In this document: in pieces, positions 1 to 64,000 of the stretch
Layout: the number at the start of each line of letters is the position of its first letter
How positions within the stretch are numbered: the stretch's first letter is position 1
Origin: Thermoplasmata archaeon
Lineage (GTDB): Archaea > Thermoplasmatota > Thermoplasmata > Lutacidiplasmatales > UBA184
DNA length: 64,000 bases
Reading direction: 5' to 3'
Assembly: GCA_028864975.1 (NCBI GenBank)
Contig: JAGWLG010000004.1
Coordinates: 32,001 to 96,000, forward strand
Notes under the pieces: model-generated
Told to the model about the DNA's origin: nothing
Seen by the model: only the letters and a program-made list of their open reading frames with translations
Database searches by the model: none
Position numbers and translations under genes: made by a program

Positions 1-1955
1 GCGGGTGAAGGCTCCTCGGAGAGTAGTTTGAGCAGGGCGTCGTGCAGCACCTGATTGTTCCCGAGCCCGTCGAGCGCGAACGCGAGCCGTCCCTCCTCCA
101 GGATCGCTTCCTCGCGCTTGCCCTCCGCGCCGGCTCCCGTCCCCTCGCTTCTGCGCATCTCGCGCAGCCACGCCAGGTAGGTCCCGCCCACCTCGACGGC
201 CGAACGCGCGGTCGCGACCTGCAACGCCTTCACGATCCAGGGGCGGGCGCGCCGACCATCCCCTGCGTCGTGGTACAAGCGGGCCAGCTCTTCCGTCCTC
301 TCAGGACGGTGCATCGACCACCACTCCGCGAGCTTGCCCGCGACCTCCCGGCGGGAGGCCGGCGCCATCTCGGCCAAGGTCACTTCCCCGACGAGCGGAT
401 GCGCGCAGACCCAGCGCTCCCCCTCCGGTTCGATCAGCCGACGCCGTCGGTAGAGGTTCTCGAGGCGATCGAGCACCTCTCGGGCGGGGGTTCCCAGGAC
501 CTCGGACACCGGGGAGAGCTCGAACTCGCTCCCGGAGACGGCCGCGCACTCGAGCACCCTTCGTTCCTCCGGGGGAAGCGCTTCGAGCCGCCGTGCGACC
601 AAACGTCGTACAGAAGCGGGCAGGGACTCGGCCGCGTCGCTCGGGGGCAGGTCCAGCACCGCCCCCCGGGAGGTCCGTCGCAGGCGCCCCTCTTCGATGA
701 GCTGGGCCAGGATCTCTCGCAGGAAGTACGGGTTGCCCTCGGTCCGGTGGACGAGACGGTCGACGGCGCTGCGCTCGGCGACCTCGACCGAGGGCGCGTC
801 CACCGCGAGGGCGGCGAGACGGAGCACGTCCTCCGCCCCCAGCCCCTTGAGACCGAGCACCTGGAGCAGCCCCTCGCGGGAGAGGGCGTCGCGCGCCTCC
901 TCGAGACCGGTGAAGGCGACCGCCCGTTCGGGGCTCTCCTCCTCGCGAAAGGCGACGACCAGAAGGACCGGGAGCCCCGACTGGTTCCGTGCGAGGAACT
1001 GGAAGGCCGAGACCGATTGCGGGTCGGCCCACTGAAGGTCGTCCAGGATGAGGAGCTGCGGGGCGCGGCCCGCCGCTTCCTCGAGCATCGAGAGGTAGCG
1101 CATCAGGGTCGCGGCGGGGGTCTCGGGTCCAGATGAGGGGGAAGCTCCCTTGTCCGCGGCGGCCTTCGGGTCCTCCCGTTCCACCTCAGCGTCGGACTCC
1201 AGCAGGGAGACCTCCCGGGGCTCCAGGGCCGACGGATTGAGCGTGGTCAGAAGATGGCCGTCCGTCTCCGAGGCGACGTCGTGCAGGAACTGCAGGAGCC
1301 GCAGGACCGGAGGGAAGGCGTTCTGGCTCACGAGGTACTCGAGCCCCTCGACGGCGACGACCCGTCCTGGACCCCCTCGCAGGTGCGCCTCGAGCCTCTC
1401 CCCGAGCGCATCGATCGCCCCGGGGGCCACGTGGTCGCTCCCTTCCAGACGTGTCATCCAGAGGAGGGTCGCGCCATCCTTCAGTGCGGGTCGGGTCTCT
1501 CGGAGCGAGCTCGGCTTCTCCCGCGTCACGAGGAGGAGCGAGGACCCTCGTGCGGCCTCTTCGACCTGGTTCCAGAACCTTCGGGGCCGCCCCTCCTCCA
1601 CGATCCTCATCGTGGGAAGCGCGGGGTCCGTAGGAGCGTCCTCGCCTCGGGGAACGTTCGGGGGGACCGAGCCCCGCCGGAACACCTGCTCGAACGGGAA
1701 GAACGGGGCCAGCGACTCCTTGAGGCACCCCCCCGCCCGTACCTCGAAGCCTCTTCCTCGCGCCTCCTCCTCCAGCCATCGGAGCAGCCGCGTCTTCCCC
1801 ATGCCTCCCGGGCCGGTCAGGGCCCAGCTCTCGCCCCGGCCCCCGGCGGCGCGCTCGAGGGCCGCGCGGAGGTCGCGGGTCTCGCGTTCCCGCCCGACGA
1901 GCGGCGGCTGGAGCGCTCGGCCCGATGCTGGAGGGGAGTCCCGCGATATCTCCAC
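1..1955 (-). CDS. AAA_16/STAND-like ATPase with inserted DUF835-like domain; 3' end runs off the window
   Basis: Translated by hand; absent from the ORF track because no stop lies in the window. LVGRERE, Walker A GPGGMGKT, Walker B LLILDDLQWAD, TEGNPYF and LPASVRRLVARRL. Start GTG 1955 is tentative. Confidence 0.85.
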   Translation of the reverse strand, partial: MEISRDSPPASGRALQPPLVGRERETRDLRAALERAAGGRGESWALTGPGGMGKTRLLRWLEEEARGRGFEVRAGGCLKESLAPFFPFEQVFRRGSVPPNVPRGEDAPTDPALPTMRIVEEGRPRRFWNQVEEAARGSSLLLVTREKPSSLRETRPALKDGATLLWMTRLEGSDHVAPGAIDALGERLEAHLRGGPGRVVAVEGLEYLVSQNAFPPVLRLLQFLHDVASETDGHLLTTLNPSALEPREVSLLESDAEVEREDPKAAADKGASPSSGPETPAATLMRYLSMLEEAAGRAPQLLILDDLQWADPQSVSAFQFLARNQSGLPVLLVVAFREEESPERAVAFTGLEEARDALSREGLLQVLGLKGLGAEDVLRLAALAVDAPSVEVAERSAVDRLVHRTEGNPYFLREILAQLIEEGRLRRTSRGAVLDLPPSDAAESLPASVRRLVARRLEALPPEERRVLECAAVSGSEFELSPVSEVLGTPAREVLDRLENLYRRRRLIEPEGERWVCAHPLVGEVTLAEMAPASRREVAGKLAEWWSMHRPERTEELARLYHDAGDGRRARPWIVKALQVATARSAVEVGGTYLAWLREMRRSEGTGAGAEGKREEAILEEGRLAFALDGLGNNQVLHDALLKLLSEEPSP

Positions 1956-2224
1956 GGGCCGCGTCAGAGCTTTCTGCCGTAAGAGCGTGCCCGTTACCGG
2001 ACCGTTCCAAAGCGAAGAGTGGTTGGGGTTCGGGCGACTGATGTGGGGCAACTCGTCTAAGAGCTGAACCCACCTGCCCGACAGCAGCTCCACCGGTAAT
2101 GGGGGATGCGACAAACCACCTCGCATAGGGCCACCGGGCTCTCGACGTTGTGGAACGGTGACGAACGCAGAGAGAGCTCGTCCCCGGCCGCGCGGTTCAA
2201 ATCCTTCTCCCTCATGACTACCGC

Positions 2225-2542
2225 GTGGCGTGTCTCGCCTGTGGCTCCCAGAGCGCCGGCTACCGGAGTAGCTGCGGAGCCTTTCTATGCCAGAAGTGCG
2301 CTTCGCGCCCCTGCCCCTCCTGTGGAGAGAAGTACGATACCCTGATGCTCAACTACCTGCCGGCCCAGCCGGAGACCGCCCTTCCCGTCCCGACCGGTTC
2401 GCGCTTCGCCCCCCCTCCTCCTCCGCAACCCCAGGTCATCTACCGTGAGACCATCGTCGTCAAGATCCCGTGCAAGCACTGCGGCTATCTGAACCTCAAC
2501 ACTGACCCGCGGTGCTCGAGCTGCGGGGCACCATCAAAGTAG
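2225..2542 (+). CDS. Small multi-zinc-ribbon protein
   Basis: CLAC, CQKC, CPSC, CKHC and CSSC motifs around a Pro-rich linker. Confidence 0.7.
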   Translation: MACLACGSQSAGYRSSCGAFLCQKCASRPCPSCGEKYDTLMLNYLPAQPETALPVPTGSRFAPPPPPQPQVIYRETIVVKIPCKHCGYLNLNTDPRCSSCGAPSK

Positions 2543-2882
2543 TAGGACGCTTGCACCCCGTCGAGGTCTCCGACCTTTCACCTCTGCCAGTGGACCGCCC
2601 AAGATGCGGAGGGACCGAAGCACACCACGACGGGCCTGACGCGGAAGTCCACCGGAGGCCAGGACCGAGGAACGGGAGCTTCGTCGCGCTGGCCATGGGG
2701 AACCAGGCGGAGCACTCGCTCCCGACATTCTCGGCGAGCTCGGGTCCTCGAGGAGAAGTTGAGAGGCCGTGGTTCATTGCCCCCAAACGAGAGGTCATTC
2801 GTGTCGGGGGGCAAGACGCATTCCTCCCTCCTCAGCGCCCCTCGAAGCGAAGATTGAAGTCAAGCCGTACGGTGTCGACCCT

Positions 2883-5342
2883 GTGGCGGTTCCACGGCAA
2901 GCGGTTCTCGGTCGTATACTCTCTCTGACCTTGGTACCCCTGCTCGTCCTCGGACTAGGGCTGGCGGCGGTCACCGCGACCAGCGGGCCACCCAAGAGTG
3001 GCTGCGTACTCCCCTCGCATTGCTCGTCGGAGCCATCCCGTGCCGGTGGCCGTCCTACGGGTTCGGCGCGAGCGCTTGCGCCTTCGGCCCCAGGACTGTC
3101 CATCCCGTCGGTGCAGGGGCCACCGCACGGTCGTGGCTCGACGGGCGACCCCCCAGGTCGCGCGAACGAAGCGGGGCCCTCAAGCGACCACGGGGTCGTC
3201 CTACCAGGCCCCGAGGTCGTCACCCTTACAGGTCCTCAACAGGTCTCCACCTGGGGCGCCACCGATACCTACGTCGCGGTGCTGTCGGGGCCTCTGGTGC
3301 CTTCGAACTATACGTGGGACATCGACGAGCAGGCCGCCGGCGGCGTTGTCGAGCACACCACGGTGCCTACCGTCGATGTCACTTGGACCGCGGCGATGTG
3401 CTACAGCGGCGTCGTCAACACCATCTTCGCCGTGAGCGTCACCGTCTCGTTCCAATCGACCCCTCTGATCCCCAACCCTCGAGGGGGTTACGACTCTATG
3501 ACCGCAGAGCTCGTTGTCTACCCACCCACGTCCCCCCCAACGGGTTGCTACTCCTCTCCCCCTCCCTATCTCCTGTACAGCCTGTCAAGTTGGGGGGATC
3601 GGCCGCAGGTCTTCCTCCACCCGACCTCGTACGCTAACACGACGAGTCATGTATGGCTCAACACGACCGCGGGAGCCACGGGGGCCTCCGTGACCGTCTG
3701 CGATCTTCCCGTGACCACATGCAGCCCCTCGTACACAAACATGACGGGCAACTTCGACTTCCTCGCGCAGTTCTACCCTAGTTCCGGGTGCTGTGGCTTT
3801 GGCCCGGGATGGACCGGCATCACGGTCGTCATGGACTACGTTCCCTTCCAGTCGGTGGGGAAGTTCATGGTGCAGTTCTTCAATCTTGCCGACGGTCTCC
3901 AGGCCTCAGCCACCGCCTCTCCACTGCAGGGGGTCCTTCCTCTCCCCGTATCGTTCGGGTCCAGCGCTCGGGGCGGTCTCCCGCCCTACACGTTCAACTG
4001 GACCTTTGGTGACGGGACGTCCGTCTACTTCACGCAGAATCCTAACCACACGTTCACCTCGACAGGTACCTTCCATGCGTGGCTCAACGTGACCGATTCG
4101 CTGGGTTTCTCCGTGAGCGTTGCGCTTCCCGCGATCGCGGTGGTCAGTCCCCTGAGCGCGGTCATCGTCCCTAGCTCCGTCGCCGGCCCCCCGCCCTTCA
4201 CAGTGAGCTTGGCAGCTTCCCTATCCGGAGGTCTGCCCCCCTTCCAGTACTCATGGGACCTGGGCAACGGTGCGACGGCGAGCGGGCCCTCGACGGCGGC
4301 CACCTACGTCCAACCGGGCGCCTACCTGGTCTCGCTCACGGTCTCCGATGCCCTCAGCGAGCTTGCCACGACCTACGCGATCCTGCGGGCCGACGGGGCA
4401 CCGACGTTCCCGGTGACATTCCAGGAGTCTGGACTTCCCTCGGGCGTCCAGTGGGGCGTGGCCGTAGATGGGGACCTGCCCCTGAGCACGGGCCCTTCGC
4501 TCACCGTGGACCTCCCCAATGCGACCTATGTCTACGGAGCCGTGGCAGCCGCGCGCTATCTCGCCCAGCCCGCCACGGGCATCTTCACCGTTCAGGGCAG
4601 CCCGGTCTCGGTTCACGTCTCCTTCGTGGCCTCTCCTGCGCCCTCGTTCCTCCTCGATTTTCTGTCGTCGGACCTACCACGAGGAGTCAACTGGACGGTG
4701 CACTTGGCCCACGGTGGTGTGCCCCTCGCGTCGGGAGGATGCGCCTGCGCGTCCGTCCCCTTCGTGGTCCCGAACGGAGCCTACGGTTTCACGGTTGGGG
4801 GCGCGTCGGGCTTCAAGTCCAACCGGACCGTGGGGAACGCTACGATTCAGGGAGCTGCCGACTTTGTCCTGATCGGCTGGGACCGTCTCTATCCCGTCGC
4901 ATTCAACGAAACGGGACTTCCGGCCTCCACGAATTGGTCGGTCCAGCTGGGTGGGGACAGGTGGAGCACGACCACGAACAGCGTGACCTTTGAGGCCGTC
5001 AATGGGACGTACAACTTCACGGTCCTCGGACCCCAGGGGTACCGAGCCTCTCCAGGTTCGGGCAGTCTGTCCGTACATGGGCCCGCCTTGGTTTCGATCA
5101 CTTTCTCCTCGTCGTCCTCAACCTGGGCCGGCTTAGCGGGCTTCTTCGCCCGCAATCCGTGGCTGGTGGTGGGCGCGGGCGCAAGTACGATCGCAGTCGC
5201 GCTGGGGATATGGCGATGGAAGAAGCCCCCATCCCGCCGGAGGACCGCGGCCACGAAGGGCGAGCCGTCGTCGGAGCCCTCGGGAGGATCTGGTCCATCC
5301 GATCCTAACTCTAGCACCCACGGCGGCACCAGCGTGAGCTGA
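2883..5342 (+). CDS. Membrane-anchored cell-surface protein with PKD domains and thermopsin-associated beta repeats
   Basis: Signal-like hydrophobic N-terminus; two PKD motifs (FNWTFGDG, YSWDLGNG); three repeats of type VTFQESGLPSGVQWGV; C-terminal TM plus basic residues. Start moved to GTG 2883 (track 2769). Confidence 0.8.
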   Translation: MAVPRQAVLGRILSLTLVPLLVLGLGLAAVTATSGPPKSGCVLPSHCSSEPSRAGGRPTGSARALAPSAPGLSIPSVQGPPHGRGSTGDPPGRANEAGPSSDHGVVLPGPEVVTLTGPQQVSTWGATDTYVAVLSGPLVPSNYTWDIDEQAAGGVVEHTTVPTVDVTWTAAMCYSGVVNTIFAVSVTVSFQSTPLIPNPRGGYDSMTAELVVYPPTSPPTGCYSSPPPYLLYSLSSWGDRPQVFLHPTSYANTTSHVWLNTTAGATGASVTVCDLPVTTCSPSYTNMTGNFDFLAQFYPSSGCCGFGPGWTGITVVMDYVPFQSVGKFMVQFFNLADGLQASATASPLQGVLPLPVSFGSSARGGLPPYTFNWTFGDGTSVYFTQNPNHTFTSTGTFHAWLNVTDSLGFSVSVALPAIAVVSPLSAVIVPSSVAGPPPFTVSLAASLSGGLPPFQYSWDLGNGATASGPSTAATYVQPGAYLVSLTVSDALSELATTYAILRADGAPTFPVTFQESGLPSGVQWGVAVDGDLPLSTGPSLTVDLPNATYVYGAVAAARYLAQPATGIFTVQGSPVSVHVSFVASPAPSFLLDFLSSDLPRGVNWTVHLAHGGVPLASGGCACASVPFVVPNGAYGFTVGGASGFKSNRTVGNATIQGAADFVLIGWDRLYPVAFNETGLPASTNWSVQLGGDRWSTTTNSVTFEAVNGTYNFTVLGPQGYRASPGSGSLSVHGPALVSITFSSSSSTWAGLAGFFARNPWLVVGAGASTIAVALGIWRWKKPPSRRRTAATKGEPSSEPSGGSGPSDPNSSTHGGTSVS

Positions 5343-5706
5343 CTTCGCCGTCGTTACGAGCGACCTCGCAGACGGTAACGAAAGCAGACGGAGGACTGCA
5401 GCTCAAGTGCAGAAGGGCCCGCTGAGACCTCTACTTACGACTGCGAGTCATCTCGAGCCATCACGTGAACTCATGGACCCCTCGACGACCAGGTCGGCGT
5501 TCCATCACCCTACGGGGAGCTCCCGTCGGCGAGTAGCCCGATGTAGATCCCGGCGGGGTGCCTGCCCTTATCGACGAAGCGCGGGTCGGAGCCCAGGATG
5601 GCACTGGGTAGTCGTGGTCGAAAAGCCGTGAGGGGTGCTCATGGAGTCCCGGCGACCCATCCGCTCCCAGTTTCGGGCGCGCTCTCTCAGGCCGCTCAGC
5701 GTACAG

Positions 5707-5713
5707 TTTTATA
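5707..5713 (+). promoter_or_regulatory. TATA box for rps12-rps7-fusA
   Basis: TTTTATA about 40 nt upstream of the rps12 ATG in a GC-rich background. Confidence 0.55.
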
Positions 5714-5752
5714 GGGAACCTATGTGGCCCGACCCCCCCAAAGGACCCCTCG

Positions 5753-6193
5753 ATGTCACCCCCGCCACCCTCCGGCACCTTCACGGCCGGCAAGCTCCGG
5801 CACCTTCGGCAGCGACGGCGCTGGTCCGACCGGTACTACAAGCGTCGGGAGCTCCATCTCAAGGAGCGGTCGGACCCTCTGGAGGGCGCTCCCCAGGGCC
5901 GAGGGATCGTGATCGAGAAGGTCGGGGTCGAGGCGAAGCAGCCCAACTCGGCCATCCGCAAGTGCGTCAAGGTCCAGCTCATCAAGAACGGCCGTCAGGT
6001 GACAGCCTTCGCGGTGGGGGACGGCGCGATCAACTTCATCGACGAACACGACGAGGTCCTCGTCGAGGGCATCGGAGGGCGCATGGGAAGGTCCTACGGC
6101 GATATCCCCGGGGTCCGCTACAAGGTCATCAAGGTCAACAACGTCTCGTTGGACGAGCTCGTTCGGGGCCGTAAGGAGAAGCCGCAGCGATGA
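5753..6193 (+). CDS. rps12: 30S ribosomal protein uS12 (archaeal type)
   Basis: [19 protein letters not shown] and [10 protein letters not shown]. Confidence 0.98.
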
Positions 6194-6933
6194 GCCCGAA
6201 AGAGGAGAAGACCGTGGCCGCCGCCCCCGCCGCGGCGGTGGCCGCCGTCCTGCCCCCTGCCGCGCCCTCCACCTCCGCGGGGGCCCCGGCCGCTTCGGTC
6301 TCGGTGGTCGGCGACGAGGAGGGTACCCTCCCCACGAGCGCGCCGGCCCCTCCGCCCCGACCCCGGCTCCCGTTCCCGCCGCTCTTCGGACGGTTCAGCT
6401 TCGAGGGCGTCGAGGTGCACGACCCCGGGCTCAAGAACTACCTCTTCCTGGACCCGGTCTACCTCCCGCACTCAGAAGGTCGGCTCGCCAACCACCCCTT
6501 CTCGAAGACCCGGATGCATGTGGTCGAGCGCCTGGCGAACGACCTGATGAAGACCGGGAAGTTCACGGGGAAGAAGGCGAAGGCCCTGAAGACCGTACGG
6601 GACGCCCTGACGGTCCTGGCGAAGCAGCCCGGGGCGAACCCGCTCCAGCTCCTGGTCGATGCGATCGAGAACTCGGCCCCACGGGAGGAGGTCACCCGTC
6701 TCCAGTTCGGAGGCATCTCCGTGCCGCGGGCCGTCGATTCTGCTCCTGCCCGCCGCTTGAACGTCGCGCTGCGCAACCTCGCCCAAGGGGCGATCCAGGC
6801 CACCAAGGGCCCCGGGGTCGCGATCTCGGACGCCCTCGCGAAGGAGATCCTCCTCGCCTCCAAGGGGGACGCGGGGTCCTTCGCCGTGGCGCGCAAGGAA
6901 GAGGTCGAGCGCGTCGCGCAGTCGGCCCGCTGA
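6190..6933 (+). CDS. rps7: 30S ribosomal protein uS7 with Ala/Pro-rich N-terminal extension
   Basis: [18 protein letters not shown] and [13 protein letters not shown]; ATGA overlap with rps12. Confidence 0.97.
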
Positions 6934-6982
6934 GCACACCTCGGGCGCCCGGTCGGACAGAGAGAGCAGGTAGGAAGGCACC

Positions 6983-9187
6983 ATGGGACACATCCGCGCG
7001 GAGCTTGCGAAGGCCATTCCCGAGATGATGCACGTCCGGGAGAACATCCGGAACATCGGGATCGTGGCGCACATCCACCACGGGAAGACCACCCTCTCGG
7101 ACAACCTGCTCGCCGCGGCGGGAATGATCAGCGAGGAGCTCGCGGGGAAGCAGCTCTACCTCAACTTCGACGAGCAGGAACAGGCGAGATTGCTCACCAT
7201 CAACAACGCGGACGTGACCATCGTCCACGCCTACGAGGGGAAGAGCTACCTCATCAACCTCATCGACACGCCCGGGCACGTCGACTTCGGCGGGGACGTG
7301 ACGCGCGCCATGAGGGCGGTGGACGGCGCCGTGGTGCTGGTCTGCGCCGTCGAGGGCGTCATGGCCCAGACCGAGACCGTGCTGCGGCAGGCGCTGCGCG
7401 AGAAGGTGAAGCCCGTCCTCTTCATCAACAAGGTCGACCGAGCGATCCGGGAGCTCAAGCTGACCCCGGAGGCGATGCAGAAGCGCTTCGTCAACATCAT
7501 CACGGAGGTCAACGAGCTCATCCGAAAGATGGCCCCCGAGGAGTTCATCGAGAAGTGGAGCGTCAAGGTCGAGAACGGCACCGTCGCCTTCGGTAGCGGG
7601 CACGACAACTGGGCGATCAGCTTCCCCTACATGCGGCGCACAGGGATCAAGTTCGCCGATATCGTGCGGCTGGTCAACGAGGGGAAGGGCAAGGAGCTCG
7701 CCCAGAAGGCCCTCATCAACGACGTCGTCTTCGACATGGTGGTCAAGCACCTCCCGAGCCCGCTGGAGGCGCAGCGTTACCGCATCCCCCACATCTGGAA
7801 GGGACCGCTCGACAGCCGTGTCGGGAAGGCCGAGGTCACCTGCGACCCGGACGGCCCGCTCGCCTTCATGATCACCGACATCACCATGGACCCGAACGCG
7901 GGGGAGATCGCGACCGGGCGGGTCTTCTCCGGCCGCGTCGCCAAGGGGACCGAGGTCTCCATCGTCGGGACCAAGTCCAAGAACCGCATCCAGCACGTCT
8001 CCCTGTTCATGGGCCCCGAGCGGCTCATGGTCGAGGAAGTGACGGCGGGGAACATCGCGGCCGTCATCGGGCTCACCGACGCGTTCGTCGGCTCGACGAT
8101 CTCGACCGACCCCGAGATGGTGGAGTTCGAGGAGATCCGCCACGTGAGCGAGCCGGTGGTCACGGTGGCCATCGAGCCCAAGCACATGGGCGACCTTCCG
8201 AAGCTGATCGAGGTCATGCGCAAGGTGGCGAAGGAGGACGCTTCGCTGAGGGTCGAGATCAACAACGAGACCGGCGAGCACCTGCTCTCGGGGATGGGCG
8301 AGCTCCACCTCGAGATCACGCAGTACCGGATTGTCAACGACTACCACGTCGAGATCACGGCCTCGCCTCCGATCGTCGTCTACCGCGAGACCGTGGGCGG
8401 CAAGAGCCCCCAGGCCTTCGAGGGGAAGTCTCCGAACAAGCACAACCGGTTCTACATCGAGACCGAGCCGCTCCCCGCGGCCGTGGTCAAGGCCATCCAG
8501 GAGGGCGAGATCCACCAGGGGAAGTCCTTCAAGGACATCAAGACGGTCGTCCAGAAGCTGGTCGACCTCGGCATCGACCGCGACGAGGCGAAGGGGATCA
8601 CCGCCGTGGAGGACACCAACATCCTCTTCGACGCGACCAAGGGGATCCAGTACCTCCACGAGACCATGGACCTGGTCATCGACGCCTTCAAGGAGGCGAT
8701 GGGACGGGGACCGCTCGCGGCCGAGAAGTCCCGGGGCCTCCTGGTCCGCTTGGTGGATGCAAAGCTCCACGAGGACTCGATCCACCGGGGTCCGGGCCAG
8801 ACCATCCCTGCCGTCCGCTCCTCGATCTACGGGTCGATGTGCACGGCCGGACGCGTGCTCATGGAGCCGCTCTCGAAGGTCACCGTGAACGTGCCCCAGG
8901 AGGTGCTCGCCGGCGCCACGCGCGAGATGCAGCGCCGACGGGGAGAGATCCTGGACATGACCCAGGTGGGGGACCTGAACACGATCGTCGCCAAGGTCCC
9001 CGTCGCAGAGCTCTTCGGGTTCGCGAGCGACCTGCGCAGCGCGACCGCGGGCAAGGTCCTCTGGAGCACGGAGACCATGGGGTACGACCGGCTCCCCCGC
9101 GAGCTTCAGGACAAGATCGTCGGTGAGGTCCGCACGCGACGCGGGCTCAAGCCCGAGCCGTACGACGCCTCGTACTACGCCGGGTGA
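6983..9187 (+). CDS. fusA: Elongation factor 2 (aEF-2)
   Basis: DTPGHVDF, NKVD, GMGELHLE, diphthamide loop LHEDSIHRG; variant G1 AHIHHGKT and switch I RLLTI. Confidence 0.98.
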   Translation: MGHIRAELAKAIPEMMHVRENIRNIGIVAHIHHGKTTLSDNLLAAAGMISEELAGKQLYLNFDEQEQARLLTINNADVTIVHAYEGKSYLINLIDTPGHVDFGGDVTRAMRAVDGAVVLVCAVEGVMAQTETVLRQALREKVKPVLFINKVDRAIRELKLTPEAMQKRFVNIITEVNELIRKMAPEEFIEKWSVKVENGTVAFGSGHDNWAISFPYMRRTGIKFADIVRLVNEGKGKELAQKALINDVVFDMVVKHLPSPLEAQRYRIPHIWKGPLDSRVGKAEVTCDPDGPLAFMITDITMDPNAGEIATGRVFSGRVAKGTEVSIVGTKSKNRIQHVSLFMGPERLMVEEVTAGNIAAVIGLTDAFVGSTISTDPEMVEFEEIRHVSEPVVTVAIEPKHMGDLPKLIEVMRKVAKEDASLRVEINNETGEHLLSGMGELHLEITQYRIVNDYHVEITASPPIVVYRETVGGKSPQAFEGKSPNKHNRFYIETEPLPAAVVKAIQEGEIHQGKSFKDIKTVVQKLVDLGIDRDEAKGITAVEDTNILFDATKGIQYLHETMDLVIDAFKEAMGRGPLAAEKSRGLLVRLVDAKLHEDSIHRGPGQTIPAVRSSIYGSMCTAGRVLMEPLSKVTVNVPQEVLAGATREMQRRRGEILDMTQVGDLNTIVAKVPVAELFGFASDLRSATAGKVLWSTETMGYDRLPRELQDKIVGEVRTRRGLKPEPYDASYYAG

Positions 9188-9376
9188 GGTCCTCCCCGCG
9201 CTTGAATCGGGGGCTTCCTCCGGCCGTAGGGTTCTCGCCCCCACGGCCGGGGGCGGCTCGTGCTCCCTCGGACCGGCTGGTCGCTCCAAGGCGGTCGCGC
9301 GACTCTGGCGAGAAGAGGCGGGGGTCGGCCGTAGGACGCTGGGCTGTCTCCTTGGAGGCTCCGCCGAACGGCATGC

Positions 9377-9799
9377 TCAGGCGGCGCCGGAACTCGGGGG
9401 CATGTGCGTCCGCTCGGTGACCCAGTCGAACACCCTTTCCGCCCGGAGCACCATCTCTCTTGCGGTCCTCTCCTCCACCAAGGCGGGCCCGTACTGCACG
9501 GCGGTCTTCCGTTCCAAGACGTACTCGGCCTGTCTCCGAATGGCATCCAGCCCTGGTTCCGCCAGCCCTCGAAGGAGACGCAGCACGTCCAGGTGGTTCT
9601 GGCTGGTCGACTTCACCCCCAGCGACCAGCAGGTGAAGGCGTCCAGGGCGGAGATGACCGTTTGCACCGCCTCGATCGCCGCGCTGTTGAACATCCGGGC
9701 TTCGACGCAGGACTTCATGGTCCTCGAGGCCTCCTCCGCCCGCCGGAAGAAGACCACGAACTTCTCCCGAGGCAGGGGAGCGACCGAGGTCTCTTTCAC
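9377..9799 (-). CDS. HEPN-domain protein (module 1)
   Basis: Helical protein AAIEAVQTVISALDA...NHLDV...KTAVQY; GTG start overlaps the upstream MNT stop (GTGA). Confidence 0.75.
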   Translation of the reverse strand: MKETSVAPLPREKFVVFFRRAEEASRTMKSCVEARMFNSAAIEAVQTVISALDAFTCWSLGVKSTSQNHLDVLRLLRGLAEPGLDAIRRQAEYVLERKTAVQYGPALVEERTAREMVLRAERVFDWVTERTHMPPSSGAA

Positions 9800-10395
9800 C
9801 GTTCCCTCGCTTCGAGCGCCACGATGCCCTCGCTCCGGACCCGGTCTAGGAAGGAAGGGCTCTTGGTGGACCGAACCTCCTCGGCGCTGTAGACCAGGGG
9901 AGAGAGGGTCGTGCCGTACCGGACCGCGACCCTGTCGAACAGGACATGAAGGGCCTCGCGCACCGCTCCCTTGTCCCACTCGGTGGGAACCTCGACGAAC
10001 AGGTCCAGGTCGCTGTTGGACCGTTCCTTTCCCCTGGCGACGGAGCCGAAGATCGTGGCCCGCCGCGCCGGCGTTCCTTCGAGGGCTTTGGCGATATCGG
10101 ACCGGATGGCGTCCATCAGCCCTCGCTCCACGCCCAACATCTCCTTCAACGCACGGTACAGGACATGCTGCCGCTCGACCCTCCAAAGATGCACGGGGCC
10201 CACGACCCTTCTGCGGGCCATCCCCTGCCGCTCTAGCTCCAAGAGGACCGCTCGGGCCTGGGAGGGCGAGAGCCTCGCAACACGCGCCGCCTCTCGCCCC
10301 GTGAATTCGCGGTCCTCGAGAAGGACCAAGGCCCGGAAGGTACGGAGCGTAGCCACGCCGTTCAGGATGTCGTCGAGCGGGGTGTGCAAGTTCAT
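9796..10395 (-). CDS. wHTH-minimal nucleotidyltransferase (MNT) fusion (module 1)
   Basis: N-terminal HTH (FTGREAARVARLSPSQARAVLLELERQG); GS-x10-DxD motif FGSVARGKERSNSDLD. Confidence 0.85.
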   Translation of the reverse strand: MNLHTPLDDILNGVATLRTFRALVLLEDREFTGREAARVARLSPSQARAVLLELERQGMARRRVVGPVHLWRVERQHVLYRALKEMLGVERGLMDAIRSDIAKALEGTPARRATIFGSVARGKERSNSDLDLFVEVPTEWDKGAVREALHVLFDRVAVRYGTTLSPLVYSAEEVRSTKSPSFLDRVRSEGIVALEARER

Positions 10396-10413
10396 CGTAC
10401 TAGAACTAGTACG
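10396..10413. promoter_or_regulatory. Palindromic operator candidate
   Basis: Perfect inverted repeat CGTACTAG-AA-CTAGTACG between the TATA box and the MNT ATG. Confidence 0.6.
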
Positions 10414-10420
10414 CTCGTTC

Positions 10421-10428
10421 TTATTAAA
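10421..10428 (-). promoter_or_regulatory. TATA box of MNT-HEPN module 1
   Basis: TTTAATAA on the minus strand about 26 nt before the ATG (leaderless spacing). Confidence 0.6.
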
Positions 10429-10623
10429 GTCCTCTTTGCGGGGTCGGCGGCTTGGTCGGGGGAACCTCCGTGGCCGGGGGATCCTCGGAGAGGTAGGGCT
10501 CCCCCGGGATAGAGGGAAGGGGGACCCAGGAGCTTCCTTGAGGAACGTGAGCTGGGGCCCCGACACCCTGAGCCGCCTCCCCGGGAGCGGTCCCCCCTCC
10601 GTCCCGGCGCCGCGTCGAGGAGG

Positions 10624-11628
10624 TCAGCTCGCCTCTTGCACGCGGTGCAGGACGCGAAGGGCGGTGAGCGTGGTCCACAGGCTCCTCTCGCCCGGCTTCT
10701 CCAGCGCGAGGGGCCTCACCCTTCTCGGTCCGCGGCCAGCCGGGTGCGATGGCTCCTCGTCAGGATGCACCCGGTCAAGGTTCCACCACCCATCGCTCCG
10801 TTGCTTCTCGCGCAAGAGACGAAGCGCGGGACCGAGACGGCGGTCGCCTCCCGCGCCCAGGCTGGTGAGCACCTCGAGCCCGACCAGCACGTCGTAGTAG
10901 TAGTGCGTGGGATAGTGGAAGCGGAACCAGGGCAGATATCGCCTTCCCTCCTGGAAGAGCTTCCGCTCGAGGTAGAACTCCAACCCGCGATCGATGGCCC
11001 GCTCCATGGCGGCGCTCCGCTTGGGCTTCGGGACAGCGGCGAGGGCGGATAGGGGCTCCCAAGCGTCGAGCGTCCCCGGCTTTCCCGGGGCGCAGTTCCA
11101 ACCCCCGTCAGCTCTCTGGTCCTCGAGCATCCAATCGAAGAGCTTGCGCACCCTGCGGTCGTCGCCGTAGCCGAGGCGCGTCAACATGCGAGCGACGTTC
11201 CCGACGATGCAGGCCTCCTCCGTGAAGATGTTCAAGGGAGAGCTCAGCGGGAGCAGGTACTGGAAGATGCGATCGGCGAACTTTCGGATGCGCGGGTCCT
11301 CCGAGGTCAGCCCGAGGTCGGAAAGGACCATCCCCTTCCAGACGGACGACTGGAACACCGGGAAGCGAAGGAAGCTCACCCACTCCCGGAGCGTCTTCGG
11401 CTCATGCGCCTCCCAGAAGCCTTCCGGCCCCTGGGTCGCGAGGAGGTCGCGCGCCCACCCTTCGCGGGAGAGACTTGAGCGGGCTCGTCGGACCTCTGGG
11501 TCGTCCTGGGGTCGACCCAGCAGCTCGGTGAGGGCGTAGTACCTGACCGAAGGTTGGCGGCTCGCGAGGAGCCCGTTGAGCGTCGCGCGGTCCAGGCCGT
11601 CGCTCGTTGTCGCTTCTCGACGTCCCAT
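10624..11628 (-). CDS. Prenyltransferase/terpene-cyclase-like alpha/alpha barrel protein
   Basis: QW-like repeats QGPEGFW, QRADGGW, QRSDGWW; GAGGAG SD before ATG 11628. Confidence 0.7.
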   Translation of the reverse strand: MGRREATTSDGLDRATLNGLLASRQPSVRYYALTELLGRPQDDPEVRRARSSLSREGWARDLLATQGPEGFWEAHEPKTLREWVSFLRFPVFQSSVWKGMVLSDLGLTSEDPRIRKFADRIFQYLLPLSSPLNIFTEEACIVGNVARMLTRLGYGDDRRVRKLFDWMLEDQRADGGWNCAPGKPGTLDAWEPLSALAAVPKPKRSAAMERAIDRGLEFYLERKLFQEGRRYLPWFRFHYPTHYYYDVLVGLEVLTSLGAGGDRRLGPALRLLREKQRSDGWWNLDRVHPDEEPSHPAGRGPRRVRPLALEKPGERSLWTTLTALRVLHRVQEAS

Positions 11629-11662
11629 CTCGTACTCCTCTCCGTGCCGCCTTTCCTTGGTC

Positions 11663-12277
11663 CTATCCCCGCGCCTTCGGCTGCCGCAGGCTTTCCTCGA
11701 GCGTCGCTTGCCGCCCTCGGTCCGAGTCCGAGGAGCGCGCGGGAGGCGGGAGCGGATAGATCCCCTCGTGCTTGAGCAACCAACGCTTTCGCCATAGCCC
11801 AAGACCGAACCCGGTGAGCGAACGGTCCTGTCCGACGAGCCGGTGGCACGGAACGATGATCGGGATGGGGTTGCGGTGGGCCGCGCCGCCCACCGCCCGC
11901 GCCGCCCTCGGCTGCCCTATCCGACGGGCCACCTCGCCGTAGGTCCGGAAGTTGCCGAAGGGAATCTGATGGAGCCCGTACCACACCTTACGGTCGAACC
12001 CGCTACCCCCTAGGAAGGCGAGCTCGACCGCGAACTCGTGTCGCTTGCCCTGGAAGTACTCCTGGAGCTGTTCGGGAGGGGACCCGTGCGGGAAACGGCT
12101 GCGCTGGACCTCGTCGACCTCTGAGGGCCCGCTGCGCTCGATCCCGTGCTCCATCAGATCGACGTAGGCGACCCGCTTCCCGTCGTACCCCACCCGGAAG
12201 GTGCCGATGGGAGAGCGGACGTCGGCCGTGCTGAGCGTGTCGACGCCCTCGGGTACAGGGAGCTTCTTCCTCGGCAT
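11663..12277 (-). CDS. ogt: Methylated-DNA-protein-cysteine methyltransferase
   Basis: IPFGNFRTYGEVA, RAVGGA and NPIPIIVPCHR. Confidence 0.95.
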   Translation of the reverse strand: MPRKKLPVPEGVDTLSTADVRSPIGTFRVGYDGKRVAYVDLMEHGIERSGPSEVDEVQRSRFPHGSPPEQLQEYFQGKRHEFAVELAFLGGSGFDRKVWYGLHQIPFGNFRTYGEVARRIGQPRAARAVGGAAHRNPIPIIVPCHRLVGQDRSLTGFGLGLWRKRWLLKHEGIYPLPPPARSSDSDRGRQATLEESLRQPKARG

Positions 12278-12342
12278 GGGAGAAACCGTTTGGTGAGACA
12301 CTTATTAGTCAACCCGACTAAAGCTTCTGGGTAGGGGGAGCA

Positions 12343-13092
12343 TTGCCCAGGTCCATCACGTACAGTGTCGTGGACTCGACCCAGGAGGTCGCCCTCCGTC
12401 TGGCCCGGGAAGGGGCCCCGCACGGGACCTCGGTCTCGGCGGAGACGCAGCTCCTGGGGCGCGGGCGCGAGGGGCGTGCCTGGGCCTCGCCCAAGGGAGG
12501 GCTCTACGCCTCCGTCGTGCTCCGCCCGGAGGCCTCCGCCTTCCCCTTGCTCTCGCTCTCCGCAGGGCTCGAGCTGCGGGAGCTCCTCGCCGAGCGTGCG
12601 CCCAAGGCCAAGGTCATGATCAAGTGGCCGAACGATCTGCTGCTCGTTCCCCGGGACGCTCCGGGGTCGGCCCGCAAGGTCGGTGGGGTGCTGACGGACA
12701 TCATCACCCGTCCCGGGATCACCACCGTCGCGGTCGTCGGGGTGGGGCTGAACGTGGACGTCGCCGTGTCCGACCTCCCCCCCGATCTCCAAGGACAGGT
12801 GGCGTCGCTGCGGGAGTTCACTCCCGGGCCCGTCTCGGTCCGAGACCTGCAGGAGCCCGTGCTCCATGCGGTGGTCCGAGCGTGCCAACGCGTCTCGACC
12901 TCGGAGGGTCGTGCGAGCCTGCCTCAGGCCGTTGCGAAGCACCTCTTCGGGGTGGGGAGCCCGGTCGCGCTCGAAGGGGCCCGAGGGACCTTCCGGGGCG
13001 TGGGCCCCGGTGGCGAGGCGCTCGTCGAGCCCGAGGGCGGGGGCCCGCCGCGCGCGCTGCATGCCGGCGAGCTCAAGATCGAGGTGCCATGA
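12343..13092 (+). CDS. birA: Biotin-protein ligase (no N-terminal HTH)
   Basis: GRGREGRAWASP, IKWPNDL, RKVGGVL, VGVGLNV. Confidence 0.93.
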   Translation: MPRSITYSVVDSTQEVALRLAREGAPHGTSVSAETQLLGRGREGRAWASPKGGLYASVVLRPEASAFPLLSLSAGLELRELLAERAPKAKVMIKWPNDLLLVPRDAPGSARKVGGVLTDIITRPGITTVAVVGVGLNVDVAVSDLPPDLQGQVASLREFTPGPVSVRDLQEPVLHAVVRACQRVSTSEGRASLPQAVAKHLFGVGSPVALEGARGTFRGVGPGGEALVEPEGGGPPRALHAGELKIEVP

Positions 13093-14726
13093 CGACCACG
13101 AGCCGTCCGCCCACGGGCTCCGACGGGGTCGGGAAGGGGGGCGCAGCGGCCCCGCCTGGTCCCTCTCGTTCCCACCGCCCCTCCCCGCGCGAAAGGTTCG
13201 CCCGAGAGAAGGCCCGTGTCCGAGAAGGGGCGGGGAAGGACCGACAGGAGAAGCTCCGCGCCCAGGGGAGGCTGGCAGCGCGCGAGCGGTTGGAGACCCT
13301 GTTCGACCCCGGGACCTTCGTCGAGATCGACCCGTTCGTCTCCCACCGCATCACTTCCTTCGGGCTCTCTGAGCGACGGATCCCGGGCGACGGGGTCGTC
13401 ACAGGATGGGGCAAGATCGAGGGGCGGGTCGTGGCGGCCTTCGCGCAGGACCCGACGGTCTTCGGCGGGGCGCTGGGGGAAGCGCACGCCAGCAAGATCG
13501 TGAAGATCATGGAGTTCGCGGCGAAGGTCGGAGCCCCGGTCGTAGGCCTGAACGACTCCGGGGGCGCGAGGATCCAGGAGGGGGTCGTCTCCCTCGGGGG
13601 CTACGGGGAGGTCTTCCACCGCAACGTGCTCTATTCCGGGGTCGTCCCCCAGGTCTCGGTCATCCTCGGAGCCTGCGCGGGGGGAGCGGTCTACTCCCCG
13701 GCCATGACGGACTTCATCATCATGGCCGAAGGGGCGAGCCACATGTTCATCACCGGACCGGACGTGATCCGCACGGTCACGGGCGAGGAGGTCACCCACG
13801 AACAACTGGGGGGAGCCCATACGCACGCGTCGAAGAGCGGCGTGGCCCACCTGGTCGCTCCGGGGGAGAAGGAGGCGCTCGCCCTCACTCGACGGCTCCT
13901 CTCGTACCTTCCGTCGAACAACCTCGAGGACCCGCCCTCGTCCCCGCCTCGCTCGCCTCCGCCCTCCGCTGCGGGAGAGCTCGACGCCCTCGTTCCCGCC
14001 GAGGCCGACCGGCCCTACGATATGCACGAGGTCATCGGGCGGGTCGTCGACCCCGAGAGCACGCTCGAGATCTTCCCGTCCTGGGCCCCGAACATGATCA
14101 CCGAGCTCGCCCGGCTCGACGGTCACCCGGTCGGGGTCGTCGCGAACCAGCCCCAGGTCCTCGCCGGTTGTCTCGACATCGAGGCCTCCGAGAAAGGTGC
14201 ACGCTTCGTTCGCACCTGCGACGCCTTCAACTTGCCGCTCTTGACCTTCGTGGACGTTCCGGGGTTCCTCCCCGGCACGCAGCAGGAGTACGGCGGGATC
14301 ATCCGTCACGGCGCGAAGCTCCTCTTCGCGTTCTCCGAGGCGACGGTCCCCAAGCTCACGGTGATCCCCCGCAAGGCCTACGGCGGGGCCTACGATGTCA
14401 TGTGCTCGAAGCACATCGGTGGGGACTACAACGTGGCCTGGCCGCAGGCGGAGATCGCGGTCATGGGCGCGGAGGGCGCGGTGAACATCCTCTTCCGCCG
14501 AGAGCTCGACAAAGCGCCGGAGGGGGAGCGCTCTTCCCTGCGCAAGACGCTCACCGACGAGTACGCGGCCGAGTTCCTCAACCCCTACCTTGCCGCCGAA
14601 CGGGGCTACCTCGACGACGTCATCGACCCGAGCGAGACCCGCAAGAGGCTCCTGGAGGCCTTCGAGGCGCTGCGGGGCAAACGGCAGGACCGTCCCCCGA
14701 AGAAGCACGGGAACATCCCGCTGTGA
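13089..14726 (+). CDS. Acyl-CoA carboxyltransferase beta subunit (PccB/MmdA/transcarboxylase 12S-like)
   Basis: DSGGARIQEG, GACAGGAVYSPAMTD, VDVPGFLPG, RKAYGGAY, KKHGNIPL; start reset to ATG 13089. Confidence 0.95.
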   Translation: MTTTSRPPTGSDGVGKGGAAAPPGPSRSHRPSPRERFAREKARVREGAGKDRQEKLRAQGRLAARERLETLFDPGTFVEIDPFVSHRITSFGLSERRIPGDGVVTGWGKIEGRVVAAFAQDPTVFGGALGEAHASKIVKIMEFAAKVGAPVVGLNDSGGARIQEGVVSLGGYGEVFHRNVLYSGVVPQVSVILGACAGGAVYSPAMTDFIIMAEGASHMFITGPDVIRTVTGEEVTHEQLGGAHTHASKSGVAHLVAPGEKEALALTRRLLSYLPSNNLEDPPSSPPRSPPPSAAGELDALVPAEADRPYDMHEVIGRVVDPESTLEIFPSWAPNMITELARLDGHPVGVVANQPQVLAGCLDIEASEKGARFVRTCDAFNLPLLTFVDVPGFLPGTQQEYGGIIRHGAKLLFAFSEATVPKLTVIPRKAYGGAYDVMCSKHIGGDYNVAWPQAEIAVMGAEGAVNILFRRELDKAPEGERSSLRKTLTDEYAAEFLNPYLAAERGYLDDVIDPSETRKRLLEAFEALRGKRQDRPPKKHGNIPL

Positions 14727-14757
14727 TCCCGCCGGGCCTTCGCCACAGAGGAGGAGG

Positions 14758-15195
14758 CTACTCCGAGCGAGCGGAGGTGGACCCCTGGACCAGCTTTCGG
14801 ACCGTGCCCAGGACCACCGTCGCCCGCTGAAGGAACTCCCTGGCGCGACGAGGGTCCCGCACGTCGCGCGTCGGGCCGACCCCCTTCTGGCTGCCATAGA
14901 GGGCCGCTTCGCGGCGGTCTGCCAGAGCATGGGAGAGTTCCGCCATCTCAGGGATCGCCGACCGGAACCAGGCTGGGAACTTGTCGCGGTGGTCCTCGAG
15001 CACGAACCCGACGTCGTGGAACTTCGGGTAGTCGATCCCCGCCGACCGCAGGGCGGACTTCAACGAAAGCTCGACGGCCTCTTGGGAGAACCGAACGACA
15101 TCGGGGGTACGACGGCGGCCGAGGGCCGCGCGCGCCGCACGGACCCGCTCGTCGGCGCGAACCAGGAACTCCTCAGGGCCATCCTCGGGATTCAC
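14758..15195 (-). CDS. HEPN-domain protein (module 2)
   Basis: SQEAVELSLKSAL, PKFHDV, RREAALYG; GTGA overlap with the MNT stop. Confidence 0.85.
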   Translation of the reverse strand: MNPEDGPEEFLVRADERVRAARAALGRRRTPDVVRFSQEAVELSLKSALRSAGIDYPKFHDVGFVLEDHRDKFPAWFRSAIPEMAELSHALADRREAALYGSQKGVGPTRDVRDPRRAREFLQRATVVLGTVRKLVQGSTSARSE

Positions 15196-15929
15196 GAGGC
15201 GAGCACCTCCGCGAAGACCGAGCCCCTCGGCACTTCCCAGTAGCGCGCTCCCGTGGCGTCGCGCAACCGCCGGGCATGGAGGTCTCGGAGCCGGTGGCGG
15301 ACCTGCTCGAAGCGGCGAGAGAGCAACCGGTCCCGGTCCAGGATGACGATGGCGTCCTCGGCGAGGTCGAGCCAGAGGTAGCGGGGCGCGTCCACCTCCG
15401 ACGGCGAGAGCAAGATGACGGAGGGTGGATGGCACTCACGTAGGGCGGACCACTGACGAGCGAGCAGGGGCCCGAGATCGGCGTGCAGGGAACGGAGCTC
15501 GTCGGGGCGCTCGGAAGGGGGTCCCTGCAATCCCTCGACGACCCCGAGAAGGTCGACATCGCTCTGGGCGCCCTCCTCGCCCCGCGCGACAGAGCCGAAG
15601 AGGGCCAGCCCACGTAACCGGGCGCCGTACGTGCGCAGGAGCCATCCAACGGCGACTTGGAGAGGAGGGAGGGACCGATGTCCGACCAGGCGTTCCCCCC
15701 AGTCGCGCTCCATCCGGGACAGGGCCGCCAGGGGGTCGTGGAGGACGTGGACCCCCCTGCCGAGGGAGAACGCCCAGCCTCGTGCGGCGAGGCGAGAGAG
15801 AAGGAGGTTCGTCCACGTCTCGCTCGAACGGAGAACCTCACGCGCATCGCCGTTCGAGAAGGGTCTCGGGCCGAACGCCCCTTGGAGTTGAGCGTAGGCA
15901 CGAGCTGCCGATGGGGACAACCATCTCAT
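15192..15929 (-). CDS. wHTH-MNT fusion (module 2)
   Basis: N-terminal wHTH resembling AbiEi N-domains; FGSVARGEEGAQSDVD; start ATG 15929 (track over-extends to 17219). Confidence 0.85.
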   Translation of the reverse strand: MRWLSPSAARAYAQLQGAFGPRPFSNGDAREVLRSSETWTNLLLSRLAARGWAFSLGRGVHVLHDPLAALSRMERDWGERLVGHRSLPPLQVAVGWLLRTYGARLRGLALFGSVARGEEGAQSDVDLLGVVEGLQGPPSERPDELRSLHADLGPLLARQWSALRECHPPSVILLSPSEVDAPRYLWLDLAEDAIVILDRDRLLSRRFEQVRHRLRDLHARRLRDATGARYWEVPRGSVFAEVLAS

Positions 15930-15933
15930 TTCA

Positions 15934-15959
15934 GATATTATATCATATTTGGCTATAAA
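15934..15959 (-). promoter_or_regulatory. TATA box plus short palindrome of module 2
   Basis: TTTATA (15954-15959, minus) about 25 nt before the ATG; GATAT-T-ATATC at 15934-15944; AT-rich island. Confidence 0.55.
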
Positions 15960-16064
15960 CACGTTCGCGAGCCCTGAGCGGGCGGTCACCGTCAGGGCGC
16001 CGCGGCCCGACCCGAATGTTGGGAGGAAAGGAGATAACCTGACGCAGCACGGACATCTCGCGGC

Positions 16065-17615
16065 ATGGTCGAGCTCACCGAGACCGTCCTTCGCGACGGG
16101 CACCAGTCGCTCATCGCGACCAGGATGCGGACCCGGGACATGCTTCCCGCGGTCGAGCGCCTGGACGCGGTCGGTTACCGCTCGCTCGAGGTCTGGGGCG
16201 GCGCGACCTTCGACGTCTGCCTGCGCTATCTCCACGAGGACCCCTGGGAGCGCCTGCGGGAGATCAAGCGGCGAGCGAAGCGGACGCCGCTCCAGATGCT
16301 CCTCCGGGGGCAGAACCTGGTGGGCTATCGCCACTACCCGGACGACGTCGTCGAGCGCTTCTGCGCGAGGGCCGCGAAGGAGGGGGTCGACCTCTTCCGC
16401 GTCTTCGACGCGCTCAACGACCCCAGGAACATGCGCACGGCGGTCCGAGCGATCAAGAAGGCCGGGGGACGAGTGCAGGGGACCATCTGCTACACCGAAA
16501 GCCCGGTGCACACCCAGGAGGCGTTCGTGTCCCTGGGCCGCGAGCTCGCCGAAATGGGTTCGGACGAGCTCTGCATCAAGGACATGGGCGGGTTCATGCC
16601 GCCCCACGCGGCAGCGGCGCTCGTCTCCGCACTGAAGAAGGAGATCGGGCTCCCGATCGCGGTCCATACGCACTCCTCCAGCGGCATGGCCCTCATGGCC
16701 CTCCTCGCGAGCGCCGAGGCCGGAGCGACCTCCCTCGACACGGCGCTCTCGCCTTTCGGAGGAGGGACCTCCCAGCCCCCGACCGAGTCCGTCGTCGGAG
16801 GCCTGCGTGGGACGCCGTTCGCCACCCGGCTCTCCCTGGAGCCGCTCGCCGACCTCGCCGACTACTTCCAGGGGGTGCTGGAGCGCTACCGCCCCATGCT
16901 GGAGTTCCGTTCGCTCCAGGTGGACCCTCAGGTCCTGCTCCACCAGGTCCCGGGGGGGATGCTCTCGAACCTCTTCTCGCAGCTGAGGGAACAGGACGCC
17001 CTCGGGCGCCTCCCTGAGGTGCTGAAGGAGGTGCCGCGGGTGCGGGAGGACCTGGGCTACCCTCCACTCGTGACGCCCACGAGCCAGATCGTGGGGATCC
17101 AGGCGGTCTTCAACGTCCTCTTGGGGCAGCGCTACAAGGAGATCACGAAAGAGGTCCGGGACTACGTGAAGGGCCTCTACGGACACGCTCCCGGTCCGAT
17201 CTCCTCCGACCTTCAGCACCGGGTCCTCGACGGGGCGGCGCCCCTCGACGGACGACCGGCGGACCTCCTCGCGCCCGAGTACGAGAGGATACGGAGCGAG
17301 CTCTCGGCGCTCCTCCCGGCGGCCACGGAGGAGGAGGTCCTCTCCTACGCTATCTTCCCCCAGGTGTTCAAGGAGTATCTCGTGGGTCGGTCGAAGGGGT
17401 ACACCGCCGAGATGCTGACCGTGGCCGCCGCGGGAGTGCTAGCGGCCCTCCGAGCTCCTACCGTCGCGGCCGCGCCTCCCTCCACGGCGCTCTCCTCAAC
17501 CTCGCCGACCTCCTCCGTCGCCGCTCCGTCCTCCGGGTGGGCGCTCGCGGGTCGGATACGAAGCATGGATCCCCATCGGTGGCAAGATGCGTATACAGCT
17601 CGTCGTCGACGGTAA
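16065..17615 (+). CDS. Pyruvate/oxaloacetate carboxyltransferase subunit (PycB/OadA/transcarboxylase 5S-like), no biotinyl domain
   Basis: LRDGHQSL, EVWGGATFD, CIKDMGG, HTH, HQVPGGMLSNL, GYPPLVTPTSQIVG. Confidence 0.93.
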   Translation: MVELTETVLRDGHQSLIATRMRTRDMLPAVERLDAVGYRSLEVWGGATFDVCLRYLHEDPWERLREIKRRAKRTPLQMLLRGQNLVGYRHYPDDVVERFCARAAKEGVDLFRVFDALNDPRNMRTAVRAIKKAGGRVQGTICYTESPVHTQEAFVSLGRELAEMGSDELCIKDMGGFMPPHAAAALVSALKKEIGLPIAVHTHSSSGMALMALLASAEAGATSLDTALSPFGGGTSQPPTESVVGGLRGTPFATRLSLEPLADLADYFQGVLERYRPMLEFRSLQVDPQVLLHQVPGGMLSNLFSQLREQDALGRLPEVLKEVPRVREDLGYPPLVTPTSQIVGIQAVFNVLLGQRYKEITKEVRDYVKGLYGHAPGPISSDLQHRVLDGAAPLDGRPADLLAPEYERIRSELSALLPAATEEEVLSYAIFPQVFKEYLVGRSKGYTAEMLTVAAAGVLAALRAPTVAAAPPSTALSSTSPTSSVAAPSSGWALAGRIRSMDPHRWQDAYTARRRR

Positions 17616-18153
17616 GAGGCAGGAGCTCGAGGTCGACCTCGCCAAGGGCGAGGTGCGCCTCGGTGGGCGGAGCGTGCCGTTCCACGTGGTCGACGACGCG
17701 GGCGGGCGGGTCGAGGTTGATGTGGGGGGGGAGAAGCATGTCCTCGAAGGTTGGCCGGACGGGGCACCCTCGCCTCCGACGAACACGCTCGTCGTGAACC
17801 GGGAGCTCCATCGTGTCGAAGGCGTTCACGCGGAGACCGAGCGCGTCCTCACCCCCACCCTATCCTCCCAGGAGAGAAAGACCCCGGTCCCCCCGACACG
17901 CGCTGCCGCGTCCGGCCCGTCCTCGGACGGCCCCGGCGTCCCGATCGCGCCGCCGATGCCGGGGAAGGTCCTCGAGGTCCGGGTGAAAGAGGGCGAGGAG
18001 GTGGTCCCAGGACAGACCCTGCTCGTCCTTGAGGCGATGAAGATGCGGAACGAGATCCAGAGCCCCGGCGCGGGGAAGGTCCAAGGGCTGTCGGTCGCGC
18101 CCGGGGCGATGGTGAAGGCGAAGCAGGTGCTGCTCCGGATCGTTCCCCCGTAG
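17587..18153 (+). CDS. Biotin carboxyl carrier protein (1.3S-like)
   Basis: APMPGKV and LEAMKMRNEI biotinylation motif. Confidence 0.95.
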   Translation: MRIQLVVDGKRQELEVDLAKGEVRLGGRSVPFHVVDDAGGRVEVDVGGEKHVLEGWPDGAPSPPTNTLVVNRELHRVEGVHAETERVLTPTLSSQERKTPVPPTRAAASGPSSDGPGVPIAPPMPGKVLEVRVKEGEEVVPGQTLLVLEAMKMRNEIQSPGAGKVQGLSVAPGAMVKAKQVLLRIVPP

Positions 18154-18264
18154 GGCCTGTCGGCCCCGCTCACGCGACCCCGCGTGGTCAATACCCGCAG
18201 GTGAGCTTTCGTGAAGGCTCGAGCAACCCTTGAAAGGGAGGTTCGGCCTATCAGAAACAACGCC

Positions 18265-18606
18265 ATGACGAAGGCCATGGGGGGACGACCCGATCCGAAC
18301 GCGGTCCAAGAGGCCATCCGTCGGATCGTGGGGGCCGCGCACCCCGTTCGCATCATCCTCTTCGGCTCGGCCGCTCGCGGGGAGATGAGGGACGACAGCG
18401 ACCTCGATATGCTGGTGGTCTGCAAGCCGCCCCTGGACCGGGTCGAAATGACGAGCCGTATCTACGAGGGACTCCTGGGGGTCGAGTTCCCGGTCGATGT
18501 TCTTGTCGTGACCGAGGAGTCCCTTGCGAAGACCCGGGACAACCCGGGTTTCATCTACGGCACGGCGTTGGAAGAGGGGAGGGAGATCTATCTCGCCGGA
18601 GCCTGA
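18265..18606 (+). CDS. Minimal nucleotidyltransferase (module 3)
   Basis: LFGSAARGEMRDDSDLD; PVDVLV. Confidence 0.9.
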   Translation: MTKAMGGRPDPNAVQEAIRRIVGAAHPVRIILFGSAARGEMRDDSDLDMLVVCKPPLDRVEMTSRIYEGLLGVEFPVDVLVVTEESLAKTRDNPGFIYGTALEEGREIYLAGA

Positions 18607-18982
18607 GTACCTCGGAGCCCCCACAGAGTGGCTGACCAGGGCTCGGAGCAACCTTGAGCTCGCGCACCGGGCGGTGGGTCCCGGGGTGTTGTGGGAGGAT
18701 CTCGCCTTCGAGGCCCAGCAGGCCGCCGAGAAGGCTCTCAAGGGCGTTCTGATCGCCCGAGGCGGCTCCTTCCGAAAGACGCACGACATCGGCGTCCTGC
18801 TTACTCTTCTCCGGAATGCCGGTGTCGAAGTGTCGCACGACCTCGATGCTTCGGTCCATCTAAGCCAGTACGCGTTCGCAAGCCGTTACCCGTCCGAGGT
18901 GCCTCTCACGGAAGCAAACTTCCGTGAGGCGCTGCAACTCGCCGAAGCCGTGGTGGCGTGGTGCGAGACGCAGGTGGCGTAG
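18590..18982 (+). CDS. HEPN-domain protein (module 3); start uncertain (ATC 18590 or TTG 18524)
   Basis: EWLTRARSNL, AQQAAEKALKG, KTHDI, SRYP. Confidence 0.85.
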   Translation: MSPEPEYLGAPTEWLTRARSNLELAHRAVGPGVLWEDLAFEAQQAAEKALKGVLIARGGSFRKTHDIGVLLTLLRNAGVEVSHDLDASVHLSQYAFASRYPSEVPLTEANFREALQLAEAVVAWCETQVA

Positions 18983-19083
18983 CCCGCTGTTGTCGTTCTT
19001 CCTCGCTCACGGCGATTTCTGGCCGCCATGCTTTGGGCTCGAGGCACCAACACCTTAATGGGTCCCGCCGTGGCGGCCCCTTC

Positions 19084-20550
19084 ATGCCGCCTCCACCGCG
19101 CCGCGTCATCCCGGTCGAGCGGCTCGACGACTGGCGGTACCGCCTCCCCAAGTCCACTGTCCCCGGGATGAACACCGACGGGATCCTCTTCTCGACGCCA
19201 AAGCTCGTGGAAGGATCCATCTCCGACGGGTGCTTGGAGCAGCTCGCGAACGTAGCGACGCTCCCCGGGATCCTCGGGAGCTCCCTCGCCATGCCGGACA
19301 TCCACTTCGGCTACGGCTTCCCCGTGGGGGGCGTGGCCGCCTTCGACCTGACCGAAGGGGTCGTCTCCCCCGGAGGGATCGGCTACGACATCAACTGCGG
19401 GGTCCGATTGATCCGCACCGACCTCACCGCCGTGGAGGTGAGGACGCGCCTTCGCGAGCTCACCCGAGCCCTGTTCGAGGCCGTCCCGAGCGGCGTGGGG
19501 AGCAAGGGCGGCGTGCGCCTGGACCACTCTGAGCTGGACAAGGTCCTGGAGGGCGGGGCGCGTTGGGCCGTGGAGCAGGGCTACGGCGTGGGCGAAGACC
19601 TTGAGCACCAGGAGGAGCACGGCAACCTTGCGGGCGCCGTCGCTTCCAGGGTCAGCGCACGGGCCCACGAGCGGGGCTTGAAGCAGTTGGGGACCCTCGG
19701 CTCCGGCAACCACTTCCTCGAGGTCCAGGAGGTAGCGGAGGTGCTCCGCCCGGAGGCCGCGAAGGCGATGGAGCTCGTTTCGGGCCAGGCTGTCGTCATG
19801 CTCCACACCGGCTCGCGCGGGCTCGGCCACCAGGTGGCGACAGACTACATCGCGCAGTTCGACGAAGGCTTGCGCGTGCAGGGGAAGACGCTCATCGACC
19901 GCCAGCTCTCCTGTGCGGGAGCGGACTCTCCCGAGGCCAAGGCCTACCTCGAGGCCATGGCCTCCGGGGCCAACTTCGCGTGGGCCAACCGGCAGATCAT
20001 CACCGACGGGGTCCGTAAGGCCTTCTCGAAGGTCTTCGGTCGGACGGCCGACGAGCTGGGGGTGCGCGTGGTCTACGACCTCTCCCACAACATGGCGAAG
20101 GTCGAAGAGCACGTCCTCCCGGACGGCGGGCGGAAGAAGGTCATCGTCCACCGCAAGGGAGCGACGCGCGCCTTCCCCGAGGGACGGGAGGAGATCCCCT
20201 CCCGCTATCGTTCGGTGGGGCAACCGGTCCTGATCCCCGGCGACATGGGGACCGCGAGCTACGTCCTGGTCGGGGCCCCCGGGAGCATGGAGCGTTCCTT
20301 CGGCTCGGCCTGCCATGGGGCAGGGAGGGTCCTCTCCCGCGCGGCCGCGACGCGCCGGTTCCGGTTCCGCGACGTGACGGAAGGCCTCGCCGCGAAGGGG
20401 ATCATCGTCGAGTCGGCGAGCAGGGAAGGGGTGACGGAGGAGGCCCCGGGCGCCTACAAGGACGTGCACGAAGTGGTCCGCGCGACGGAAGGTGCCGGGC
20501 TTGCCCGCGTCGCCGTCCGCCTCTCCCCGCTCGGGGTCGTGAAGGGGTAG
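19084..20550 (+). CDS. rtcB: RNA-splicing ligase RtcB
   Basis: MPDIHFGYGFPVGG, GYDINCG, GSGNHF, HTGSRG, HRKGAT, CHGAGR. Confidence 0.97.
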   Translation: MPPPPRRVIPVERLDDWRYRLPKSTVPGMNTDGILFSTPKLVEGSISDGCLEQLANVATLPGILGSSLAMPDIHFGYGFPVGGVAAFDLTEGVVSPGGIGYDINCGVRLIRTDLTAVEVRTRLRELTRALFEAVPSGVGSKGGVRLDHSELDKVLEGGARWAVEQGYGVGEDLEHQEEHGNLAGAVASRVSARAHERGLKQLGTLGSGNHFLEVQEVAEVLRPEAAKAMELVSGQAVVMLHTGSRGLGHQVATDYIAQFDEGLRVQGKTLIDRQLSCAGADSPEAKAYLEAMASGANFAWANRQIITDGVRKAFSKVFGRTADELGVRVVYDLSHNMAKVEEHVLPDGGRKKVIVHRKGATRAFPEGREEIPSRYRSVGQPVLIPGDMGTASYVLVGAPGSMERSFGSACHGAGRVLSRAAATRRFRFRDVTEGLAAKGIIVESASREGVTEEAPGAYKDVHEVVRATEGAGLARVAVRLSPLGVVKG

Positions 20551-20566
20551 CCGCCCTCGGGTCGGC

Positions 20567-23500
20567 TCAGAGATGCGCGCCGCAGTGCGGGCAGTCGCGG
20601 GCGCCCCGTGCGACCTTGCCGATGCAAACCGGGCAGACCTCGGCCGCCGACCCTGAGGGAGGGGGCTCAGTCCCCTCCTGGAGCGGGACGCTGGCCGGCT
20701 CGGCCCCTCCTTCGGACCCTACACGGTCGCTCTGGGCGTCGGTCGACGACCCGCTCGCGGGTGCCGGATACGGCGAGGACGGCGCGGCCGGTCCTCCCAC
20801 TTGGACTCCCTGCAGAGAAGTAGCCGACAAGGCGGCGGTCGGCCCCACCGGGGGAGCGATCATGTCCATCGGTCCGGGGGGTGGGGGGCCTGCGGGAGGT
20901 CCCTCCCCCGGTTCGTAACCTGGGCCGATCACGGAAGGGAAGGGGGCCAGGTCCGAAGGGGGCGGGGCGACGGCGAGCCGGGACCGCCCGCGTCGCCGAA
21001 GCACGAGAAGGGCCACGATCGCCGCCACGACCAGGGCTACCGTCACGAGGAAGAGGGGGCTCGAGAGCACCCCCACCATCCTGGAGAACACGGAACCTGG
21101 CGTGGTGGCCGCCGAGACGTTCACCCAGAGGGTCCGGTTGAACTCCTCCCCCAACGCATCGCTCATCCGGGCCGTGGCCTGGAACGTCCCGGTCCGGTTG
21201 AACGTGTGCGTCGGGTCGAGGGCTTGAGAGGGGCCCCCTCCATCCGAGAACGTCCAGAGGACCGCGTACGGGGCGAGCCCCCCGCTGGGGATCGCGTCGA
21301 GGTGGACCGTGAGCGGTGCGTTCCCCGAGGTGCGGTCCGCGCTGACGTTTCCTCTCAGCGGACCCACCACCGAGACGACCAGGGTCGTGGTCGCGCTCTG
21401 GCGCGAGGGCGTGGAGGAGTCGTTCACGTACAGGCGCACCACGTAGCTTCCGCGGGTGGGGTAGGTGTGCGTCGGAGAAGCGAGCGCCGAGACGTTCCCG
21501 TCGCCGAAGCGCCAGGAGTAGACGTACGGGAGGTTCCCCCCCGAGACGCCGGCCTTGAAGTCGACGGCGAGCGGTGGGAGGCCTGCGGGGGGGGTCGCTC
21601 GGGGGTTCAGCGTCAGCGGTCCCTTCGACACCGCGATGACGACGGGGGCGAAGGACGCCGCGCCATTGAGGTCGGTCGCACGTAGCGTCGCGGTGAAGTT
21701 CCCGGACCGGTTGTAGACGTGGGTCGGGTCCGGCGCCGAGGAGAGCGGAGCGCCGTCCCCGAAGCTCCAGCGGTAGAGGTAGGGACCTGTGCCCCCCCTC
21801 GCGCCGCCCGAGAACTGGACGGCGAGGGGAAGGACCCCTGACGTGGGCGATGCCGAGGCCATCGCGGTCAGGGAGCTGGCGCTCGGAGAGACCGAGAGGA
21901 AGAGGCTCGACGCGTTGGTCTTGCCCACCGCGTCCGTGACGGTGAGCGTCGCTCGGAAGGTCCCGGAGCCGTTGTAGATGTGCTGGGGAGCGGTGGCGCC
22001 GGACGGGGTCGAGAGGTCGCCGAAGTCCCAGCTCCAACGCAAGGGCCCCGTGCCTCCCACGACGGTCGAGCTGAAGGCGACCGAGAGCGGGGCGGTCCCG
22101 CTCGTGGGGGTCGCCGTTGCGCTGACCAACGGGAGCGGTGCCACCACCACGCGCGCGAGGGCGGTGGCGCTGAATCCCGCCGTGTCGTTGACATAGAGCC
22201 GGGCGTAGAACGTGACCGGGACCGTTCCCGTGACCACGTACGGGTGGCTGACGTTCGCTCCCATCGCGGGGGCACTCCCGTCCCCAAAGACCCAGGTGTA
22301 GGTGTAGGGGGGTGTGCCCCCCACACCGAGACCCTGGAAGATCACGGGGATCCCCGAGTCGGTGGGAGAGTTGGTCGCGGCCGCGGAGGCGGAGAGGATC
22401 CCCCCGCCGGCCGCGGGACAGGTGCCGCTCGCTCCTCCCACGTCCACCTGGACCATCGGGCTCTCGCCCGCCATCGGGACGGGAGCGGTCGAGTCCGTCG
22501 CCGTCGCGTAGGCGCAGTCGACCCCCACCGCCTGGTAGGTGTGGCTGGGCGAGGTCGCCCCGGTCGAGGAGATGTTCCCTTCGAACGTTCCGTCACCCCA
22601 GTACATCGTCCAGGCGAAGGGCCCTGTGCCTCCCGTGGGCGTCGCCGAGAACGGGACCAACTGGCCCACCGTCGGGCTGGGGGAGCTTGTGGTCAGGGTG
22701 ACCCCGAACGTGGACGTCCCCACGGAGATGAGCACGGGGGCGGAGGTCGTCGAGTTGCCCGAACTGTCGAAAGCGACGACCCAGGCGAGGTAGGAACCTG
22801 GGATGAGGTAGGTGTGGGTCGCCAGGGTCCCCGGCTGGGTCGTCGCATTCCCGTCCCCGAACAGGAAGGTGTAGGTCGGATAGGTGCCCGTGCCCCCGCT
22901 GGCCGACGCCGCGAACGTGACCGGGAGCGGAGCGCTTCCGCTCTGCGGACCGAGGGAGAGGGCGACCTCGAACCCGCCTCGCGGGGGAACGGGTCCTCCT
23001 CGCGCCAGGTCCGGCACCGCGTAGGCGGCCTTCGGGGTCCCGATCCCCGTGATCGGGTCCCACCCGGGGGTCGCCGAGTACCCGTTGTTCCCGGAGGTGA
23101 TGTCATGGAAATCGGTCGAGTAGCTCGTGGAACGGAGGATGGCGTAGAGCGTGGGGTCGAGCAGTCCGATGCCTCCTCCATGGATCTGGTCCGCGGTGGC
23201 CGCGAGGCCCGCCCACATGGGGGAGGCGTCGGAGGTCCCTTCCACGAGCCAGGTCTGGCCCCCTTCGACCATCTCGAGGTAGCTCCCGGCCGTGATCCCG
23301 ACGTCCGGGACCCCGCGCAGCCCGTTGTTGACGACGCCGAGGCCGCGTTGGTACCAGGGCTGGGGTTGAGGCGACCATCCTCCCCCGGCCCCTCCCCCGT
23401 TGTTGCAGCTGCTGCCGGAGAGGTTCCCGCTCCAGGCGGTCTCGCTGCTATAGCTCGTGCCGCTCACGGTCAGGACGGTCCCCCCCACGCCGGTCGCTGC

Positions 23501-24772
23501 GTCGTCGGAGGCCGGATAGTCCGTGGAGGCGGTCTGCGTCCCGTCCGCGGCTCCGCAGTCGCCGCTCGCGGCGAAGACACTGATCCCCTCGACCGCGGCT
23601 GCCTGGAGGATAGGATGCAGGATGGCGTAGGTGCCGTCGGTGGAGGCGTTGCAGCTCGAGGAGCAAGCAGCCCCACCGTAGACCCCAACGTCCGGCTCGC
23701 CCCAGGAGAGCGAGATGACGTCCGCCACGTGGTACTCGACCAGGAAGTTCACGGCCTGGTAGAGCCCGAACCCCGAATCGGGGGAGAAGACGACGTCCAG
23801 ATTCGCCCCCTCGGCCATGACGTGCGACCATTCCATGTCCAGGGCGGTCTCGATCCCCCACCCGCTCGAGGTGCTCGCGTTCGGGTCCCGCGTGTCCGGG
23901 TCCGGGTAGAGGAACGAGAGCGAGGAGCTCGGAAGCGCGAAGTTCGCGTTGAAGGAGGCGTAGTCGCTCGCGAGCTGGGCCTGGGTCTCGCTCGAGTCGT
24001 AGTCGTCCACGACGGCGACCGTGCGACCGGCGCCGGTCTCGCTCTTCCCGATCAGCGTGGAGTCCCCGTAGGCGGATTGCACTTCGCAGGGAGTGTACCC
24101 AAATGTCCCCGTCGCGCAGGAAGCCCCAACCTCTGGGGAGCGCGGGCTTGAGAGAGAGAACGGACCGTTCACCATCTCGAGAGGTCGTGCATCCAGAGCG
24201 TTCGTGAGGCCGAAGCTCCCCGACACGGAGAGGTCAGAGGGCAGGCTCGGGGCCGTGCTCGGTCCGTAGACGACACGAGGACCCACCTGCCAGAGCTCGA
24301 GGGAGGTGTGGAACGCGGCGGACATCTCGGCCGAGGTGCCCGAGAGCCCCAGGGTCAGCCGGTTCGACGAAGGCTCGACCGTGAGGCCGTAGGAGGAGAA
24401 GTACGCCGAGGCCCGGTCGTAGGCGGAAGAGGAGGGCGAGAACTGGGTCGCGAACTCCGTTGGGGAGAGGAAGGTACGGTAGAGAGGGGAGTTCGGGGTC
24501 GACTCCTCTTGCACGAGCCGCGAAAGCTCCTGTGGGTCCCTCGTGGGGAGAGCGATGCCGGCATGCAGCGGGGCGGAACCCGTGAGCTTCCCGAGGTCCC
24601 TCGCCGCGGGGAAGATAGCCGGGATCGCGGCCCCCACGGCGTGGAGCATGGTGGGTGAGCCTCCGGCGATGGAGGTGACCGGAGCCGCGGCCGGGGGGAT
24701 CGCCGTCACCGACAAAAGCGCGAGGACGAGAACCGCGATGGGGAGCCCCCGATGTTGAGGACCCTTGGGCAC
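20567..24772 (-). CDS. Sedolisin (S53) protease with prodomain, about 7 PKD domains, TM and C-terminal double zinc ribbon
   Basis: ETALD, SGDCG, GTSDASP, DITSGNN, GWDPITGIGTP; repeated W/F-x-F/W-GDG; CPVC...CPHC tail. Confidence 0.92.
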   Translation of the reverse strand: MPKGPQHRGLPIAVLVLALLSVTAIPPAAAPVTSIAGGSPTMLHAVGAAIPAIFPAARDLGKLTGSAPLHAGIALPTRDPQELSRLVQEESTPNSPLYRTFLSPTEFATQFSPSSSAYDRASAYFSSYGLTVEPSSNRLTLGLSGTSAEMSAAFHTSLELWQVGPRVVYGPSTAPSLPSDLSVSGSFGLTNALDARPLEMVNGPFSLSSPRSPEVGASCATGTFGYTPCEVQSAYGDSTLIGKSETGAGRTVAVVDDYDSSETQAQLASDYASFNANFALPSSSLSFLYPDPDTRDPNASTSSGWGIETALDMEWSHVMAEGANLDVVFSPDSGFGLYQAVNFLVEYHVADVISLSWGEPDVGVYGGAACSSSCNASTDGTYAILHPILQAAAVEGISVFAASGDCGAADGTQTASTDYPASDDAATGVGGTVLTVSGTSYSSETAWSGNLSGSSCNNGGGAGGGWSPQPQPWYQRGLGVVNNGLRGVPDVGITAGSYLEMVEGGQTWLVEGTSDASPMWAGLAATADQIHGGGIGLLDPTLYAILRSTSYSTDFHDITSGNNGYSATPGWDPITGIGTPKAAYAVPDLARGGPVPPRGGFEVALSLGPQSGSAPLPVTFAASASGGTGTYPTYTFLFGDGNATTQPGTLATHTYLIPGSYLAWVVAFDSSGNSTTSAPVLISVGTSTFGVTLTTSSPSPTVGQLVPFSATPTGGTGPFAWTMYWGDGTFEGNISSTGATSPSHTYQAVGVDCAYATATDSTAPVPMAGESPMVQVDVGGASGTCPAAGGGILSASAAATNSPTDSGIPVIFQGLGVGGTPPYTYTWVFGDGSAPAMGANVSHPYVVTGTVPVTFYARLYVNDTAGFSATALARVVVAPLPLVSATATPTSGTAPLSVAFSSTVVGGTGPLRWSWDFGDLSTPSGATAPQHIYNGSGTFRATLTVTDAVGKTNASSLFLSVSPSASSLTAMASASPTSGVLPLAVQFSGGARGGTGPYLYRWSFGDGAPLSSAPDPTHVYNRSGNFTATLRATDLNGAASFAPVVIAVSKGPLTLNPRATPPAGLPPLAVDFKAGVSGGNLPYVYSWRFGDGNVSALASPTHTYPTRGSYVVRLYVNDSSTPSRQSATTTLVVSVVGPLRGNVSADRTSGNAPLTVHLDAIPSGGLAPYAVLWTFSDGGGPSQALDPTHTFNRTGTFQATARMSDALGEEFNRTLWVNVSAATTPGSVFSRMVGVLSSPLFLVTVALVVAAIVALLVLRRRGRSRLAVAPPPSDLAPFPSVIGPGYEPGEGPPAGPPPPGPMDMIAPPVGPTAALSATSLQGVQVGGPAAPSSPYPAPASGSSTDAQSDRVGSEGGAEPASVPLQEGTEPPPSGSAAEVCPVCIGKVARGARDCPHCGAHL

Positions 24773-24916
24773 ATCGTTTCGAGGTGGCCGGGGCTATATG
24801 ACCGTGCCCCGGGGCGTCGAGCGTAGGAGGGGACCCCAAGTCCCTCGCCTGGGCGGCCGGACGATGCAGGAGGGTAGGGTCCCCGCCGGGGGTAGGACCG
24901 TCTTGAGCAAGTGGCC

Positions 24917-26551
24917 CTAACTCTCGATGGACTCGCGGGCCAGGTCGGGTCGAAGGTTCTCCCCCCTTGACCCGCGGGTCGACCGTTGAGGCTTCCGACG
25001 ACCCACGGCTCGGGGGCGGGAGACTCGCCGCCTCGCGATCACGAGGAAGCTGGTGCCGGTCAAGATGGAGACTGCCGCGAGGACCAGAGCCACCTCGTTG
25101 AAGAAGGTCCCAAGGTACCACGGCAGTGGGGGGGGTGGGTAGGCGATCAGCAGGGTGGCCGGGGGTGGGCTGCTGGAAGAGCACGCGCTCGAGCATCCTC
25201 CGACCGCCGCGGCGAAGACGACCCACGTCGGTCCCCCGATGGCGCCCTTCAAGTCCGAGAGCGAGGAGCCGTAGGGGGAACTCCCTCCAAGCCTGAGCGG
25301 CGTGCGCGTGGGGGGCCCTGCGGTGGTGGCGCCGGGGGGCACGACCCAACGTAGGATACCACCCCCCTGAGGGACGACCTCGATCGCGGTGAGGCCGCCT
25401 CCCGCCTCGCTGCCCACCGCGCTAGCCGTGGGGTTCAGGCTGGGCTGGGGCGATGAGGGGAGGTCGGGGAGGGCCACCGGACCCTGGATCGCGGACCCCG
25501 GGAGTCCGTAGACCGCACCCCACATGGAGAGGTAGGCCCCGACCTCCGGAGAGGTGAGGAGGGCGGGCGTTCCCGAGAGGTTCACGGGCTGACCTGGAAC
25601 GAAGGTTCCCGGTGCACCGTTCGTTCCGGGATCGTAGGAGTACGGGACCGCCCAGTACCAGGATTGGACCGGATAGCAGCTCTCGACGCCCGGATTCCAA
25701 AGGGCGACGAGCCCGATCGAGGAGCCGCTCGCGAAGACCGAGGCGGAGGTGCTCGCCCAAGGAGGGTAGGGGCAGTTGCGAGCGAACGACGGGGTTACGT
25801 TCTGGGAAGGGGACCAGGTCGTTCCTCCGTCCGCCGAGATGGTCACATTGTCCGAGGTCATCCCGTAGGAGGTGCCGAAGTAGGGCCCTCCCTCGTAGTT
25901 GAACGCGACGGCTTCGAGGGACCCCTGGACCGCGACCGAGAGGCTCGAGAAAGGTGAGGCATTCTGGGCGAGGAGGCGAGGGAGACCCCAAGTCTGTCCT
26001 TCGTCCGCGCTCGACCATGCCTCCACCCGGTAGGGAGCATGGGCCGGGGCCGCACCGATGCTCGTGCTTTGGTACAACGGCACGGGCGACGTTTGTAATG
26101 TTGCCATGGCGAGAAGAAGCTGTGCCCCGTCCGCAGCTAAGGACAGGTCCCCCCACCTCCAGGGGTAGGGAGAGTCCGAACCCGGGATGGTGGGATGGGC
26201 CGGAAGCTCCGACCAATGCCCCCCCCTGTCGAGGCTCCGATACAGGCTGACGTTCGACCAGGCTTGACCCGTCGCCTTGACGGGAAGCAACGCCGCGAAC
26301 ACCGCGGACGTGGTATCGGCGAAGACCACTTCTTCGGAGGGGGGAAGAACGGTGGAAACGACGCTCGGCGCGAACGCGTTGTTCACGAGCTGGTACCCCG
26401 CATCGGCCGCGAGGGCGACCCCGACGGCCAGAAGCACCACGCCCGCGACACGCAGCCCCCTGACCTGCTCTCCACGATGCGTCAGGGGTGGGACGACGAC
26501 AGGAGCATCGTCCGGTCCTCCGAAGGAGGGTGGGTCGGCCGCGGAGCTCAC
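24917..26551 (-). CDS. Membrane-anchored Asp-box (sialidase-like/BNR) beta-propeller protein
   Basis: SLDRGGHW, SADEGQTW, SADGGTTW; hydrophobic segments near both ends. Confidence 0.7.
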   Translation of the reverse strand: MSSAADPPSFGGPDDAPVVVPPLTHRGEQVRGLRVAGVVLLAVGVALAADAGYQLVNNAFAPSVVSTVLPPSEEVVFADTTSAVFAALLPVKATGQAWSNVSLYRSLDRGGHWSELPAHPTIPGSDSPYPWRWGDLSLAADGAQLLLAMATLQTSPVPLYQSTSIGAAPAHAPYRVEAWSSADEGQTWGLPRLLAQNASPFSSLSVAVQGSLEAVAFNYEGGPYFGTSYGMTSDNVTISADGGTTWSPSQNVTPSFARNCPYPPWASTSASVFASGSSIGLVALWNPGVESCYPVQSWYWAVPYSYDPGTNGAPGTFVPGQPVNLSGTPALLTSPEVGAYLSMWGAVYGLPGSAIQGPVALPDLPSSPQPSLNPTASAVGSEAGGGLTAIEVVPQGGGILRWVVPPGATTAGPPTRTPLRLGGSSPYGSSLSDLKGAIGGPTWVVFAAAVGGCSSACSSSSPPPATLLIAYPPPPLPWYLGTFFNEVALVLAAVSILTGTSFLVIARRRVSRPRAVGRRKPQRSTRGSRGENLRPDLARESIES

Positions 26552-27032
26552 ATCCCACGATGCTCATCACCGCCCTATCTACCTTGCAAACTACCTTCCG
26601 CTCCGGGTAGTGGACCTCTTCCTGTGGGACCCCCCCGAGGAAGGCGCGGTGATTCCGTGGCCCGGTGCGCACGGGGTGAAAGCCCTGGGTCTCACCCTCA
26701 ACCCGCGAAGCGGAACGTCGCCGAGTCCACCGGATGACGAAGGCCGGGCTAGAACGGGGATGGTGAGGAAAGAGGGCACGCTCGAACCGGCAACGGAGGT
26801 CGCGCTTCCCAGGGAGGACTGGTCAAGACACGGGCTTCTCAACCCTCGAGCCGGGTTCGACCTGGGGGTCCCCCCGTGCCTTTCCGCCCCCAAGGGGCCG
26901 GCCCTCACAGCAACCCCGAGCCGTCAGCGATAGGGAGATCCTCGCCCTCCCGGGCCCGACGCCGAGACCTTCGGCAGACGTTAAGTCGCCCTGGGAGGTG
27001 AAGGCCCAGTACCATCCTCCGGGGAGCGCCTC

Positions 27033-28481
27033 TTGACCATAGATCTCAGCTACGTGATGGACGTCATTCTGCCGTACGTCATCGTGCCCCTGGTGGCGTA
27101 CATCGCCGTGCTCTTCGTGCTCGACCGGAAGGGGTGGCTGGGGAAGGACAAGCCCCTCGCCCTTCTCGGGCCGATCCTGATGGTCAAGACGCTCCACGGG
27201 CGCAAGCTCCTGGAGCGGCTATCGCGCTATCGCAGGTCCTGGAACCTATTCGGCGACTTGGGCATCGTCCTCGCGTTCGTCGGCATGGTCGTCATGTTCG
27301 CCTTCCTCCTGTGGGGGGCGTACCGGTCCTCGGTCCCGTCGACCGCCGTCAAGGCCCCGCTCAATGAGGTGGTCACGATCCCCGGCCTCAATCCCCTCTT
27401 GCCGATAGGCTACGGTCTCCTCGCCCTCGTCGTCGCCGTGGTGCTCCACGAGTTCTGTCACGGGATTCTCGCGCGAGCGAACGACATCCGCGTGAAGAGC
27501 CTGGGCGTGCTGTTCCTGGTGATCCCGCTCGGAGCCTTCGTCGAACAGGACGACGAGGACATGATGAAGGTCCCCGCGCGCAAGCGCGACCGGGTCGCTG
27601 CCGCCGGGGTGATGGCGAACTTTGTGCTCGCGTTCCTCTTCTTCGTCCTCATGGCGGGTCTCGTCGCCTCTTCCGTCCATGTGAAGACCTCCGGCATCGC
27701 CGTGCTGGGCGTCGTCTCGGAGAGCCCGGTGTCGAACGCCTCAGCGGCCCTGGGACCGGAGGGCCTTGCGCCGGGTGACTTCTTGACAGAGCTCAACGGG
27801 AGCGCGACCCCTGACTACCGCCACTTCCAGCTGGCCCTTTGGGAGACCCATCCGGGGGAGACCGTCAGCGTCCAGTGGTACTCGGAGTCCCGGGGGGGCC
27901 ATGTCTCGACGAACGTCACCCTCGGTGCCGCGGTCCACTGGTACGACGTGACGAAGTTGAACGCCTCCCAGATCCGCTCGCTGACGACGCTGTCGTTCCT
28001 CGGGTTCGAGCCCGCTTCCGTTCCCCCCTCCGTTCTCTTGGGCGTGCTCGCCAAGGGCCCGGCCGCGACGGGGACAGGAGCGTCGCTCAACACGAGCGAC
28101 GTCGTCGCCTCTTCCGCCCTCTTCCTCGCCCTGCCCATCACGAGCGAGATGCCCCTGCAGGGCGCGAGCGCCCAGTTCTACACCGTGGACGGTCCGCTCG
28201 GCGCCCTGGGGGCCGGGAACGTCTGGGTCGTGATCAACACGCTCTACTGGTTGGTCTGGGTCAACCTCCTCCTCGGTATCTTCAACGCGCTCCCCGCGGT
28301 GCCCCTCGACGGGGGCTTCCTCTTCCGCGACGTCGCGACGGGAGCGGTCCGCCGTCTCCGCCCCGCCTGGACCCAGGGGAAGACGGAGAAGGCCGTGAAC
28401 ATGCTGAGCATCTTTGCGACGCTCCTCGTCTTCTTCCTGATCCTCTGGGAGCTCGTCGCCCCGTACCTCCTCAACCCGTAG
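27033..28481 (+). CDS. Site-2 protease (M50) with PDZ-like domain
   Basis: HEFCH zinc motif, NALPAVPLDGG, multiple TMs. Confidence 0.93.
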   Translation: MTIDLSYVMDVILPYVIVPLVAYIAVLFVLDRKGWLGKDKPLALLGPILMVKTLHGRKLLERLSRYRRSWNLFGDLGIVLAFVGMVVMFAFLLWGAYRSSVPSTAVKAPLNEVVTIPGLNPLLPIGYGLLALVVAVVLHEFCHGILARANDIRVKSLGVLFLVIPLGAFVEQDDEDMMKVPARKRDRVAAAGVMANFVLAFLFFVLMAGLVASSVHVKTSGIAVLGVVSESPVSNASAALGPEGLAPGDFLTELNGSATPDYRHFQLALWETHPGETVSVQWYSESRGGHVSTNVTLGAAVHWYDVTKLNASQIRSLTTLSFLGFEPASVPPSVLLGVLAKGPAATGTGASLNTSDVVASSALFLALPITSEMPLQGASAQFYTVDGPLGALGAGNVWVVINTLYWLVWVNLLLGIFNALPAVPLDGGFLFRDVATGAVRRLRPAWTQGKTEKAVNMLSIFATLLVFFLILWELVAPYLLNP

Positions 28482-28482
28482 C

Positions 28483-29718
28483 ATGACCGACGCGGCCCTC
28501 GTCGCCCGCTACCCCTTCCTCCCCGGAGCTTCCTCCGCGCTGGGAGATCTCCAACCCTCGCTGAGGGAGCTGGTCGAGGACCCCTCCTTCGAGCAGGTCC
28601 GCGCGCTCGCACGGGAGGAGGTCCTCCTGGCCCTCTCCTCCGCCCGCGAGGCTCCCGGGGAGGGCGTGGCGGGCTTCGACGCGGCCCGTCCCGAGGAGCG
28701 CGTCCTCGCCTTCCTCTATGCTCGGATGCTCGTGGCGGTGGCCCCCTCCTCGCAACGCGTCGCCCGGCGGTGGAGCGAGGGGCTCTCCCGCCGCGCCGGG
28801 GTCGAGATCGCGCGCAGGGAAGCTCCGAGCGAGGAGCTCCTCGCGCTGGGGGGAGCCCTCGACCTGGAGCTTGCACAGGACCCGAAGTTCCGGGGCTCCT
28901 TCGGCTTCGCCCTCCCCTCCTACGTGAGGCTCTCCTCTTCGTTGCGCGACGAGCGCTTCCGTCTCTCTCGCCAAAGGTTGCACCAGGGCACCGTGGACGT
29001 CGAGCACCGGGAGGTGGTCGAGCTGCTCCAGGAGGGCGTGCGTTCCTACTTGCTGGACGAGATGGCGATGCTCCGACTGGAGCCCGAGCTTCAGACCACG
29101 CTCAAGGCTCGGGAATCCGAGATCCTCACCCGCATCTCGACCCTCTCCCCGGCTCTGGGCCCGGGCGGGTTCGGGGTCGCGATGCGGCCCGACCTCTTCC
29201 CGCCCTGCATGCGGGAGATGCGAGCGACGATGGACCGCGGGGCGAACGTCTCGCACGCAGGTCGCTTCGCCCTGGCGAGCTTCATGCACAAGGTCGGGGC
29301 GGACCTGGACGCTATCGTCGAGGCCTACCACGGGTCTCCCAACTTCAAGGAGAGCATCACGCGCTACCAGGTCACGCAGATCGCGCACCACGACGGGGGA
29401 GAGGGGTACACGCCCCCCGATTGCGCGACGATGGCGGCGAACGGGCTGTGCGTCAAGGAGCTCGACGACGCCATGCCTCCGCTTTGCGCGGACCCGGGGA
29501 AGCTCAGGAATCCGTTGAACTACTACCGCATCCGAGTGCTGCCGCTCGCGCGCAAGAACGTTGGAGAGAAATCGGGTGAAGCCCCCGCGGCTACGGCGAC
29601 ACCGGAGGGCGCCCCCGCTCCTCCGAGCGCACCGACCGCCACGTCGTCCGGGCCCGCCAGTACGCCGTCGCCTGCCCCGCCAGAACGAACAACACCAGCA
29701 CCGCGTCCAGCGGCGTGA
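28483..29718 (+). CDS. priL: DNA primase large subunit
   Basis: FPPCM, SHAGRFALASF, TRYQVTQI, YTPPDC, GLC, NPLNYY (Fe-S domain). Confidence 0.92.
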   Translation: MTDAALVARYPFLPGASSALGDLQPSLRELVEDPSFEQVRALAREEVLLALSSAREAPGEGVAGFDAARPEERVLAFLYARMLVAVAPSSQRVARRWSEGLSRRAGVEIARREAPSEELLALGGALDLELAQDPKFRGSFGFALPSYVRLSSSLRDERFRLSRQRLHQGTVDVEHREVVELLQEGVRSYLLDEMAMLRLEPELQTTLKARESEILTRISTLSPALGPGGFGVAMRPDLFPPCMREMRATMDRGANVSHAGRFALASFMHKVGADLDAIVEAYHGSPNFKESITRYQVTQIAHHDGGEGYTPPDCATMAANGLCVKELDDAMPPLCADPGKLRNPLNYYRIRVLPLARKNVGEKSGEAPAATATPEGAPAPPSAPTATSSGPASTPSPAPPERTTPAPRPAA

Positions 29719-30304
29719 GCACGACCCCGCCCAAGCTCTCGCGCGTCGGGAGCATGAGCCGTGCAGGGGCAAGGAGGTCCCAGACGATCATAGCCGAGAG
29801 GAACAGCGAGGCCCCGCTCACGATGACGATACGGTCGGCCCGTCCCAGGACCCCGCCGTACTGTCGCTTCCCGGTGACCGCCTGCGCCTGCGTCCCCATG
29901 TAGCTCACCAGGAGCAGGCTCACGAGGGCGAGCAACGCGAGCACGGGTTGGGCCCAGCCGCTCACCGCAATCCCGAGCAGCAGGGCCACGTCCGCGTACC
30001 GGTCGAGGACGTGGTCCAGCAGATCGCCAGCCTTCGAGGAGAGGCCCCGTCGTCGGGCCACGTGCCCATCTAGGGCATCGAACACTCCCCCGCCGAAGAC
30101 AAGGAAGGCCGCGGCGAGGAAGAGCAAAAGGCTCCACGGTGAGACGGGTGGGACGAATCGCGCCAGTGCGAGAGCGACCGATCCCAGCACGAAAAGTCCG
30201 AACGCGAGCCAGCTCAGGGCGTCGGGTGACCAGCTCGGAAGGGCCTCGGCCAGACGGTCCAGGTGGGGCAAGGCCCTAGAACGGTGTCGGTCGAGCATAT
30301 CCAC
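29591..30304 (-). CDS. CDP-alcohol phosphatidyltransferase (archaetidyl-inositol-phosphate/-glycerophosphate synthase family)
   Basis: DALDGHVARRRGLSSKAGDLLDHVLDRYAD signature. Confidence 0.92.
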   Translation of the reverse strand: MDMLDRHRSRALPHLDRLAEALPSWSPDALSWLAFGLFVLGSVALALARFVPPVSPWSLLLFLAAAFLVFGGGVFDALDGHVARRRGLSSKAGDLLDHVLDRYADVALLLGIAVSGWAQPVLALLALVSLLLVSYMGTQAQAVTGKRQYGGVLGRADRIVIVSGASLFLSAMIVWDLLAPARLMLPTRESLGGVVLTPLDAVLVLFVLAGQATAYWRARTTWRSVRSEERGRPPVSP

Positions 30305-30414
30305 AGTTACCGAAGGTAGGGCCCTACGGCCGACGGTGAGATCCTACCGGCCTCTCTATAGGTACTAGAGACCACCGTTTTTCCTCGCATCTTCGGGGGG
30401 GCGCTGGAGGGCGC

Positions 30415-31002
30415 TCAAGGGGGGACGCGCCTCCTCCGCCTTCTGGGTTTCGGCCGGGGGACCCCCATCTCGCCGCCCACGTCTTGGGCGAGCCAATCGA
30501 TCATGCCGTGGTGCGGTCGGACGTTCCCACGGAGCACCGACCTCGCCCAGCCGGCCACGCTCGAAGGTGTTCGGTCCGTGGTATCGATCTCCCAGATGCG
30601 ACGTCCGAGCGCGAGCGCTTCGAGCAGGATGACATCCACCATCTCGGCCTCGACGTTGCTCTGGAGCTGCTTCCCCTTCACGCCTCTTCGGAGCAACCGG
30701 CGTCGGAGGACGTCGGGACGGCAACGGAGCAGAAGGGCCCCGGAGACCGGAAGCAGGTGAGCGAGGTGACCGACCAGCAGAACCGGCTTTCCCCGGTCCC
30801 TCGCGATCTTCCGAACCCGTCGGGCTGCGAGCGCCATGTCGATGATCGCTGCGCCCGTTCTGTGGCGGCCTCGCCCCTCCGGAGCGAGGAGGTCTCGGAC
30901 CTCGATCACCCGCCACGGAGCTTGGGTTCCCCGCCGTGACAGCAGCGTTCCTAAGGTGCTCTTGCCGGTACCAGGTGTACCGGTCAACGCATAGATGCGC
31001 AC
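30415..31002 (-). CDS. AK6/Fap7-type adenylate kinase family protein
   Basis: TGTPGTGKST, LLVGHLAH, LRRRLLRRG, NVEAE. Confidence 0.88.
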   Translation of the reverse strand: MRIYALTGTPGTGKSTLGTLLSRRGTQAPWRVIEVRDLLAPEGRGRHRTGAAIIDMALAARRVRKIARDRGKPVLLVGHLAHLLPVSGALLLRCRPDVLRRRLLRRGVKGKQLQSNVEAEMVDVILLEALALGRRIWEIDTTDRTPSSVAGWARSVLRGNVRPHHGMIDWLAQDVGGEMGVPRPKPRRRRRRVPP

Positions 31003-31088
31003 CGTCTCCAGGGAACTCCGATATCCCTCGCCACCAACCCGCGTTTCCGTCGGTGGTGGGCGATTTGGGGCGTGTTCGAGCGAACATA

Positions 31089-31094
31089 TTTATA
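31089..31094 (+). promoter_or_regulatory. TATA box for thermopsin-like gene
   Basis: TTTATA about 60 nt upstream of ATG 31154; AAGGTGA SD at 31141-31147. Confidence 0.5.
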
Positions 31095-31153
31095 GGGACC
31101 CCCTTGATGGGCTCGCGCTTCCCGGTGGGCGGGGAGCTCCAAGGTGAACGACA

Positions 31154-34100
31154 ATGGGCAATACTGCGACCGCTGCCAAGAGCCGCTTGAACCTGACCGC
31201 TTGGGCCCGGAACGTCGCTCCGTTCCTGGCGATCTCCGTCATGATGTTGATGTTGGTCTCCGGACTCGGGCTGATCTCCGCGGTCAGTGGGGCCGTGCCC
31301 CTCGGACACGCCGGTATCCCGACCTCCCATGCCGCCGCCAAGTCCACTTCTTCGGCCGCGGCGCCCGCTAAGGCCTCGGGAAGTTCGTCGAACTTTGCCC
31401 CCAACATGGCCCAGCGCGCTGCCCTTGAGCAGAACTGGGCCGCGAGCTCGAAGGCCGCCCACGTGCCCAGCACGGCCTACCTGCCACCGGACCTACTCTC
31501 TAACCGGGTCACTGCCCACCCCGGTCAAGCACTCAGCGTCAACCCACCCAACGACACCTACCCCGTCGGGATTGGCGATGTTGGGGTCACGAGCCTCGGC
31601 TACCCGCCCCGCACCGCGAGCCTGTTCAACACGGCCAGCTGGGAAGGGACGATGACCATCAATTCCGGCAGCGCCTTCATGATCAACAACGACGGGCCGG
31701 ACTTCTTTGGTGCCCAGCTCAACACGGTGCTTGAGAACGTGACCGTCGGGGGAAGCGCCCAGAACAGCTTCTGGACGCAGGATGTCTTCGACTACTCGCC
31801 GGTCGCCGGCCTCATCATCACGGACAACATCTGGAACTTCTCCAGCGCTTCCGGAGCGGAGCCTGCAGGAACGTTCGAGACGGGCTACTACAACGGCACC
31901 CCGACGGGCTCGTACTACTACGACCAGACCTTCCCACCGGCCGCGAACGTCCCGGCGACCTACCCGTTCACGGTCGACATGTGGACGAACGCGAGCATCG
32001 TTCCCTTCACCGGCCCCTGGGGGAACACCGTCTGGGACTCGGCCGTCACCTTCGGGTTCGTCATCCCTGGCTACTGCGGGAGCACCGCGGTTGGTTGCGG
32101 TAACTACGACAAGGTCCTGTTCACCTCCGGGCTCAACGGCACCAAGCCGGTCGCCCCGATGTTCCAGGTCAACGGCTATCACCTGACCCCGATCGGACTC
32201 CCCGCGGATGCGGAGATGGTCATGACCGGGCCTGGCGGCGGTTCGCAGACCAACCTCTACGCGTACAACGGCACGATGGGCCTTTCCTTCTGGAACACCT
32301 CCACCTACTCCCCAGCCCCGAACGTTTGGAACTTCGGGTTCGACACGGGCGAGTCCGCGGCGGGGATCGCCGAGCACTGGACCACGATGGGCAGTGTCTG
32401 GATGGAGTCCGGGCCCTCCATGTCGGCTCCGTTCTGGGGCATCACCCCGAACAACAACCACGGAACGATCACCGTCACGGGGACGATCAAGACCAAGTCC
32501 TCGCTCACCCCCTGGGTCTTCGTCTACCCGAACGGCACCACCTATCGGTACCACGGCACGGGGCTTGACCAAGCCGGGTGGGCTCCCCTAGTGACCCAGA
32601 AGGCCTTCGTCTGGGACCTGCCTCCGGGGAGCTACAACTGGACCGCGATGTACAGCCACTTTGACCCGCAGGTCGGTTCGTTCGCGACGAGCGGGGTGAT
32701 GACCATCACCCTGAAGTGGGACAACGTCAGCGGCAACCCCGGGGTCTACACTCCGCTCATGGCCTGGAACAACGCCCAGCTCACGGCGCAGTTCAACACG
32801 GGCGGCGACCAGCTCTGGAACGACACGAGCACGACCTACGGCGGGCTCTCGCCCTACTTCACGCAGCAGAACGACTACTTCTTCCCAACATTCCCGGGCG
32901 TCTTGCTCTTCGGGACAACGGCCCACGTGAACCTGACCAACCCGGCCTCGTTCTCGGTCAGCTTTGCACAGAGCCCCTGGTGGTCGAAGGTCTTCCAGCT
33001 CTTCGGGATCTACGCGCCCCCGGCGACAGCTCCTTCCAACCAGCTGTCGATCCAGTTCTACTACACGAGCAACGCGGCCGTGTGGGGTGCGAACGGTGCG
33101 AAGAACACCTTGAACCAGTGGGTGCCCTTCTTCAACCCGTACTCGGCCTTCTTCCCGTGGGCATCGATCGTCCTGTGGGATGCCGCGAACACCGTCATCG
33201 GAGACAACACGTTCGGTGGTTCCGGTAACGGCATCACCGCGATGAACGACTACTTGCCCGCGAGCATGAGCAACACCATCTGGGGCAACACGTTCTACAG
33301 CGACATGCTCGCCTACGGGAACGCCCCGGTGGCCATCAACGAGTGGGAGCCGGGCGACAGCATCTGGAACAACTACATTGGATCCTCCGTCTCGGAGCTG
33401 CCAACCAACCTGTGGAGCTTCGGTTCCCAGGTCAACCTCGACAACTGGAACCTCCCGAACGCGAAGTACTGGCCAGCGACGACGGTCTTCCACGATGACG
33501 GCTTTGCGATGACCGGCAGTGTCGTCGGCTCGACTTCGGTTTGCGGGAACGCCTGGGTCGGGTACGTCCCGGGGTCCGCTGCTCTTCCCTACACGGATGG
33601 CGGTCTCATCTCCAATGGTGGTGACTACTGTCCAGGCGCCATGGCCGAGCCTCTCACAGTCTCTGAGACCGGACTCCCGGTAGGGACGGCGTGGACGGCC
33701 ACGCTCACGCCCGACTGCGCCGCAGCGTGGGTCGTGACGTGCCCCTGGATGGGTCAGGCCCCAATGACCGTGAGCGCCTCGACGGCTAGCTCCGTCATGT
33801 ATGGCGTGGCGCCCGGCGAGTACAGCTGGGTCGCGGGCACCGTGGCGGGCGCCTCCCCTGGTGTCGGATACTTCGGCAACCCTGACTCGGGCCAACTCTG
33901 GGTCGGGACCGCAGCGTCGACGGTCATGATCACCTACGTTTCTCCAGTGATCAGCATCTCGAGCCCCACTGCCGGCCAAGCCTTGGCGGCTCCGTTGTAC
34001 AATGTCTCGGTCGCGTGGGGGACCACAGGAACCGCCGCGTCCGTGAGCTACAACCTGCAGATCGAGGATGCGGCCATGAAGACGGACGAGCTCCCCAAGA

Positions 34101-34948
34101 ACCTCTGGATCGTCGGCACGGCCACGTCCTACAACCTGGCCTACCAGTCGTTCGCGCCGCAGTGCTACAACGTGGTCATGGGCATCTACAACGGGACCTC
34201 CGCTGTGACCGACGTGCCTGCGGGGGACATCACGACCTGGCCGGTCTGGGTGTCGGTTCCGTTCTGCGTCCAAGCGGGAGCGGTCTCCACCGTTCTCCCC
34301 GGGGCTCCCAACGGGGCCCAGGCCGCGGGCAACGTCCCGATCGCCTGGTCGTGGTCCGGTCAGGGCGGGATCAGCACGGCGACGATCACCGTCTTCAACG
34401 GCACGACCATCACCGGCAACGTCCTGGTGCCGCAGCAGTCGGTGGGAACCTCGTCGGACGCCTATGCCTCCGGGGTGCTCATCGCCACGATCGTGCCGAG
34501 CTCGGGGTCGTGGAACGCAACGGTTCTACTCTCCGTGGAGGACATGTACGGTGGTCCCGGTAACGGCTTCGCGTTCACCAACTTCACCTATACGTTCATG
34601 GTGAACGCCCCCGTCGTGGTGCCGCCACCCCAGCCGGTCAGATCGACCTATTGGGACAACTCGACGACCACCATCTGGTACAACGCAACCGGCGGCTCGG
34701 TCGCCGGTCTCGGCATCAACACCCTGGGCGCGATCCTGCTTGACCTCGGCATCATCATCGGCGGAATCATCGGCATTATCGCCGGGATGATGTTGACCAA
34801 GCGCAAGGGCTCGGGTGGCGCAGGCGGCGCGGCCATGGGCGGCTCAGCCGATGCGGCCGCGACGGCCTTCCGGTGCCCGGCGTGCGACGCGAGCTTCCCA
34901 GACCAGGGCTCCCTGGACAGCCACCGGAAGACAGTGCACGGGGCGTAG
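31154..34948 (+). CDS. Thermopsin-family (A5) protease-like surface protein with beta-helix region, TM and cytoplasmic C2H2 zinc finger
   Basis: PVGIGDVG, AQLNTVLENV, FWTQDV, DNIWNFS, DAEMVMTGPGGG; TM LGIIIGGIIGIIAGMML; FRCPACDASFPDQGSLDSHRKTVH. Confidence 0.85.
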   Translation: MGNTATAAKSRLNLTAWARNVAPFLAISVMMLMLVSGLGLISAVSGAVPLGHAGIPTSHAAAKSTSSAAAPAKASGSSSNFAPNMAQRAALEQNWAASSKAAHVPSTAYLPPDLLSNRVTAHPGQALSVNPPNDTYPVGIGDVGVTSLGYPPRTASLFNTASWEGTMTINSGSAFMINNDGPDFFGAQLNTVLENVTVGGSAQNSFWTQDVFDYSPVAGLIITDNIWNFSSASGAEPAGTFETGYYNGTPTGSYYYDQTFPPAANVPATYPFTVDMWTNASIVPFTGPWGNTVWDSAVTFGFVIPGYCGSTAVGCGNYDKVLFTSGLNGTKPVAPMFQVNGYHLTPIGLPADAEMVMTGPGGGSQTNLYAYNGTMGLSFWNTSTYSPAPNVWNFGFDTGESAAGIAEHWTTMGSVWMESGPSMSAPFWGITPNNNHGTITVTGTIKTKSSLTPWVFVYPNGTTYRYHGTGLDQAGWAPLVTQKAFVWDLPPGSYNWTAMYSHFDPQVGSFATSGVMTITLKWDNVSGNPGVYTPLMAWNNAQLTAQFNTGGDQLWNDTSTTYGGLSPYFTQQNDYFFPTFPGVLLFGTTAHVNLTNPASFSVSFAQSPWWSKVFQLFGIYAPPATAPSNQLSIQFYYTSNAAVWGANGAKNTLNQWVPFFNPYSAFFPWASIVLWDAANTVIGDNTFGGSGNGITAMNDYLPASMSNTIWGNTFYSDMLAYGNAPVAINEWEPGDSIWNNYIGSSVSELPTNLWSFGSQVNLDNWNLPNAKYWPATTVFHDDGFAMTGSVVGSTSVCGNAWVGYVPGSAALPYTDGGLISNGGDYCPGAMAEPLTVSETGLPVGTAWTATLTPDCAAAWVVTCPWMGQAPMTVSASTASSVMYGVAPGEYSWVAGTVAGASPGVGYFGNPDSGQLWVGTAASTVMITYVSPVISISSPTAGQALAAPLYNVSVAWGTTGTAASVSYNLQIEDAAMKTDELPKNLWIVGTATSYNLAYQSFAPQCYNVVMGIYNGTSAVTDVPAGDITTWPVWVSVPFCVQAGAVSTVLPGAPNGAQAAGNVPIAWSWSGQGGISTATITVFNGTTITGNVLVPQQSVGTSSDAYASGVLIATIVPSSGSWNATVLLSVEDMYGGPGNGFAFTNFTYTFMVNAPVVVPPPQPVRSTYWDNSTTTIWYNATGGSVAGLGINTLGAILLDLGIIIGGIIGIIAGMMLTKRKGSGGAGGAAMGGSADAAATAFRCPACDASFPDQGSLDSHRKTVHGA

Positions 34949-34980
34949 ACCGGGGTTCGCCGAAGGCTCCGAACGAACGG

Positions 34981-35006
34981 CCCCCCTGACCTTCAGGTCA
35001 GGGGGG
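34981..35006 (+). terminator. 3' hairpin/terminator candidate
   Basis: CCCCCCTGACC-TTCA-GGTCAGGGGGG (11 bp) followed by a pyrimidine tract. Confidence 0.6.
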
Positions 35007-35127
35007 ACCGAACCCTTTCCTTCCCTCTTCTTCTTCGATGGTTCTGGAGTGACCCGGCCGTGTCACGAGCCAGAGCGTGGCGCCTTCTCGCCCAACTGTT
35101 ACGGAGCTGAAGACCGAGGGGCGGTCG

Positions 35128-36366
35128 TCACAGGAACGCCATGCCACGGTAGCGGTGGCGAAAGGCCGCGATCTCGCGGCGGACGTCCTTGCGGTCGAGC
35201 CCTGACTCCTTGATCAACCGCGCGACCTTCGGCATGTCCTTCGGCTTGAGCCCGAGGCGGGTCGCCTCGGCGGTGCCAAGTCGTCCCACTAGGTCGATGA
35301 TCAGGTTCTGGGCCTCGAGGCGACGAGCGAACCCGGGGGGTGCGACCCCGAACTTCCGCTTGAGTTCCTCACCGTCCAGGTGGACCTGGTGGGACTCGGT
35401 GTACCCCTCGTCCTTGCCGATGACCGGGACTTCCTCCTGGTCCAGAGCCTTCGCTAGGGCCTTCGAGTTCTCGACCACGCGGGAGGCGTAGGGGGCGCCC
35501 ACCCGTTCCGTCTCCAAGAGGGCCTGGGCGAGACCCGCGATCCGGTTCCAGTGGGCGTTGTCAAGGATCCTCCAGGTGAGGGCGGCATCGATCTGCTGGA
35601 AGAGGTCCTCACGGTCCGTCGCGAAAAGCCCTCCTTGGGGGCCGAAGAGGGACTTGTGCGTCGAGCCAAAAACGACGTCCGCCCCCTCCCCCAGAGGGTC
35701 TTGAAAGGTCCCTCCCATGATGAGGCCCATGACGTGGGAGGCATCGTAGAGAACGAGCGCCCCCACCTCGTGGGCTATCTTGGCGACCTCCTTTAGCGGA
35801 TAGGGGAACAGGACGAAGCTCTGTCCCAGGACCAGCGCCTGGGGACGGTCGCGGTGGAGGAGCTCGGAGACTTCCTCCACGTCTAGTCGGTGGGTCGGTC
35901 CGTGGAGTGGGAGCGGCAGCACCTCATGACCCAGGACCGCAGGAAGGTACCCTGGAGCGTAGCCGTCGTATCCCCCGTCCACCGGTTGGACGGCTAGGTA
36001 CCGTGCCCCCTTAGGCAGGAGGGGCGCGAGGACGCACATCGAGGCAACGTGGCCCGAGAGGGGGCGCACGGAAGCGAACTTCCCGTGCAGCAGCCGTCCC
36101 GTGGCACGAGAGGCGAGCTCCTCCACCTGGTCGGTGTAGCGCGTTCCAGCGTAGCCGTTGTCGACCTTCTCTCCGTGGAGCATCTGGTCGAGCGGCAGGG
36201 TGTAACGACGTGAAAGGTCGCTCGCGAGGTAACGTTGGACGGTGGGGGAGGATAGGTTCTCCGAAGCGAGGAGGTTCAGGCAATCCCGGGCGCGCCAGCG
36301 CTCGTGAGCGTCAAGGAGCTGCTTGAGCCTGCGCTCCTCGCCCCCTTTCCCCTTGGACAAGGGCAT
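35128..36366 (-). CDS. Divergent serine hydroxymethyltransferase-family PLP enzyme
   Basis: LLASEN, YDASH, STHKSLFGPQGG (PLP Lys), ESHQVH, GRLGT; several SHMT residues are changed. Start set to ATG 36366, after the csl4 stop. Confidence 0.85.
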   Translation of the reverse strand: MPLSKGKGGEERRLKQLLDAHERWRARDCLNLLASENLSSPTVQRYLASDLSRRYTLPLDQMLHGEKVDNGYAGTRYTDQVEELASRATGRLLHGKFASVRPLSGHVASMCVLAPLLPKGARYLAVQPVDGGYDGYAPGYLPAVLGHEVLPLPLHGPTHRLDVEEVSELLHRDRPQALVLGQSFVLFPYPLKEVAKIAHEVGALVLYDASHVMGLIMGGTFQDPLGEGADVVFGSTHKSLFGPQGGLFATDREDLFQQIDAALTWRILDNAHWNRIAGLAQALLETERVGAPYASRVVENSKALAKALDQEEVPVIGKDEGYTESHQVHLDGEELKRKFGVAPPGFARRLEAQNLIIDLVGRLGTAEATRLGLKPKDMPKVARLIKESGLDRKDVRREIAAFRHRYRGMAFL

Positions 36367-36397
36367 GAGGGCGCTCCAGGGATCTCCCGGGAAGGAG

Positions 36398-37168
36398 CTA
36401 CTCTGGCGGGAGGTCGGCAGGTCCCCGTTCGGGGGCGGGACGGTCCCGAGAGGGGTTGCCTGCGTGCTCCCCTTCGTCTCGGTGGCCATGCCCACCCTCT
36501 CGTCGGGGGTGGCGTCGTGGACCATCCCGGTCATCGCGGTCCCGGTGATGGCGTTCTCCTTCAGGTCGACCGCCCGAGGGCTCCTCCTCCACCGACCCGC
36601 CCTTGTGCCCCCCATAGTCGCGGGAGACCTTGCGATGCTCCCGGCGTCCGCATCGGGAGCAGACCAGCTGGTTTCCGCTCGCGTGGGTCAAGATCCCGTG
36701 GCAGTCAGTGCAACGGCCGAGGATGACCCCGAGCTCGGGGCCCTGGGTCGAGAGCTTCACCACGGGGTAGCCCTGGAGGACGACCGCCTTGAGGATGTCC
36801 CCGATGGCAAACTCCCCCGAGAGCTCCTCGACGTAGCTCTCCTTCGCTTTCGAGATGTGGACCGTCCCTTCCGGGTTCCCGGGCACGCCGCGGCCGGTCT
36901 TCGCATGGGTCAGGACCGTCGTGACGAGCATGGCGCTCTTGATCTCCTCGATGCGGGCATAGACGACTTCGCCCTCGGCGAGGTGAGGCACCTCGTGGAG
37001 CGCGTGCACGGTGACGGTGCGGTTCTGGGCATCGATGTGGGGATGTCCCATCAGGGCCGCGTAGACCTGGCCATTGTACTCGTAGGTCCCTCGTCCAGGG
37101 ACGTACTCTTCGGCGGTGCCCAACAGGTCCCCCGGGAGGACCAGGCGTTCTTCGGAGGGTTCGCTCAT
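36398..37168 (-). CDS. csl4: Exosome RNA-binding subunit Csl4 with charged C-terminal tail
   Basis: VLPGDLLGTAEEYVPGRGTY, S1 domain IHISKAKESY, zinc ribbon CTDC...CSRC...RKVS. Confidence 0.93.
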   Translation of the reverse strand: MSEPSEERLVLPGDLLGTAEEYVPGRGTYEYNGQVYAALMGHPHIDAQNRTVTVHALHEVPHLAEGEVVYARIEEIKSAMLVTTVLTHAKTGRGVPGNPEGTVHISKAKESYVEELSGEFAIGDILKAVVLQGYPVVKLSTQGPELGVILGRCTDCHGILTHASGNQLVCSRCGRREHRKVSRDYGGHKGGSVEEEPSGGRPEGERHHRDRDDRDGPRRHPRREGGHGHRDEGEHAGNPSRDRPAPERGPADLPPE

Positions 37169-37184
37169 CTTCCTCGCTCTTCCT

Positions 37185-37856
37185 TTACCTGCTTCGCAGG
37201 ACCCATCGGTCGACCTCGATCCGTCCCCGGGCTTCCCGATGGTGGGGGAAGGTCGGGGGCAACGTCCAGGGGCTCCTTCGGTGGTCCTCGATGGTCAGAT
37301 GGCGAGCGATTGACCAGCGCTCTATAAAAGCTTGGGAGGCGGCGTTCGAGAGGAGGTAGACCGCTCCCCCGGAGGGGGAGATCGCCCCGGCCGCCGCCTC
37401 CAGGAAGGGGCGGTCCGCGTGCTTGCGCTGCGCCCCGAAGGGCGGGTTCATGACGACGGTATCGGCCAAAGGCACGGGCGGCTCCCTCGAGGTGGAGCCT
37501 AGTTCCCGCTGGACCCAGGCAATCTCGGCGTTCGCGCGGCGAGCGTTCTCCCGGGCCACCGAGAGTGCCTCGGGGTCCTGGTCCACTCCCGTCACGGACG
37601 CAGCCCCAAGGAGCGCCGCGCCGATCGCGAGGACCCCCGTGCCGCAGCCCAGATCGAGCACGCGTCGCCCCACGATATCGCCACGGACGAAGGCCTCCCA
37701 CAGGAGCTCGCTCGCGGCCTCCGCCGGTGTGACCACCTGCTCGGTTCGGGCATCAGGGTGGGGAAATCCCTCGAGCTGAGCGAGGGCACGGAGGAGCTCT
37801 GTCCTCTTTCGGAGGGGGGGCGGGGGGGCCGCCCGCTGGGGGGGAGGTTCCGTCAT
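37185..37856 (-). CDS. METTL5-family SAM-dependent N6-adenine methyltransferase
   Basis: LEGFPHPDARTEQ, DLGCGTG, MNPPFG, FPHH. Confidence 0.9.
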   Translation of the reverse strand: MTEPPPQRAAPPPPLRKRTELLRALAQLEGFPHPDARTEQVVTPAEAASELLWEAFVRGDIVGRRVLDLGCGTGVLAIGAALLGAASVTGVDQDPEALSVARENARRANAEIAWVQRELGSTSREPPVPLADTVVMNPPFGAQRKHADRPFLEAAAGAISPSGGAVYLLSNAASQAFIERWSIARHLTIEDHRRSPWTLPPTFPHHREARGRIEVDRWVLRSR

Positions 37857-37972
37857 GCGGGGAGCCGGATTCGAACCGGCGAACGCCTGCGCGACGGAAT
37901 CTCTTCTCGAGGAGAGACGCGACCTCTCCCCGGTTTAAGTTCCGCGTCGTTTCCAAGCTTGACTATCCCCGC
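37856..37972 (-). tRNA. tRNA-Leu(UAA) with 33-nt anticodon-loop intron (37901-37933)
   Basis: Acceptor GCGGGGA/TCCCCGC, D-stem GTC/GAC, anticodon stem CGGAA/TTCCG with CT-TAA, long variable arm, T-arm GCCGG-TTCGAAT-CCGGC, discriminator A; CCA not encoded. Confidence 0.95.
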
Positions 37973-37980
37973 GCCAGGTC

Positions 37981-38301
37981 TCAGCGGGAGGCCCGCTCTA
38001 AGACCGGGGCGCGAGGGGGAGGGGCCGCGGCGGGGGCCGTGGGCGCTGGCGAGGCCTTCTTTGCCGAAACGCGCTTCGGGAAGTACTTCAGGAGGATCAC
38101 GTCGTTCACCGCCGCCACCCAGCGGAACGGGACGTTCACGCCTCGCGAGCCTTCGACCAGGTACTCGCTAGGTTCCGCGACGAAGAGCCCATCCGCCCGG
38201 CCACCCTCGACGTCCAGGACGATGTTCGTGACCTTGCCGAGGTGGCGTCCGTCAGGGGTGTAGACGTCCCGGTCGACCAGTTGGGTGATCTCTACGAGCA
38301 T
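37981..38301 (-). CDS. PRC-barrel domain protein
   Basis: LVDRDVYTPDGRHLGKVTNIVLD and VPFRWVAAVNDVILL. Confidence 0.9.
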   Translation of the reverse strand: MLVEITQLVDRDVYTPDGRHLGKVTNIVLDVEGGRADGLFVAEPSEYLVEGSRGVNVPFRWVAAVNDVILLKYFPKRVSAKKASPAPTAPAAAPPPRAPVLERASR

Positions 38302-38339
38302 GGTGGGGGCTCCTCGAACGTCAAGCACGCGTGACCCGC

Positions 38340-38353
38340 CTTAAGACCTTTCC
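38340..38353 (-). promoter_or_regulatory. BRE-TATA candidate for the PRC-tRNA-METTL5-csl4 transcript
   Basis: GGAAAGGTCTTAAG on the minus strand about 40 nt before the PRC ATG. Confidence 0.45.
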
Positions 38354-38387
38354 CCTCGAGACGCACCCAGGGTCGCCCCTACGGGGC

Positions 38388-40235
38388 CTACGATGTGTCG
38401 TGGGGGTTCTTCGCGCCGGAAGCCGCTTTCTCGATCTCGGACCCTTCCGAAGAGCTCTCTGACTCGGCGCGACGGACCTGCGTCTCGTAGAGGTGCACCA
38501 CCTCATCGGTGGTCGTCGCCTGCTCCGGGGACTTGTCGTCGCGGACCCGACCCGTGAAACGGGGGAACCTCAGGGCGAGCCCGTACCCCTCGCGGACCCG
38601 GCCCAACGCAGCACGGTGGATGGGGGAGAGGGTCAGCTCAGCGCCCCGAAGCTCCAGCACGGTGGAGGGGTCGATCCAAACGTCCGGGGTGAGGGTGGAG
38701 ACGACCTCTTCGGGACGGTCCTTGACCTGCTTGGAGCGCAGCTCGTTCGTGAACCGCTCGAGCGAGGAGTCGTCGAACCCGGTGCCGACCTTGCACAGGG
38801 TGGGGAACGTTTCCTCCTTGGGGTCGAAGACGCTGACGAGAAGGGCGCCATAGCGGCCCGCGCGCTTCCCGCGTCCCCAGAACGCTCCGACTACGACCGT
38901 GTCGATGGTGTCCGCGAGCTCGTGCGTGTACTCCCGCTTGTACTTGATCCACCAGAATCCCCGTGCGCCTGCCCGGTAGGTCGAACCGGGCGCCAGGGAC
39001 TTCGCCATCACGCCCTCGCACCCATCTGCCAGGGCTTGGTCGAAGAATCGTTGCGCGGCGGGGACGTCCTCCACCATGGCGCGCGTAGCGAGGCCCACGC
39101 GGTCTCCGGCCTTGACGTCGCGCTCCAGGCGCGCTCTGCGCTCGGGGTACGGCAACATGAGCGCTTGTTCCTCTCCCTCAAGAAGCAGGTCGAAGAGGAG
39201 GAAGCGGACGGGAACCTCCTCCTCGAACCGTTCCAGATCGTACTTGCGTCCGCGTCGTCGGGAGATCTCCTGGAAGGGGCGTAGCTCGCCGGTCGTCGGG
39301 TCGACCGGCACACATTCGCCTTCGACGATCGCCGGCCGGACCTTGAGCGCCTTCGGGAGGTCCCGGACGATCTCCGGGAACTGGCTGCTCACGTTCTCAA
39401 GCCGTCGGGAGAACAGAAGGACAGGTTCGGTCTCGTCGCGAGGTACGTGGGCCTGAAGGCGCAGACCGTCGTACTTGTATTCCAGGGCCGCCTGCCCCTC
39501 CATCCGCTCGAGGACATCCTTGAGCGTCGCCTCGCGTTCTCCGAGCATCGGGCGGATCGGCTTACCTACCTGGGCTCGGAGCGAGCGCAAGGCCTCCAGT
39601 GTCCCCTGGCGGGCCAGGGTCGAGGCGACCTCCCCGAGGTCCGAGGTCACGTTGAAGGCGTTCTCGATGGTCGGACGGGCTTGCTTGGGCTCGCCCCCCC
39701 CATAGACTTCCGCGAGGGCGTCCAGGAGGGTCATGTCCTTGACCCCGAGCCGGAGCTTGCCCAAAGTGAACCTCGTGAGGTACTTCGCCTCCACCGCTGT
39801 GGCCCGTCCGAGGAGCTTCGAGAGCCTCTCGACCTTCGCTTCCTGGGAGCCTTCCCCGGAGGAGCGGGCGATCGAGGTCAATTCCTGGTAGACATCGGAA
39901 AGGGTCAATCCCCGGTCCGCAGGCGGGGGGGTCCGATCACGAAGGAGCTCCTCCGCCGTGGTCCCGAGGTCGCCCGAGCGCGATGCTCGAGCACGGACCG
40001 TCTCCTCGGGGGTACCCGTGGCCTGAGCGATCGCTCGACGCGCCAACGAGTCCGCAAGTCCGAGCTCGACCCCCTCGTACTCCGGTCGGAGCTGGCCCTG
40101 GAGAAGATAGACCATGGGGGCGATGTCCGACTCGGAGACCCCTCGAAGATGTTCGGCGAGGAGCGCGCGGATCTCGAGCCGTTTCGTCGTCGCCGAGATC
40201 CTCTCGAAGAGGTCGACGAGGTCAGCGAACCTCAC
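38388..40235 (-). CDS. lig: ATP-dependent DNA ligase
   Basis: Motif I EYKYDG, IVEGE, CEGVMAK, WIKYK, LALRFPRF. Confidence 0.97.
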   Translation of the reverse strand: MRFADLVDLFERISATTKRLEIRALLAEHLRGVSESDIAPMVYLLQGQLRPEYEGVELGLADSLARRAIAQATGTPEETVRARASRSGDLGTTAEELLRDRTPPPADRGLTLSDVYQELTSIARSSGEGSQEAKVERLSKLLGRATAVEAKYLTRFTLGKLRLGVKDMTLLDALAEVYGGGEPKQARPTIENAFNVTSDLGEVASTLARQGTLEALRSLRAQVGKPIRPMLGEREATLKDVLERMEGQAALEYKYDGLRLQAHVPRDETEPVLLFSRRLENVSSQFPEIVRDLPKALKVRPAIVEGECVPVDPTTGELRPFQEISRRRGRKYDLERFEEEVPVRFLLFDLLLEGEEQALMLPYPERRARLERDVKAGDRVGLATRAMVEDVPAAQRFFDQALADGCEGVMAKSLAPGSTYRAGARGFWWIKYKREYTHELADTIDTVVVGAFWGRGKRAGRYGALLVSVFDPKEETFPTLCKVGTGFDDSSLERFTNELRSKQVKDRPEEVVSTLTPDVWIDPSTVLELRGAELTLSPIHRAALGRVREGYGLALRFPRFTGRVRDDKSPEQATTTDEVVHLYETQVRRAESESSSEGSEIEKAASGAKNPHDTS

Positions 40236-40929
40236 GCGGCGCCTCCCCCGGGAGCAGGGCCCGCAACGCCCTCAGGTTCTCTTGAGGGGAAGGTCCGTCC
40301 GCGTACACGGAATTGCCGCAAACGAAGAGGTTCGCCCCCGAGCCCACCGCATCCCCGATCGTCTCCCGCGTGATCCCCCCGTCCACGGACAGGTCGATGG
40401 CCCGGCCCGAGATGTCGATCGCGTGGCGCACCTGCCGCATCTTCGGCAGGACGTCGTGCATGAACTTCTGACCCGAGAATCCCGGCATCACGGTCATCAC
40501 GATGACCTCGTCGAACTCCGGAAGAAGGGCCTCCACTTCCGCGAACTTCGTATCGGGCCGGACGGCGAGGCTAGGGTGGCGCCCGAGGGCGCGCACCTCC
40601 CGCGCGAGAGCGGAGATGTTCCCGCCGGCCTCGATGTGGAAAGCCAGGGTGTCGCCACCCGCCTGTGCGAAGGCTTTCAGATACTTCCCGGGCTCCGAGA
40701 TCATCAGGTGGATGTCGAGGGGGAGGCGCGTGCGAGCACGTACGGCTCTGACGAGCGCCGGCCCGAAGGTGATGTTCGGCACGAAGTGCCCGTCCATCAC
40801 ATCGATGTGGAACGCGTCGGCCCCTCCCTCCTCGGCGGCCCGCAGCGCGGAGGCGAGGTCGGTCGGGTCCGCGCTCAGGATCGAGGGGAGCAACCAGAAC
40901 GGGCGATGCTTCGCGGACCCCCTCGCCAC
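40222..40929 (-). CDS. rpe: Ribulose-phosphate 3-epimerase
   Basis: PSILSAD, HIDVMDGHFVPNITFG, DIHLMI, MTVMPGFSGQ, VDGGI. Confidence 0.96.
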   Translation of the reverse strand: MARGSAKHRPFWLLPSILSADPTDLASALRAAEEGGADAFHIDVMDGHFVPNITFGPALVRAVRARTRLPLDIHLMISEPGKYLKAFAQAGGDTLAFHIEAGGNISALAREVRALGRHPSLAVRPDTKFAEVEALLPEFDEVIVMTVMPGFSGQKFMHDVLPKMRQVRHAIDISGRAIDLSVDGGITRETIGDAVGSGANLFVCGNSVYADGPSPQENLRALRALLPGEAPREVR

Positions 40930-41000
40930 GGTCGCGCGAGCGAGCCTTCGTACATAATCCGCACCCTGCGAAGATCCGAGAGTCTCCGTCCCCGCGCCAG

Positions 41001-41012
41001 GGTATATATACC
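41001..41012 (+). promoter_or_regulatory. Strong TATA box (palindromic GGTATATATACC) for the SBP gene
   Basis: TATATATA about 50 nt upstream of ATG 41062. Confidence 0.6.
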
Positions 41013-41061
41013 AGCACCCGGGTTAGCCGCCCAGCCGGGTCCCCCCGGCAATCGAAGGAAC

Positions 41062-44000
41062 ATGTCGAACACGTCTCCGTCCGCTGGCGCAACCCCTGCG
41101 AAGTCGAGCTCTGGAGGATTGGGTCCCATGCTGGGGATCATCATCCTTGTCGTGGTCCTGGTCGTCGGCGGGATCGGTGCCTACGTGGCGCTCCCGAAGA
41201 CGTCCGGGGGCGCAGGGACCTCACCGAGCGGGACGACTCACAATACTCCTCCGCCTGCATGCACAGGGAACGGTTGTGCTCCGCCTCTCGCTCAGCCGAT
41301 CAGGCACGACGTGACCGTTACCTCGACCTTCGCCACCGCCCAGGCTGGAACACCTGTGACCTTCGGTGCGCTGCTCACCAGTGCCGCAGCCTCGACCTAC
41401 ACCTTCCACTTCGGGGATGGGAACTCCATCACCACCCACAGTTCCTCCGTCTCGTACACCTACGCCTCGCCAGGCTCGAACCTGGTCTACGTGCTCGTGA
41501 AGGACACCAGCGGTAACCTCCACGACAACGCGAACACCGGAGCCGGGGCGAACCTTCTGCCCTTCAACGTCTCCTTCTCGTACAATTCCTACAACGGCGA
41601 CCCTGTGGGCGACCACGTTCAGACCGCGGGGACCGTCGTCAGCTCCTCGTCCAACAACTCGGTGGCCCTCTCCGCCTACATCGCGGGCCCTCCGACCAAC
41701 ACCCTCACGGTCATCGGGTGGACCGCCTACAACGTCAGCGGCCCCTCCGCGAACGCCCTCTCTCTTGGCACCACCGGTGGCGATGGCATGTCCGCCCAGA
41801 CCCCGCTCACGGTGACAGCGACCGCGAAGGCCGGCGCGACCCCTGGGCTCTACAACGTGAATTTCAGCGCCGGGACTTATGTGCCGGGGACCTCGAACAC
41901 GGGGATCAGCGTCTTTTCGTTCGGCGTGTTTGTGAATGCCGCGGGTGCGACCTCCACCATCGGTGTCGGCTCGGGATGCACCAGCAACTGCGCGCCGATC
42001 CACCAGACCCCCCACCCAGCCTCTCCCCACCCCCGCTCCCTCGTGGTCTACGAGGAGACGGCGTCCGGGGCCTCGACGCTCGACCCCTCGGTCGACTACG
42101 AGTCGGTGGGAGCTGAGGTCATCGCCAACGTCTACGAGACCCTGATCGAGTACAACGGCTCGCACGCGACGCCCGACCCCTCGAGCTTCGTGCCCGAAGC
42201 CGCCACCTGCGTCCCGGGCAGCACGACCGGACCCTACAGCTGCATGACGATGTACGGCAGCAGCCTTATCGGTCCGACCGCGGGAGACTACACCTTCGTC
42301 ATCAACCCGAACGCAAAGTTCTACAACCCCTACACCGCGTCCTCGTATGCCGTCAGCCCGAGCGACGTCGTCTGGAGTGTAGCCCGCACGTGCCTGTTCG
42401 CTGACTACCCGTCGGCGTACGTCAACAATGGCTGGGTGCTCTGTCAGTCACTCCTCCCCTACGGGAGCTCGAAGTTCGACGCCGGGATGCACGCCCCCTG
42501 GGCCAGCACGCCGGCCAACATCCTGAGCTCGATGACGGTGAACGGCCCCGAGTGTCCGTTGGTCGGAGGGAGCCCCGCTGGCGCAGGCTGTGTGACGTTC
42601 CACACCGCCCTTGGCGGAGTTCCAGGCGTGTCCGCGTTCCCGTTCTTCCTGGAGCTGGTCGAGGACCCCCTCGGCGCGGCCATCCAGAGCTGCAGCTGGG
42701 AGCAGAGCCAGGGCTTCACCCTACCCGGGTGGACCTCCTGTTCCACGATCCCATCGGCGAGCAGCTACCCGCTCGGGACGGAGTGGGACGCCGCGGAGAT
42801 GCAGGGTGCCCAGAACAACTGGAACCAGAACATCGCGACCCAAATGGTCGGCAGCGGCCCGTACTACCTCCAGGCCTACTCTCCCGGCGGCGACTACGCC
42901 GTCAAGCTGAGCCCGGCCTGGACCGGGACCACCTGCCTGGGGGGCCACGCGAACGGCTGCGTCCCCAACGCCAACCAGATCGAGGCCACGCAAGCGAGCA
43001 TCACCTGGGAGAAGACCGCCACGCCGGGCGAGTCCGCCTATTCCCAGGGGACCGCGGACTTCGCGACCATCCCCAACACGGACACCTCGACGATGCTGAA
43101 CCTCATCGCGCAGGGGAAGATCGGGGCCTTCACGTCGCCCACGATGATCATCTTCTTCTCGTGGTTCAACTTCGCGACGGACGAGACGGCGGCGCAGTCG
43201 CTCACCACGACCACGCTCACGGCCCCATCGTACATGATGCAGGACCTGAACATGCGTCAGTTCCTGGTCCACGCGTTCCCCTACCAGACCCAGCAGTCGA
43301 CGCAGTGCGTCGTCCAGGGTGTCCCCTACTGTGAACTCTACGGCGGGGCGATTCCTAGGGGCGAGGGAAGCTTCTACCCCGGCAACATCAGCTGGCCCTC
43401 CGGTAACCCGTCGACCTCGACGGGGTCGCCGAACGACGCGGGCTACTGGTGGAGCGCGGTCCAGGCGGACAACTTGGACGGCCCCAAGTGTACGACCGCG
43501 AAGCCCTGTGTCTACGCCCAGATCCTGCCGCAGGGCGACCCGGGCGACCTGGCGATGTACAACGCCTGGGCGGGCTGGATCAACACGATCTCCAGCGGAG
43601 CGGTCAATATGGTGGTCATCCCGGTCACCTTCAGCAACGAGATCACCTTCCTCGGGCAGGCCCCGGGTACCGCGCCGTACCAGGGGGCGTTCCTGGGCTG
43701 GATCCCTGACTACCCCGACCCCTCGGACAACACAGCGCCGATGCTCTACCCCGATGCGAGCTACACGTATTCGAGCGGGTTCTGCGAAGGTATGACGGAC
43801 GGCACCAACTGTGCGCTCCCGTCGGTCGCTCAGCAGAACTACATGGGGGCGTGCACGGGTGGAACGCTCTCGTCGCCGACGCAGGTCTCGACCGCATGCC
43901 AGGGGACGGAGTACAACGAGATGGTCGCGCTCGCCCAGGCTGGCGACGCGTGCATCGCGCCCTGCCCGGTCTCCCAGCGCATCCTGGACTACAGCATGGC

Positions 44001-44160
44001 GGAGAACATCCAGAACCAGCTAGGTTTGTACGTCTACGACTTCCAGCAGGTCGGGACCAGCACCTACGCGCCCTGGATCAACCCGGCGGCGTTCACCCCG
44101 AACCCCGTCGAGCTGAGCCTCTGGTTCGGCACTGCCTACTACAACCAGCCGCTGCCGTAG
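41062..44160 (+). CDS. ABC transporter substrate-binding protein, family 5 (OppA/DppA-like), N-terminal TM plus PKD domain
   Basis: TLDPSVDYE...IANVYETLIEY, VGSGPYYL, GWIPDYPDPSD; PKD YTFHFGDG; start reset to ATG 41062. Confidence 0.88.
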   Translation: MSNTSPSAGATPAKSSSGGLGPMLGIIILVVVLVVGGIGAYVALPKTSGGAGTSPSGTTHNTPPPACTGNGCAPPLAQPIRHDVTVTSTFATAQAGTPVTFGALLTSAAASTYTFHFGDGNSITTHSSSVSYTYASPGSNLVYVLVKDTSGNLHDNANTGAGANLLPFNVSFSYNSYNGDPVGDHVQTAGTVVSSSSNNSVALSAYIAGPPTNTLTVIGWTAYNVSGPSANALSLGTTGGDGMSAQTPLTVTATAKAGATPGLYNVNFSAGTYVPGTSNTGISVFSFGVFVNAAGATSTIGVGSGCTSNCAPIHQTPHPASPHPRSLVVYEETASGASTLDPSVDYESVGAEVIANVYETLIEYNGSHATPDPSSFVPEAATCVPGSTTGPYSCMTMYGSSLIGPTAGDYTFVINPNAKFYNPYTASSYAVSPSDVVWSVARTCLFADYPSAYVNNGWVLCQSLLPYGSSKFDAGMHAPWASTPANILSSMTVNGPECPLVGGSPAGAGCVTFHTALGGVPGVSAFPFFLELVEDPLGAAIQSCSWEQSQGFTLPGWTSCSTIPSASSYPLGTEWDAAEMQGAQNNWNQNIATQMVGSGPYYLQAYSPGGDYAVKLSPAWTGTTCLGGHANGCVPNANQIEATQASITWEKTATPGESAYSQGTADFATIPNTDTSTMLNLIAQGKIGAFTSPTMIIFFSWFNFATDETAAQSLTTTTLTAPSYMMQDLNMRQFLVHAFPYQTQQSTQCVVQGVPYCELYGGAIPRGEGSFYPGNISWPSGNPSTSTGSPNDAGYWWSAVQADNLDGPKCTTAKPCVYAQILPQGDPGDLAMYNAWAGWINTISSGAVNMVVIPVTFSNEITFLGQAPGTAPYQGAFLGWIPDYPDPSDNTAPMLYPDASYTYSSGFCEGMTDGTNCALPSVAQQNYMGACTGGTLSSPTQVSTACQGTEYNEMVALAQAGDACIAPCPVSQRILDYSMAENIQNQLGLYVYDFQQVGTSTYAPWINPAAFTPNPVELSLWFGTAYYNQPLP

Positions 44161-44179
44161 GCCGAGAGCGACACCCACG

Positions 44180-44207
44180 GGAGGGGGGCACTTCGGTGCC
44201 CCCCTCC
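44180..44207 (+). terminator. 3' hairpin/terminator candidate with C(UUCG)G loop
   Basis: GGAGGGGGGCAC-TTCG-GTGCCCCCCTCC (12 bp) followed by a pyrimidine-rich tract. Confidence 0.65.
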
Positions 44208-44346
44208 TGAACCTCTTCCTGCCTTCTCTTATCGCTTCATCGTTCAGGAATCTTGAAGGGCTCCCGGAGCACGGCAAGGCTTGGGCGATCGACATCTCCC
44301 CGAACGGGACGGGGGGAAGTTCCCCCCTCTCTCCGGGGGGAGGAGG

Positions 44347-44703
44347 TCACAGGAACTCTTCCGCGGGTACGCTCGCCTCTCCCGTCGCGGGGACCCGCTC
44401 CAGCCACTCGTCCCGATCCGGTTGCAGCCGTCCTATCAGGAACGGACGCTTCCAGGAAGGGTGGAAGGGCCGACCCGCGCGTTGGGAGGGCGACGGCCGC
44501 GCCCAAAGGTAGGCGTAGGCCAGGAGGTTGCTGTAGACGATGGGAACGATGGCCGCGAGGGAGAGCCATCGGACCAGCGGGTCGGACGATTCGTCCAGGG
44601 CCACCAGTACGAAACCGTCCAGGACCAGAAGTCCTAGGACGACGTAGGGCTTGAGACCCGTGGTGAGGGCCCACACTTTCCAAGAGGAGCCCTCCTCCGC
44701 CAC
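44347..44703 (-). CDS. Small hypothetical membrane protein
   Basis: Two hydrophobic segments; fills the gap between convergent genes; start uncertain (GTG 44703 or track 44784). Confidence 0.55.
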   Translation of the reverse strand: MAEEGSSWKVWALTTGLKPYVVLGLLVLDGFVLVALDESSDPLVRWLSLAAIVPIVYSNLLAYAYLWARPSPSQRAGRPFHPSWKRPFLIGRLQPDRDEWLERVPATGEASVPAEEFL

Positions 44704-44817
44704 CGCGTGGGCCCGCTCCTCACCTTTGAGGTGGCGTGGGAGGACCCCGACAGGCCGATGCGACGAGCGACGGGAGGACGGCATCCTAGATGGTCGGTCT
44801 CCCGGACCGCTCCCCCA

Positions 44818-47067
44818 CTAGGGCGAACCGCTTCCGCCGGTGCTCTCCCGACGGAGCCGGGGCCGCGTCGATGAGGCCGGCGGTTCTTCCGGCGAGAGCG
44901 CGCTCTCGGAGAGCTTGCCCACCCTCCATGGCGGCGCAGGTTCCGGGGGTGGAGGGGGGGAGGCTCCCCGCAAGGGGAGAGATGGCGTGGCCTCCCTCGC
45001 TTCCTGACTCGGCAAGGGGGGCTCTGAGGGAAATCCCAGGTCGGCCGCAGGTGGAGGTGGGGGCGGAACTGACGGGGGAGGTGGCGGCTGAGAGCTTTGC
45101 AAGGCGTACGGGGACGCCTCAGGGGCTGGAACTCGGGGCGCAGGGTGCGTGTACGAGGCGAACGTGAACGGGCGGCGTGCTCCTGAGAGGGGAGGGGGTG
45201 GGGGTGGAGGTGACGCGGTCGCGGGTGGCGAGTTCGGAAGAACGGGGGCCCCCTGATCGGCGCCTTCCGTTCGCGAAGGAGGGGGGGCGGGAGGCGGAGT
45301 TCCTCCCAGTTCGCTCGAGATTGGCGAGGGGGTTGGTGGGGGGGAAGGGGAAGAGGACGAGTGCAGGGCGAACCTGCCCCGGGAGATGAGGGGACGTGAG
45401 GCCGGGGGCGGTGGGGATGGATCCGAGGCCGTCGGAGCGGAAGGAGGGGCAAGGGAGGAGGTCCCGGAGGGAAGGGGGGGAGACGGCGGTGCAGGCGGTG
45501 GGAGCGAGAAGGGGGCCGGAACTGGAGAGGATGGCGGGTCCTGGACTCGCGGGCCCGGTGGAGGAGGCGGTTCGGGTCCTTGGAGGCTGAACCCCTCTGG
45601 GGCCGCAACGAAGGGCACGGTCGGCGGGGAAGTCGGATCGGATGACGGTCCCGGTGGGCCATCGCGGTCCGTTCCGCCCCCCCCGGGGACGGAGGGGAGG
45701 TTCGGGGTCCCTCCTAACGACCCACCGGACGAAGAGGGCTCTTCAACGGCCGGACCCCCCGCCGGGATGCCGATGACCGCCGGAGATCTCGATCCCAGGA
45801 GCCCTAGCTCAGGGAATCCCTGCTCGGAGTAGAGATGGCAAGCGACCACATGGTCCGCCCTCCCGCCGACGGTCATGAGGGGAGGTTCGACCTTGGAGCA
45901 GACCTGCATCACCTTCGGACACCGGGTGTGGAACCGGCAGCCCGACGGGGGGGCCGCGGGGGAAGGAACGTCTCCCGAGAGGATGATCCGCTCGCGCTTG
46001 AGCGTGGGGTCCGGTATCGGGATCGCGGAGAGCAGCGCCTGGGTGTAGGGGTGGAGCGGGTGCTCGAAGAGCTCCTCGGTGGGGGCCCTTTCTACGACCT
46101 TCCCGAGATACATCACGACGACCCGGTGCGAGATCGCCCGGACGACGCTCAGGTGGTGAGAGATGAACAAGTAGGAGAGCCGCTGTTCCCGCTGCAACCG
46201 CAGGAGGATGTTCAGGATCTGGGCCTGGACGCTCACGTCGAGCGCGCTCGTGGGTTCGTCGAGCACGATGAAGTCGGGACGTAGTGCCAGCGCTCGGGCG
46301 ATACCGATCCTCTGGCGCTGCCCACCGGAGAACTCGTGCGGGAACCTCCAGACGTGCTCGGGGTTGAGCCCGACGGAGGCGAGGAGCTCCCCCACGCGCT
46401 GGTAGCGTTGCTTGCGGCTTCCCACGTGGTGGACCGCGAGGGGCTCCGAGACGATGTCCCGCACGAGCATCCGCGGGGACAGGGACGAGAAGGGGTCCTG
46501 GAAGACGATCTGCATCTTCCCGCGCATGCGTCGCATCTCGTGGCCGCCCTTCCGGTAGAGCGAGTACTGAGCCGCGAGCGCGTCGAGCTGCTTCAGGATC
46601 GGCTGGGCGGCAGGGATCGAGCGGAGCGCGGCTCCGCGGTCGACCACGCCGGGGGGGATGAGCTTCTCAAGACCGTCGTAGAGGGATTGGAGCCGTTGCT
46701 CGATGTCGGCGGGGAACGGTTTCTCCGGGTCGAAGTAGAAGGTGTGTCCCCGCGTGGGTTCGATCAGCCGCAGGAGCAAGCGACCCGCCGTGGTCTTGCC
46801 ACAGCCGCTCTCTCCGACGAGACCCACGGTCTCTCCTCGACGGATATCGAAGGTGATCCCGTCGACGGCCCGCACCTCGCCGACCCGCGTCGATAGGACC
46901 CCCCCGCGCAGCGGGAAGTGCTTCTGGATGTTCCAGGCGGAGAGCAGCAGCTCCTTGCCGGGCTCGGCCTTGCTCTGGACCGCCTCCAGGCCTTCCTCGG
47001 AACGGACCGAAGTCCGGGTCGTGTCACCAGGTGGGGGGGGCGGCGGAAGGACCATGGGCTCGCTCAT
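44818..47067 (-). CDS. oppF: Oligopeptide ABC ATP-binding protein (OppF/DppF-like) with long Pro-rich tail
   Basis: [29 protein letters not shown], oligo_HPY motif [15 protein letters not shown]. Confidence 0.93.
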
Positions 47068-47074
47068 GGCCTCG

Positions 47075-48664
47075 CTAATATTCCTTCACCTCAGGTCCGT
47101 GGTAGAGCCAGCAGGCCACGACGTGGTCCGGCCCCTCGCCGGTCGTCGGAGGTCGGTCGGTCTTGCAGCGTTCCATCGCGTAGGCACATCTCGGATGGAA
47201 CCGACAACCACCGGGAGGGCGGATCAGGTTCGGTACGGACCCCGGGATGGATTCCAGTTTCTTCGTCGGGTCGTCCATACGGGGGATCGAGGCGAGCAGG
47301 CCCTGGGTGTACGGGTGCAGAGGTCGTGCGAAGAGGTCCTTCACCGGGCCTACCTCGACGATGTGCCCCGCGTACATGACGCAGACGCGGTCGCACACCT
47401 CGGCGACGACCCCGAGGTCGTGGGTGATGAGCAGGATCGAGGTCCCGATACGGCTCTTCAAGGAGTGCATCAGTTCCAGGATCTGTGCCTGGATGGTCAC
47501 GTCGAGCGCGGTCGTCGGCTCGTCGGCGATGAGCAGCTTCGGCTCCGGGGCGAGGGCCATCGCGATCATCACCCGTTGGATCATGCCCCCGGAGAGCTCG
47601 TGGGGATACCCCCGGGCCACCTGGACGCAGTTCGCGATACCGACGTCCTCCAGCATCCGCACGGTCTGCCAGAAGACCTCCTGGTCGAGCGGAGAACGGG
47701 CGATCCTCCGAAGGACCGGAAGGGAGAGCCAAGAGCCCTTCAACCGTTCGAGGAGCATCTGCACCCGGAGCACACGACGGAGGGGCGCCGTGCTCTCGCC
47801 CATCCTCATCTCGCGGTAGTAGAGATCCCTCTCGGCGGCGCGGAGCTCGGAGAGCTTCCTCTCCCGAAGGAGGTAGGCCCGCTGGAGCCCGGGGATCCTC
47901 AGACGGGAGAAGGCCTTCACGATCCCGCGCACACGGGCTTCGGGATTGCCCGTCTGCCCGCGGAAGAGGTAGAACAGCTCGAGGGCGATCGAGGGAACCC
48001 CGACCGCCTGGGCGATGTTCCTCGAGACCTCGCGGAGTCGGGGCTGTCCGGGCTCTCTGGCAGCGGCCAGGAGGTCTCGGGTCGCCTGCGTGACGTTCAC
48101 CCCTGCGGGGTTCGCGCCGAGAAGCAGGTCGATGGTCGGCGTTGCGCGATGGAGCAGAAGCGCCTCGGCCAACTGCTTCGTGATCGAGAAGACCGGGTTG
48201 AGGGCGGCCATCGGCTCCTGGAAGATCATCGTGATCTGGGAGCCCCGGATCGCCGACAGGCGCTGCTGTGACTCCTTGATCCGGGAGAACCGGCGACGGA
48301 CCCGGGCCCGGACGGTCCCTTTGATAGGACGGACCGACGCCTCTCGGTCGATCTTCCAGAGAAGGTTCGCTCCGGAGAAGAACACGTGCCCCGACTGCAC
48401 CCTTCCCGGAGGCTCCGCAATCAGCCGGGTGATGGAGAACGCCGTGACGGACTTCCCGCAACCCGTCTCCCCCACGAGCCCCACGGTCTCCCTCCGGCGT
48501 ACCGAGAAGGTGACCCCGTCCAGGGCGCGGACCACCCCGTCATAGGTGTAGAAGTACGTCTTGAGGTCCCGGACCACCAACAACGGAGGTTCCGAGGAGG
48601 GGGACGCAGGTACCCACGCGCTCCCGGAGGTCGAAGCGCCGGGGGCCTCCCCCGGGAGGAGCAC
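47075..48664 (-). CDS. oppD: Oligopeptide ABC ATP-binding protein (OppD/DppD-like) with large insertion
   Basis: [41 protein letters not shown]. Confidence 0.93.
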
Positions 48665-48733
48665 AGGGGTCGTGCTGGGGCCATACTCCAGACCTGGGAG
48701 GAGGGGTCGTAGCTCGGATGCGCTCAGGTGGTC

Positions 48734-50467
48734 CTACCTCCTCAACCGAGGGTCGAGCGCGTCCCTCAGCCCGTCCGACAGGAAGTTCACGGCGATGCAG
48801 AACAAGAAGAGGGCGAGGCCCGGGAAGAGGTACTCCCACCATGGGAAAGGAGAGCCGCTGATGACCGTGGCATAGAACTCTCCCCCTCCCACTTCGTAGG
48901 AGGAGAGGATGCCCCACTCGGGGAACGGGGCCCCGGACGTGGTGGGAAATAGCAAGTTCGTGAACCCTAGGAACCCGATGTTCGCGAGCGCTAGGGGGAC
49001 GGTCCCCACGTCGAGGGAGAAGGAAACGAGCAAGGGGAAGATGCTGTTCGGAATGATGTGCTTCCTCAGCATCCAGCCGGACCCGGCGCCGCTCGCACGC
49101 GCGGCCTCCACGTACTTCTGCTCACGGGTCACGAGCACCTGTCCACGGATGATCCTCGTGTACGACGGCCACCACGTGATGATGAACGCCCCCATCAGGA
49201 ACGCGATCCGCACCCGTTGGTCATGCGGCAAGGAGTTCGGGCCCCCCGCGAACAGGGCCGCCAAGATGACCAGCACGAGGAAGAACGCGGGGATCGATAG
49301 GAACATGTCCGTGAGGCGCATCACCACTTCGTCCGCGATTCCCCCCTTGTATCCGGCGAAGGTTCCCAGGAGCAATCCTACGAGGGCGCCCGCCGAAACG
49401 ATGCCGGCCGAGATCGTCAGGTCCCACGGCGTGGCGCGGACCAAGCCGGTGTAAATGTCCACGTACGGCCCGTTGGGCGTGCTCTCCAATTGCAGGGACC
49501 CGAGCGGGACGGGGCCCGGATTGAACGGGTAGAGGGTCCACGTCGGGAGGATGAGATTCGGAGACCCTCGGAACTGGATGCCGGTGAGGGAGGCAGAGTA
49601 GGCCACGCAGTCACCCGGCGGGGAACTGCCCGCGGCCGCGTACGACGGATAGACGCACTGCCAGTCGTGCGTTGAGATGTCTGGCATGGTCGACGGGTTG
49701 TAGCTAGACCCGTCGAAGTAGGGGGTGTACGCTCGATACTCGGGTAGGGTCACGTAGTCGCCATTGCATCCGGGGGGAGTGCAGGCCCCAACCGACGGTG
49801 AGTAGGGGGCGAGGACGGGTGAAAGCAGCGCAACCACGGCATAGCCTAGGAGCAGCGCGAGCCCCAGCACGGCGAGCTTGCTCTGGAAGAAGAAGTAGAG
49901 GGTCCGTTTCATTTGGGCAAGTCGAGGGGCAGGTCGCCCTAGCGGGTCCCGCAGGATCAAGCCCAGGACAAGGAGCGCCGCCCCCAGAGCCGCCGCCCCG
50001 ACGGCCGCTCCCTCCTCCGCGAGAGCGCTCGGGGTCGCGGGGACCTGGACGTTGGCCCGCACCGGGTCGCTGGCGGAGACGACGTACCATATCCCGGACC
50101 GACCCTGGAACTCCCCATGGTTGGACGGCCCGTTCAGCGTCAGGAGCGCGCTTCCCGTCCCCTGCGCGCATCGGAGCGATTGTTCGCTCCACGGACACTG
50201 GAAGACCTGGACACTGGTCGAGGTGTTGCCGTACTCGTAGCTGAGCGTGAAACTCTGAGTGGCGTTCGGGCCGGGGGCCACGAAGGGCAGTCCCACGGGC
50301 GCGCTCGGGACGATCGAATAGGGTACGGGGGTGGTCGTGTTATAGCCGGGGAAGACCCCTCCCGAACCCACCAGCGTCGCGGAACCGGGGTTCACGATGA
50401 AGAGGAGCGCGCTGACCACGGCGGCCAGCCACAGGAGCATCCCCAGGTAGACGAAGAAGGCCCTCAT
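48734..50467 (-). CDS. oppC: Oligopeptide ABC permease (OppC/DppC-like) with N-terminal extra domain
   Basis: DEVVMRLTD, RIIRGQVL...YVEAARASGA, HIIPN, PEWG; start ATG 50467. Confidence 0.92.
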   Translation of the reverse strand: MRAFFVYLGMLLWLAAVVSALLFIVNPGSATLVGSGGVFPGYNTTTPVPYSIVPSAPVGLPFVAPGPNATQSFTLSYEYGNTSTSVQVFQCPWSEQSLRCAQGTGSALLTLNGPSNHGEFQGRSGIWYVVSASDPVRANVQVPATPSALAEEGAAVGAAALGAALLVLGLILRDPLGRPAPRLAQMKRTLYFFFQSKLAVLGLALLLGYAVVALLSPVLAPYSPSVGACTPPGCNGDYVTLPEYRAYTPYFDGSSYNPSTMPDISTHDWQCVYPSYAAAGSSPPGDCVAYSASLTGIQFRGSPNLILPTWTLYPFNPGPVPLGSLQLESTPNGPYVDIYTGLVRATPWDLTISAGIVSAGALVGLLLGTFAGYKGGIADEVVMRLTDMFLSIPAFFLVLVILAALFAGGPNSLPHDQRVRIAFLMGAFIITWWPSYTRIIRGQVLVTREQKYVEAARASGAGSGWMLRKHIIPNSIFPLLVSFSLDVGTVPLALANIGFLGFTNLLFPTTSGAPFPEWGILSSYEVGGGEFYATVISGSPFPWWEYLFPGLALFLFCIAVNFLSDGLRDALDPRLRR

Positions 50468-50498
50468 GCGCTGCTCTTCCCTCCGGTGCGCTCTAGGC

Positions 50499-51782
50499 CT
50501 ACCCCAGCCGGACCCGAGGGTCCAAGATGCCGTAGACCACGTCCACGATGACGTTCGCGACCACAATGATGATCGTGAAGAGGACCGTGCTGGCGAAGAT
50601 CGTGCTAATGTCGGGAGGAGGTAGGACCGAGTAGGCGAACATCGAACCCACCCCAAAGAGGCCGAACAAGGTCTCGGTCACCGCGAAGCCCCCCAAGAAG
50701 GCGGCGAAGGTCAATCCGAGGATCGTCACCGTGACGTTGAGCGAGTTCCGGCCCGCGTGATGCTTGACCACCTGTCGTTCCGGTACCCCCTTGGCGCGGG
50801 CTGTCCGGATGAAATCCAGGTTCATCACCTCAAGCATCGAGTTGCGGACGAACCGAAGCAGGGTGGCCACAGATCCGTAAGCGATCGTGAGCGCAGGAAT
50901 GAGCAGGCGGAGGAAGTGGTCGCCGACCAGGTCCCAGTAGTAGTACTTTCCCCCGGGCATGCCGGGCGCGGGCGCGTGCGACGCGGCGAAGATGACCCCG
51001 TCCAACGTGGGTAACCCTGTAGGTTGTGTGCCCCAGAGAGGATTCGTAAAGTGGGGCTGTCCCGGCGGCATGAGGTTCGAGGTGCCGTTGGAGAAGTGCT
51101 GGTAGTAGCACTGGCTCAACGCCGGCGGCCAACTGCCGACGATCTGCTCGTACGCGCTGTTCTCGCAGGCGAAGGCGTTGTTCTGGTCGTAAGGGTTGGA
51201 GACGGTCAGGGCCGAGTAGAGCACCAGGATGATGAGCGCCCCTAGCAAGAAACTGGGAAGGGCGAAGCCACTGAAGGAGAAGACCCGTGTCCCTTGGTCC
51301 AAGGGTCGGTTCCGATGGACGGCGGACTTATTCCCGAGAGGGATGGCGATGGCCAGAATGAGCACGAGGGAGATGGCGGCGAGCTCGATGGTGTACGGAA
51401 GCCAGTTCGACACGAGGGTCATGACCGTACATCCCCCCTGTTGCTGCGAGATATTCATCGAAAAGCAGGGCTTCACCGGGGAGTTCGACGCCTGCACCAT
51501 CCCACTATCGTTCGAAACGTAGCCCCACTGACCTGTGAACGTGTGGTAGAGGTAGCGGCCGTACTGGACAGGGGGTGTCTGGTCCAGACCGCAGATGCGG
51601 AGCTCATTGGCGTATTGCGGGGTGCCCGGAGGAGGATACCCCCCTCTGGGAGGAGGGATGCAGGCCGCGATACGCTGACTGACGGGAACCGCAGAGATGA
51701 TGATGAACGTGATGGTGACGACCCCGATCAGGACGGGGATCATCAAGAGCAGGCGTCGAAGGAGGAAGACCCAGAGCTTCAC
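50499..51782 (-). CDS. oppB: Oligopeptide ABC permease (OppB/DppB-like)
   Basis: LLRRLLLMIPVL, LPYTIELA, RNSMLEVMNLDFIRTARAKG, ETLFGLFGVG; start GTG 51782. Confidence 0.93.
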   Translation of the reverse strand: MKLWVFLLRRLLLMIPVLIGVVTITFIIISAVPVSQRIAACIPPPRGGYPPPGTPQYANELRICGLDQTPPVQYGRYLYHTFTGQWGYVSNDSGMVQASNSPVKPCFSMNISQQQGGCTVMTLVSNWLPYTIELAAISLVLILAIAIPLGNKSAVHRNRPLDQGTRVFSFSGFALPSFLLGALIILVLYSALTVSNPYDQNNAFACENSAYEQIVGSWPPALSQCYYQHFSNGTSNLMPPGQPHFTNPLWGTQPTGLPTLDGVIFAASHAPAPGMPGGKYYYWDLVGDHFLRLLIPALTIAYGSVATLLRFVRNSMLEVMNLDFIRTARAKGVPERQVVKHHAGRNSLNVTVTILGLTFAAFLGGFAVTETLFGLFGVGSMFAYSVLPPPDISTIFASTVLFTIIIVVANVIVDVVYGILDPRVRLG

Positions 51783-51983
51783 GGTCGCACCTCGATCGGC
51801 CTCGGATGCCCTCGAACAGCCTCCAGGCTCTTCACCACCGTGCGAGACTTTCTCGAGGTATTTATGTATTGGCCACTTTGACCGAGAGAGGACGGTGTCG
51901 GGCCGACATTGCACCTCGAGATGGGCCTAACGGCGCTCGTTTCAAGTGCGGTCCCGCAGACCCGCACCAAGGACTCCCGGCTC

Positions 51984-52358
51984 CTATAGCAGCGGGAGGT
52001 TCCCGGTGACCCGGTCGATCTGTCCAGCCGTCCCGGGGCCGATCCCCAGGACCGTGCGGGTCCCTGGAGGCACCTCCGTGAGCCCCGCGTCCTCCACCAC
52101 CACCGTCGGGATACCCATCGCCTCGGCCTTCTTTCGAAGCGCTTCGAGCTCGGCGATCGTCTCCACCTTGAGGGCGACCTTCTTCTGGCCCTGCTCGAGC
52201 CAGAGGCGGAACTCCCTTCGGCGCCGGACCTTTTCGTCCAGGGAGAGCATCACCGCCGCGTGCGCGACCTGGACGGCGGCCTTCCCCGCCGAGAGGCCAA
52301 GCTCGTGCCGAAGCACGAGGACCATTTTGACGCTGTCTCCGGATGCTCGGTCAGCCAC
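51984..52358 (-). CDS. pth2: Peptidyl-tRNA hydrolase Pth2
   Basis: KMVLVLRHEL, GKAAVQVAHA, GQKKVALK, DAGLTEVPPGT, GIGP. Confidence 0.95.
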   Translation of the reverse strand: MADRASGDSVKMVLVLRHELGLSAGKAAVQVAHAAVMLSLDEKVRRRREFRLWLEQGQKKVALKVETIAELEALRKKAEAMGIPTVVVEDAGLTEVPPGTRTVLGIGPGTAGQIDRVTGNLPLL

Positions 52359-52905
52359 GAAGCTCCTCCTCCCTCTCCTTCTCCATCCGACGGCGCTTAT
52401 CCCCCAGCTCTTGGAGCTCCGCCTTAAGACGTTCGACATCCCCCGAAGCTCGACCGCTGCGTTGCGCCGTCCGAAGCTCCCGCCGCGCCTCCCGCTCCCG
52501 GCGTGAGAGCGCCTGGAATCGTTCGAGGAGCGGCTCTACGTCCTCCTCCCCAGGCAGCGGGGGCTCGACGAACGAGGGAGCCGGCGGGGGTTCCGCGCGG
52601 TACGCCCCGCGGATCCATCCGAGAGCCAAGAACCCGAGGGCGAAGGTGGCGAGGACCCCCTCCAAGACCGGGTCGGAGGGCGCCGCAGCGAAGGTCCCGG
52701 TGTTCCCGAGCACGAAGCCTACGACGAGGAAGATCGAGAGGCTGGCGACGAACCCCCCCGTGAGGAGCTCCAGCGCATCCATGGTGCCCCGCGGGCCCTT
52801 CCAGCGCTTCTCCGGCCAGAGGGCCTTCATCATCAGGTACCCCGGTGCGAAGAAGAAGAGGGCGAGCGCCCCCAGGGCAAAGATCGGGTTCACGGGGGGC
52901 ACCAT
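52351..52905 (-). CDS. DUF1616-like membrane protein with C-terminal coiled coil
   Basis: LFFFAPGYLMMKALWP pattern, three TMs, charged helical tail. Confidence 0.65.
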   Translation of the reverse strand: MVPPVNPIFALGALALFFFAPGYLMMKALWPEKRWKGPRGTMDALELLTGGFVASLSIFLVVGFVLGNTGTFAAAPSDPVLEGVLATFALGFLALGWIRGAYRAEPPPAPSFVEPPLPGEEDVEPLLERFQALSRREREARRELRTAQRSGRASGDVERLKAELQELGDKRRRMEKEREEELRG

Positions 52906-52955
52906 CCCGGGGTCGTTCCTCCGTTATCTCTTCGAGCCGCGGGTGGCGAGCGACC

Positions 52956-54299
52956 TCACGAGGGCTTGGGACCGCCACTCGCGGCGAGCTGCCGTTCCAT
53001 GTGGCGCCGGAGCTTGCGGTTGGAGGCGATCCCGTGCGCGGCCCGTTTCGTCTGCTCATAGTACTTGAGCAGGGCTCGCACCTCCTGGGGCCGGTGGCCG
53101 CTCCCCCGAGCGATGCGCTGGACGCGGTCCCCCTTGATGAGCTGAGGGTTCGTCATCTCCTCTTTGGTCATCGAGTCCATGATGACCTTGAACGCGGCGA
53201 GCCGGGTCTGGGTCTCTTCGACCTGAGCGTCATCGATCTTCGCCTGCGCGAGGCCGGGGATGAGCGACTTGAGCTTCGTGAACGGCCCCATCTTCCCGAG
53301 CGAGTCCAACTGGACGTAGAACTCCTTGAGCGTGAACTTCCCCGTGAGGAGCGACTCCGCGGCCTTCTCCGCCTCTTCCTTCCCCTCCAGCGTCTCGAAG
53401 CGCTCGAGCAGGGTCTGGATGTCCCCCATCCCCAGGAGCTGAGAGACGAAGCGGGTCGGGTCGAACTTCTCTAGGTCCTCGGCGTGCTCCCCCACCCCCA
53501 CGAACAGGATGGGCGCCCCGCTGCGCGCGACCGCCGAGAGCGCGCCACCCCCCTTGGCCGACCCATCGAGCTTCGTCAAGATGACCCCCGTGAGGCCCAC
53601 CGCCTTGTGGAAGGCCTCCGCCGACCGGCCCGCGGACTGCCCCATGGCCGCGTCCAGGACGAGGAGGACCTCCTGGGGGTCGAAGGTCTTCTTGCAGCGC
53701 TGGATCTCGGCGACGAGCTCGGCGTCGAGGTTGGACCGACCGGCGGTGTCCAGGATCATCACGTCCGTGGCGGGGAACTTCTCCCGGCCCTGGGTGGCGA
53801 TCACCTCGGCCCGCTTCTCCTCCCGGTTCGCGTAGAAGGAAGCGTTGACCTTCTTCGCAAGTTGTTCCAACTGGTCGATGGCCGCCGGACGATGGACATC
53901 GGCGGCGATGAGGGCGGCCCGGACGCCCTTCTTCTGGAAGAGCCGCGCGAGCTTCGCCGCGGTGGTCGTCTTTCCTTGCCCGAAAAGGCCTACCAGCATG
54001 ATGCGACGCGGACGCATCTCGAAGACGCGGTCCTCGCCCATGATGCGACGGATCTCCTCATAGACGATCCGGACGAGGAAGTCCCGAAGGCTGGCCCCTG
54101 CCGGGGGCTTTTCCTCCTTGGCCCTCGTCTTGACCCGGGTCGTGAGCTCGAGCGCGAGCTGGACGTTCACGTCGGACTGCAGGAGGGCCCGCTGGATGTC
54201 GCGGGAGACCTCGGCCAGAAGCTCTTCGTCGACCGCCCCGCTCTTCGCGATCTTCGCGAGGACATTGCGGAGCGATTTGCCGAGAGAGTCCAGCACCAT
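52956..54299 (-). CDS. srp54: Signal recognition particle protein SRP54
   Basis: GLFGQGKTTT, DTAGR, TKLDGSAKGGGALS, M-domain IMDSMT...RIARGSG. Confidence 0.97.
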   Translation of the reverse strand: MVLDSLGKSLRNVLAKIAKSGAVDEELLAEVSRDIQRALLQSDVNVQLALELTTRVKTRAKEEKPPAGASLRDFLVRIVYEEIRRIMGEDRVFEMRPRRIMLVGLFGQGKTTTAAKLARLFQKKGVRAALIAADVHRPAAIDQLEQLAKKVNASFYANREEKRAEVIATQGREKFPATDVMILDTAGRSNLDAELVAEIQRCKKTFDPQEVLLVLDAAMGQSAGRSAEAFHKAVGLTGVILTKLDGSAKGGGALSAVARSGAPILFVGVGEHAEDLEKFDPTRFVSQLLGMGDIQTLLERFETLEGKEEAEKAAESLLTGKFTLKEFYVQLDSLGKMGPFTKLKSLIPGLAQAKIDDAQVEETQTRLAAFKVIMDSMTKEEMTNPQLIKGDRVQRIARGSGHRPQEVRALLKYYEQTKRAAHGIASNRKLRRHMERQLAASGGPKPS

Positions 54300-54401
54300 G
54301 GCTTCGACCTTGGGCCCCCGTCACGGCGGGGGATGCGTTAGAAACGAAGGGACGCCCCTTATCTCTTCTAGGTCGCCCAGGACACTGCCTTCTGGCACTC
54401 C

Positions 54402-55961
54402 GTGCCACACCAAGGCACGGCCTTCCAGGGGCCCGTTATACCTCCCCCCTCCGTGAATCAGATGATGACCGCCGGCACCGAGGCCGCCATCCCCCCCGCG
54501 GTCCCGGCGAAGACGCCCCCGAAGCTCAATCCGGTGCGTGTCCACGTCCCCGAGTCCCCCGTCGAGGAGCGGGTCCATAACTTCGAGGAGATCATCCATC
54601 CCTACACTCTAGAGGATGCGGTCCTCGAGGCCAAGCGCTGCATCCAGTGCCGTCGTCCTTGGTGCGTCGAGGCCTGCCCGATCTCCCAGGACTGCCGCGA
54701 GTACATCCTGAAACTTGCCGAGCGCGACTTCGACGGGGCGGCGCGGGTGACGCTCCGGGACGACCCGATGGCCACCACGCTCTGCAAGGTCTGCTACCAT
54801 TACTGCGAGGACGCCTGCGTCGTGAAGAAGAAGGGGGTCCCCATCGCCATCCGGCAGCTCAAGCGCTCCTCGCTCGAGCTCGGGAAGAGCGATCTCGTCT
54901 ACGTCGCGCAGAAGCCCAGGGACCAGCGGGTGGCGATCGTCGGCGGGGGCCCTGCCGGGGTCATGGCCGCCTGGGAGCTCGGCATCCGCGGCTACGGCGT
55001 CACGGTCTACGAACAGGAGGAGCTCTTGGGCGGGCTCGTCCTCTCCATCCCGAGCTACCGTGTCACCGACCGGGAGGTCCAGGAGGACCTTGCGCGCTTC
55101 CGCGACCTCGATGTGACCTTCGTGAAGAGCACCAAGGTCGGCGTTACGCTCCCTGCGGAGAAGCTCCTCGAACAGGGGTACGCTGCGGTCCTTCTGACCC
55201 TCGGGACCCCTCTCCATCGGAAGCTCAACATCCCTGGCGAGGACCTCCCGGGGGTCGTCCCGGCCCTCCGCATGCTCCTCGACCTGCACCACGGCCGACC
55301 CGCCAAAGTGGGGAAGCGGATCATGGTCATCGGGGGTGGGGACGTGGCGATGGATGCGATCCGCTCCTCGGTCCGTCTCTCGCAGGGGGGAGAGGTCACC
55401 TTGGTCTACCGCAGGACGGAGGAGGAGATGCCCGCGGACCGCGAGGAGCTCCTCGGCGCCAAGGAGGAGGGGGTCAAGTTCCTCTGGCAGAAAGCGCCGG
55501 TGCGGATCGTGGGGAGCGACCGCGTGGAGGGCCTCGTGGTCCAACGCGTGGAGCTAGGGCCTCCCGATGCCTCGGGACGCCGGGCCCCCGTTCTTGTCCC
55601 CGGCTCGGAGGAGACCCTTCCGTGCGACACGGTCATCGTCGCCGTTGGCCAGAGATCGGACACGACAGGGTTCGACAGCGACCTCGACCTCCGGGTCACC
55701 GCGCAGGGCTGGGTCGAGGGGAAGGGCCCTGACCTCATGACGGGGGTCGAAGGGGTGTTCGCGGCGGGAGGGAAGTCCGTGGTCTACGCGATGGCGGCGG
55801 GCATGCGCGCAGCCGAAGCGATCGACGGCTACCTTCGGAAGAAGAAGGGAGAAGCCCCCGCCCCGCGGCCAGATCCCTTCGGCGGGTCGACGCCGTTCCA
55901 CCTTCCCGCGGGATACGCGAAGGCGAACTGGAACCCGAACCCCACGTACGGGAAGGCCTAG
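54402..55961 (+). CDS. GltD/SudA-family FAD/NAD(P) Fe-S oxidoreductase
   Basis: EAKRCIQC...CVEACP, CKVC...CEDAC, GGGPAG, GGGDVAMD, YRR. Confidence 0.9.
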   Translation: MPHQGTAFQGPVIPPPSVNQMMTAGTEAAIPPAVPAKTPPKLNPVRVHVPESPVEERVHNFEEIIHPYTLEDAVLEAKRCIQCRRPWCVEACPISQDCREYILKLAERDFDGAARVTLRDDPMATTLCKVCYHYCEDACVVKKKGVPIAIRQLKRSSLELGKSDLVYVAQKPRDQRVAIVGGGPAGVMAAWELGIRGYGVTVYEQEELLGGLVLSIPSYRVTDREVQEDLARFRDLDVTFVKSTKVGVTLPAEKLLEQGYAAVLLTLGTPLHRKLNIPGEDLPGVVPALRMLLDLHHGRPAKVGKRIMVIGGGDVAMDAIRSSVRLSQGGEVTLVYRRTEEEMPADREELLGAKEEGVKFLWQKAPVRIVGSDRVEGLVVQRVELGPPDASGRRAPVLVPGSEETLPCDTVIVAVGQRSDTTGFDSDLDLRVTAQGWVEGKGPDLMTGVEGVFAAGGKSVVYAMAAGMRAAEAIDGYLRKKKGEAPAPRPDPFGGSTPFHLPAGYAKANWNPNPTYGKA

Positions 55962-56030
55962 CCGGCAGGCTACCGTGGAGGGGCAGATAGTGGCCCCACG
56001 CGGCCTTATCTTGGGAGACGTTCCTCCCCT

Positions 56031-59000
56031 ATGGCGATGGTTGAACGGGAAGGGGGTTCCCCGCGAGTGCGAGGACCCTTCCGTGCGCTTCTGCGGAACA
56101 TGAGGCTCTCTCCCAGGGCCGTCGTGGTCTTCGTGGCGCTCGCCTCGCTGGTCGTTTCGACCTGGGCGCTCACTCCCTACCTACCCGTTTCCGCCGCGAG
56201 CGGGACCTTGGACGAGCTCGCCTCCTCCCATGGAGTGCTGCCCTCCTGGCAAGCCGCGCGCGCGATGCACCTCTCCGTGACCGACCCCCTGGGACTCCTG
56301 GGGTACGACGCCGCCACCGTGGAGGGGCTCTCCAACGAGCGGGCCCTGGCGTCGAGCACCCCCGAGACCCTCGGGATCGCGCTCATCCCCCGCGACCCCG
56401 CGGGACTGCAGCAACTGGACCTCGCGGTGAACGAGCCGGGCAGTCCCCTTCTCGGTCACTATCTCACCCCACAGCAGTACCAGGAGCGATTCGCGCCCAC
56501 GGTCGCCGCGGAGCAGCAGGTGGAACAGATCCTCCGCGCTGGCGGGTTCACGGTCACCTACGCTTCCGCGGACCGCAGCTTCGTCCAGGTCGAGGGGACC
56601 GCGGGGGCAGCGAACGCGCTGTTCTCGACCGAGCTGGTGGCGGGAACGTACCAGGGCCGCTCGGAGGTCGTCCCTTCGACCGCCCCGACGCTCCCTTCGT
56701 CGCTCTCCCCCTACGTCCTCTCCGTGACCGGGCTTGAGGTGAACGTCGCGCCGTTCTCCTTCGCTCCGCTCTGGTCGCACGCGATCACCCCCTCCTCCAG
56801 CTCGACGTGTCTGCTCACGTGCAGCACGATCTACCCTGACTGGACCCACTTCATGTACGACCTCGACAAGCTCTACAACAACACCGCGAGCGCGGGGCCC
56901 CACTTCGCCCAGACCTCGACGATCGGGATCCTCCTCTGGGGTGGTAGCTACGGGGGCTTCTCTCCCAACGACATCCAGCAGTACGCGCAGGGGCTCTACT
57001 GGGGGCCCCCCTTCACCTACACCCCCTATCCCATCGACGGAGCCGCGCCCCCGGGGCCGAACGCCCCCAGCGACCCGAGCCTGGCCCCCATGGAGCTCAC
57101 GCTGGACATGGAGTGGTCCGAATCCCAGGCCCCCGGCGCTTCGCTCGATGTCGTCTATGTGCCGGAAGGAACCGCGGCAAACAACTACTCCCCGAACCCG
57201 GTGGAGCTCGAGCATGGGATCGCGGTCCTCGTGAACCTCTCGGGGCTCACGGTGATCACGCAATCCTTCGGCGCTCCCGAGGGGGACCAGGCGTTCCAGA
57301 GCTTCTTCGACGCCGAGTTCGTCCACGCGGGCGCTCTCGGGATCTCGGTCTTCGCCGCTTCCGGGGACGATGGCGGATCTACCGGCTCCATCTCGAACGG
57401 ATGCACCCAGAACCCCCAGGTGGACTATCCTGCGGCTTCTCCGTACGCGACCGCGGTGGGCGGCACGGCCCCTACGGTGAACGCGAGCGGAGGGGGCGGT
57501 CCATCGGGGACCGTCGGGGTCGACACCGAATCCGCCTGGCAGTTCAGCGGCGGCGGCTACTCCACCTCCTACGGGCTCCCCCCGTGGCAGCGCGGCGGGA
57601 GCGCGTACGCGACCATCATGACCGCCACGTCGAACGCGGGCGCGCGGGGGGTACCGGACGTGGCAGGCCCGGCGGCCGACAATGCCTTCGTCTACAACGG
57701 GGCCCTCCAGGGAGGGGAGGGCACGAGCTTCGCCTCCCCCTTCTGGGCCGGGCTCACGGCGGAGATGGTCGCGGTCCGCGGCGGGGCGCTCCTGGGCTGG
57801 CTCAACCCGAGGCTCTACGCGCTGGGGGCGGCGCAGGACCAGGGGTCGCTCACCCCCGCTCCGTACCGCGAGATCCTTCAGGGCCAGAACCCCGGCATGG
57901 CGGCGAGCTGTCTCTACTATGCCCAGCCCGGGTGGGACGCGGTGACCGGGTACGGGGCGCCGAAGGACGCGTTCAACCTCTACGCCGACCTGGTCGCGAA
58001 CTACATCGACCTCAACATCACCTTCAACCCGGATACGGCCTCCCCCGGGAGCACGGTCACCGTCCGGGTCGCCGCGACGAACAGCACGAACGGACAGCCG
58101 TTCACCTCCGGGACGATCGACCTCAGGATCTTCTCGCTCCCCCAGACCCTCAAGTCGACGCCGCTGCTCACCGAGACCCAGGTCGCTCTGAACTCCCAGG
58201 GGACGGGGAGCTTCTCGTACTCGATCGACCTGTTCTACAAGTACGGGCATCTGCTCGCGCAGGCCGAGATCTTCAGCGCTCACTCCGTGGGGAGCACTTC
58301 GAGCATCCTCACGGTGACGCTCCTGGGTTCGTGGTACCAGGCGATCCAACCCCTGCTGGCCCCTCCGTGGAACTACCTGTTCTTCGCGTTGATCATGGGT
58401 CTCGCGACGGCCCTGGGCTGGGTGCTCGGGCTGAGGGCGCCCAGGCCGATCGGGAGCCCCTCGCCCCTTCGGCGATTGCTTCCCGTCCGCCGGAGGGCCC
58501 CGGTGCGAGGTCCGACCCCGGGACCGCCGGTTCCGGTGTCCTATGCAGGAGGTCTAGGAGGACCGAGGAGGCCGTCCGTCGCTGCGCGACCGGGCCCTGG
58601 CGGCCCCCCGAGGCGCGGCCCCGGCCAACGACCCGCCACCCCGCGCCCATCGGGAGGACCTGCGACCGCGGCGCAGCGAGCGAGGCCGCCGACCGCGCCA
58701 AGCGGCGCACCGACAGGGGCGCCTCGCTCCATGGAGCGGCCTGCCCCAGGGACGGAAGCGCAGGTCGCCCCCGGGGTGACGATGGTCGTCCCCCCGAAAC
58801 CCTCGCCCGCGCCGCCATCACCGGTCGAGACGTCCTCCGAGACACCCCCCGCTCCTTCTCCTACCGCGGCTTCCGACGCGCCTGCCGTTCCGTTGCCGGA
58901 GGATGCCACAGCGCCGCCTCCCGCGGCGACCGAGGGCTCCGCCGGGACCGCGACCGCCACGCCGCCCGAGGTCCCGCCCGAGGCGGTCGCCTCCGAGGCC

Positions 59001-59741
59001 GAGACCTCTCCACTTCCCCAAACCCGTGAGCGTGCTCCCGAGGAGGCAGGGGCAGCACGCCCTCCTCCAGAGAGCGGGCCGGTTGCGGAGGGCGTAGCGG
59101 CGTCCGAATCGACGGCACCCGCCGCGCCTACCGAGGAGGAAATGGCCGCGAGCCTGGCCTCGATGCAAGCCCAGGCTCAGGACGAGGCTGCCCCCGCGCC
59201 ATCGGCCGCACCCGAGGAGGCGGCTCCTGCCGCGGAACCCCGCGAGGCCTCCTCTCTGCCGAGCCCCGAGGTTCCCGAAACGCCTCCGTCGGAGCCCCCC
59301 AGCGAGCCCGCGCCCGCGCCGCCCGTGGCTCCCGCGGTGCCGACGGAGCCCCTTCCTCCCACGCTCCCCGAGCCCGAGGTCGCTCCGCCGCCTCCACCTG
59401 CACCCCTCCAGATCTCCCCCGAGGCCGCGCCGGCACCCCGAAGGCCGCGGGTCCGCAAGGTCCAACGTCCGGTGGTGGCGGCGGCAGCCCCTCCCGCCCC
59501 CGTGGTCCCTGCGGTCTCCCGCCCTCCTCCGTCGCCCGCGCCACCCGTCGCGGTGCCCGCCTCCGTCGTGAAGGCCCCCCGCGAGGGGCTCGTCGCGAGG
59601 GTCGAGGGGGATGTCGAGAAGCTCGAGAAAAAGGTCTCCCGCGCCGTGCGACGTCCCAAGGCGACGTGTCCCCGTTGCGGCAAGGGGGTCTCCGCCAGCG
59701 CCAAGAGCTGCCCGAGCTGCCATGCCCCGCTCGGGGGGTAG
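56031..59741 (+). CDS. Sedolisin (S53) protease with prodomain, TM, long Pro/Ala/Glu-rich tail and double zinc ribbon
   Basis: ELTLD, SGDDG, GTSFASP, GWDAVTGYG; tail CPRC...CPSC. Confidence 0.92.
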   Translation: MAMVEREGGSPRVRGPFRALLRNMRLSPRAVVVFVALASLVVSTWALTPYLPVSAASGTLDELASSHGVLPSWQAARAMHLSVTDPLGLLGYDAATVEGLSNERALASSTPETLGIALIPRDPAGLQQLDLAVNEPGSPLLGHYLTPQQYQERFAPTVAAEQQVEQILRAGGFTVTYASADRSFVQVEGTAGAANALFSTELVAGTYQGRSEVVPSTAPTLPSSLSPYVLSVTGLEVNVAPFSFAPLWSHAITPSSSSTCLLTCSTIYPDWTHFMYDLDKLYNNTASAGPHFAQTSTIGILLWGGSYGGFSPNDIQQYAQGLYWGPPFTYTPYPIDGAAPPGPNAPSDPSLAPMELTLDMEWSESQAPGASLDVVYVPEGTAANNYSPNPVELEHGIAVLVNLSGLTVITQSFGAPEGDQAFQSFFDAEFVHAGALGISVFAASGDDGGSTGSISNGCTQNPQVDYPAASPYATAVGGTAPTVNASGGGGPSGTVGVDTESAWQFSGGGYSTSYGLPPWQRGGSAYATIMTATSNAGARGVPDVAGPAADNAFVYNGALQGGEGTSFASPFWAGLTAEMVAVRGGALLGWLNPRLYALGAAQDQGSLTPAPYREILQGQNPGMAASCLYYAQPGWDAVTGYGAPKDAFNLYADLVANYIDLNITFNPDTASPGSTVTVRVAATNSTNGQPFTSGTIDLRIFSLPQTLKSTPLLTETQVALNSQGTGSFSYSIDLFYKYGHLLAQAEIFSAHSVGSTSSILTVTLLGSWYQAIQPLLAPPWNYLFFALIMGLATALGWVLGLRAPRPIGSPSPLRRLLPVRRRAPVRGPTPGPPVPVSYAGGLGGPRRPSVAARPGPGGPPRRGPGQRPATPRPSGGPATAAQRARPPTAPSGAPTGAPRSMERPAPGTEAQVAPGVTMVVPPKPSPAPPSPVETSSETPPAPSPTAASDAPAVPLPEDATAPPPAATEGSAGTATATPPEVPPEAVASEAETSPLPQTRERAPEEAGAARPPPESGPVAEGVAASESTAPAAPTEEEMAASLASMQAQAQDEAAPAPSAAPEEAAPAAEPREASSLPSPEVPETPPSEPPSEPAPAPPVAPAVPTEPLPPTLPEPEVAPPPPPAPLQISPEAAPAPRRPRVRKVQRPVVAAAAPPAPVVPAVSRPPPSPAPPVAVPASVVKAPREGLVARVEGDVEKLEKKVSRAVRRPKATCPRCGKGVSASAKSCPSCHAPLGG

Positions 59742-59765
59742 GCCCCGGCGGGCGGCCCACGTTTC

Positions 59766-61829
59766 ATGCGGTGTTCCCAGCGTGGACTCGGGCGCCTCCC
59801 TATCCGACCCACGACGGTATCACGTTCCTCCGGGCGGTCTCGCGTCGCCGCGGGGGTGGGGGCACTGGTCGTCCTCACGGTCCTGGGGCTCGCGGGCCTC
59901 GCTGCCCCGCACCCCGCCACGTCGCTCCATGCCACCTCCGCGGCCTCTTCGTCCAGCCCCACGGGCGCCGCCTCCTCCCTCTCCTTCCCCTACCAGCCGC
60001 TCCCGCAAGCGGTGAGCTCGTCCTATCGAAGCGGCCCGGGCGCGTTCTCGACGAGCCCGCCTCCGCTCCTGCCGCGGCAGTTCCGTAGCTCGTACGGCGT
60101 GGACGCCTTGTTGAACGCGAGCGGGGTCTCGAGGTTCCCGGTCAACGAGACGATCGCGGTCGTCGCGTGGGGGTATGGCTACGACCCCTCCGACCTCTCC
60201 ACCTTCTTTGGCACCTACTACCCCTCGAACTTTCCCGTTCCGAAGGTGATCCCGGTCCCTATCGACGGGGCACCGCCGCCGGGGGTCAATGCCCCGAACG
60301 ATCCCTCGGGCGGTTCGCAGGAGCTCACCATCGACATCGAGTGGGCCTCCTCGATGGCCCCCGGGGCGACGATCTACGCCATCTACGCCCCGCCGACGAA
60401 CAGCACCCCCTACAGCCCCACCGACGCGGCCATCGAGGACGCGCTGCACTACGCCGTCGCGATGGGGAACCTTACGGCGCTCTCGATGTCGTTCGGAGAG
60501 GCCCAAGGCTCGGACCCGTCGCTCGAGAGCGCGATGAACACGGACTTCGCTTCGCTCATCAAGAACGGGACGACGGTCCTCTCCTCCTCGGGGGACGACG
60601 GGGGCTCTCCCAACTCTCCGCTCTCGGGCCCGTGCTCGCGGGGGCCCGGGGTCGACTTCCCCGCCGCGAGCCCGTACGTCCTCGCGGTGGGGGGCACGGA
60701 TGCCACGGGAGGGGGGACCGAAACGACGTGGGTGTTCAGCGGTGGAGGCTCGGCCTCGAGCTCGGCCAACGACCCCGCTCCCAGCTGGCAGACGATGGGC
60801 AGTGCGGGAAGCCTCGCCGCCCGCACGGGGACCCGCGGGGTCCCCGACGTCAGTGCGAACGCGAACGACAGCGGCTTCTACTTCAATTCCCGCCTCTCGG
60901 CCGGGATGGGGACCAGCTTCTCCTCGCCCCTCTGGGCCGGGGTCGTCGCCGACCTGGCGAGCGCCGACCATGCGACCTTCGGTCTGCTCGACAGCAAGCT
61001 CTACGCCTTGGGGGCGATCCGTGAAGCGACCGGGATCGGCCTCGCGCCCTTTACCGACATCACGCACGGGGCGAACTGCTACGAGCCCGCCCGACCGGGA
61101 TGGGACCCCGTGACCGGTTGGGGGACCCCCAACGCCTTGGCGCTCGCCCAGCTCCTGCAGGGGACGACCTTCACCCAGCTCGGGCTCTCCTTCCAGCCCT
61201 CCCAGGGCGTCTCCGCGGGGGCCACGGTCACCGCATCGGTCACGGACCCGACCGGGGCCCCAGCCGCGCTCGCAGGGCGGCCCCTGACGGTGAGCCTCCT
61301 CGACCCCTCGAACGATTCGTGGGCCCTCCGGATCTCGGGCATCCTACCCGCTGCGGGCGCGGTCCCCTGGACCGGGACGTTCGCCTTCCCTTCCGGGCTC
61401 ACGGGGAGATGGACGAACGCGACCGTGGTCGTCGAGAACGGGTCGAACTGGGGCGTCGCGAGCGCGGCGTTCGCGCCACCGCCGCGCGGAGCGCCCCCGG
61501 GGCCTTCCGTCTGGGAGCTCCTGATCGACTACCAGCTCCCGCTGCTCGCCGGGTTCATGATCCTCCTCCTCGCGTTCCGCTTCCTGGGCGACCGGCACCG
61601 CTCCATCCTGAAGGGCCCTTCTCCCCGGGAGCTGTCGGGCGAAGCGTGCCCGCCCCCCGCGAAGGGAGACGCGGGGCGGACCCCCGCTTCGAGCCCCGGC
61701 CCCGCCTCGGTCTCCGCCCCACCCACGGCCAGGTACGGCGAGGTGCTGACGCCCTTCTGCTGGAAGTGCGGGACGACGCTCAAAGGTAACGAGGCGCGGT
61801 GTCCGTCGTGCGGCACGCAGTTCTCTTGA
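59766..61829 (+). CDS. Sedolisin (S53) protease apparently lacking the activation prodomain; TM plus double zinc ribbon
   Basis: ELTID, SGDDG, GTSFSSP, GWDPVTGWGTP; tail CWKC...CPSC. Confidence 0.9.
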   Translation: MRCSQRGLGRLPIRPTTVSRSSGRSRVAAGVGALVVLTVLGLAGLAAPHPATSLHATSAASSSSPTGAASSLSFPYQPLPQAVSSSYRSGPGAFSTSPPPLLPRQFRSSYGVDALLNASGVSRFPVNETIAVVAWGYGYDPSDLSTFFGTYYPSNFPVPKVIPVPIDGAPPPGVNAPNDPSGGSQELTIDIEWASSMAPGATIYAIYAPPTNSTPYSPTDAAIEDALHYAVAMGNLTALSMSFGEAQGSDPSLESAMNTDFASLIKNGTTVLSSSGDDGGSPNSPLSGPCSRGPGVDFPAASPYVLAVGGTDATGGGTETTWVFSGGGSASSSANDPAPSWQTMGSAGSLAARTGTRGVPDVSANANDSGFYFNSRLSAGMGTSFSSPLWAGVVADLASADHATFGLLDSKLYALGAIREATGIGLAPFTDITHGANCYEPARPGWDPVTGWGTPNALALAQLLQGTTFTQLGLSFQPSQGVSAGATVTASVTDPTGAPAALAGRPLTVSLLDPSNDSWALRISGILPAAGAVPWTGTFAFPSGLTGRWTNATVVVENGSNWGVASAAFAPPPRGAPPGPSVWELLIDYQLPLLAGFMILLLAFRFLGDRHRSILKGPSPRELSGEACPPPAKGDAGRTPASSPGPASVSAPPTARYGEVLTPFCWKCGTTLKGNEARCPSCGTQFS

Positions 61830-61894
61830 ACGCTCCCTGTTGAACGCACGTGCGTGCATTCCCCTTATCTTCCGGCACCCTCCTCTCCCGCGCC

Positions 61895-63430
61895 GTGGCC
61901 GCGCCCGAGCCCGGGTCGCCGTCGGTGGGCGACCTCACCCTGACCCTCTCCCCGCCCGAGGTCCGCCTGCTGAAGGTGCTGAAGAGCTCGCCCTCGGGCA
62001 AGGCCGTCCCGGAGGAGGAGGTCGCGCAGAGGTCCGAGCTCTCTCCCGACGCCACGCGTGGCGGGCTGGAGCGGTTGCGGAGCAAGAGGCTGACCGTTCT
62101 CGAGGAAAGGAGCGAGGAGCGGTGGACCCTGACGTCGCTTGGGAACTCGGTGGTCAAGGACGGGCTGCCGGAACGTCGCGTGCTGACCGTGCTCGCGGCG
62201 AAGGGGCCGCTCGCCCCCTCGGAGATCCCGGACGCGGCCCTCCCCGTCGCGATCCGCCCCGAGGAGGTCACGATCGCCATCGGTCCGCTGCGGCGCCAAG
62301 GTCGTATCGTCATGGGCGAGAAGCTCTCGGTCGTTATCGAGTATCTGGGAAACGCTCTCGAACTCGAGGGAGCCCTTCAGACCCTTGCGGCGGGCGGCAC
62401 CGTCTCCGAGGACAAGGTCCTCAAGGAGCTCGCACGGCGAGGGGTCCTTTCGAGGTCCCCCGAACGCCACCGGGCATGGAAGCTCTCCCCCGAAGGGCTC
62501 GCGCTCCCGCTGGAGGAGACCTCGACGAGCCTCGGCGCCATCACCCCCTCGTTGCTCAAGAGCCGGGCCTGGGCGAAGGGCTCGTTCCGTCCGTACGACG
62601 TGCGGGCCCAGGTGCCTCACCTGGGCGGGTCGCGCCGCCACCTCTACCGGGAGTGGCTTCGACAGGTGGAGGAGGTCCTGGTGGGGCTCGGGTTCGAGGA
62701 GTTCCGGGGCCCTCTCGTGGAGCTCGAGTTCTACAACAACGACCTGCTCTTCATGCCTCAGGAGCACCCCGCTCGCTCGATGCACGACATGTTCTTCGTC
62801 GAGGGGGTGGAGGGGCATGGACTCCCGCCTCGCCTCCTGCGTTCGGTCGCGGCGGTGCACGAGGGTCGGGCCCTCCCTCGCCAGGGCGCGCCCCTCTCCT
62901 CGGGCTGGCAGACCCCTTATGGGGAGGAGGTGGCGCGACGAGTGGTCCTGAGGAGCCAGACCACCGCGGCGACGATGCGCTACCTCGCTTCCCATCCGAA
63001 GCCCCCCTTCCGCATGTACTCGCTCGACGCGGTCTTCCGCTACGACCAATTGGACGCGACGCACCTGATCCAGTTCGACCAGTGCGAGGGGGCCGTGGGG
63101 AAGAGCGGGCTCACCTTCCGCCACTTGCTCGGGTTGCTGACGCAGTTCGCGAAAGCGCTCGGGATCCCGGAGGTCAAGTTCCAGCCGACCTACTTCCCGT
63201 TCACGGAGCCCTCGGTCCAGGGGTTCGTTCGACATCCCACGCTGGGCTGGGTGGAGATGATGCCGGGAGGCATGTTCCGCCCGGAGGTGCTGAGGCCGCT
63301 CGGCATCAAGGTCCCCGTTGCCGCCTGGGGGATCGGGATCGGCCGGCTCGCCATGGTGGCGCTAGGGCTCAGCGACATCCGCGACCTTTTCATGGACGAC
63401 CTTCCCCGCCTGTCCAAGGCGAGGGTGTGA
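61895..63430 (+). CDS. pheS: Phenylalanine-tRNA ligase alpha subunit (archaeal type)
   Basis: NNDLLFMPQEHPAR, LRSQTTA, FRYDQLDATH, YFPFTEPS, WGIGIGRL; start GTG 61895 preferred (TTAT box about 25 nt upstream). Confidence 0.96.
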   Translation: MAAPEPGSPSVGDLTLTLSPPEVRLLKVLKSSPSGKAVPEEEVAQRSELSPDATRGGLERLRSKRLTVLEERSEERWTLTSLGNSVVKDGLPERRVLTVLAAKGPLAPSEIPDAALPVAIRPEEVTIAIGPLRRQGRIVMGEKLSVVIEYLGNALELEGALQTLAAGGTVSEDKVLKELARRGVLSRSPERHRAWKLSPEGLALPLEETSTSLGAITPSLLKSRAWAKGSFRPYDVRAQVPHLGGSRRHLYREWLRQVEEVLVGLGFEEFRGPLVELEFYNNDLLFMPQEHPARSMHDMFFVEGVEGHGLPPRLLRSVAAVHEGRALPRQGAPLSSGWQTPYGEEVARRVVLRSQTTAATMRYLASHPKPPFRMYSLDAVFRYDQLDATHLIQFDQCEGAVGKSGLTFRHLLGLLTQFAKALGIPEVKFQPTYFPFTEPSVQGFVRHPTLGWVEMMPGGMFRPEVLRPLGIKVPVAAWGIGIGRLAMVALGLSDIRDLFMDDLPRLSKARV

Positions 63431-63448
63431 CGCGGGCGGGTCAGGTCC

Positions 63449-64000
63449 ATGCCACGTTCCACTCTCTCGACCGAGCGGTTGTTCGGTCTCCTGGGTCAGC
63501 AGCTCTCGGAGTCCGAGCTTCGCGAGACCCTTTTCCGCACGAAGGTCGAGATCGAGTCGCTTAAGGACGGGCTGGTCGAGGTCGAGGTCAACGCCGACCG
63601 CCTGGACCTTCTCGACGAGGGAGGGCTCGCGCTCGAGCTCCAGGGCGCGATGGGAAAGGCGACGGGGCCGGTCCTCCGCGTGGATGGGGAAGCGCTCCCC
63701 GGGGTCGAGGCGCGGGTGAACGCCTCGGTGGCCCCGCTGCGACCCGAGCTCTCGATGGCGGTGGTCGAAGCTCCCCCAGGGAAGGCCCTGGACGAAGGGC
63801 TCCTCGAGGAGCTCGTTCGCTACCAGGAACTCCTCCATGCGACGCTCGGTCGGCTCCGTCAGGCGGCGAGCATCGGGCTCTACCCGATCGAGAAGCTTCG
63901 CCCTCCGTTCCACTATGCGATGGAGCCCCTGGGCCAGGTCCGCTTCGTGCCTCTCGGGGGAACCACGGAGGTCTCCGGAGAGGCGTTCTATCCGGAGCAC
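63449..64000 (+). CDS. pheT: Phenylalanine-tRNA ligase beta subunit, 5' part
   Basis: Manual translation MPRSTLS...EVNADRLDLLDEGG...YQELLHATLGRLR...SIGLY; follows pheS; runs off the window. Confidence 0.93.
   Translation, partial: MPRSTLSTERLFGLLGQQLSESELRETLFRTKVEIESLKDGLVEVEVNADRLDLLDEGGLALELQGAMGKATGPVLRVDGEALPGVEARVNASVAPLRPELSMAVVEAPPGKALDEGLLEELVRYQELLHATLGRLRQAASIGLYPIEKLRPPFHYAMEPLGQVRFVPLGGTTEVSGEAFYPEH

Follow-up and report, generated by a model that had tools for sequence, protein, structure and literature searches.

The GTPase pocket of elongation factor EF-2 was rebuilt as a set at the base of the archaeal order Lutacidiplasmatales, all of the changes falling on the same stem branch. 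With a probability of about 0.55, the canonical ion site of the pocket would have been lost in this rebuilding and a histidine, His32, would replace the usual pair of aspartate plus cation. The gene concerned lies in a window of 64,000 nucleotides, the whole stretch of DNA that was analyzed. Its altered positions were identified from an alignment of 99 EF-2s, which was filtered for positions at least 85% conserved in EF-2s of the Asp/Gly type (P-loop Asp, switch-I Gly) and altered in every member of the order. Six of the 734 positions passed this filter, namely Asp32His, Asp61Asn, Gly70 to other residues, Ile71Leu, Leu154Ala, and Pro420Ala, and five of the six are located in G-domain motifs. 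Asp32, Asp61, Gly70, and Ile71 were each invariant in 51 representatives of the Asp/Gly type. The initial annotation had proposed a rewiring of two residues. The link between positions 32 and 70 stood, but more sites were found to be involved (Asp61, Ile71, Leu154, and Pro420). The same two residues had also been taken for a compensatory pair, and this part needed modification, as residue 70 varies among EF-2s of the His type (Leu, Gln, Lys, Cys, or Glu) and no single, specific compensating residue was seen.

The EF-2 gene and the motifs of its GTPase pocket

The protein was assigned to archaeal EF-2, with a score of 1112 bits against the aEF-2 equivalog TIGR00490 (cut-off, 738 bits), residues 5-725 aligning with profile positions 2-720, and Pfam matches to GTP_EFTU, GTP_EFTU_D2, EFG_III, EFG_IV, and EFG_C. 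The automatic label "elongation factor EF-2" nevertheless conceals an active-site variant. The genes for uS12 and uS7 lie directly upstream and form an S12-S7-EF2 cluster, which bears out the earlier placement in the str cluster (Table 1), and the S7-EF2 synteny is retained. The N-terminal extension of uS7 is common to the order and is absent from the outgroup. A HEPN/nucleotidyltransferase pair was observed downstream of EF-2 on the opposite strand, and the EF-1A gene of the same genome is on a different contig from EF-2.

Table 1. Features of the EF-2 locus and of the GTPase pocket (coordinates are those of the window)
Feature	Position	Strand	Remarks
Ribosomal protein uS12 gene, first in cluster	5753..6193	+	NF003254, 254 bits
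Ribosomal protein uS7 gene	6190..6933	+	Pro/Ala-rich N-terminal extension of ~64 aa; NF003106, 238 bits, residues 65-247
EF-2 gene	6983..9187	+	734 aa; TIGR00490, 1112 bits; five EF-G/EF-2 Pfam domains; single full-length match in genome
G1/P-loop AHIHHGKT, residues 29-36	7067..7090	+	GCG CAC ATC CAC CAC GGG AAG ACC
His32 in place of conserved P-loop Asp	7076..7078	+	CAC; Asp in 51/51 Asp/Gly-type representatives
Asn61, switch I, in place of Asp invariant among Asp-type EF-2	7163..7165	+	AAC; alignment; Trp in DPANN His types
G2/switch I RLLTI, residues 69-73	7187..7201	+	AGA TTG CTC ACC ATC; Leu71 for Ile; Mg-binding Thr72 retained
Leu70 in place of switch-I Gly	7190..7192	+	TTG; codons read and alignment
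G3/switch II DTPGH, residues 95-99	7265..7279	+	Catalytic His99 intact; alignment
G4 NKVD (149-152), then R-A-I	7427..7447	+	Alignment
Ala154 in place of conserved Leu, beside G4	7442..7444	+	GCG; Ala also in Nanopusillaceae and Woesearchaeota His types
Ala420, domain III, in place of conserved Pro	8240..8242	+	GCT; order-specific
Diphthamide loop HRGPGQ, residues 601-606, His601	8783..8800	+	Intact

Both altered motifs that had been noted at the outset, AHIHHGKT in the P-loop and RLLTI in switch I, were confirmed codon by codon in the open reading frame. The further claim that the diphthamide His and the remainder of the protein are intact also proved correct. The HRGPGQ, DTPGH, and NKVD motifs, the five domains, and the two Mg-binding threonines (Thr36 and Thr72, by alignment) are all present, and dph2, dph5, and dph6 were found in the genome. 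In these features and in its S12-S7-EF2 context the protein resembles canonical archaeal EF-2 (TIGR00490), from which it differs by the six substitutions given above (Gly70 being Leu here). By alignment, Asp61 is the residue that we take to be the switch-I Asp holding a water on Mg2+ (EF-Tu Asp50/51).

The closest solved structures were 6q2d (943 bits, full-length), 5h7j from P. horikoshii, and 6u45 from M. nitroreducens, all of them canonical. The alignments to these were gap-poor, and the differences fell exactly at the motif positions. Positions 32 and 70 correspond to both protein ligands of the monovalent-cation site predicted in 6u45, where Asp31 and the carbonyl of Gly69 were described as a nascent site. 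Ile71 corresponds to Ile70 of the same M. nitroreducens protein, which belongs to a hydrophobic cluster linking switch I, the catalytic His, and domain III. Compared with the monovalent-cation-site translational GTPases (sensu Kuhle and Ficner 2014), the EF-2 of the window has His32 where that class has the P-loop Asp and Leu70 where it has the switch-I Gly. At position 70 the backbone carbonyl is still there, and a loss of this ligand would follow from the lost Gly geometry.

A single translocase conserved throughout the order

It was concluded that this EF-2 is a housekeeping, diphthamide-bearing protein and the only translocase found in this Lutacidiplasmatales genome, in agreement with its earlier description as the main translocase. 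The genome is a metagenome-assembled genome (MAG) of 3.6 Mb that is 89.6% complete. It gave one EF-2 match, and its other G-domain matches were to aIF5B and aEF-1A only. A search for a second canonical EF-2, which had been recommended as a check, found none in this genome at that completeness. Exactly one match to the EF-2 N terminus was obtained in 40 of 41 related genomes, including all 29 of high quality, and the one relative lacking a match is 64% complete. The branches of EF-2 in the tree are short, with no sign of relaxation. The protein does not resemble the divergent archaeal EF-2 paralogues, which are fast-evolving second copies beside a canonical EF-2 with degraded domain-IV or diphthamide residues, as it is a single copy with short branches and an intact diphthamide loop. 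The sarcin-ricin loop, AGUACGAGAGGAAC, is canonical on two contigs, and no co-change of this loop with EF-2 was seen.

The 120 nearest database proteins all carry both AHIHHGKT and R-L-L-T-I. In a class scan, 401 Thermoplasmata genomes were examined for the codon at EF-2 position 32. A His codon was present in 59 of 59 genomes of the family of the window and in 5 of 5 from the order's remaining two families (64/64 in total), and outside the order all genomes listed in the scan carried Asp. Three of the 59 family genomes (G120, G315, and G228) are unpublished, and the occurrence of His32 throughout the order is independent of them. Matches of the His type included "Ca. Lutacidiplasma silvani" AcS3-62, UBA184, and UBA61.

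Sequencing error was excluded because His32 is shared by the 120 nearest proteins, by 105 DNA sequences, and by all 64 genomes of the order. The statement in the initial annotation that one sequencing error could not explain the changes was thereby strengthened, the same residues being present in more than 100 independent assemblies. The broader reading as an artefact, be it faulty sequencing or assembly, pseudogene status, or a specialized paralogue beside a canonical EF-2, could draw on the MAG origin and the 89.6% completeness of the genome. It is contradicted by the recurrence of the residues in those independent assemblies, by the full-length and intact open reading frame, and by the single EF-2 match per genome among the relatives. 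It is extremely improbable and was deemed refuted for practical purposes.

A codon census of 105 distinct EF-2 DNA sequences of the order proved informative about selection. Position 32 was His throughout (CAC in 82, CAT in 23) and position 61 was Asn (AAC in 90, AAT in 15). Position 71 was Leu in every sequence, using six codons, and position 154 was always Ala, using four. Position 70 was Leu in 96 sequences (five codons), Gln in 4, Cys in 3, and Lys in 2. Since residues 32, 61, 71, and 154 are held through synonymous codon change, it was concluded that His32, Asn61, Leu71, and Ala154 are under purifying selection.

The change was further deduced to be specific to EF-2, because the P-loop Asp is retained in aEF-1A (which also keeps RGVTI) and in aIF5B from this genome. 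The Lutacidiplasmatales are an acid-soil archaeal group, and a cell-wide adaptation to cytoplasmic ions or pH was considered as a cause. This is unlikely given the Asp retained in these two proteins, and Asp is also kept in the EF-2 of other acidophilic Thermoplasmata covered by the class scan.

Origins of His32 and its link to switch I

A codon scan for AHIHHGKT, using one genome per species, gave 119 loci, and the switch-I Gly was replaced in all 119. The scan also matched DPANN archaea, which confirmed the earlier mention of similar motifs in some DPANN EF-2s. Switch I of these His types reads R-E-I/M-T-V in Nanopusillus acidilobi, Nanobsidianus, and Nanoclepta (N. minutus), R-L-M-T-I in Woesearchaeota/Nanoarchaeia, and R-E-L-T-I in Aenigmatarchaeota. 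They share with the Lutacidiplasmatales the AHIHHGKT motif, the loss of Gly70 and of Asp61, and mostly the change of Leu154 to Ala. They differ in forming a separate clade, in having Trp at position 61 and Glu or Leu at position 70 with Ile, Met, or Leu at position 71, and in retaining Pro420.

In the tree, the His-type clade of the order (support, 100) is sister to the Asp-type Thermoplasmata (joint support, 99), whose EF-2s keep both Asp and Gly. Forcing the monophyly of all His types cost a delta lnL of 108 (p-AU, 1.8e-7) in an AU test made on a subset of 46 rows that excluded the five trait columns, the tested group having been defined after the first tree was seen. From the placement in the tree and this rejection of monophyly, it was concluded that His32 arose independently in the Thermoplasmata and that the gene was vertically inherited. 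Transfer from DPANN to Lutacidiplasmatales was rejected by the trees, the AU test, and the retained S7-EF2 synteny. A third lineage, P0170, carries His32 and Gln70 with Asp61 kept and was placed among the Asp/Gly representatives. A strict loss of Asp61 alongside His32 was rejected on the basis of this sequence.

His32 was never paired with Gly70 in any archaeal EF-2 seen, across approximately three independent lineages. The covariation of the two positions that had been put forward for examination was found in this direction, but the reverse fails, as EF-2s with Asp32 and Gln, Lys, Arg, or Ser at position 70 occur and keep Asp61 and Leu154. The switch-I sequences of these Asp-type variants are RQMTI, RKITI, RRMTV, and RSITI. 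The switch-I Gly had been called near-invariant along with the P-loop Asp, and in view of these variants that description does not hold for the Gly in the EF-2 family. Variability of the switch-I Gly in the family was also remarked by Atkinson 2015. These sequences suggest that the coupling is one-way, His32 implying a residue other than Gly at position 70 and not the reverse. The coupling is not statistically decisive because the number of known independent origins is only about three. A metagenome contig collection was also scanned for His32 together with R-G-I-T at the spacing of EF-2 (spacer, N{96,96}), and none of the 12 matches was an archaeal EF-2. Two of them were Snu114-like, and a few were single EF-Tu-like open reading frames that may be errors. 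A single mutation would turn the Glu and Cys codons found at position 70 into Gly, yet Gly never occurs there.

The convergence of these changes in an essential, drug-targeted protein of soil organisms would be compatible, by inference only, with resistance of EF-2 to some natural inhibitor bound in its G-domain pocket or at the switch region. No EF-2 or EF-G inhibitor is known to contact these residues, and the same changes are present in DPANN from groundwater and hot springs, which are very different habitats. Resistance is considered very unlikely.

A literature search gave no match to the motif string AHIHHGKT and no published description of a His-type EF-2. The paper on Lutacidiplasmatales does not mention elongation factors, and aEF-2 is absent from the P-loop variants given in a survey of translational GTPases. 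All protein synthesis in the order, and separately in several DPANN groups, depends on an EF-2 lacking the P-loop Asp, which should be of interest to the field of ribosomal GTPase activation. The recurring partner sites 61, 70, 71, and 154 point to residues that must change along with Asp32. The His-type EF-2s are natural mutant sets for biochemistry in both directions, and they offer a direct test of the need for a cation in translocation.

Possible mechanism and comparison with known GTPases

In eIF5B and aEF-1A, the carboxylate of the P-loop Asp, the carbonyl of the switch-I Gly, and phosphate oxygens have been found to surround a monovalent cation, one ligand of which is missing when the analogue GMPPCP takes the place of GTP. 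Translational GTPases are considered to have a second catalytic residue in the P-loop Asp, and the only exceptions at this position given in reviews are eIF2 gamma (Ala) and EFGII (Gly). Substitution of this residue in EF-Tu (Asp21Ala) lowered the ribosome-stimulated GTPase activity approximately 1000-fold and abolished stimulation by K+. In ribosome-bound EF-G, the Asp holds a Mg2+ beside A2662 of the sarcin-ricin loop, and for EF-Tu on the ribosome no stimulation by K+ was seen, so that the role of the cation there is disputed. Published work is undecided between an action of the Asp via K+ and one in which Mg2+ bridges it to the sarcin-ricin loop.

For the His-type EF-2 of the Lutacidiplasmatales, the canonical monovalent-cation site formed by the Asp carboxylate, the Gly carbonyl, and phosphate oxygens would no longer form, and His32 would take over the job of the Asp-plus-cation pair. 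This is proposed because the His type has given up the Asp carboxylate, the Gly at position 70, and a further Asp in switch I, while the catalytic His99 and the sarcin-ricin loop are kept. The imidazole of His reaches about one bond further than the carboxylate of Asp. A protonated His32 could act on the alpha and gamma phosphates, or His32 could bond directly to the sarcin-ricin-loop phosphate that is normally reached by Asp via a bound metal ion. In either case, ribosome-triggered GTP hydrolysis by His99 would proceed without that ion. Several points speak against this proposal, among them the disputed role of the cation on the ribosome and the small number of known origins. A cation may still bind through the backbone and phosphate oxygens, the variable residue 70 (L/Q/K/C/E) may mean relaxed constraint rather than a new function, and Snu114, the one known relative with a P-loop His, has very weak GTPase activity.

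A more specific version is put forward only tentatively. It would have the His-type EF-2s exchange the K+/Na+ (or Mg2+-bridged) cofactor for a protonated His32 "finger", directed at the phosphates or at the phosphate of the sarcin-ricin loop, at least three times in archaeal translocases, making hydrolysis dependent on pH rather than on a cation. If true, this cofactor swap would be an instance of the cation-to-residue transition proposed for the evolution of P-loop NTPases.

The same pocket could alternatively have arisen by near-neutral remodeling, in which the Asp-bound monovalent cation is dispensable on the ribosome, a cation or water is still bound between the phosphates and backbone oxygens, and His32 serves only as a hydrogen bond or in packing, the whole being the product of drift and compensation and the mechanism staying as it was. 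The missing K+ stimulation of EF-Tu on the ribosome, the many working Asp-type EF-2s in which the switch-I Gly is replaced, and the free variation of residue 70 among His types are all in keeping with such a history. The cost of Asp21Ala in EF-Tu, however, indicates that the position is not neutral. Moreover, His32, Asn61, Leu71, and Ala154 are invariant in the 105 sequences despite synonymous turnover, and the multi-site pattern recurs independently. Near-neutral remodeling is for these reasons deemed rather unlikely.

The EF-2 of the window was also compared with Snu114/EFTUD2, the spliceosomal paralogue of EF-2 in eukaryotes and the only described member of the EF-2 family with a P-loop His (human GHLHHGKT, yeast H143). 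Snu114 holds GTP stably and hydrolyzes it very weakly. By analogy, the pocket described here might hydrolyze slowly and hold GTP for long, and this might be tolerated or even favored in slow-growing acid-soil archaea and DPANN symbionts, the His-type lineages being uncultured soil archaea and small symbionts. Snu114 is not a close functional model, however, as it works without the sarcin-ricin loop as activator and retains the switch-I Gly. It also keeps the equivalent of Asp61, which, like the Gly, is changed in this EF-2. In the archaeal protein His99 is preserved as the catalytic residue, and the sarcin-ricin loop of the same genome is intact. An enzyme that is the only translocase has to keep cycling, and the branch lengths of EF-2 show no relaxation. 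A slow pocket is accordingly judged unlikely. Identity with Snu114/EFTUD2 itself was ruled out, since Snu114 is eukaryotic, measures about 1000 aa, bears an acidic extension at its N terminus, and is part of the U5 snRNP, whereas the present protein has 734 aa and no extension, is encoded in an archaeal genome, and is best matched by aEF-2.

Two further GTPases lack the residues of the cation site. Bacterial EF-G2/EFGII (EF-G-2 of T. thermophilus) belongs to the translocase family, has neither the P-loop Asp nor the Gly of switch I, and can nevertheless sustain poly-Phe synthesis. It differs from the present EF-2 in being a paralogue beside a canonical EF-G, in carrying Gly at the P-loop position where His stands here, and in lacking the catalytic switch-II His that is kept here. 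In e/aIF2 gamma, the Asp is replaced by Ala and the Gly by Asn, and a monovalent cation is not bound. This factor belongs to the EF1 branch, and its activator is the protein eIF5 rather than the sarcin-ricin loop.

P-loop histidines in other translational GTPases

The representative EF-2 protein P0170 (623 aa) carries the P-loop AHIHHGKT together with RQMTI in switch I, where the equivalent of Asp61 is retained. This protein was placed inside a clade of Asp/Gly-type EF-2s, separate from the two remaining clades of the His type. P0170 may represent a third origin of the His type, and may also represent an intermediate state. Histidine was also found in place of the P-loop Asp in two EF-Tu-like ORFs on the metagenome contig loci L176 and L180, with RGITI unchanged in both. 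Switch II of the L176 ORF reads PNH instead of PGH. These two ORFs may be true variants or may reflect single-base errors.

Features of the EF-2 neighborhood and EF-Tu-like ORFs with a P-loop His
Feature	Location	Strand	Basis or context
857-aa ORF, two PKD domains, C-terminal hydrophobic stretch	window 2769-5342	+	upstream of uS12
uS7 N-terminal Pro/Ala-rich extension, ~64 aa ahead of conserved core	window 6190-6380	+	sequence
Long ORF, 865 aa, antisense to EF-2	window 6692-9289	-	open frame
Long ORF, 393 aa, overlapping EF-2	window 9123-10304	+	open frame
HEPN-domain ORF and nucleotidyltransferase-domain ORF	window 9377-10566	-	domain content
Carboxyl-transferase domain protein, 700 aa	window 12624-14726	+	PF01039, 647 bits
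EF-Tu-like ORF, P-loop GHLHHGKTS	L176:9123-10337	-	metagenome contig
EF-Tu-like ORF, P-loop GHIHHGKTT	L180		metagenome contig

Genes around the uS12-uS7-EF-2 cluster

RNA polymerase and NusA genes lie upstream of uS12 in many archaea, whereas in the window this position is occupied by the PKD ORF, which has numerous N-x-S/T sites and is probably a surface protein. Downstream of EF-2 neither EF-1A nor uS10 was found, EF-1A being on a separate contig. The HEPN and nucleotidyltransferase ORFs overlap each other, are convergent with the end of the EF-2 gene, and look like a HEPN/MNT toxin-antitoxin-type pair. The two long ORFs overlapping EF-2 gave no family match and are rich in Arg, Pro and Ser; with the DNA at 68% G+C, they most likely stay open by chance. 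No family match was obtained for the N-terminal ~210 aa of the carboxyl-transferase protein.

uS7 extension and sarcin-ricin loop

The uS12 stop codon is overlapped by the uS7 ATG. Extensions of uS7 (30-60 aa) occur throughout the order, being Pro/Ala-rich in the family of the window and Lys/Glu-rich in the two other families, while uS7 of the class-level outgroup genome (G034) has none. The exact sarcin-ricin loop sequence was present on two contigs of the bin (C1:2738-2751 and C105:2435-2448), indicating that 23S rRNA is present in two copies or fragments, or else that the MAG includes a stray rRNA contig.

Follow-up and report, generated by a model that had tools for sequence, protein, structure and literature searches.

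The methylmalonyl-CoA:pyruvate transcarboxylase of Propionibacterium freudenreichii subsp. shermanii (EC 2.1.3.1) consists of two different carboxyltransferases (CTs), 12S and 5S, and a small separate biotin carrier, 1.3S, and has neither a biotin carboxylase (BC) nor a pump subunit. The 1.3S subunit is about 123 residues long, and its N-terminal part serves assembly. Two other groups of biotin enzymes share some of these parts. The Na+ decarboxylases OadABG and MmdABCD combine α-type CTs and a biotin carrier with a β subunit (PF03977). In PycAB, which occurs in methanogens and in Methylobacillus (5KS8), the biotin carboxyl carrier (BCCP) is fused to PycB, and PycB stands beside the BC, PycA. 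Propionyl-CoA carboxylase contains a BC, consumes ATP and bicarbonate, and makes methylmalonyl-CoA from propionyl-CoA before epimerase and mutase act; it has been annotated in the Lutacidiplasmatales (Sheridan et al. 2022, PMC9287336).

A gene set comprising an MmdA-type CT, a PycB-type CT, a BCCP, and a biotin ligase has been read as a methylmalonyl-CoA transcarboxylase of propionate metabolism in Asgard archaea (Imachi 2020, PMC7015854). Clusters of this type are therefore not unprecedented in archaea, and an earlier reading of the DNA studied here, made from the sequence alone and aware of no archaeal description, has to be amended on this point; for Thermoplasmata or Thermoplasmatota, our literature searches returned no description of a transcarboxylase. 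Bacterial enzymes of this type are known, and the assignment to archaea is likewise not new, so the gain from the present analysis is incremental.

Here, we describe a locus from a Thermoplasmata archaeon (mine drainage, soil) that encodes one biotin enzyme made up of a ligase, two different CTs, and one biotin carrier. An ATP-using or sodium-pumping partner is missing from this single biotin enzyme, so that its most likely function is ATP-free transfer of CO2 between methylmalonyl-CoA and pyruvate. We estimate a probability of roughly 70% that the cluster is an ATP-independent methylmalonyl-CoA:pyruvate transcarboxylase (EC 2.1.3.1-like) that would feed propionyl-CoA to the mutase pathway. 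What the analysis itself shows is the identity of the genes, the conservation of catalytic residues, synteny, co-occurrence with pathway genes, and the failure to detect a BC or a pump subunit.

Gene content of the locus

Within the window (the whole stretch of 64,000 nucleotides that was analyzed), the enzyme is encoded by the following genes:

12343-13092, + strand: BirA, a group-I biotin-protein ligase without a DNA-binding domain (TIGR00121, PF03099)
13089-14726, + strand: acyl-CoA carboxyltransferase of the 12S/PccB/MmdA type (PF01039, TIGR01117)
16065-17615, + strand: keto-acid carboxyltransferase of the 5S/PycB/OadA type without a biotinyl domain (PF00682, PF02436, PRK09282)
17587-18153, + strand: free biotin carboxyl carrier of 188 residues (PF00364, 2.9e-16; EAMKM motif)

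Profile matches confirmed these four genes, their coordinates, and their shared strand as given in the sequence-only reading, which overlooked a pair of minus-strand genes between the 12S and 5S genes (see below). Each of the four is present as a single copy in the genome. BirA scores 122.5 bits with the TIGR00121 ligase domain, above the cut-off of 83.1, matches PF03099 (1.6e-15), and displays the motifs GRGRxGRxW and KWPND; its start codon, TTG, is uncertain. The first ATG of the 12S gene, at 13089, overlaps the BirA stop codon as ATGA.

The 12S-like protein is the product of the sole Carboxyl_trans gene of the genome (PF01039, 9e-195). Its score with TIGR01117 (1e-233, 777 bits) lies under the mmdA subfamily cut-off of 999 bits, and its best PDB match is PccB of S. 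coelicolor (682 bits). The motifs AGGAVYSPA and GGAYDVM are kept, the latter including the equivalent of Asp422, which we take to have the role known for PccB.

For the 5S-like protein, matches to PycB/OadA/5S models cover residues 1-451 only (707 bits with PRK09282) and PF00364 is absent, in agreement with the earlier statement that this protein lacks a biotinyl domain of its own. The score with the OadA model TIGR01108 is 671 bits, and the best PDB matches are 5KS8 (495 bits), 2NX9 (488 bits), and 1RQB (444 bits, over residues 2-474). All equivalog cut-offs exceed the scores obtained, including that of the actinobacterial 5S equivalog NCBIfam PRK12330 (524 bits vs 827). The higher scores to PycB and OadA than to characterized 5S count against the transcarboxylase reading, and because the protein is closer to PycB/OadA than it is to Propionibacterium 5S, its function is assigned from gene content and not from orthology. 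The 5S-type metal/carbamyl-Lys site is intact (D11, K172, H201, and H203), and R10, D11, Q14, K172, M174, H201, and H203 are invariant across 23 relatives.

The sequence-only reading had also proposed a phylogeny against 5S, PycB, and OadA. Such a tree, which contained no Propionibacterium, Syntrophobacter, or Asgard 5S sequence, placed the 5S-like proteins in a clade apart (stem branch 0.6, SH-aLRT 100) and nearer to PycB/OadA; Propionibacterium 5S was compared by scores. Among the 80 closest loci, the nearest relatives outside Thermoplasmata are methanogen PycB proteins (57% identity), and no Asgard locus is included. The protein has 516 residues and its clade spans 494-519 residues, compared with 566-625 in BC-linked PycB; the carrier is never fused within the clade.

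The resemblance to the P. shermanii enzyme thus lies in the set of parts, and extends to matches of 579 bits (12S, 1ON3) and 444 bits (5S) and to a Z score of 12.4 between the modeled biotinyl domain and 1.3S (1DD2). The archaeal cluster differs in its host and in having BirA as its first gene; its activity, independence from ATP, substrates, direction, and mode of 12S docking are inferred. The Asgard sets (PMC7015854) share the same logic in another phylum (Thermoplasmatota here); the present reading adds family-wide absence counts, an in situ cassette swap, and a complex model. Compared with OadABG and MmdABCD, the archaeal carrier is unfused to the α-type CT and the β subunit is missing from the genome and the family. 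With PycAB, the likeness is in sequence (the β chain of 5KS8 being the best structural-sequence match), and the differences are the separate carrier gene, the shorter CT, and the missing BC.

Distribution of the cluster and alternative functions

Approximately 43 Thermoplasmata species have BirA-12S-5S-BCCP as a contiguous cluster, and no membrane gene is conserved next to it. Within the family, PYC_OADA was found in 21 of the 24 genomes; in one further genome (G020), the 5S gene is cut by a contig end. In a single family member, G010, PccB-BC-BCCP stands in place of 12S-5S-BCCP with the same neighbors, BirA/EF2 and RtcB, and this is the only real propionyl-CoA carboxylase cassette in the family. 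Methylmalonyl-CoA mutase and epimerase, which the sequence-only reading had named as genes to look for, are both encoded approximately 53 kb from the cluster on the same contig. The mutase carries the Tyr/Arg specificity residues, the epimerase scores 139 bits (cut-off, 115), and the genome further encodes a B12-binding subunit and succinyl-CoA synthetase. The methylmalonyl-CoA mutase family is represented in all 24 family genomes but in none of the genomes with OadAB or PycAB.

These data bear on the possibility of a transcarboxylase with the same architecture and other substrates: the 12S-like subunit might act on malonyl-CoA/acetyl-CoA, for instance, or the 5S-like subunit on 2-oxobutyrate or a different 2-oxoacid. 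Such an enzyme would be consistent with the 12S-like score under the mmdA cut-off, with the 5S-like scores under all equivalog cut-offs, and with the long stem branch of the 5S clade. However, the S. coelicolor PccB that is closest to the 12S-like protein is propionyl-CoA-specific and the Asp422 equivalent is kept, the seven invariant residues of the 5S-like protein belong to the pyruvate site, the cluster co-occurs tightly with mutase and epimerase, and its replacement in situ in G010 is a PccB-type carboxylase. We therefore regard other substrates as unlikely.

The transcarboxylase reading hinges on absence calls, because bacterial loci with 12S, 5S, and BCCP that also contain OadB exist (L067, L070, L075, L084, and L090), and the triad by itself does not define a transcarboxylase. 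The earlier observation that the window contains neither a BC nor an OadB/MmdB subunit holds and extends to the whole genome (89.6% complete), in which PF03977 (OAD_beta) and PF02785 (BC) gave no match. The incompleteness of this genome counts against the reading, as does the failure to find BioY in it, which bears on the biotin supply. The family search for OadB covered the 24 family genomes and detected it in none of them. In other Thermoplasmata families, a 5S homolog stands beside OadB (G031 and G039) or BC (G040), and the clear OadB matches in G031 and G039 (E values of 1e-136 to 1e-139), which belong to the same class, indicate that the search detects OadB when it is present. The family genomes lacking BC or OadB include one that is 100% complete and two that consist of 5 contigs.

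An oxaloacetate and/or methylmalonyl-CoA decarboxylase, in which carboxybiotin would be discharged by an unrecognized non-OadB partner or spontaneously, would fit the closeness of the 5S-like protein to OadA (TIGR01108 and 2NX9) and the bacterial clusters with OadB. A candidate for the partner, a small two-TM protein that is convergent with and downstream of the carrier gene in 14 relatives, was rejected as a pump subunit: its gene lies on the other strand, it lacks both a Pfam match and a homolog in the genome of the window, and it is unlike the β subunit with its 9-11 TM segments. Given also the absence of OAD_beta in this genome and in all 24 family genomes, its clear detection in two other Thermoplasmata families, and the lack of a conserved membrane gene in the cluster, a decarboxylase seems quite improbable. 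We know of no discharge of carboxybiotin by these enzymes that is independent of the β subunit.

Searches for BC gave a similar picture. Matches to the ATP-grasp model PF02786 in the genome were limited to CarB and PurT-type proteins, and Thermoplasmata BC proteins used as queries matched only CarB (approximately 25% identity). The only family genome with BC, out of 24, is G010, where it is part of the classical carboxylase cassette. BC was also absent from the complete chromosome of a relative (OY970259.1) and from four further MAGs with long contigs, and a control search recovered BC from 13 of 14 reference genomes. Another alternative is that the cluster encodes conventional ATP-dependent enzymes (the propionyl-CoA carboxylase that Sheridan et al. 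2022 [PMC9287336] published for the order, and/or pyruvate carboxylase) and that their BC was missed through divergence or through incomplete genomes such as the present one. This is very hard to reconcile with these counts and with a sole BC-containing genome whose different cassette replaces 5S. The failure to find BC and OadB in the genome, the absence of OadB from all 24 family genomes and of BC from 23 of them, and the presence of mutase and epimerase support the transcarboxylase reading first proposed from the sequence.

The free carrier and its predicted contact with the 5S-like protein

The carrier begins with an N-terminal β-domain of eight strands (residues ~1-80), which a Pro/Ala linker joins to the biotinyl domain; the EAMKM motif of the latter is invariant in the carriers of 24 relatives. 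It is thus longer than 1.3S of P. shermanii. Its gene starts 29 nt upstream of the 5S stop codon in the +1 frame, and has an ATG and a Shine-Dalgarno sequence of its own; most of the 36 displayed junctions retain the 29-nt overlap and a GGAGGTG Shine-Dalgarno sequence within the 5S tail. In addition to its match to 1.3S, the modeled biotinyl domain resembles the BCCP of P. horikoshii (Z 14.0).

A complex model of the 5S-like protein with carrier residues 1-110 scored 0.83 in three runs, compared with 0.01 for the best control; 58 of 80 solved complexes attain this mark, as do 2 of 110 mismatched pairs. At least 77% of the contacts were common to the runs, and the partner pLDDT was at least 75. 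In this model, the N-terminal β-domain of the carrier is predicted to clamp the tail helix of the 5S-like protein (residues 450-465), which would give the N-terminal part of the archaeal carrier a role in assembly, as in 1.3S. The pass may be partly due to likeness to solved fused PycB/PC chains.

Folded alone, the N-terminal domain had a mean pLDDT of 62. When it was used as a query in VIA-align, generic small up-and-down β-barrels were retrieved (Z ≤5.6), with no BT or PT domain among the matches listed, and the idea of a split BT-like domain therefore stays at the level of inference. A structure search with the whole-carrier model returned a list filled by biotinyl and lipoyl domains. Alignment of the carrier profile with fused PycB/OadA was confined to the last hairpin and the biotinyl domain (from profile positions ~48-71 onward), which indicates that the first six or so strands are specific to free carriers.

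One possible view, which we offer tentatively and consider doubtful, places the enzyme among the modular relatives of the archaeal three-subunit acyl-CoA carboxylase. A carrier of the same kind, with an eight-strand β-domain ahead of its biotinyl domain, would clamp a C-terminal tail helix of the partner that charges it (BC in G010 and the keto-acid CT in the rest of the family). Exchange of cassettes at a single locus would then convert the ATP-dependent form into the ATP-free one and back, and the clamp, with its helix in a barrel, would correspond in split form to the BT/PT domains of PCC/PC. When the tail of the 5S-like protein was aligned locally with the C-terminal tail of the G010 BC, the score was 28, compared with 24 ± 4 for shuffled sequences, and no similarity was detectable. 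The carboxylase swap in situ, seen in a single species, and the tail-in-barrel tether that the model predicts may provide handles on module exchange in biotin enzymes.

Proposed pathway and inserted genes

In the proposed mechanism, BirA would biotinylate the Lys of the EAMKM motif, and the carrier would be held on the 5S-like protein by its predicted clamp, the two genes probably being translationally coupled. The 5S-like protein would exchange the carboxyl group between biotin and oxaloacetate/pyruvate, and the 12S-like protein between carrier-bound biotin and (S)-methylmalonyl-CoA/propionyl-CoA. The likely physiological direction would be propionyl-CoA + oxaloacetate → methylmalonyl-CoA + pyruvate, after which epimerase and the B12 mutase would convert methylmalonyl-CoA to succinyl-CoA. 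Because the TCA cycle would regenerate oxaloacetate, propionyl-CoA from odd-chain or branched substrates could be oxidized without the ATP cost of propionyl-CoA carboxylase. The 12S-like protein is a close homolog of PccB, and both enzymes would supply methylmalonyl-CoA at the same step; the difference would be in the carboxyl donor, oxaloacetate via the 5S-like protein.

If this is true, oxaloacetate-driven carboxyl transfer is the route by which propionyl-CoA, formed from odd-chain fatty acids and branched amino acids, reaches the mutase pathway, and one ATP is saved per turn relative to an ATP-consuming carboxylase, which would be relevant to low-energy, acid-stressed life. The published metabolic reconstruction of the Lutacidiplasmatales, a widespread order of soil and mine drainage, would then need correcting. 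Confirmation of the activity would make this the first biochemically tractable archaeal transcarboxylase.

The window also contains inserted genes and an intergenic spacer near the enzyme genes:

14758-15435, - strand: HEPN-domain gene in the insertion between 12S and 5S (PF05168, 3.4e-13); the true start is probably internal
15192-15929, - strand: minimal nucleotidyltransferase (NTase; MNT-like), partner of the HEPN gene (PF01909, 6.2e-5; motif GSxxRGE..DxD)
15930-16064, no strand: intergenic spacer separating the divergently oriented NTase and 5S genes; its start is AT-rich and TATA-like
18211-18606, + strand: second NTase, between the carrier and RtcB genes (PF01909, 4e-10)
18524-18982, + strand: second HEPN, paired with the NTase at 18211-18606 (PF05168, 2.1e-24)

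The second NTase/HEPN pair (18211-18982) is no part of the enzyme; in relatives, RtcB directly follows the carrier, without this pair. The first pair is specific to the genome of the window, and the 12S-5S gap in genomes of the same genus measures merely 41-233 nt. Both borders of this insertion are bridged by contigs from runs of two studies, although the best-matching runs may include the source sample of the window itself; these contigs indicate presence of the stretch, not expression, and no RNA dataset was listed as containing it. The operon is thus broken by an opposite-strand insertion in this genome, which counts against the transcarboxylase reading. With its AT-rich, TATA-like start in a genome of 68% GC, the spacer at 15930-16064 is likely a promoter region that would permit transcription of the 5S and carrier genes after the insertion.

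The biotin-enzyme cluster and the search for partner subunits

The sequence-only reading had placed four biotin-enzyme genes on one strand, and all four are present there, each matching its family (TIGR00121, PF01039, PycB/OadA/5S models, and the EAMKM motif, respectively).

Genes of the cluster (window positions)
12343-13092, + strand: biotin-protein ligase (BirA); TIGR00121, 122.5 bits, cut-off 83.1
First ATG at 13089, + strand: 12S/PccB/MmdA-type acyl-CoA carboxyltransferase (12S); PF01039, 9e-195
16065-17615, + strand: 5S/PycB/OadA-type keto-acid carboxyltransferase (5S); model matches confined to residues 1-451, no biotinyl domain
17587-18153, + strand: free biotin carboxyl carrier (carrier), 188 aa; EAMKM present

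The BirA stop codon and the first ATG of 12S overlap as ATGA. At the catalytic site of 5S, the R-D-G-H-Q, K-D-M, and H-x-H elements do not vary among 23 sequences. The AGGAVYSPA and GGAYDVM motifs are both retained in 12S, and with them the residue corresponding to PccB Asp422, which is established for PccB as favoring propionyl-CoA. Based on genes present and absent, the cluster would encode an ATP-independent methylmalonyl-CoA:pyruvate transcarboxylase, which would be the only biotin enzyme of the organism, a reading that we hold with a probability of roughly 0.7.

The absence of biotin carboxylase (BC) and of the membrane pump subunit OadB, noticed earlier for the window, extends to the whole source genome (G000, in which the window is C104:32001-96000), a MAG of 3.6 Mb with ~68% GC and 89.6% completeness. 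Neither the Biotin_carb_C (PF02785) nor the OAD_beta (PF03977) profile had a match in it; the CPSase_L_D2 ATP-grasp model matched only CarB and one 437-aa protein (PurT by Pfam), and BC and OadB proteins of other Thermoplasmata used as queries retrieved only CarB (~25% identity) or nothing. The same family was surveyed across 24 genomes, one of them 100% complete and two assembled in 5 contigs each: a 5S-type domain occurs in 21 (in one more, G020, a contig end cuts the cluster), OadB in none, and BC in just one. The BC domain is likewise missing from five additional long-read MAGs, of which one is a complete 2.18-Mb chromosome. The searches do detect these partners where they are present: in other families of the class a 5S homologue adjoins OadB (G031 and G039) or BC (G040). 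The lack of BC and OadB is not due to incomplete assembly. No BioY (PF02632) was found in the source genome either, even though both a biotin enzyme and its ligase are encoded there.

A contiguous, co-oriented BirA-12S-5S-carrier cluster was found in ~43 Thermoplasmata species. Its surroundings are conserved as well: it is preceded by riboflavin genes, Ogt or EF2 and followed by RtcB, an M50 peptidase, and a CDP-alcohol transferase, and these neighborhoods contain no conserved membrane gene. Among the matches listed, every one of the nearest public relatives is a MAG recorded as "Thermoplasmata archaeon", with soil, peat, and wetlands as sources. The relatives found include MAGs of Lutacidiplasmatales, the order treated by Sheridan et al. 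(PMC9287336).

Phylogeny, pathway context, and a replaced cassette

Gene context was used to label a tree of 56 5S-type domains, in which the 12S-linked 5S proteins of Thermoplasmata group together in a single clade (SH-aLRT 100) with a long stem (0.6), nearer to Chloroflexota and Bacillota sequences and apart from the archaeal PycB/OadA group, which holds the other Thermoplasmata homologues. A comparison with 5S, PycB, and OadA had been proposed; the tree contained no Propionibacterium sequence. By bit score, the window 5S is slightly closer to PycB (5KS8, 495) and OadA (2NX9, 488) than to the characterized transcarboxylase 5S (1RQB, 444), and it missed the NCBIfam 5S equivalog cut-off (524 versus 827 bits). 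Because of these scores, function is not readable from orthology and follows from the components present and absent. It is the absence counts that carry the argument, since bacterial 12S, 5S, and BCCP genes occur also alongside OadB. The 12S-5S-carrier order is also seen in Anaerolineae-type Chloroflexota (loci L090, L071, and L106 represent Chloroflexota and G032), with OadB directly downstream once (L090); G032, a distant Thermoplasmata genome with this order, has BC elsewhere in the genome.

Both methylmalonyl-CoA mutase and epimerase, for which a genome search had been suggested, were found. The two mutase-family genes differ in specificity residues.

Mutase-family genes of the source genome
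G000:C38:2243-4447, - strand: Phe/Gln residues of isobutyryl-CoA mutase (RMFSGF, EYIAQKEF)
G000:C104:103440-105170, + strand: Tyr/Arg residues of methylmalonyl-CoA mutase (RQYSGF, EYAARGTY)

The second copy lies on the window's own contig, ~53 kb downstream of the cluster and 7.6 kb past the window end, and is directly followed by the epimerase (139 bits against a cut-off of 115), with the genes for enolase and ribosomal protein S2 after it. The genome further encodes succinyl-CoA synthetase and a B12-binding subunit that stands alone. All 24 family genomes have the mutase family, as does G032, another carrier of a 12S-5S-carrier cluster, whereas none of the genomes pairing a 5S homologue with OadB or BC has it.

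The most telling comparison is G010, which belongs to the same family (L108, G010:C134:1-12000). Here, the slot flanked by EF2/BirA and RtcB holds an inverted PccB-BC-BCCP cassette (1793-6089), a classical propionyl-CoA carboxylase, instead of 12S-5S-carrier; the carrier of this cassette resembles the other in its N-terminal β-domain but reads SMKM where AMKM is otherwise found. Two different biotin enzymes in one slot, next to one ligase, would be expected if both make methylmalonyl-CoA from propionyl-CoA.

The transcarboxylase interpretation is supported at the genomic level. The enzyme itself is a classical one of bacteria. Our literature search found no description of it in Thermoplasmata; for Asgard archaea, a methylmalonyl-CoA transcarboxylase with associated biotin ligase and BCCP had already been inferred (Imachi et al. 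2020, PMC7015854). The value of the finding lies in a correction of the published annotation as propionyl-CoA carboxylase for Lutacidiplasmatales (Sheridan et al. 2022), in a subunit architecture that can be tested, and in a cassette swap made by nature, rather than in a new principle.

The carrier and its predicted assembly with 5S

Within the Thermoplasmata 12S-linked clade, 5S is never fused to the carrier and measures 494-519 aa, whereas BC-linked PycB spans 566-625 aa. Of the 36 junctions displayed, most have the carrier start 29 nt ahead of the 5S stop, in the +1 frame, and the GGAGGTG Shine-Dalgarno sequence that precedes this start lies within the 5S tail. This conserved start, the carrier's own Shine-Dalgarno sequence, and the lack of fusions rule out a frameshifted OadA and indicate a real, translationally coupled, separate subunit.

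At the N-terminus of the carrier, eight β-strands make up a conserved domain (~residues 1-80), which a Pro/Ala linker connects to the biotinyl domain. When 5S was modelled in complex with carrier residues 1-110, the score was 0.83 in 3/3 runs, compared with 0.01 for the best control; the score mark is reached by 58/80 solved complexes and 2/110 mismatched pairs. At least 77% of contacts were common to the runs, and partner pLDDT was at least 75. In the model, the carrier strands wrap around a conserved helix of 5S (residues 450-465) right after the catalytic domain. The model supports the predicted binding of the N-terminal domain to this helix, although it may borrow from solved fused enzymes. 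In the BT/PT domains of PCC and PC, a helix is held in an eight-strand barrel, which the predicted arrangement recalls; a fold search gave no confirmation.

In 14 relatives' loci (for example L023:10018-10395, - strand), a small convergent protein of ~115-160 aa is encoded just downstream of the carrier. It has two TM helices and an acidic tail with a conserved (E/D)PF(E/D)DPV(I/E)EAD motif, no Pfam match, and no homologue in the source genome.

Insertions around the cluster

Two HEPN/minimal-nucleotidyltransferase (NTase) pairs, toxin-antitoxin-like and absent from the sequence-only reading, flank 5S and the carrier.

HEPN/NTase genes (window positions)
14758-15435, - strand: HEPN, between 12S and 5S
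15192-15929, - strand: NTase paired with this HEPN, between 12S and 5S
18211-18982, + strand: second HEPN/NTase pair, between carrier and RtcB

Both pairs are missing from same-genus genomes, where the 12S-5S gap is just 41-233 nt and RtcB directly follows the carrier, so they are insertions specific to the source genome. The window stretch is present in mine-drainage and soil metagenomes of two studies, and both borders of the first insertion are spanned by contigs assembled from runs of two studies, the best of which may include the source sample. This insertion splits the operon, and the spacer upstream of 5S, beginning with an AT-rich, TATA-like stretch, probably supplies a promoter.

In relatives, RtcB adjoins the M50 peptidase gene; in the window, two neighboring genes lie between them, at 20567-24772 (- strand) and 24917-26551. 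The first encodes a protein of 1401 aa that carries six PKD domains and a pro-kumamolisin activation domain and is probably a secreted acid protease of the sedolisin type.
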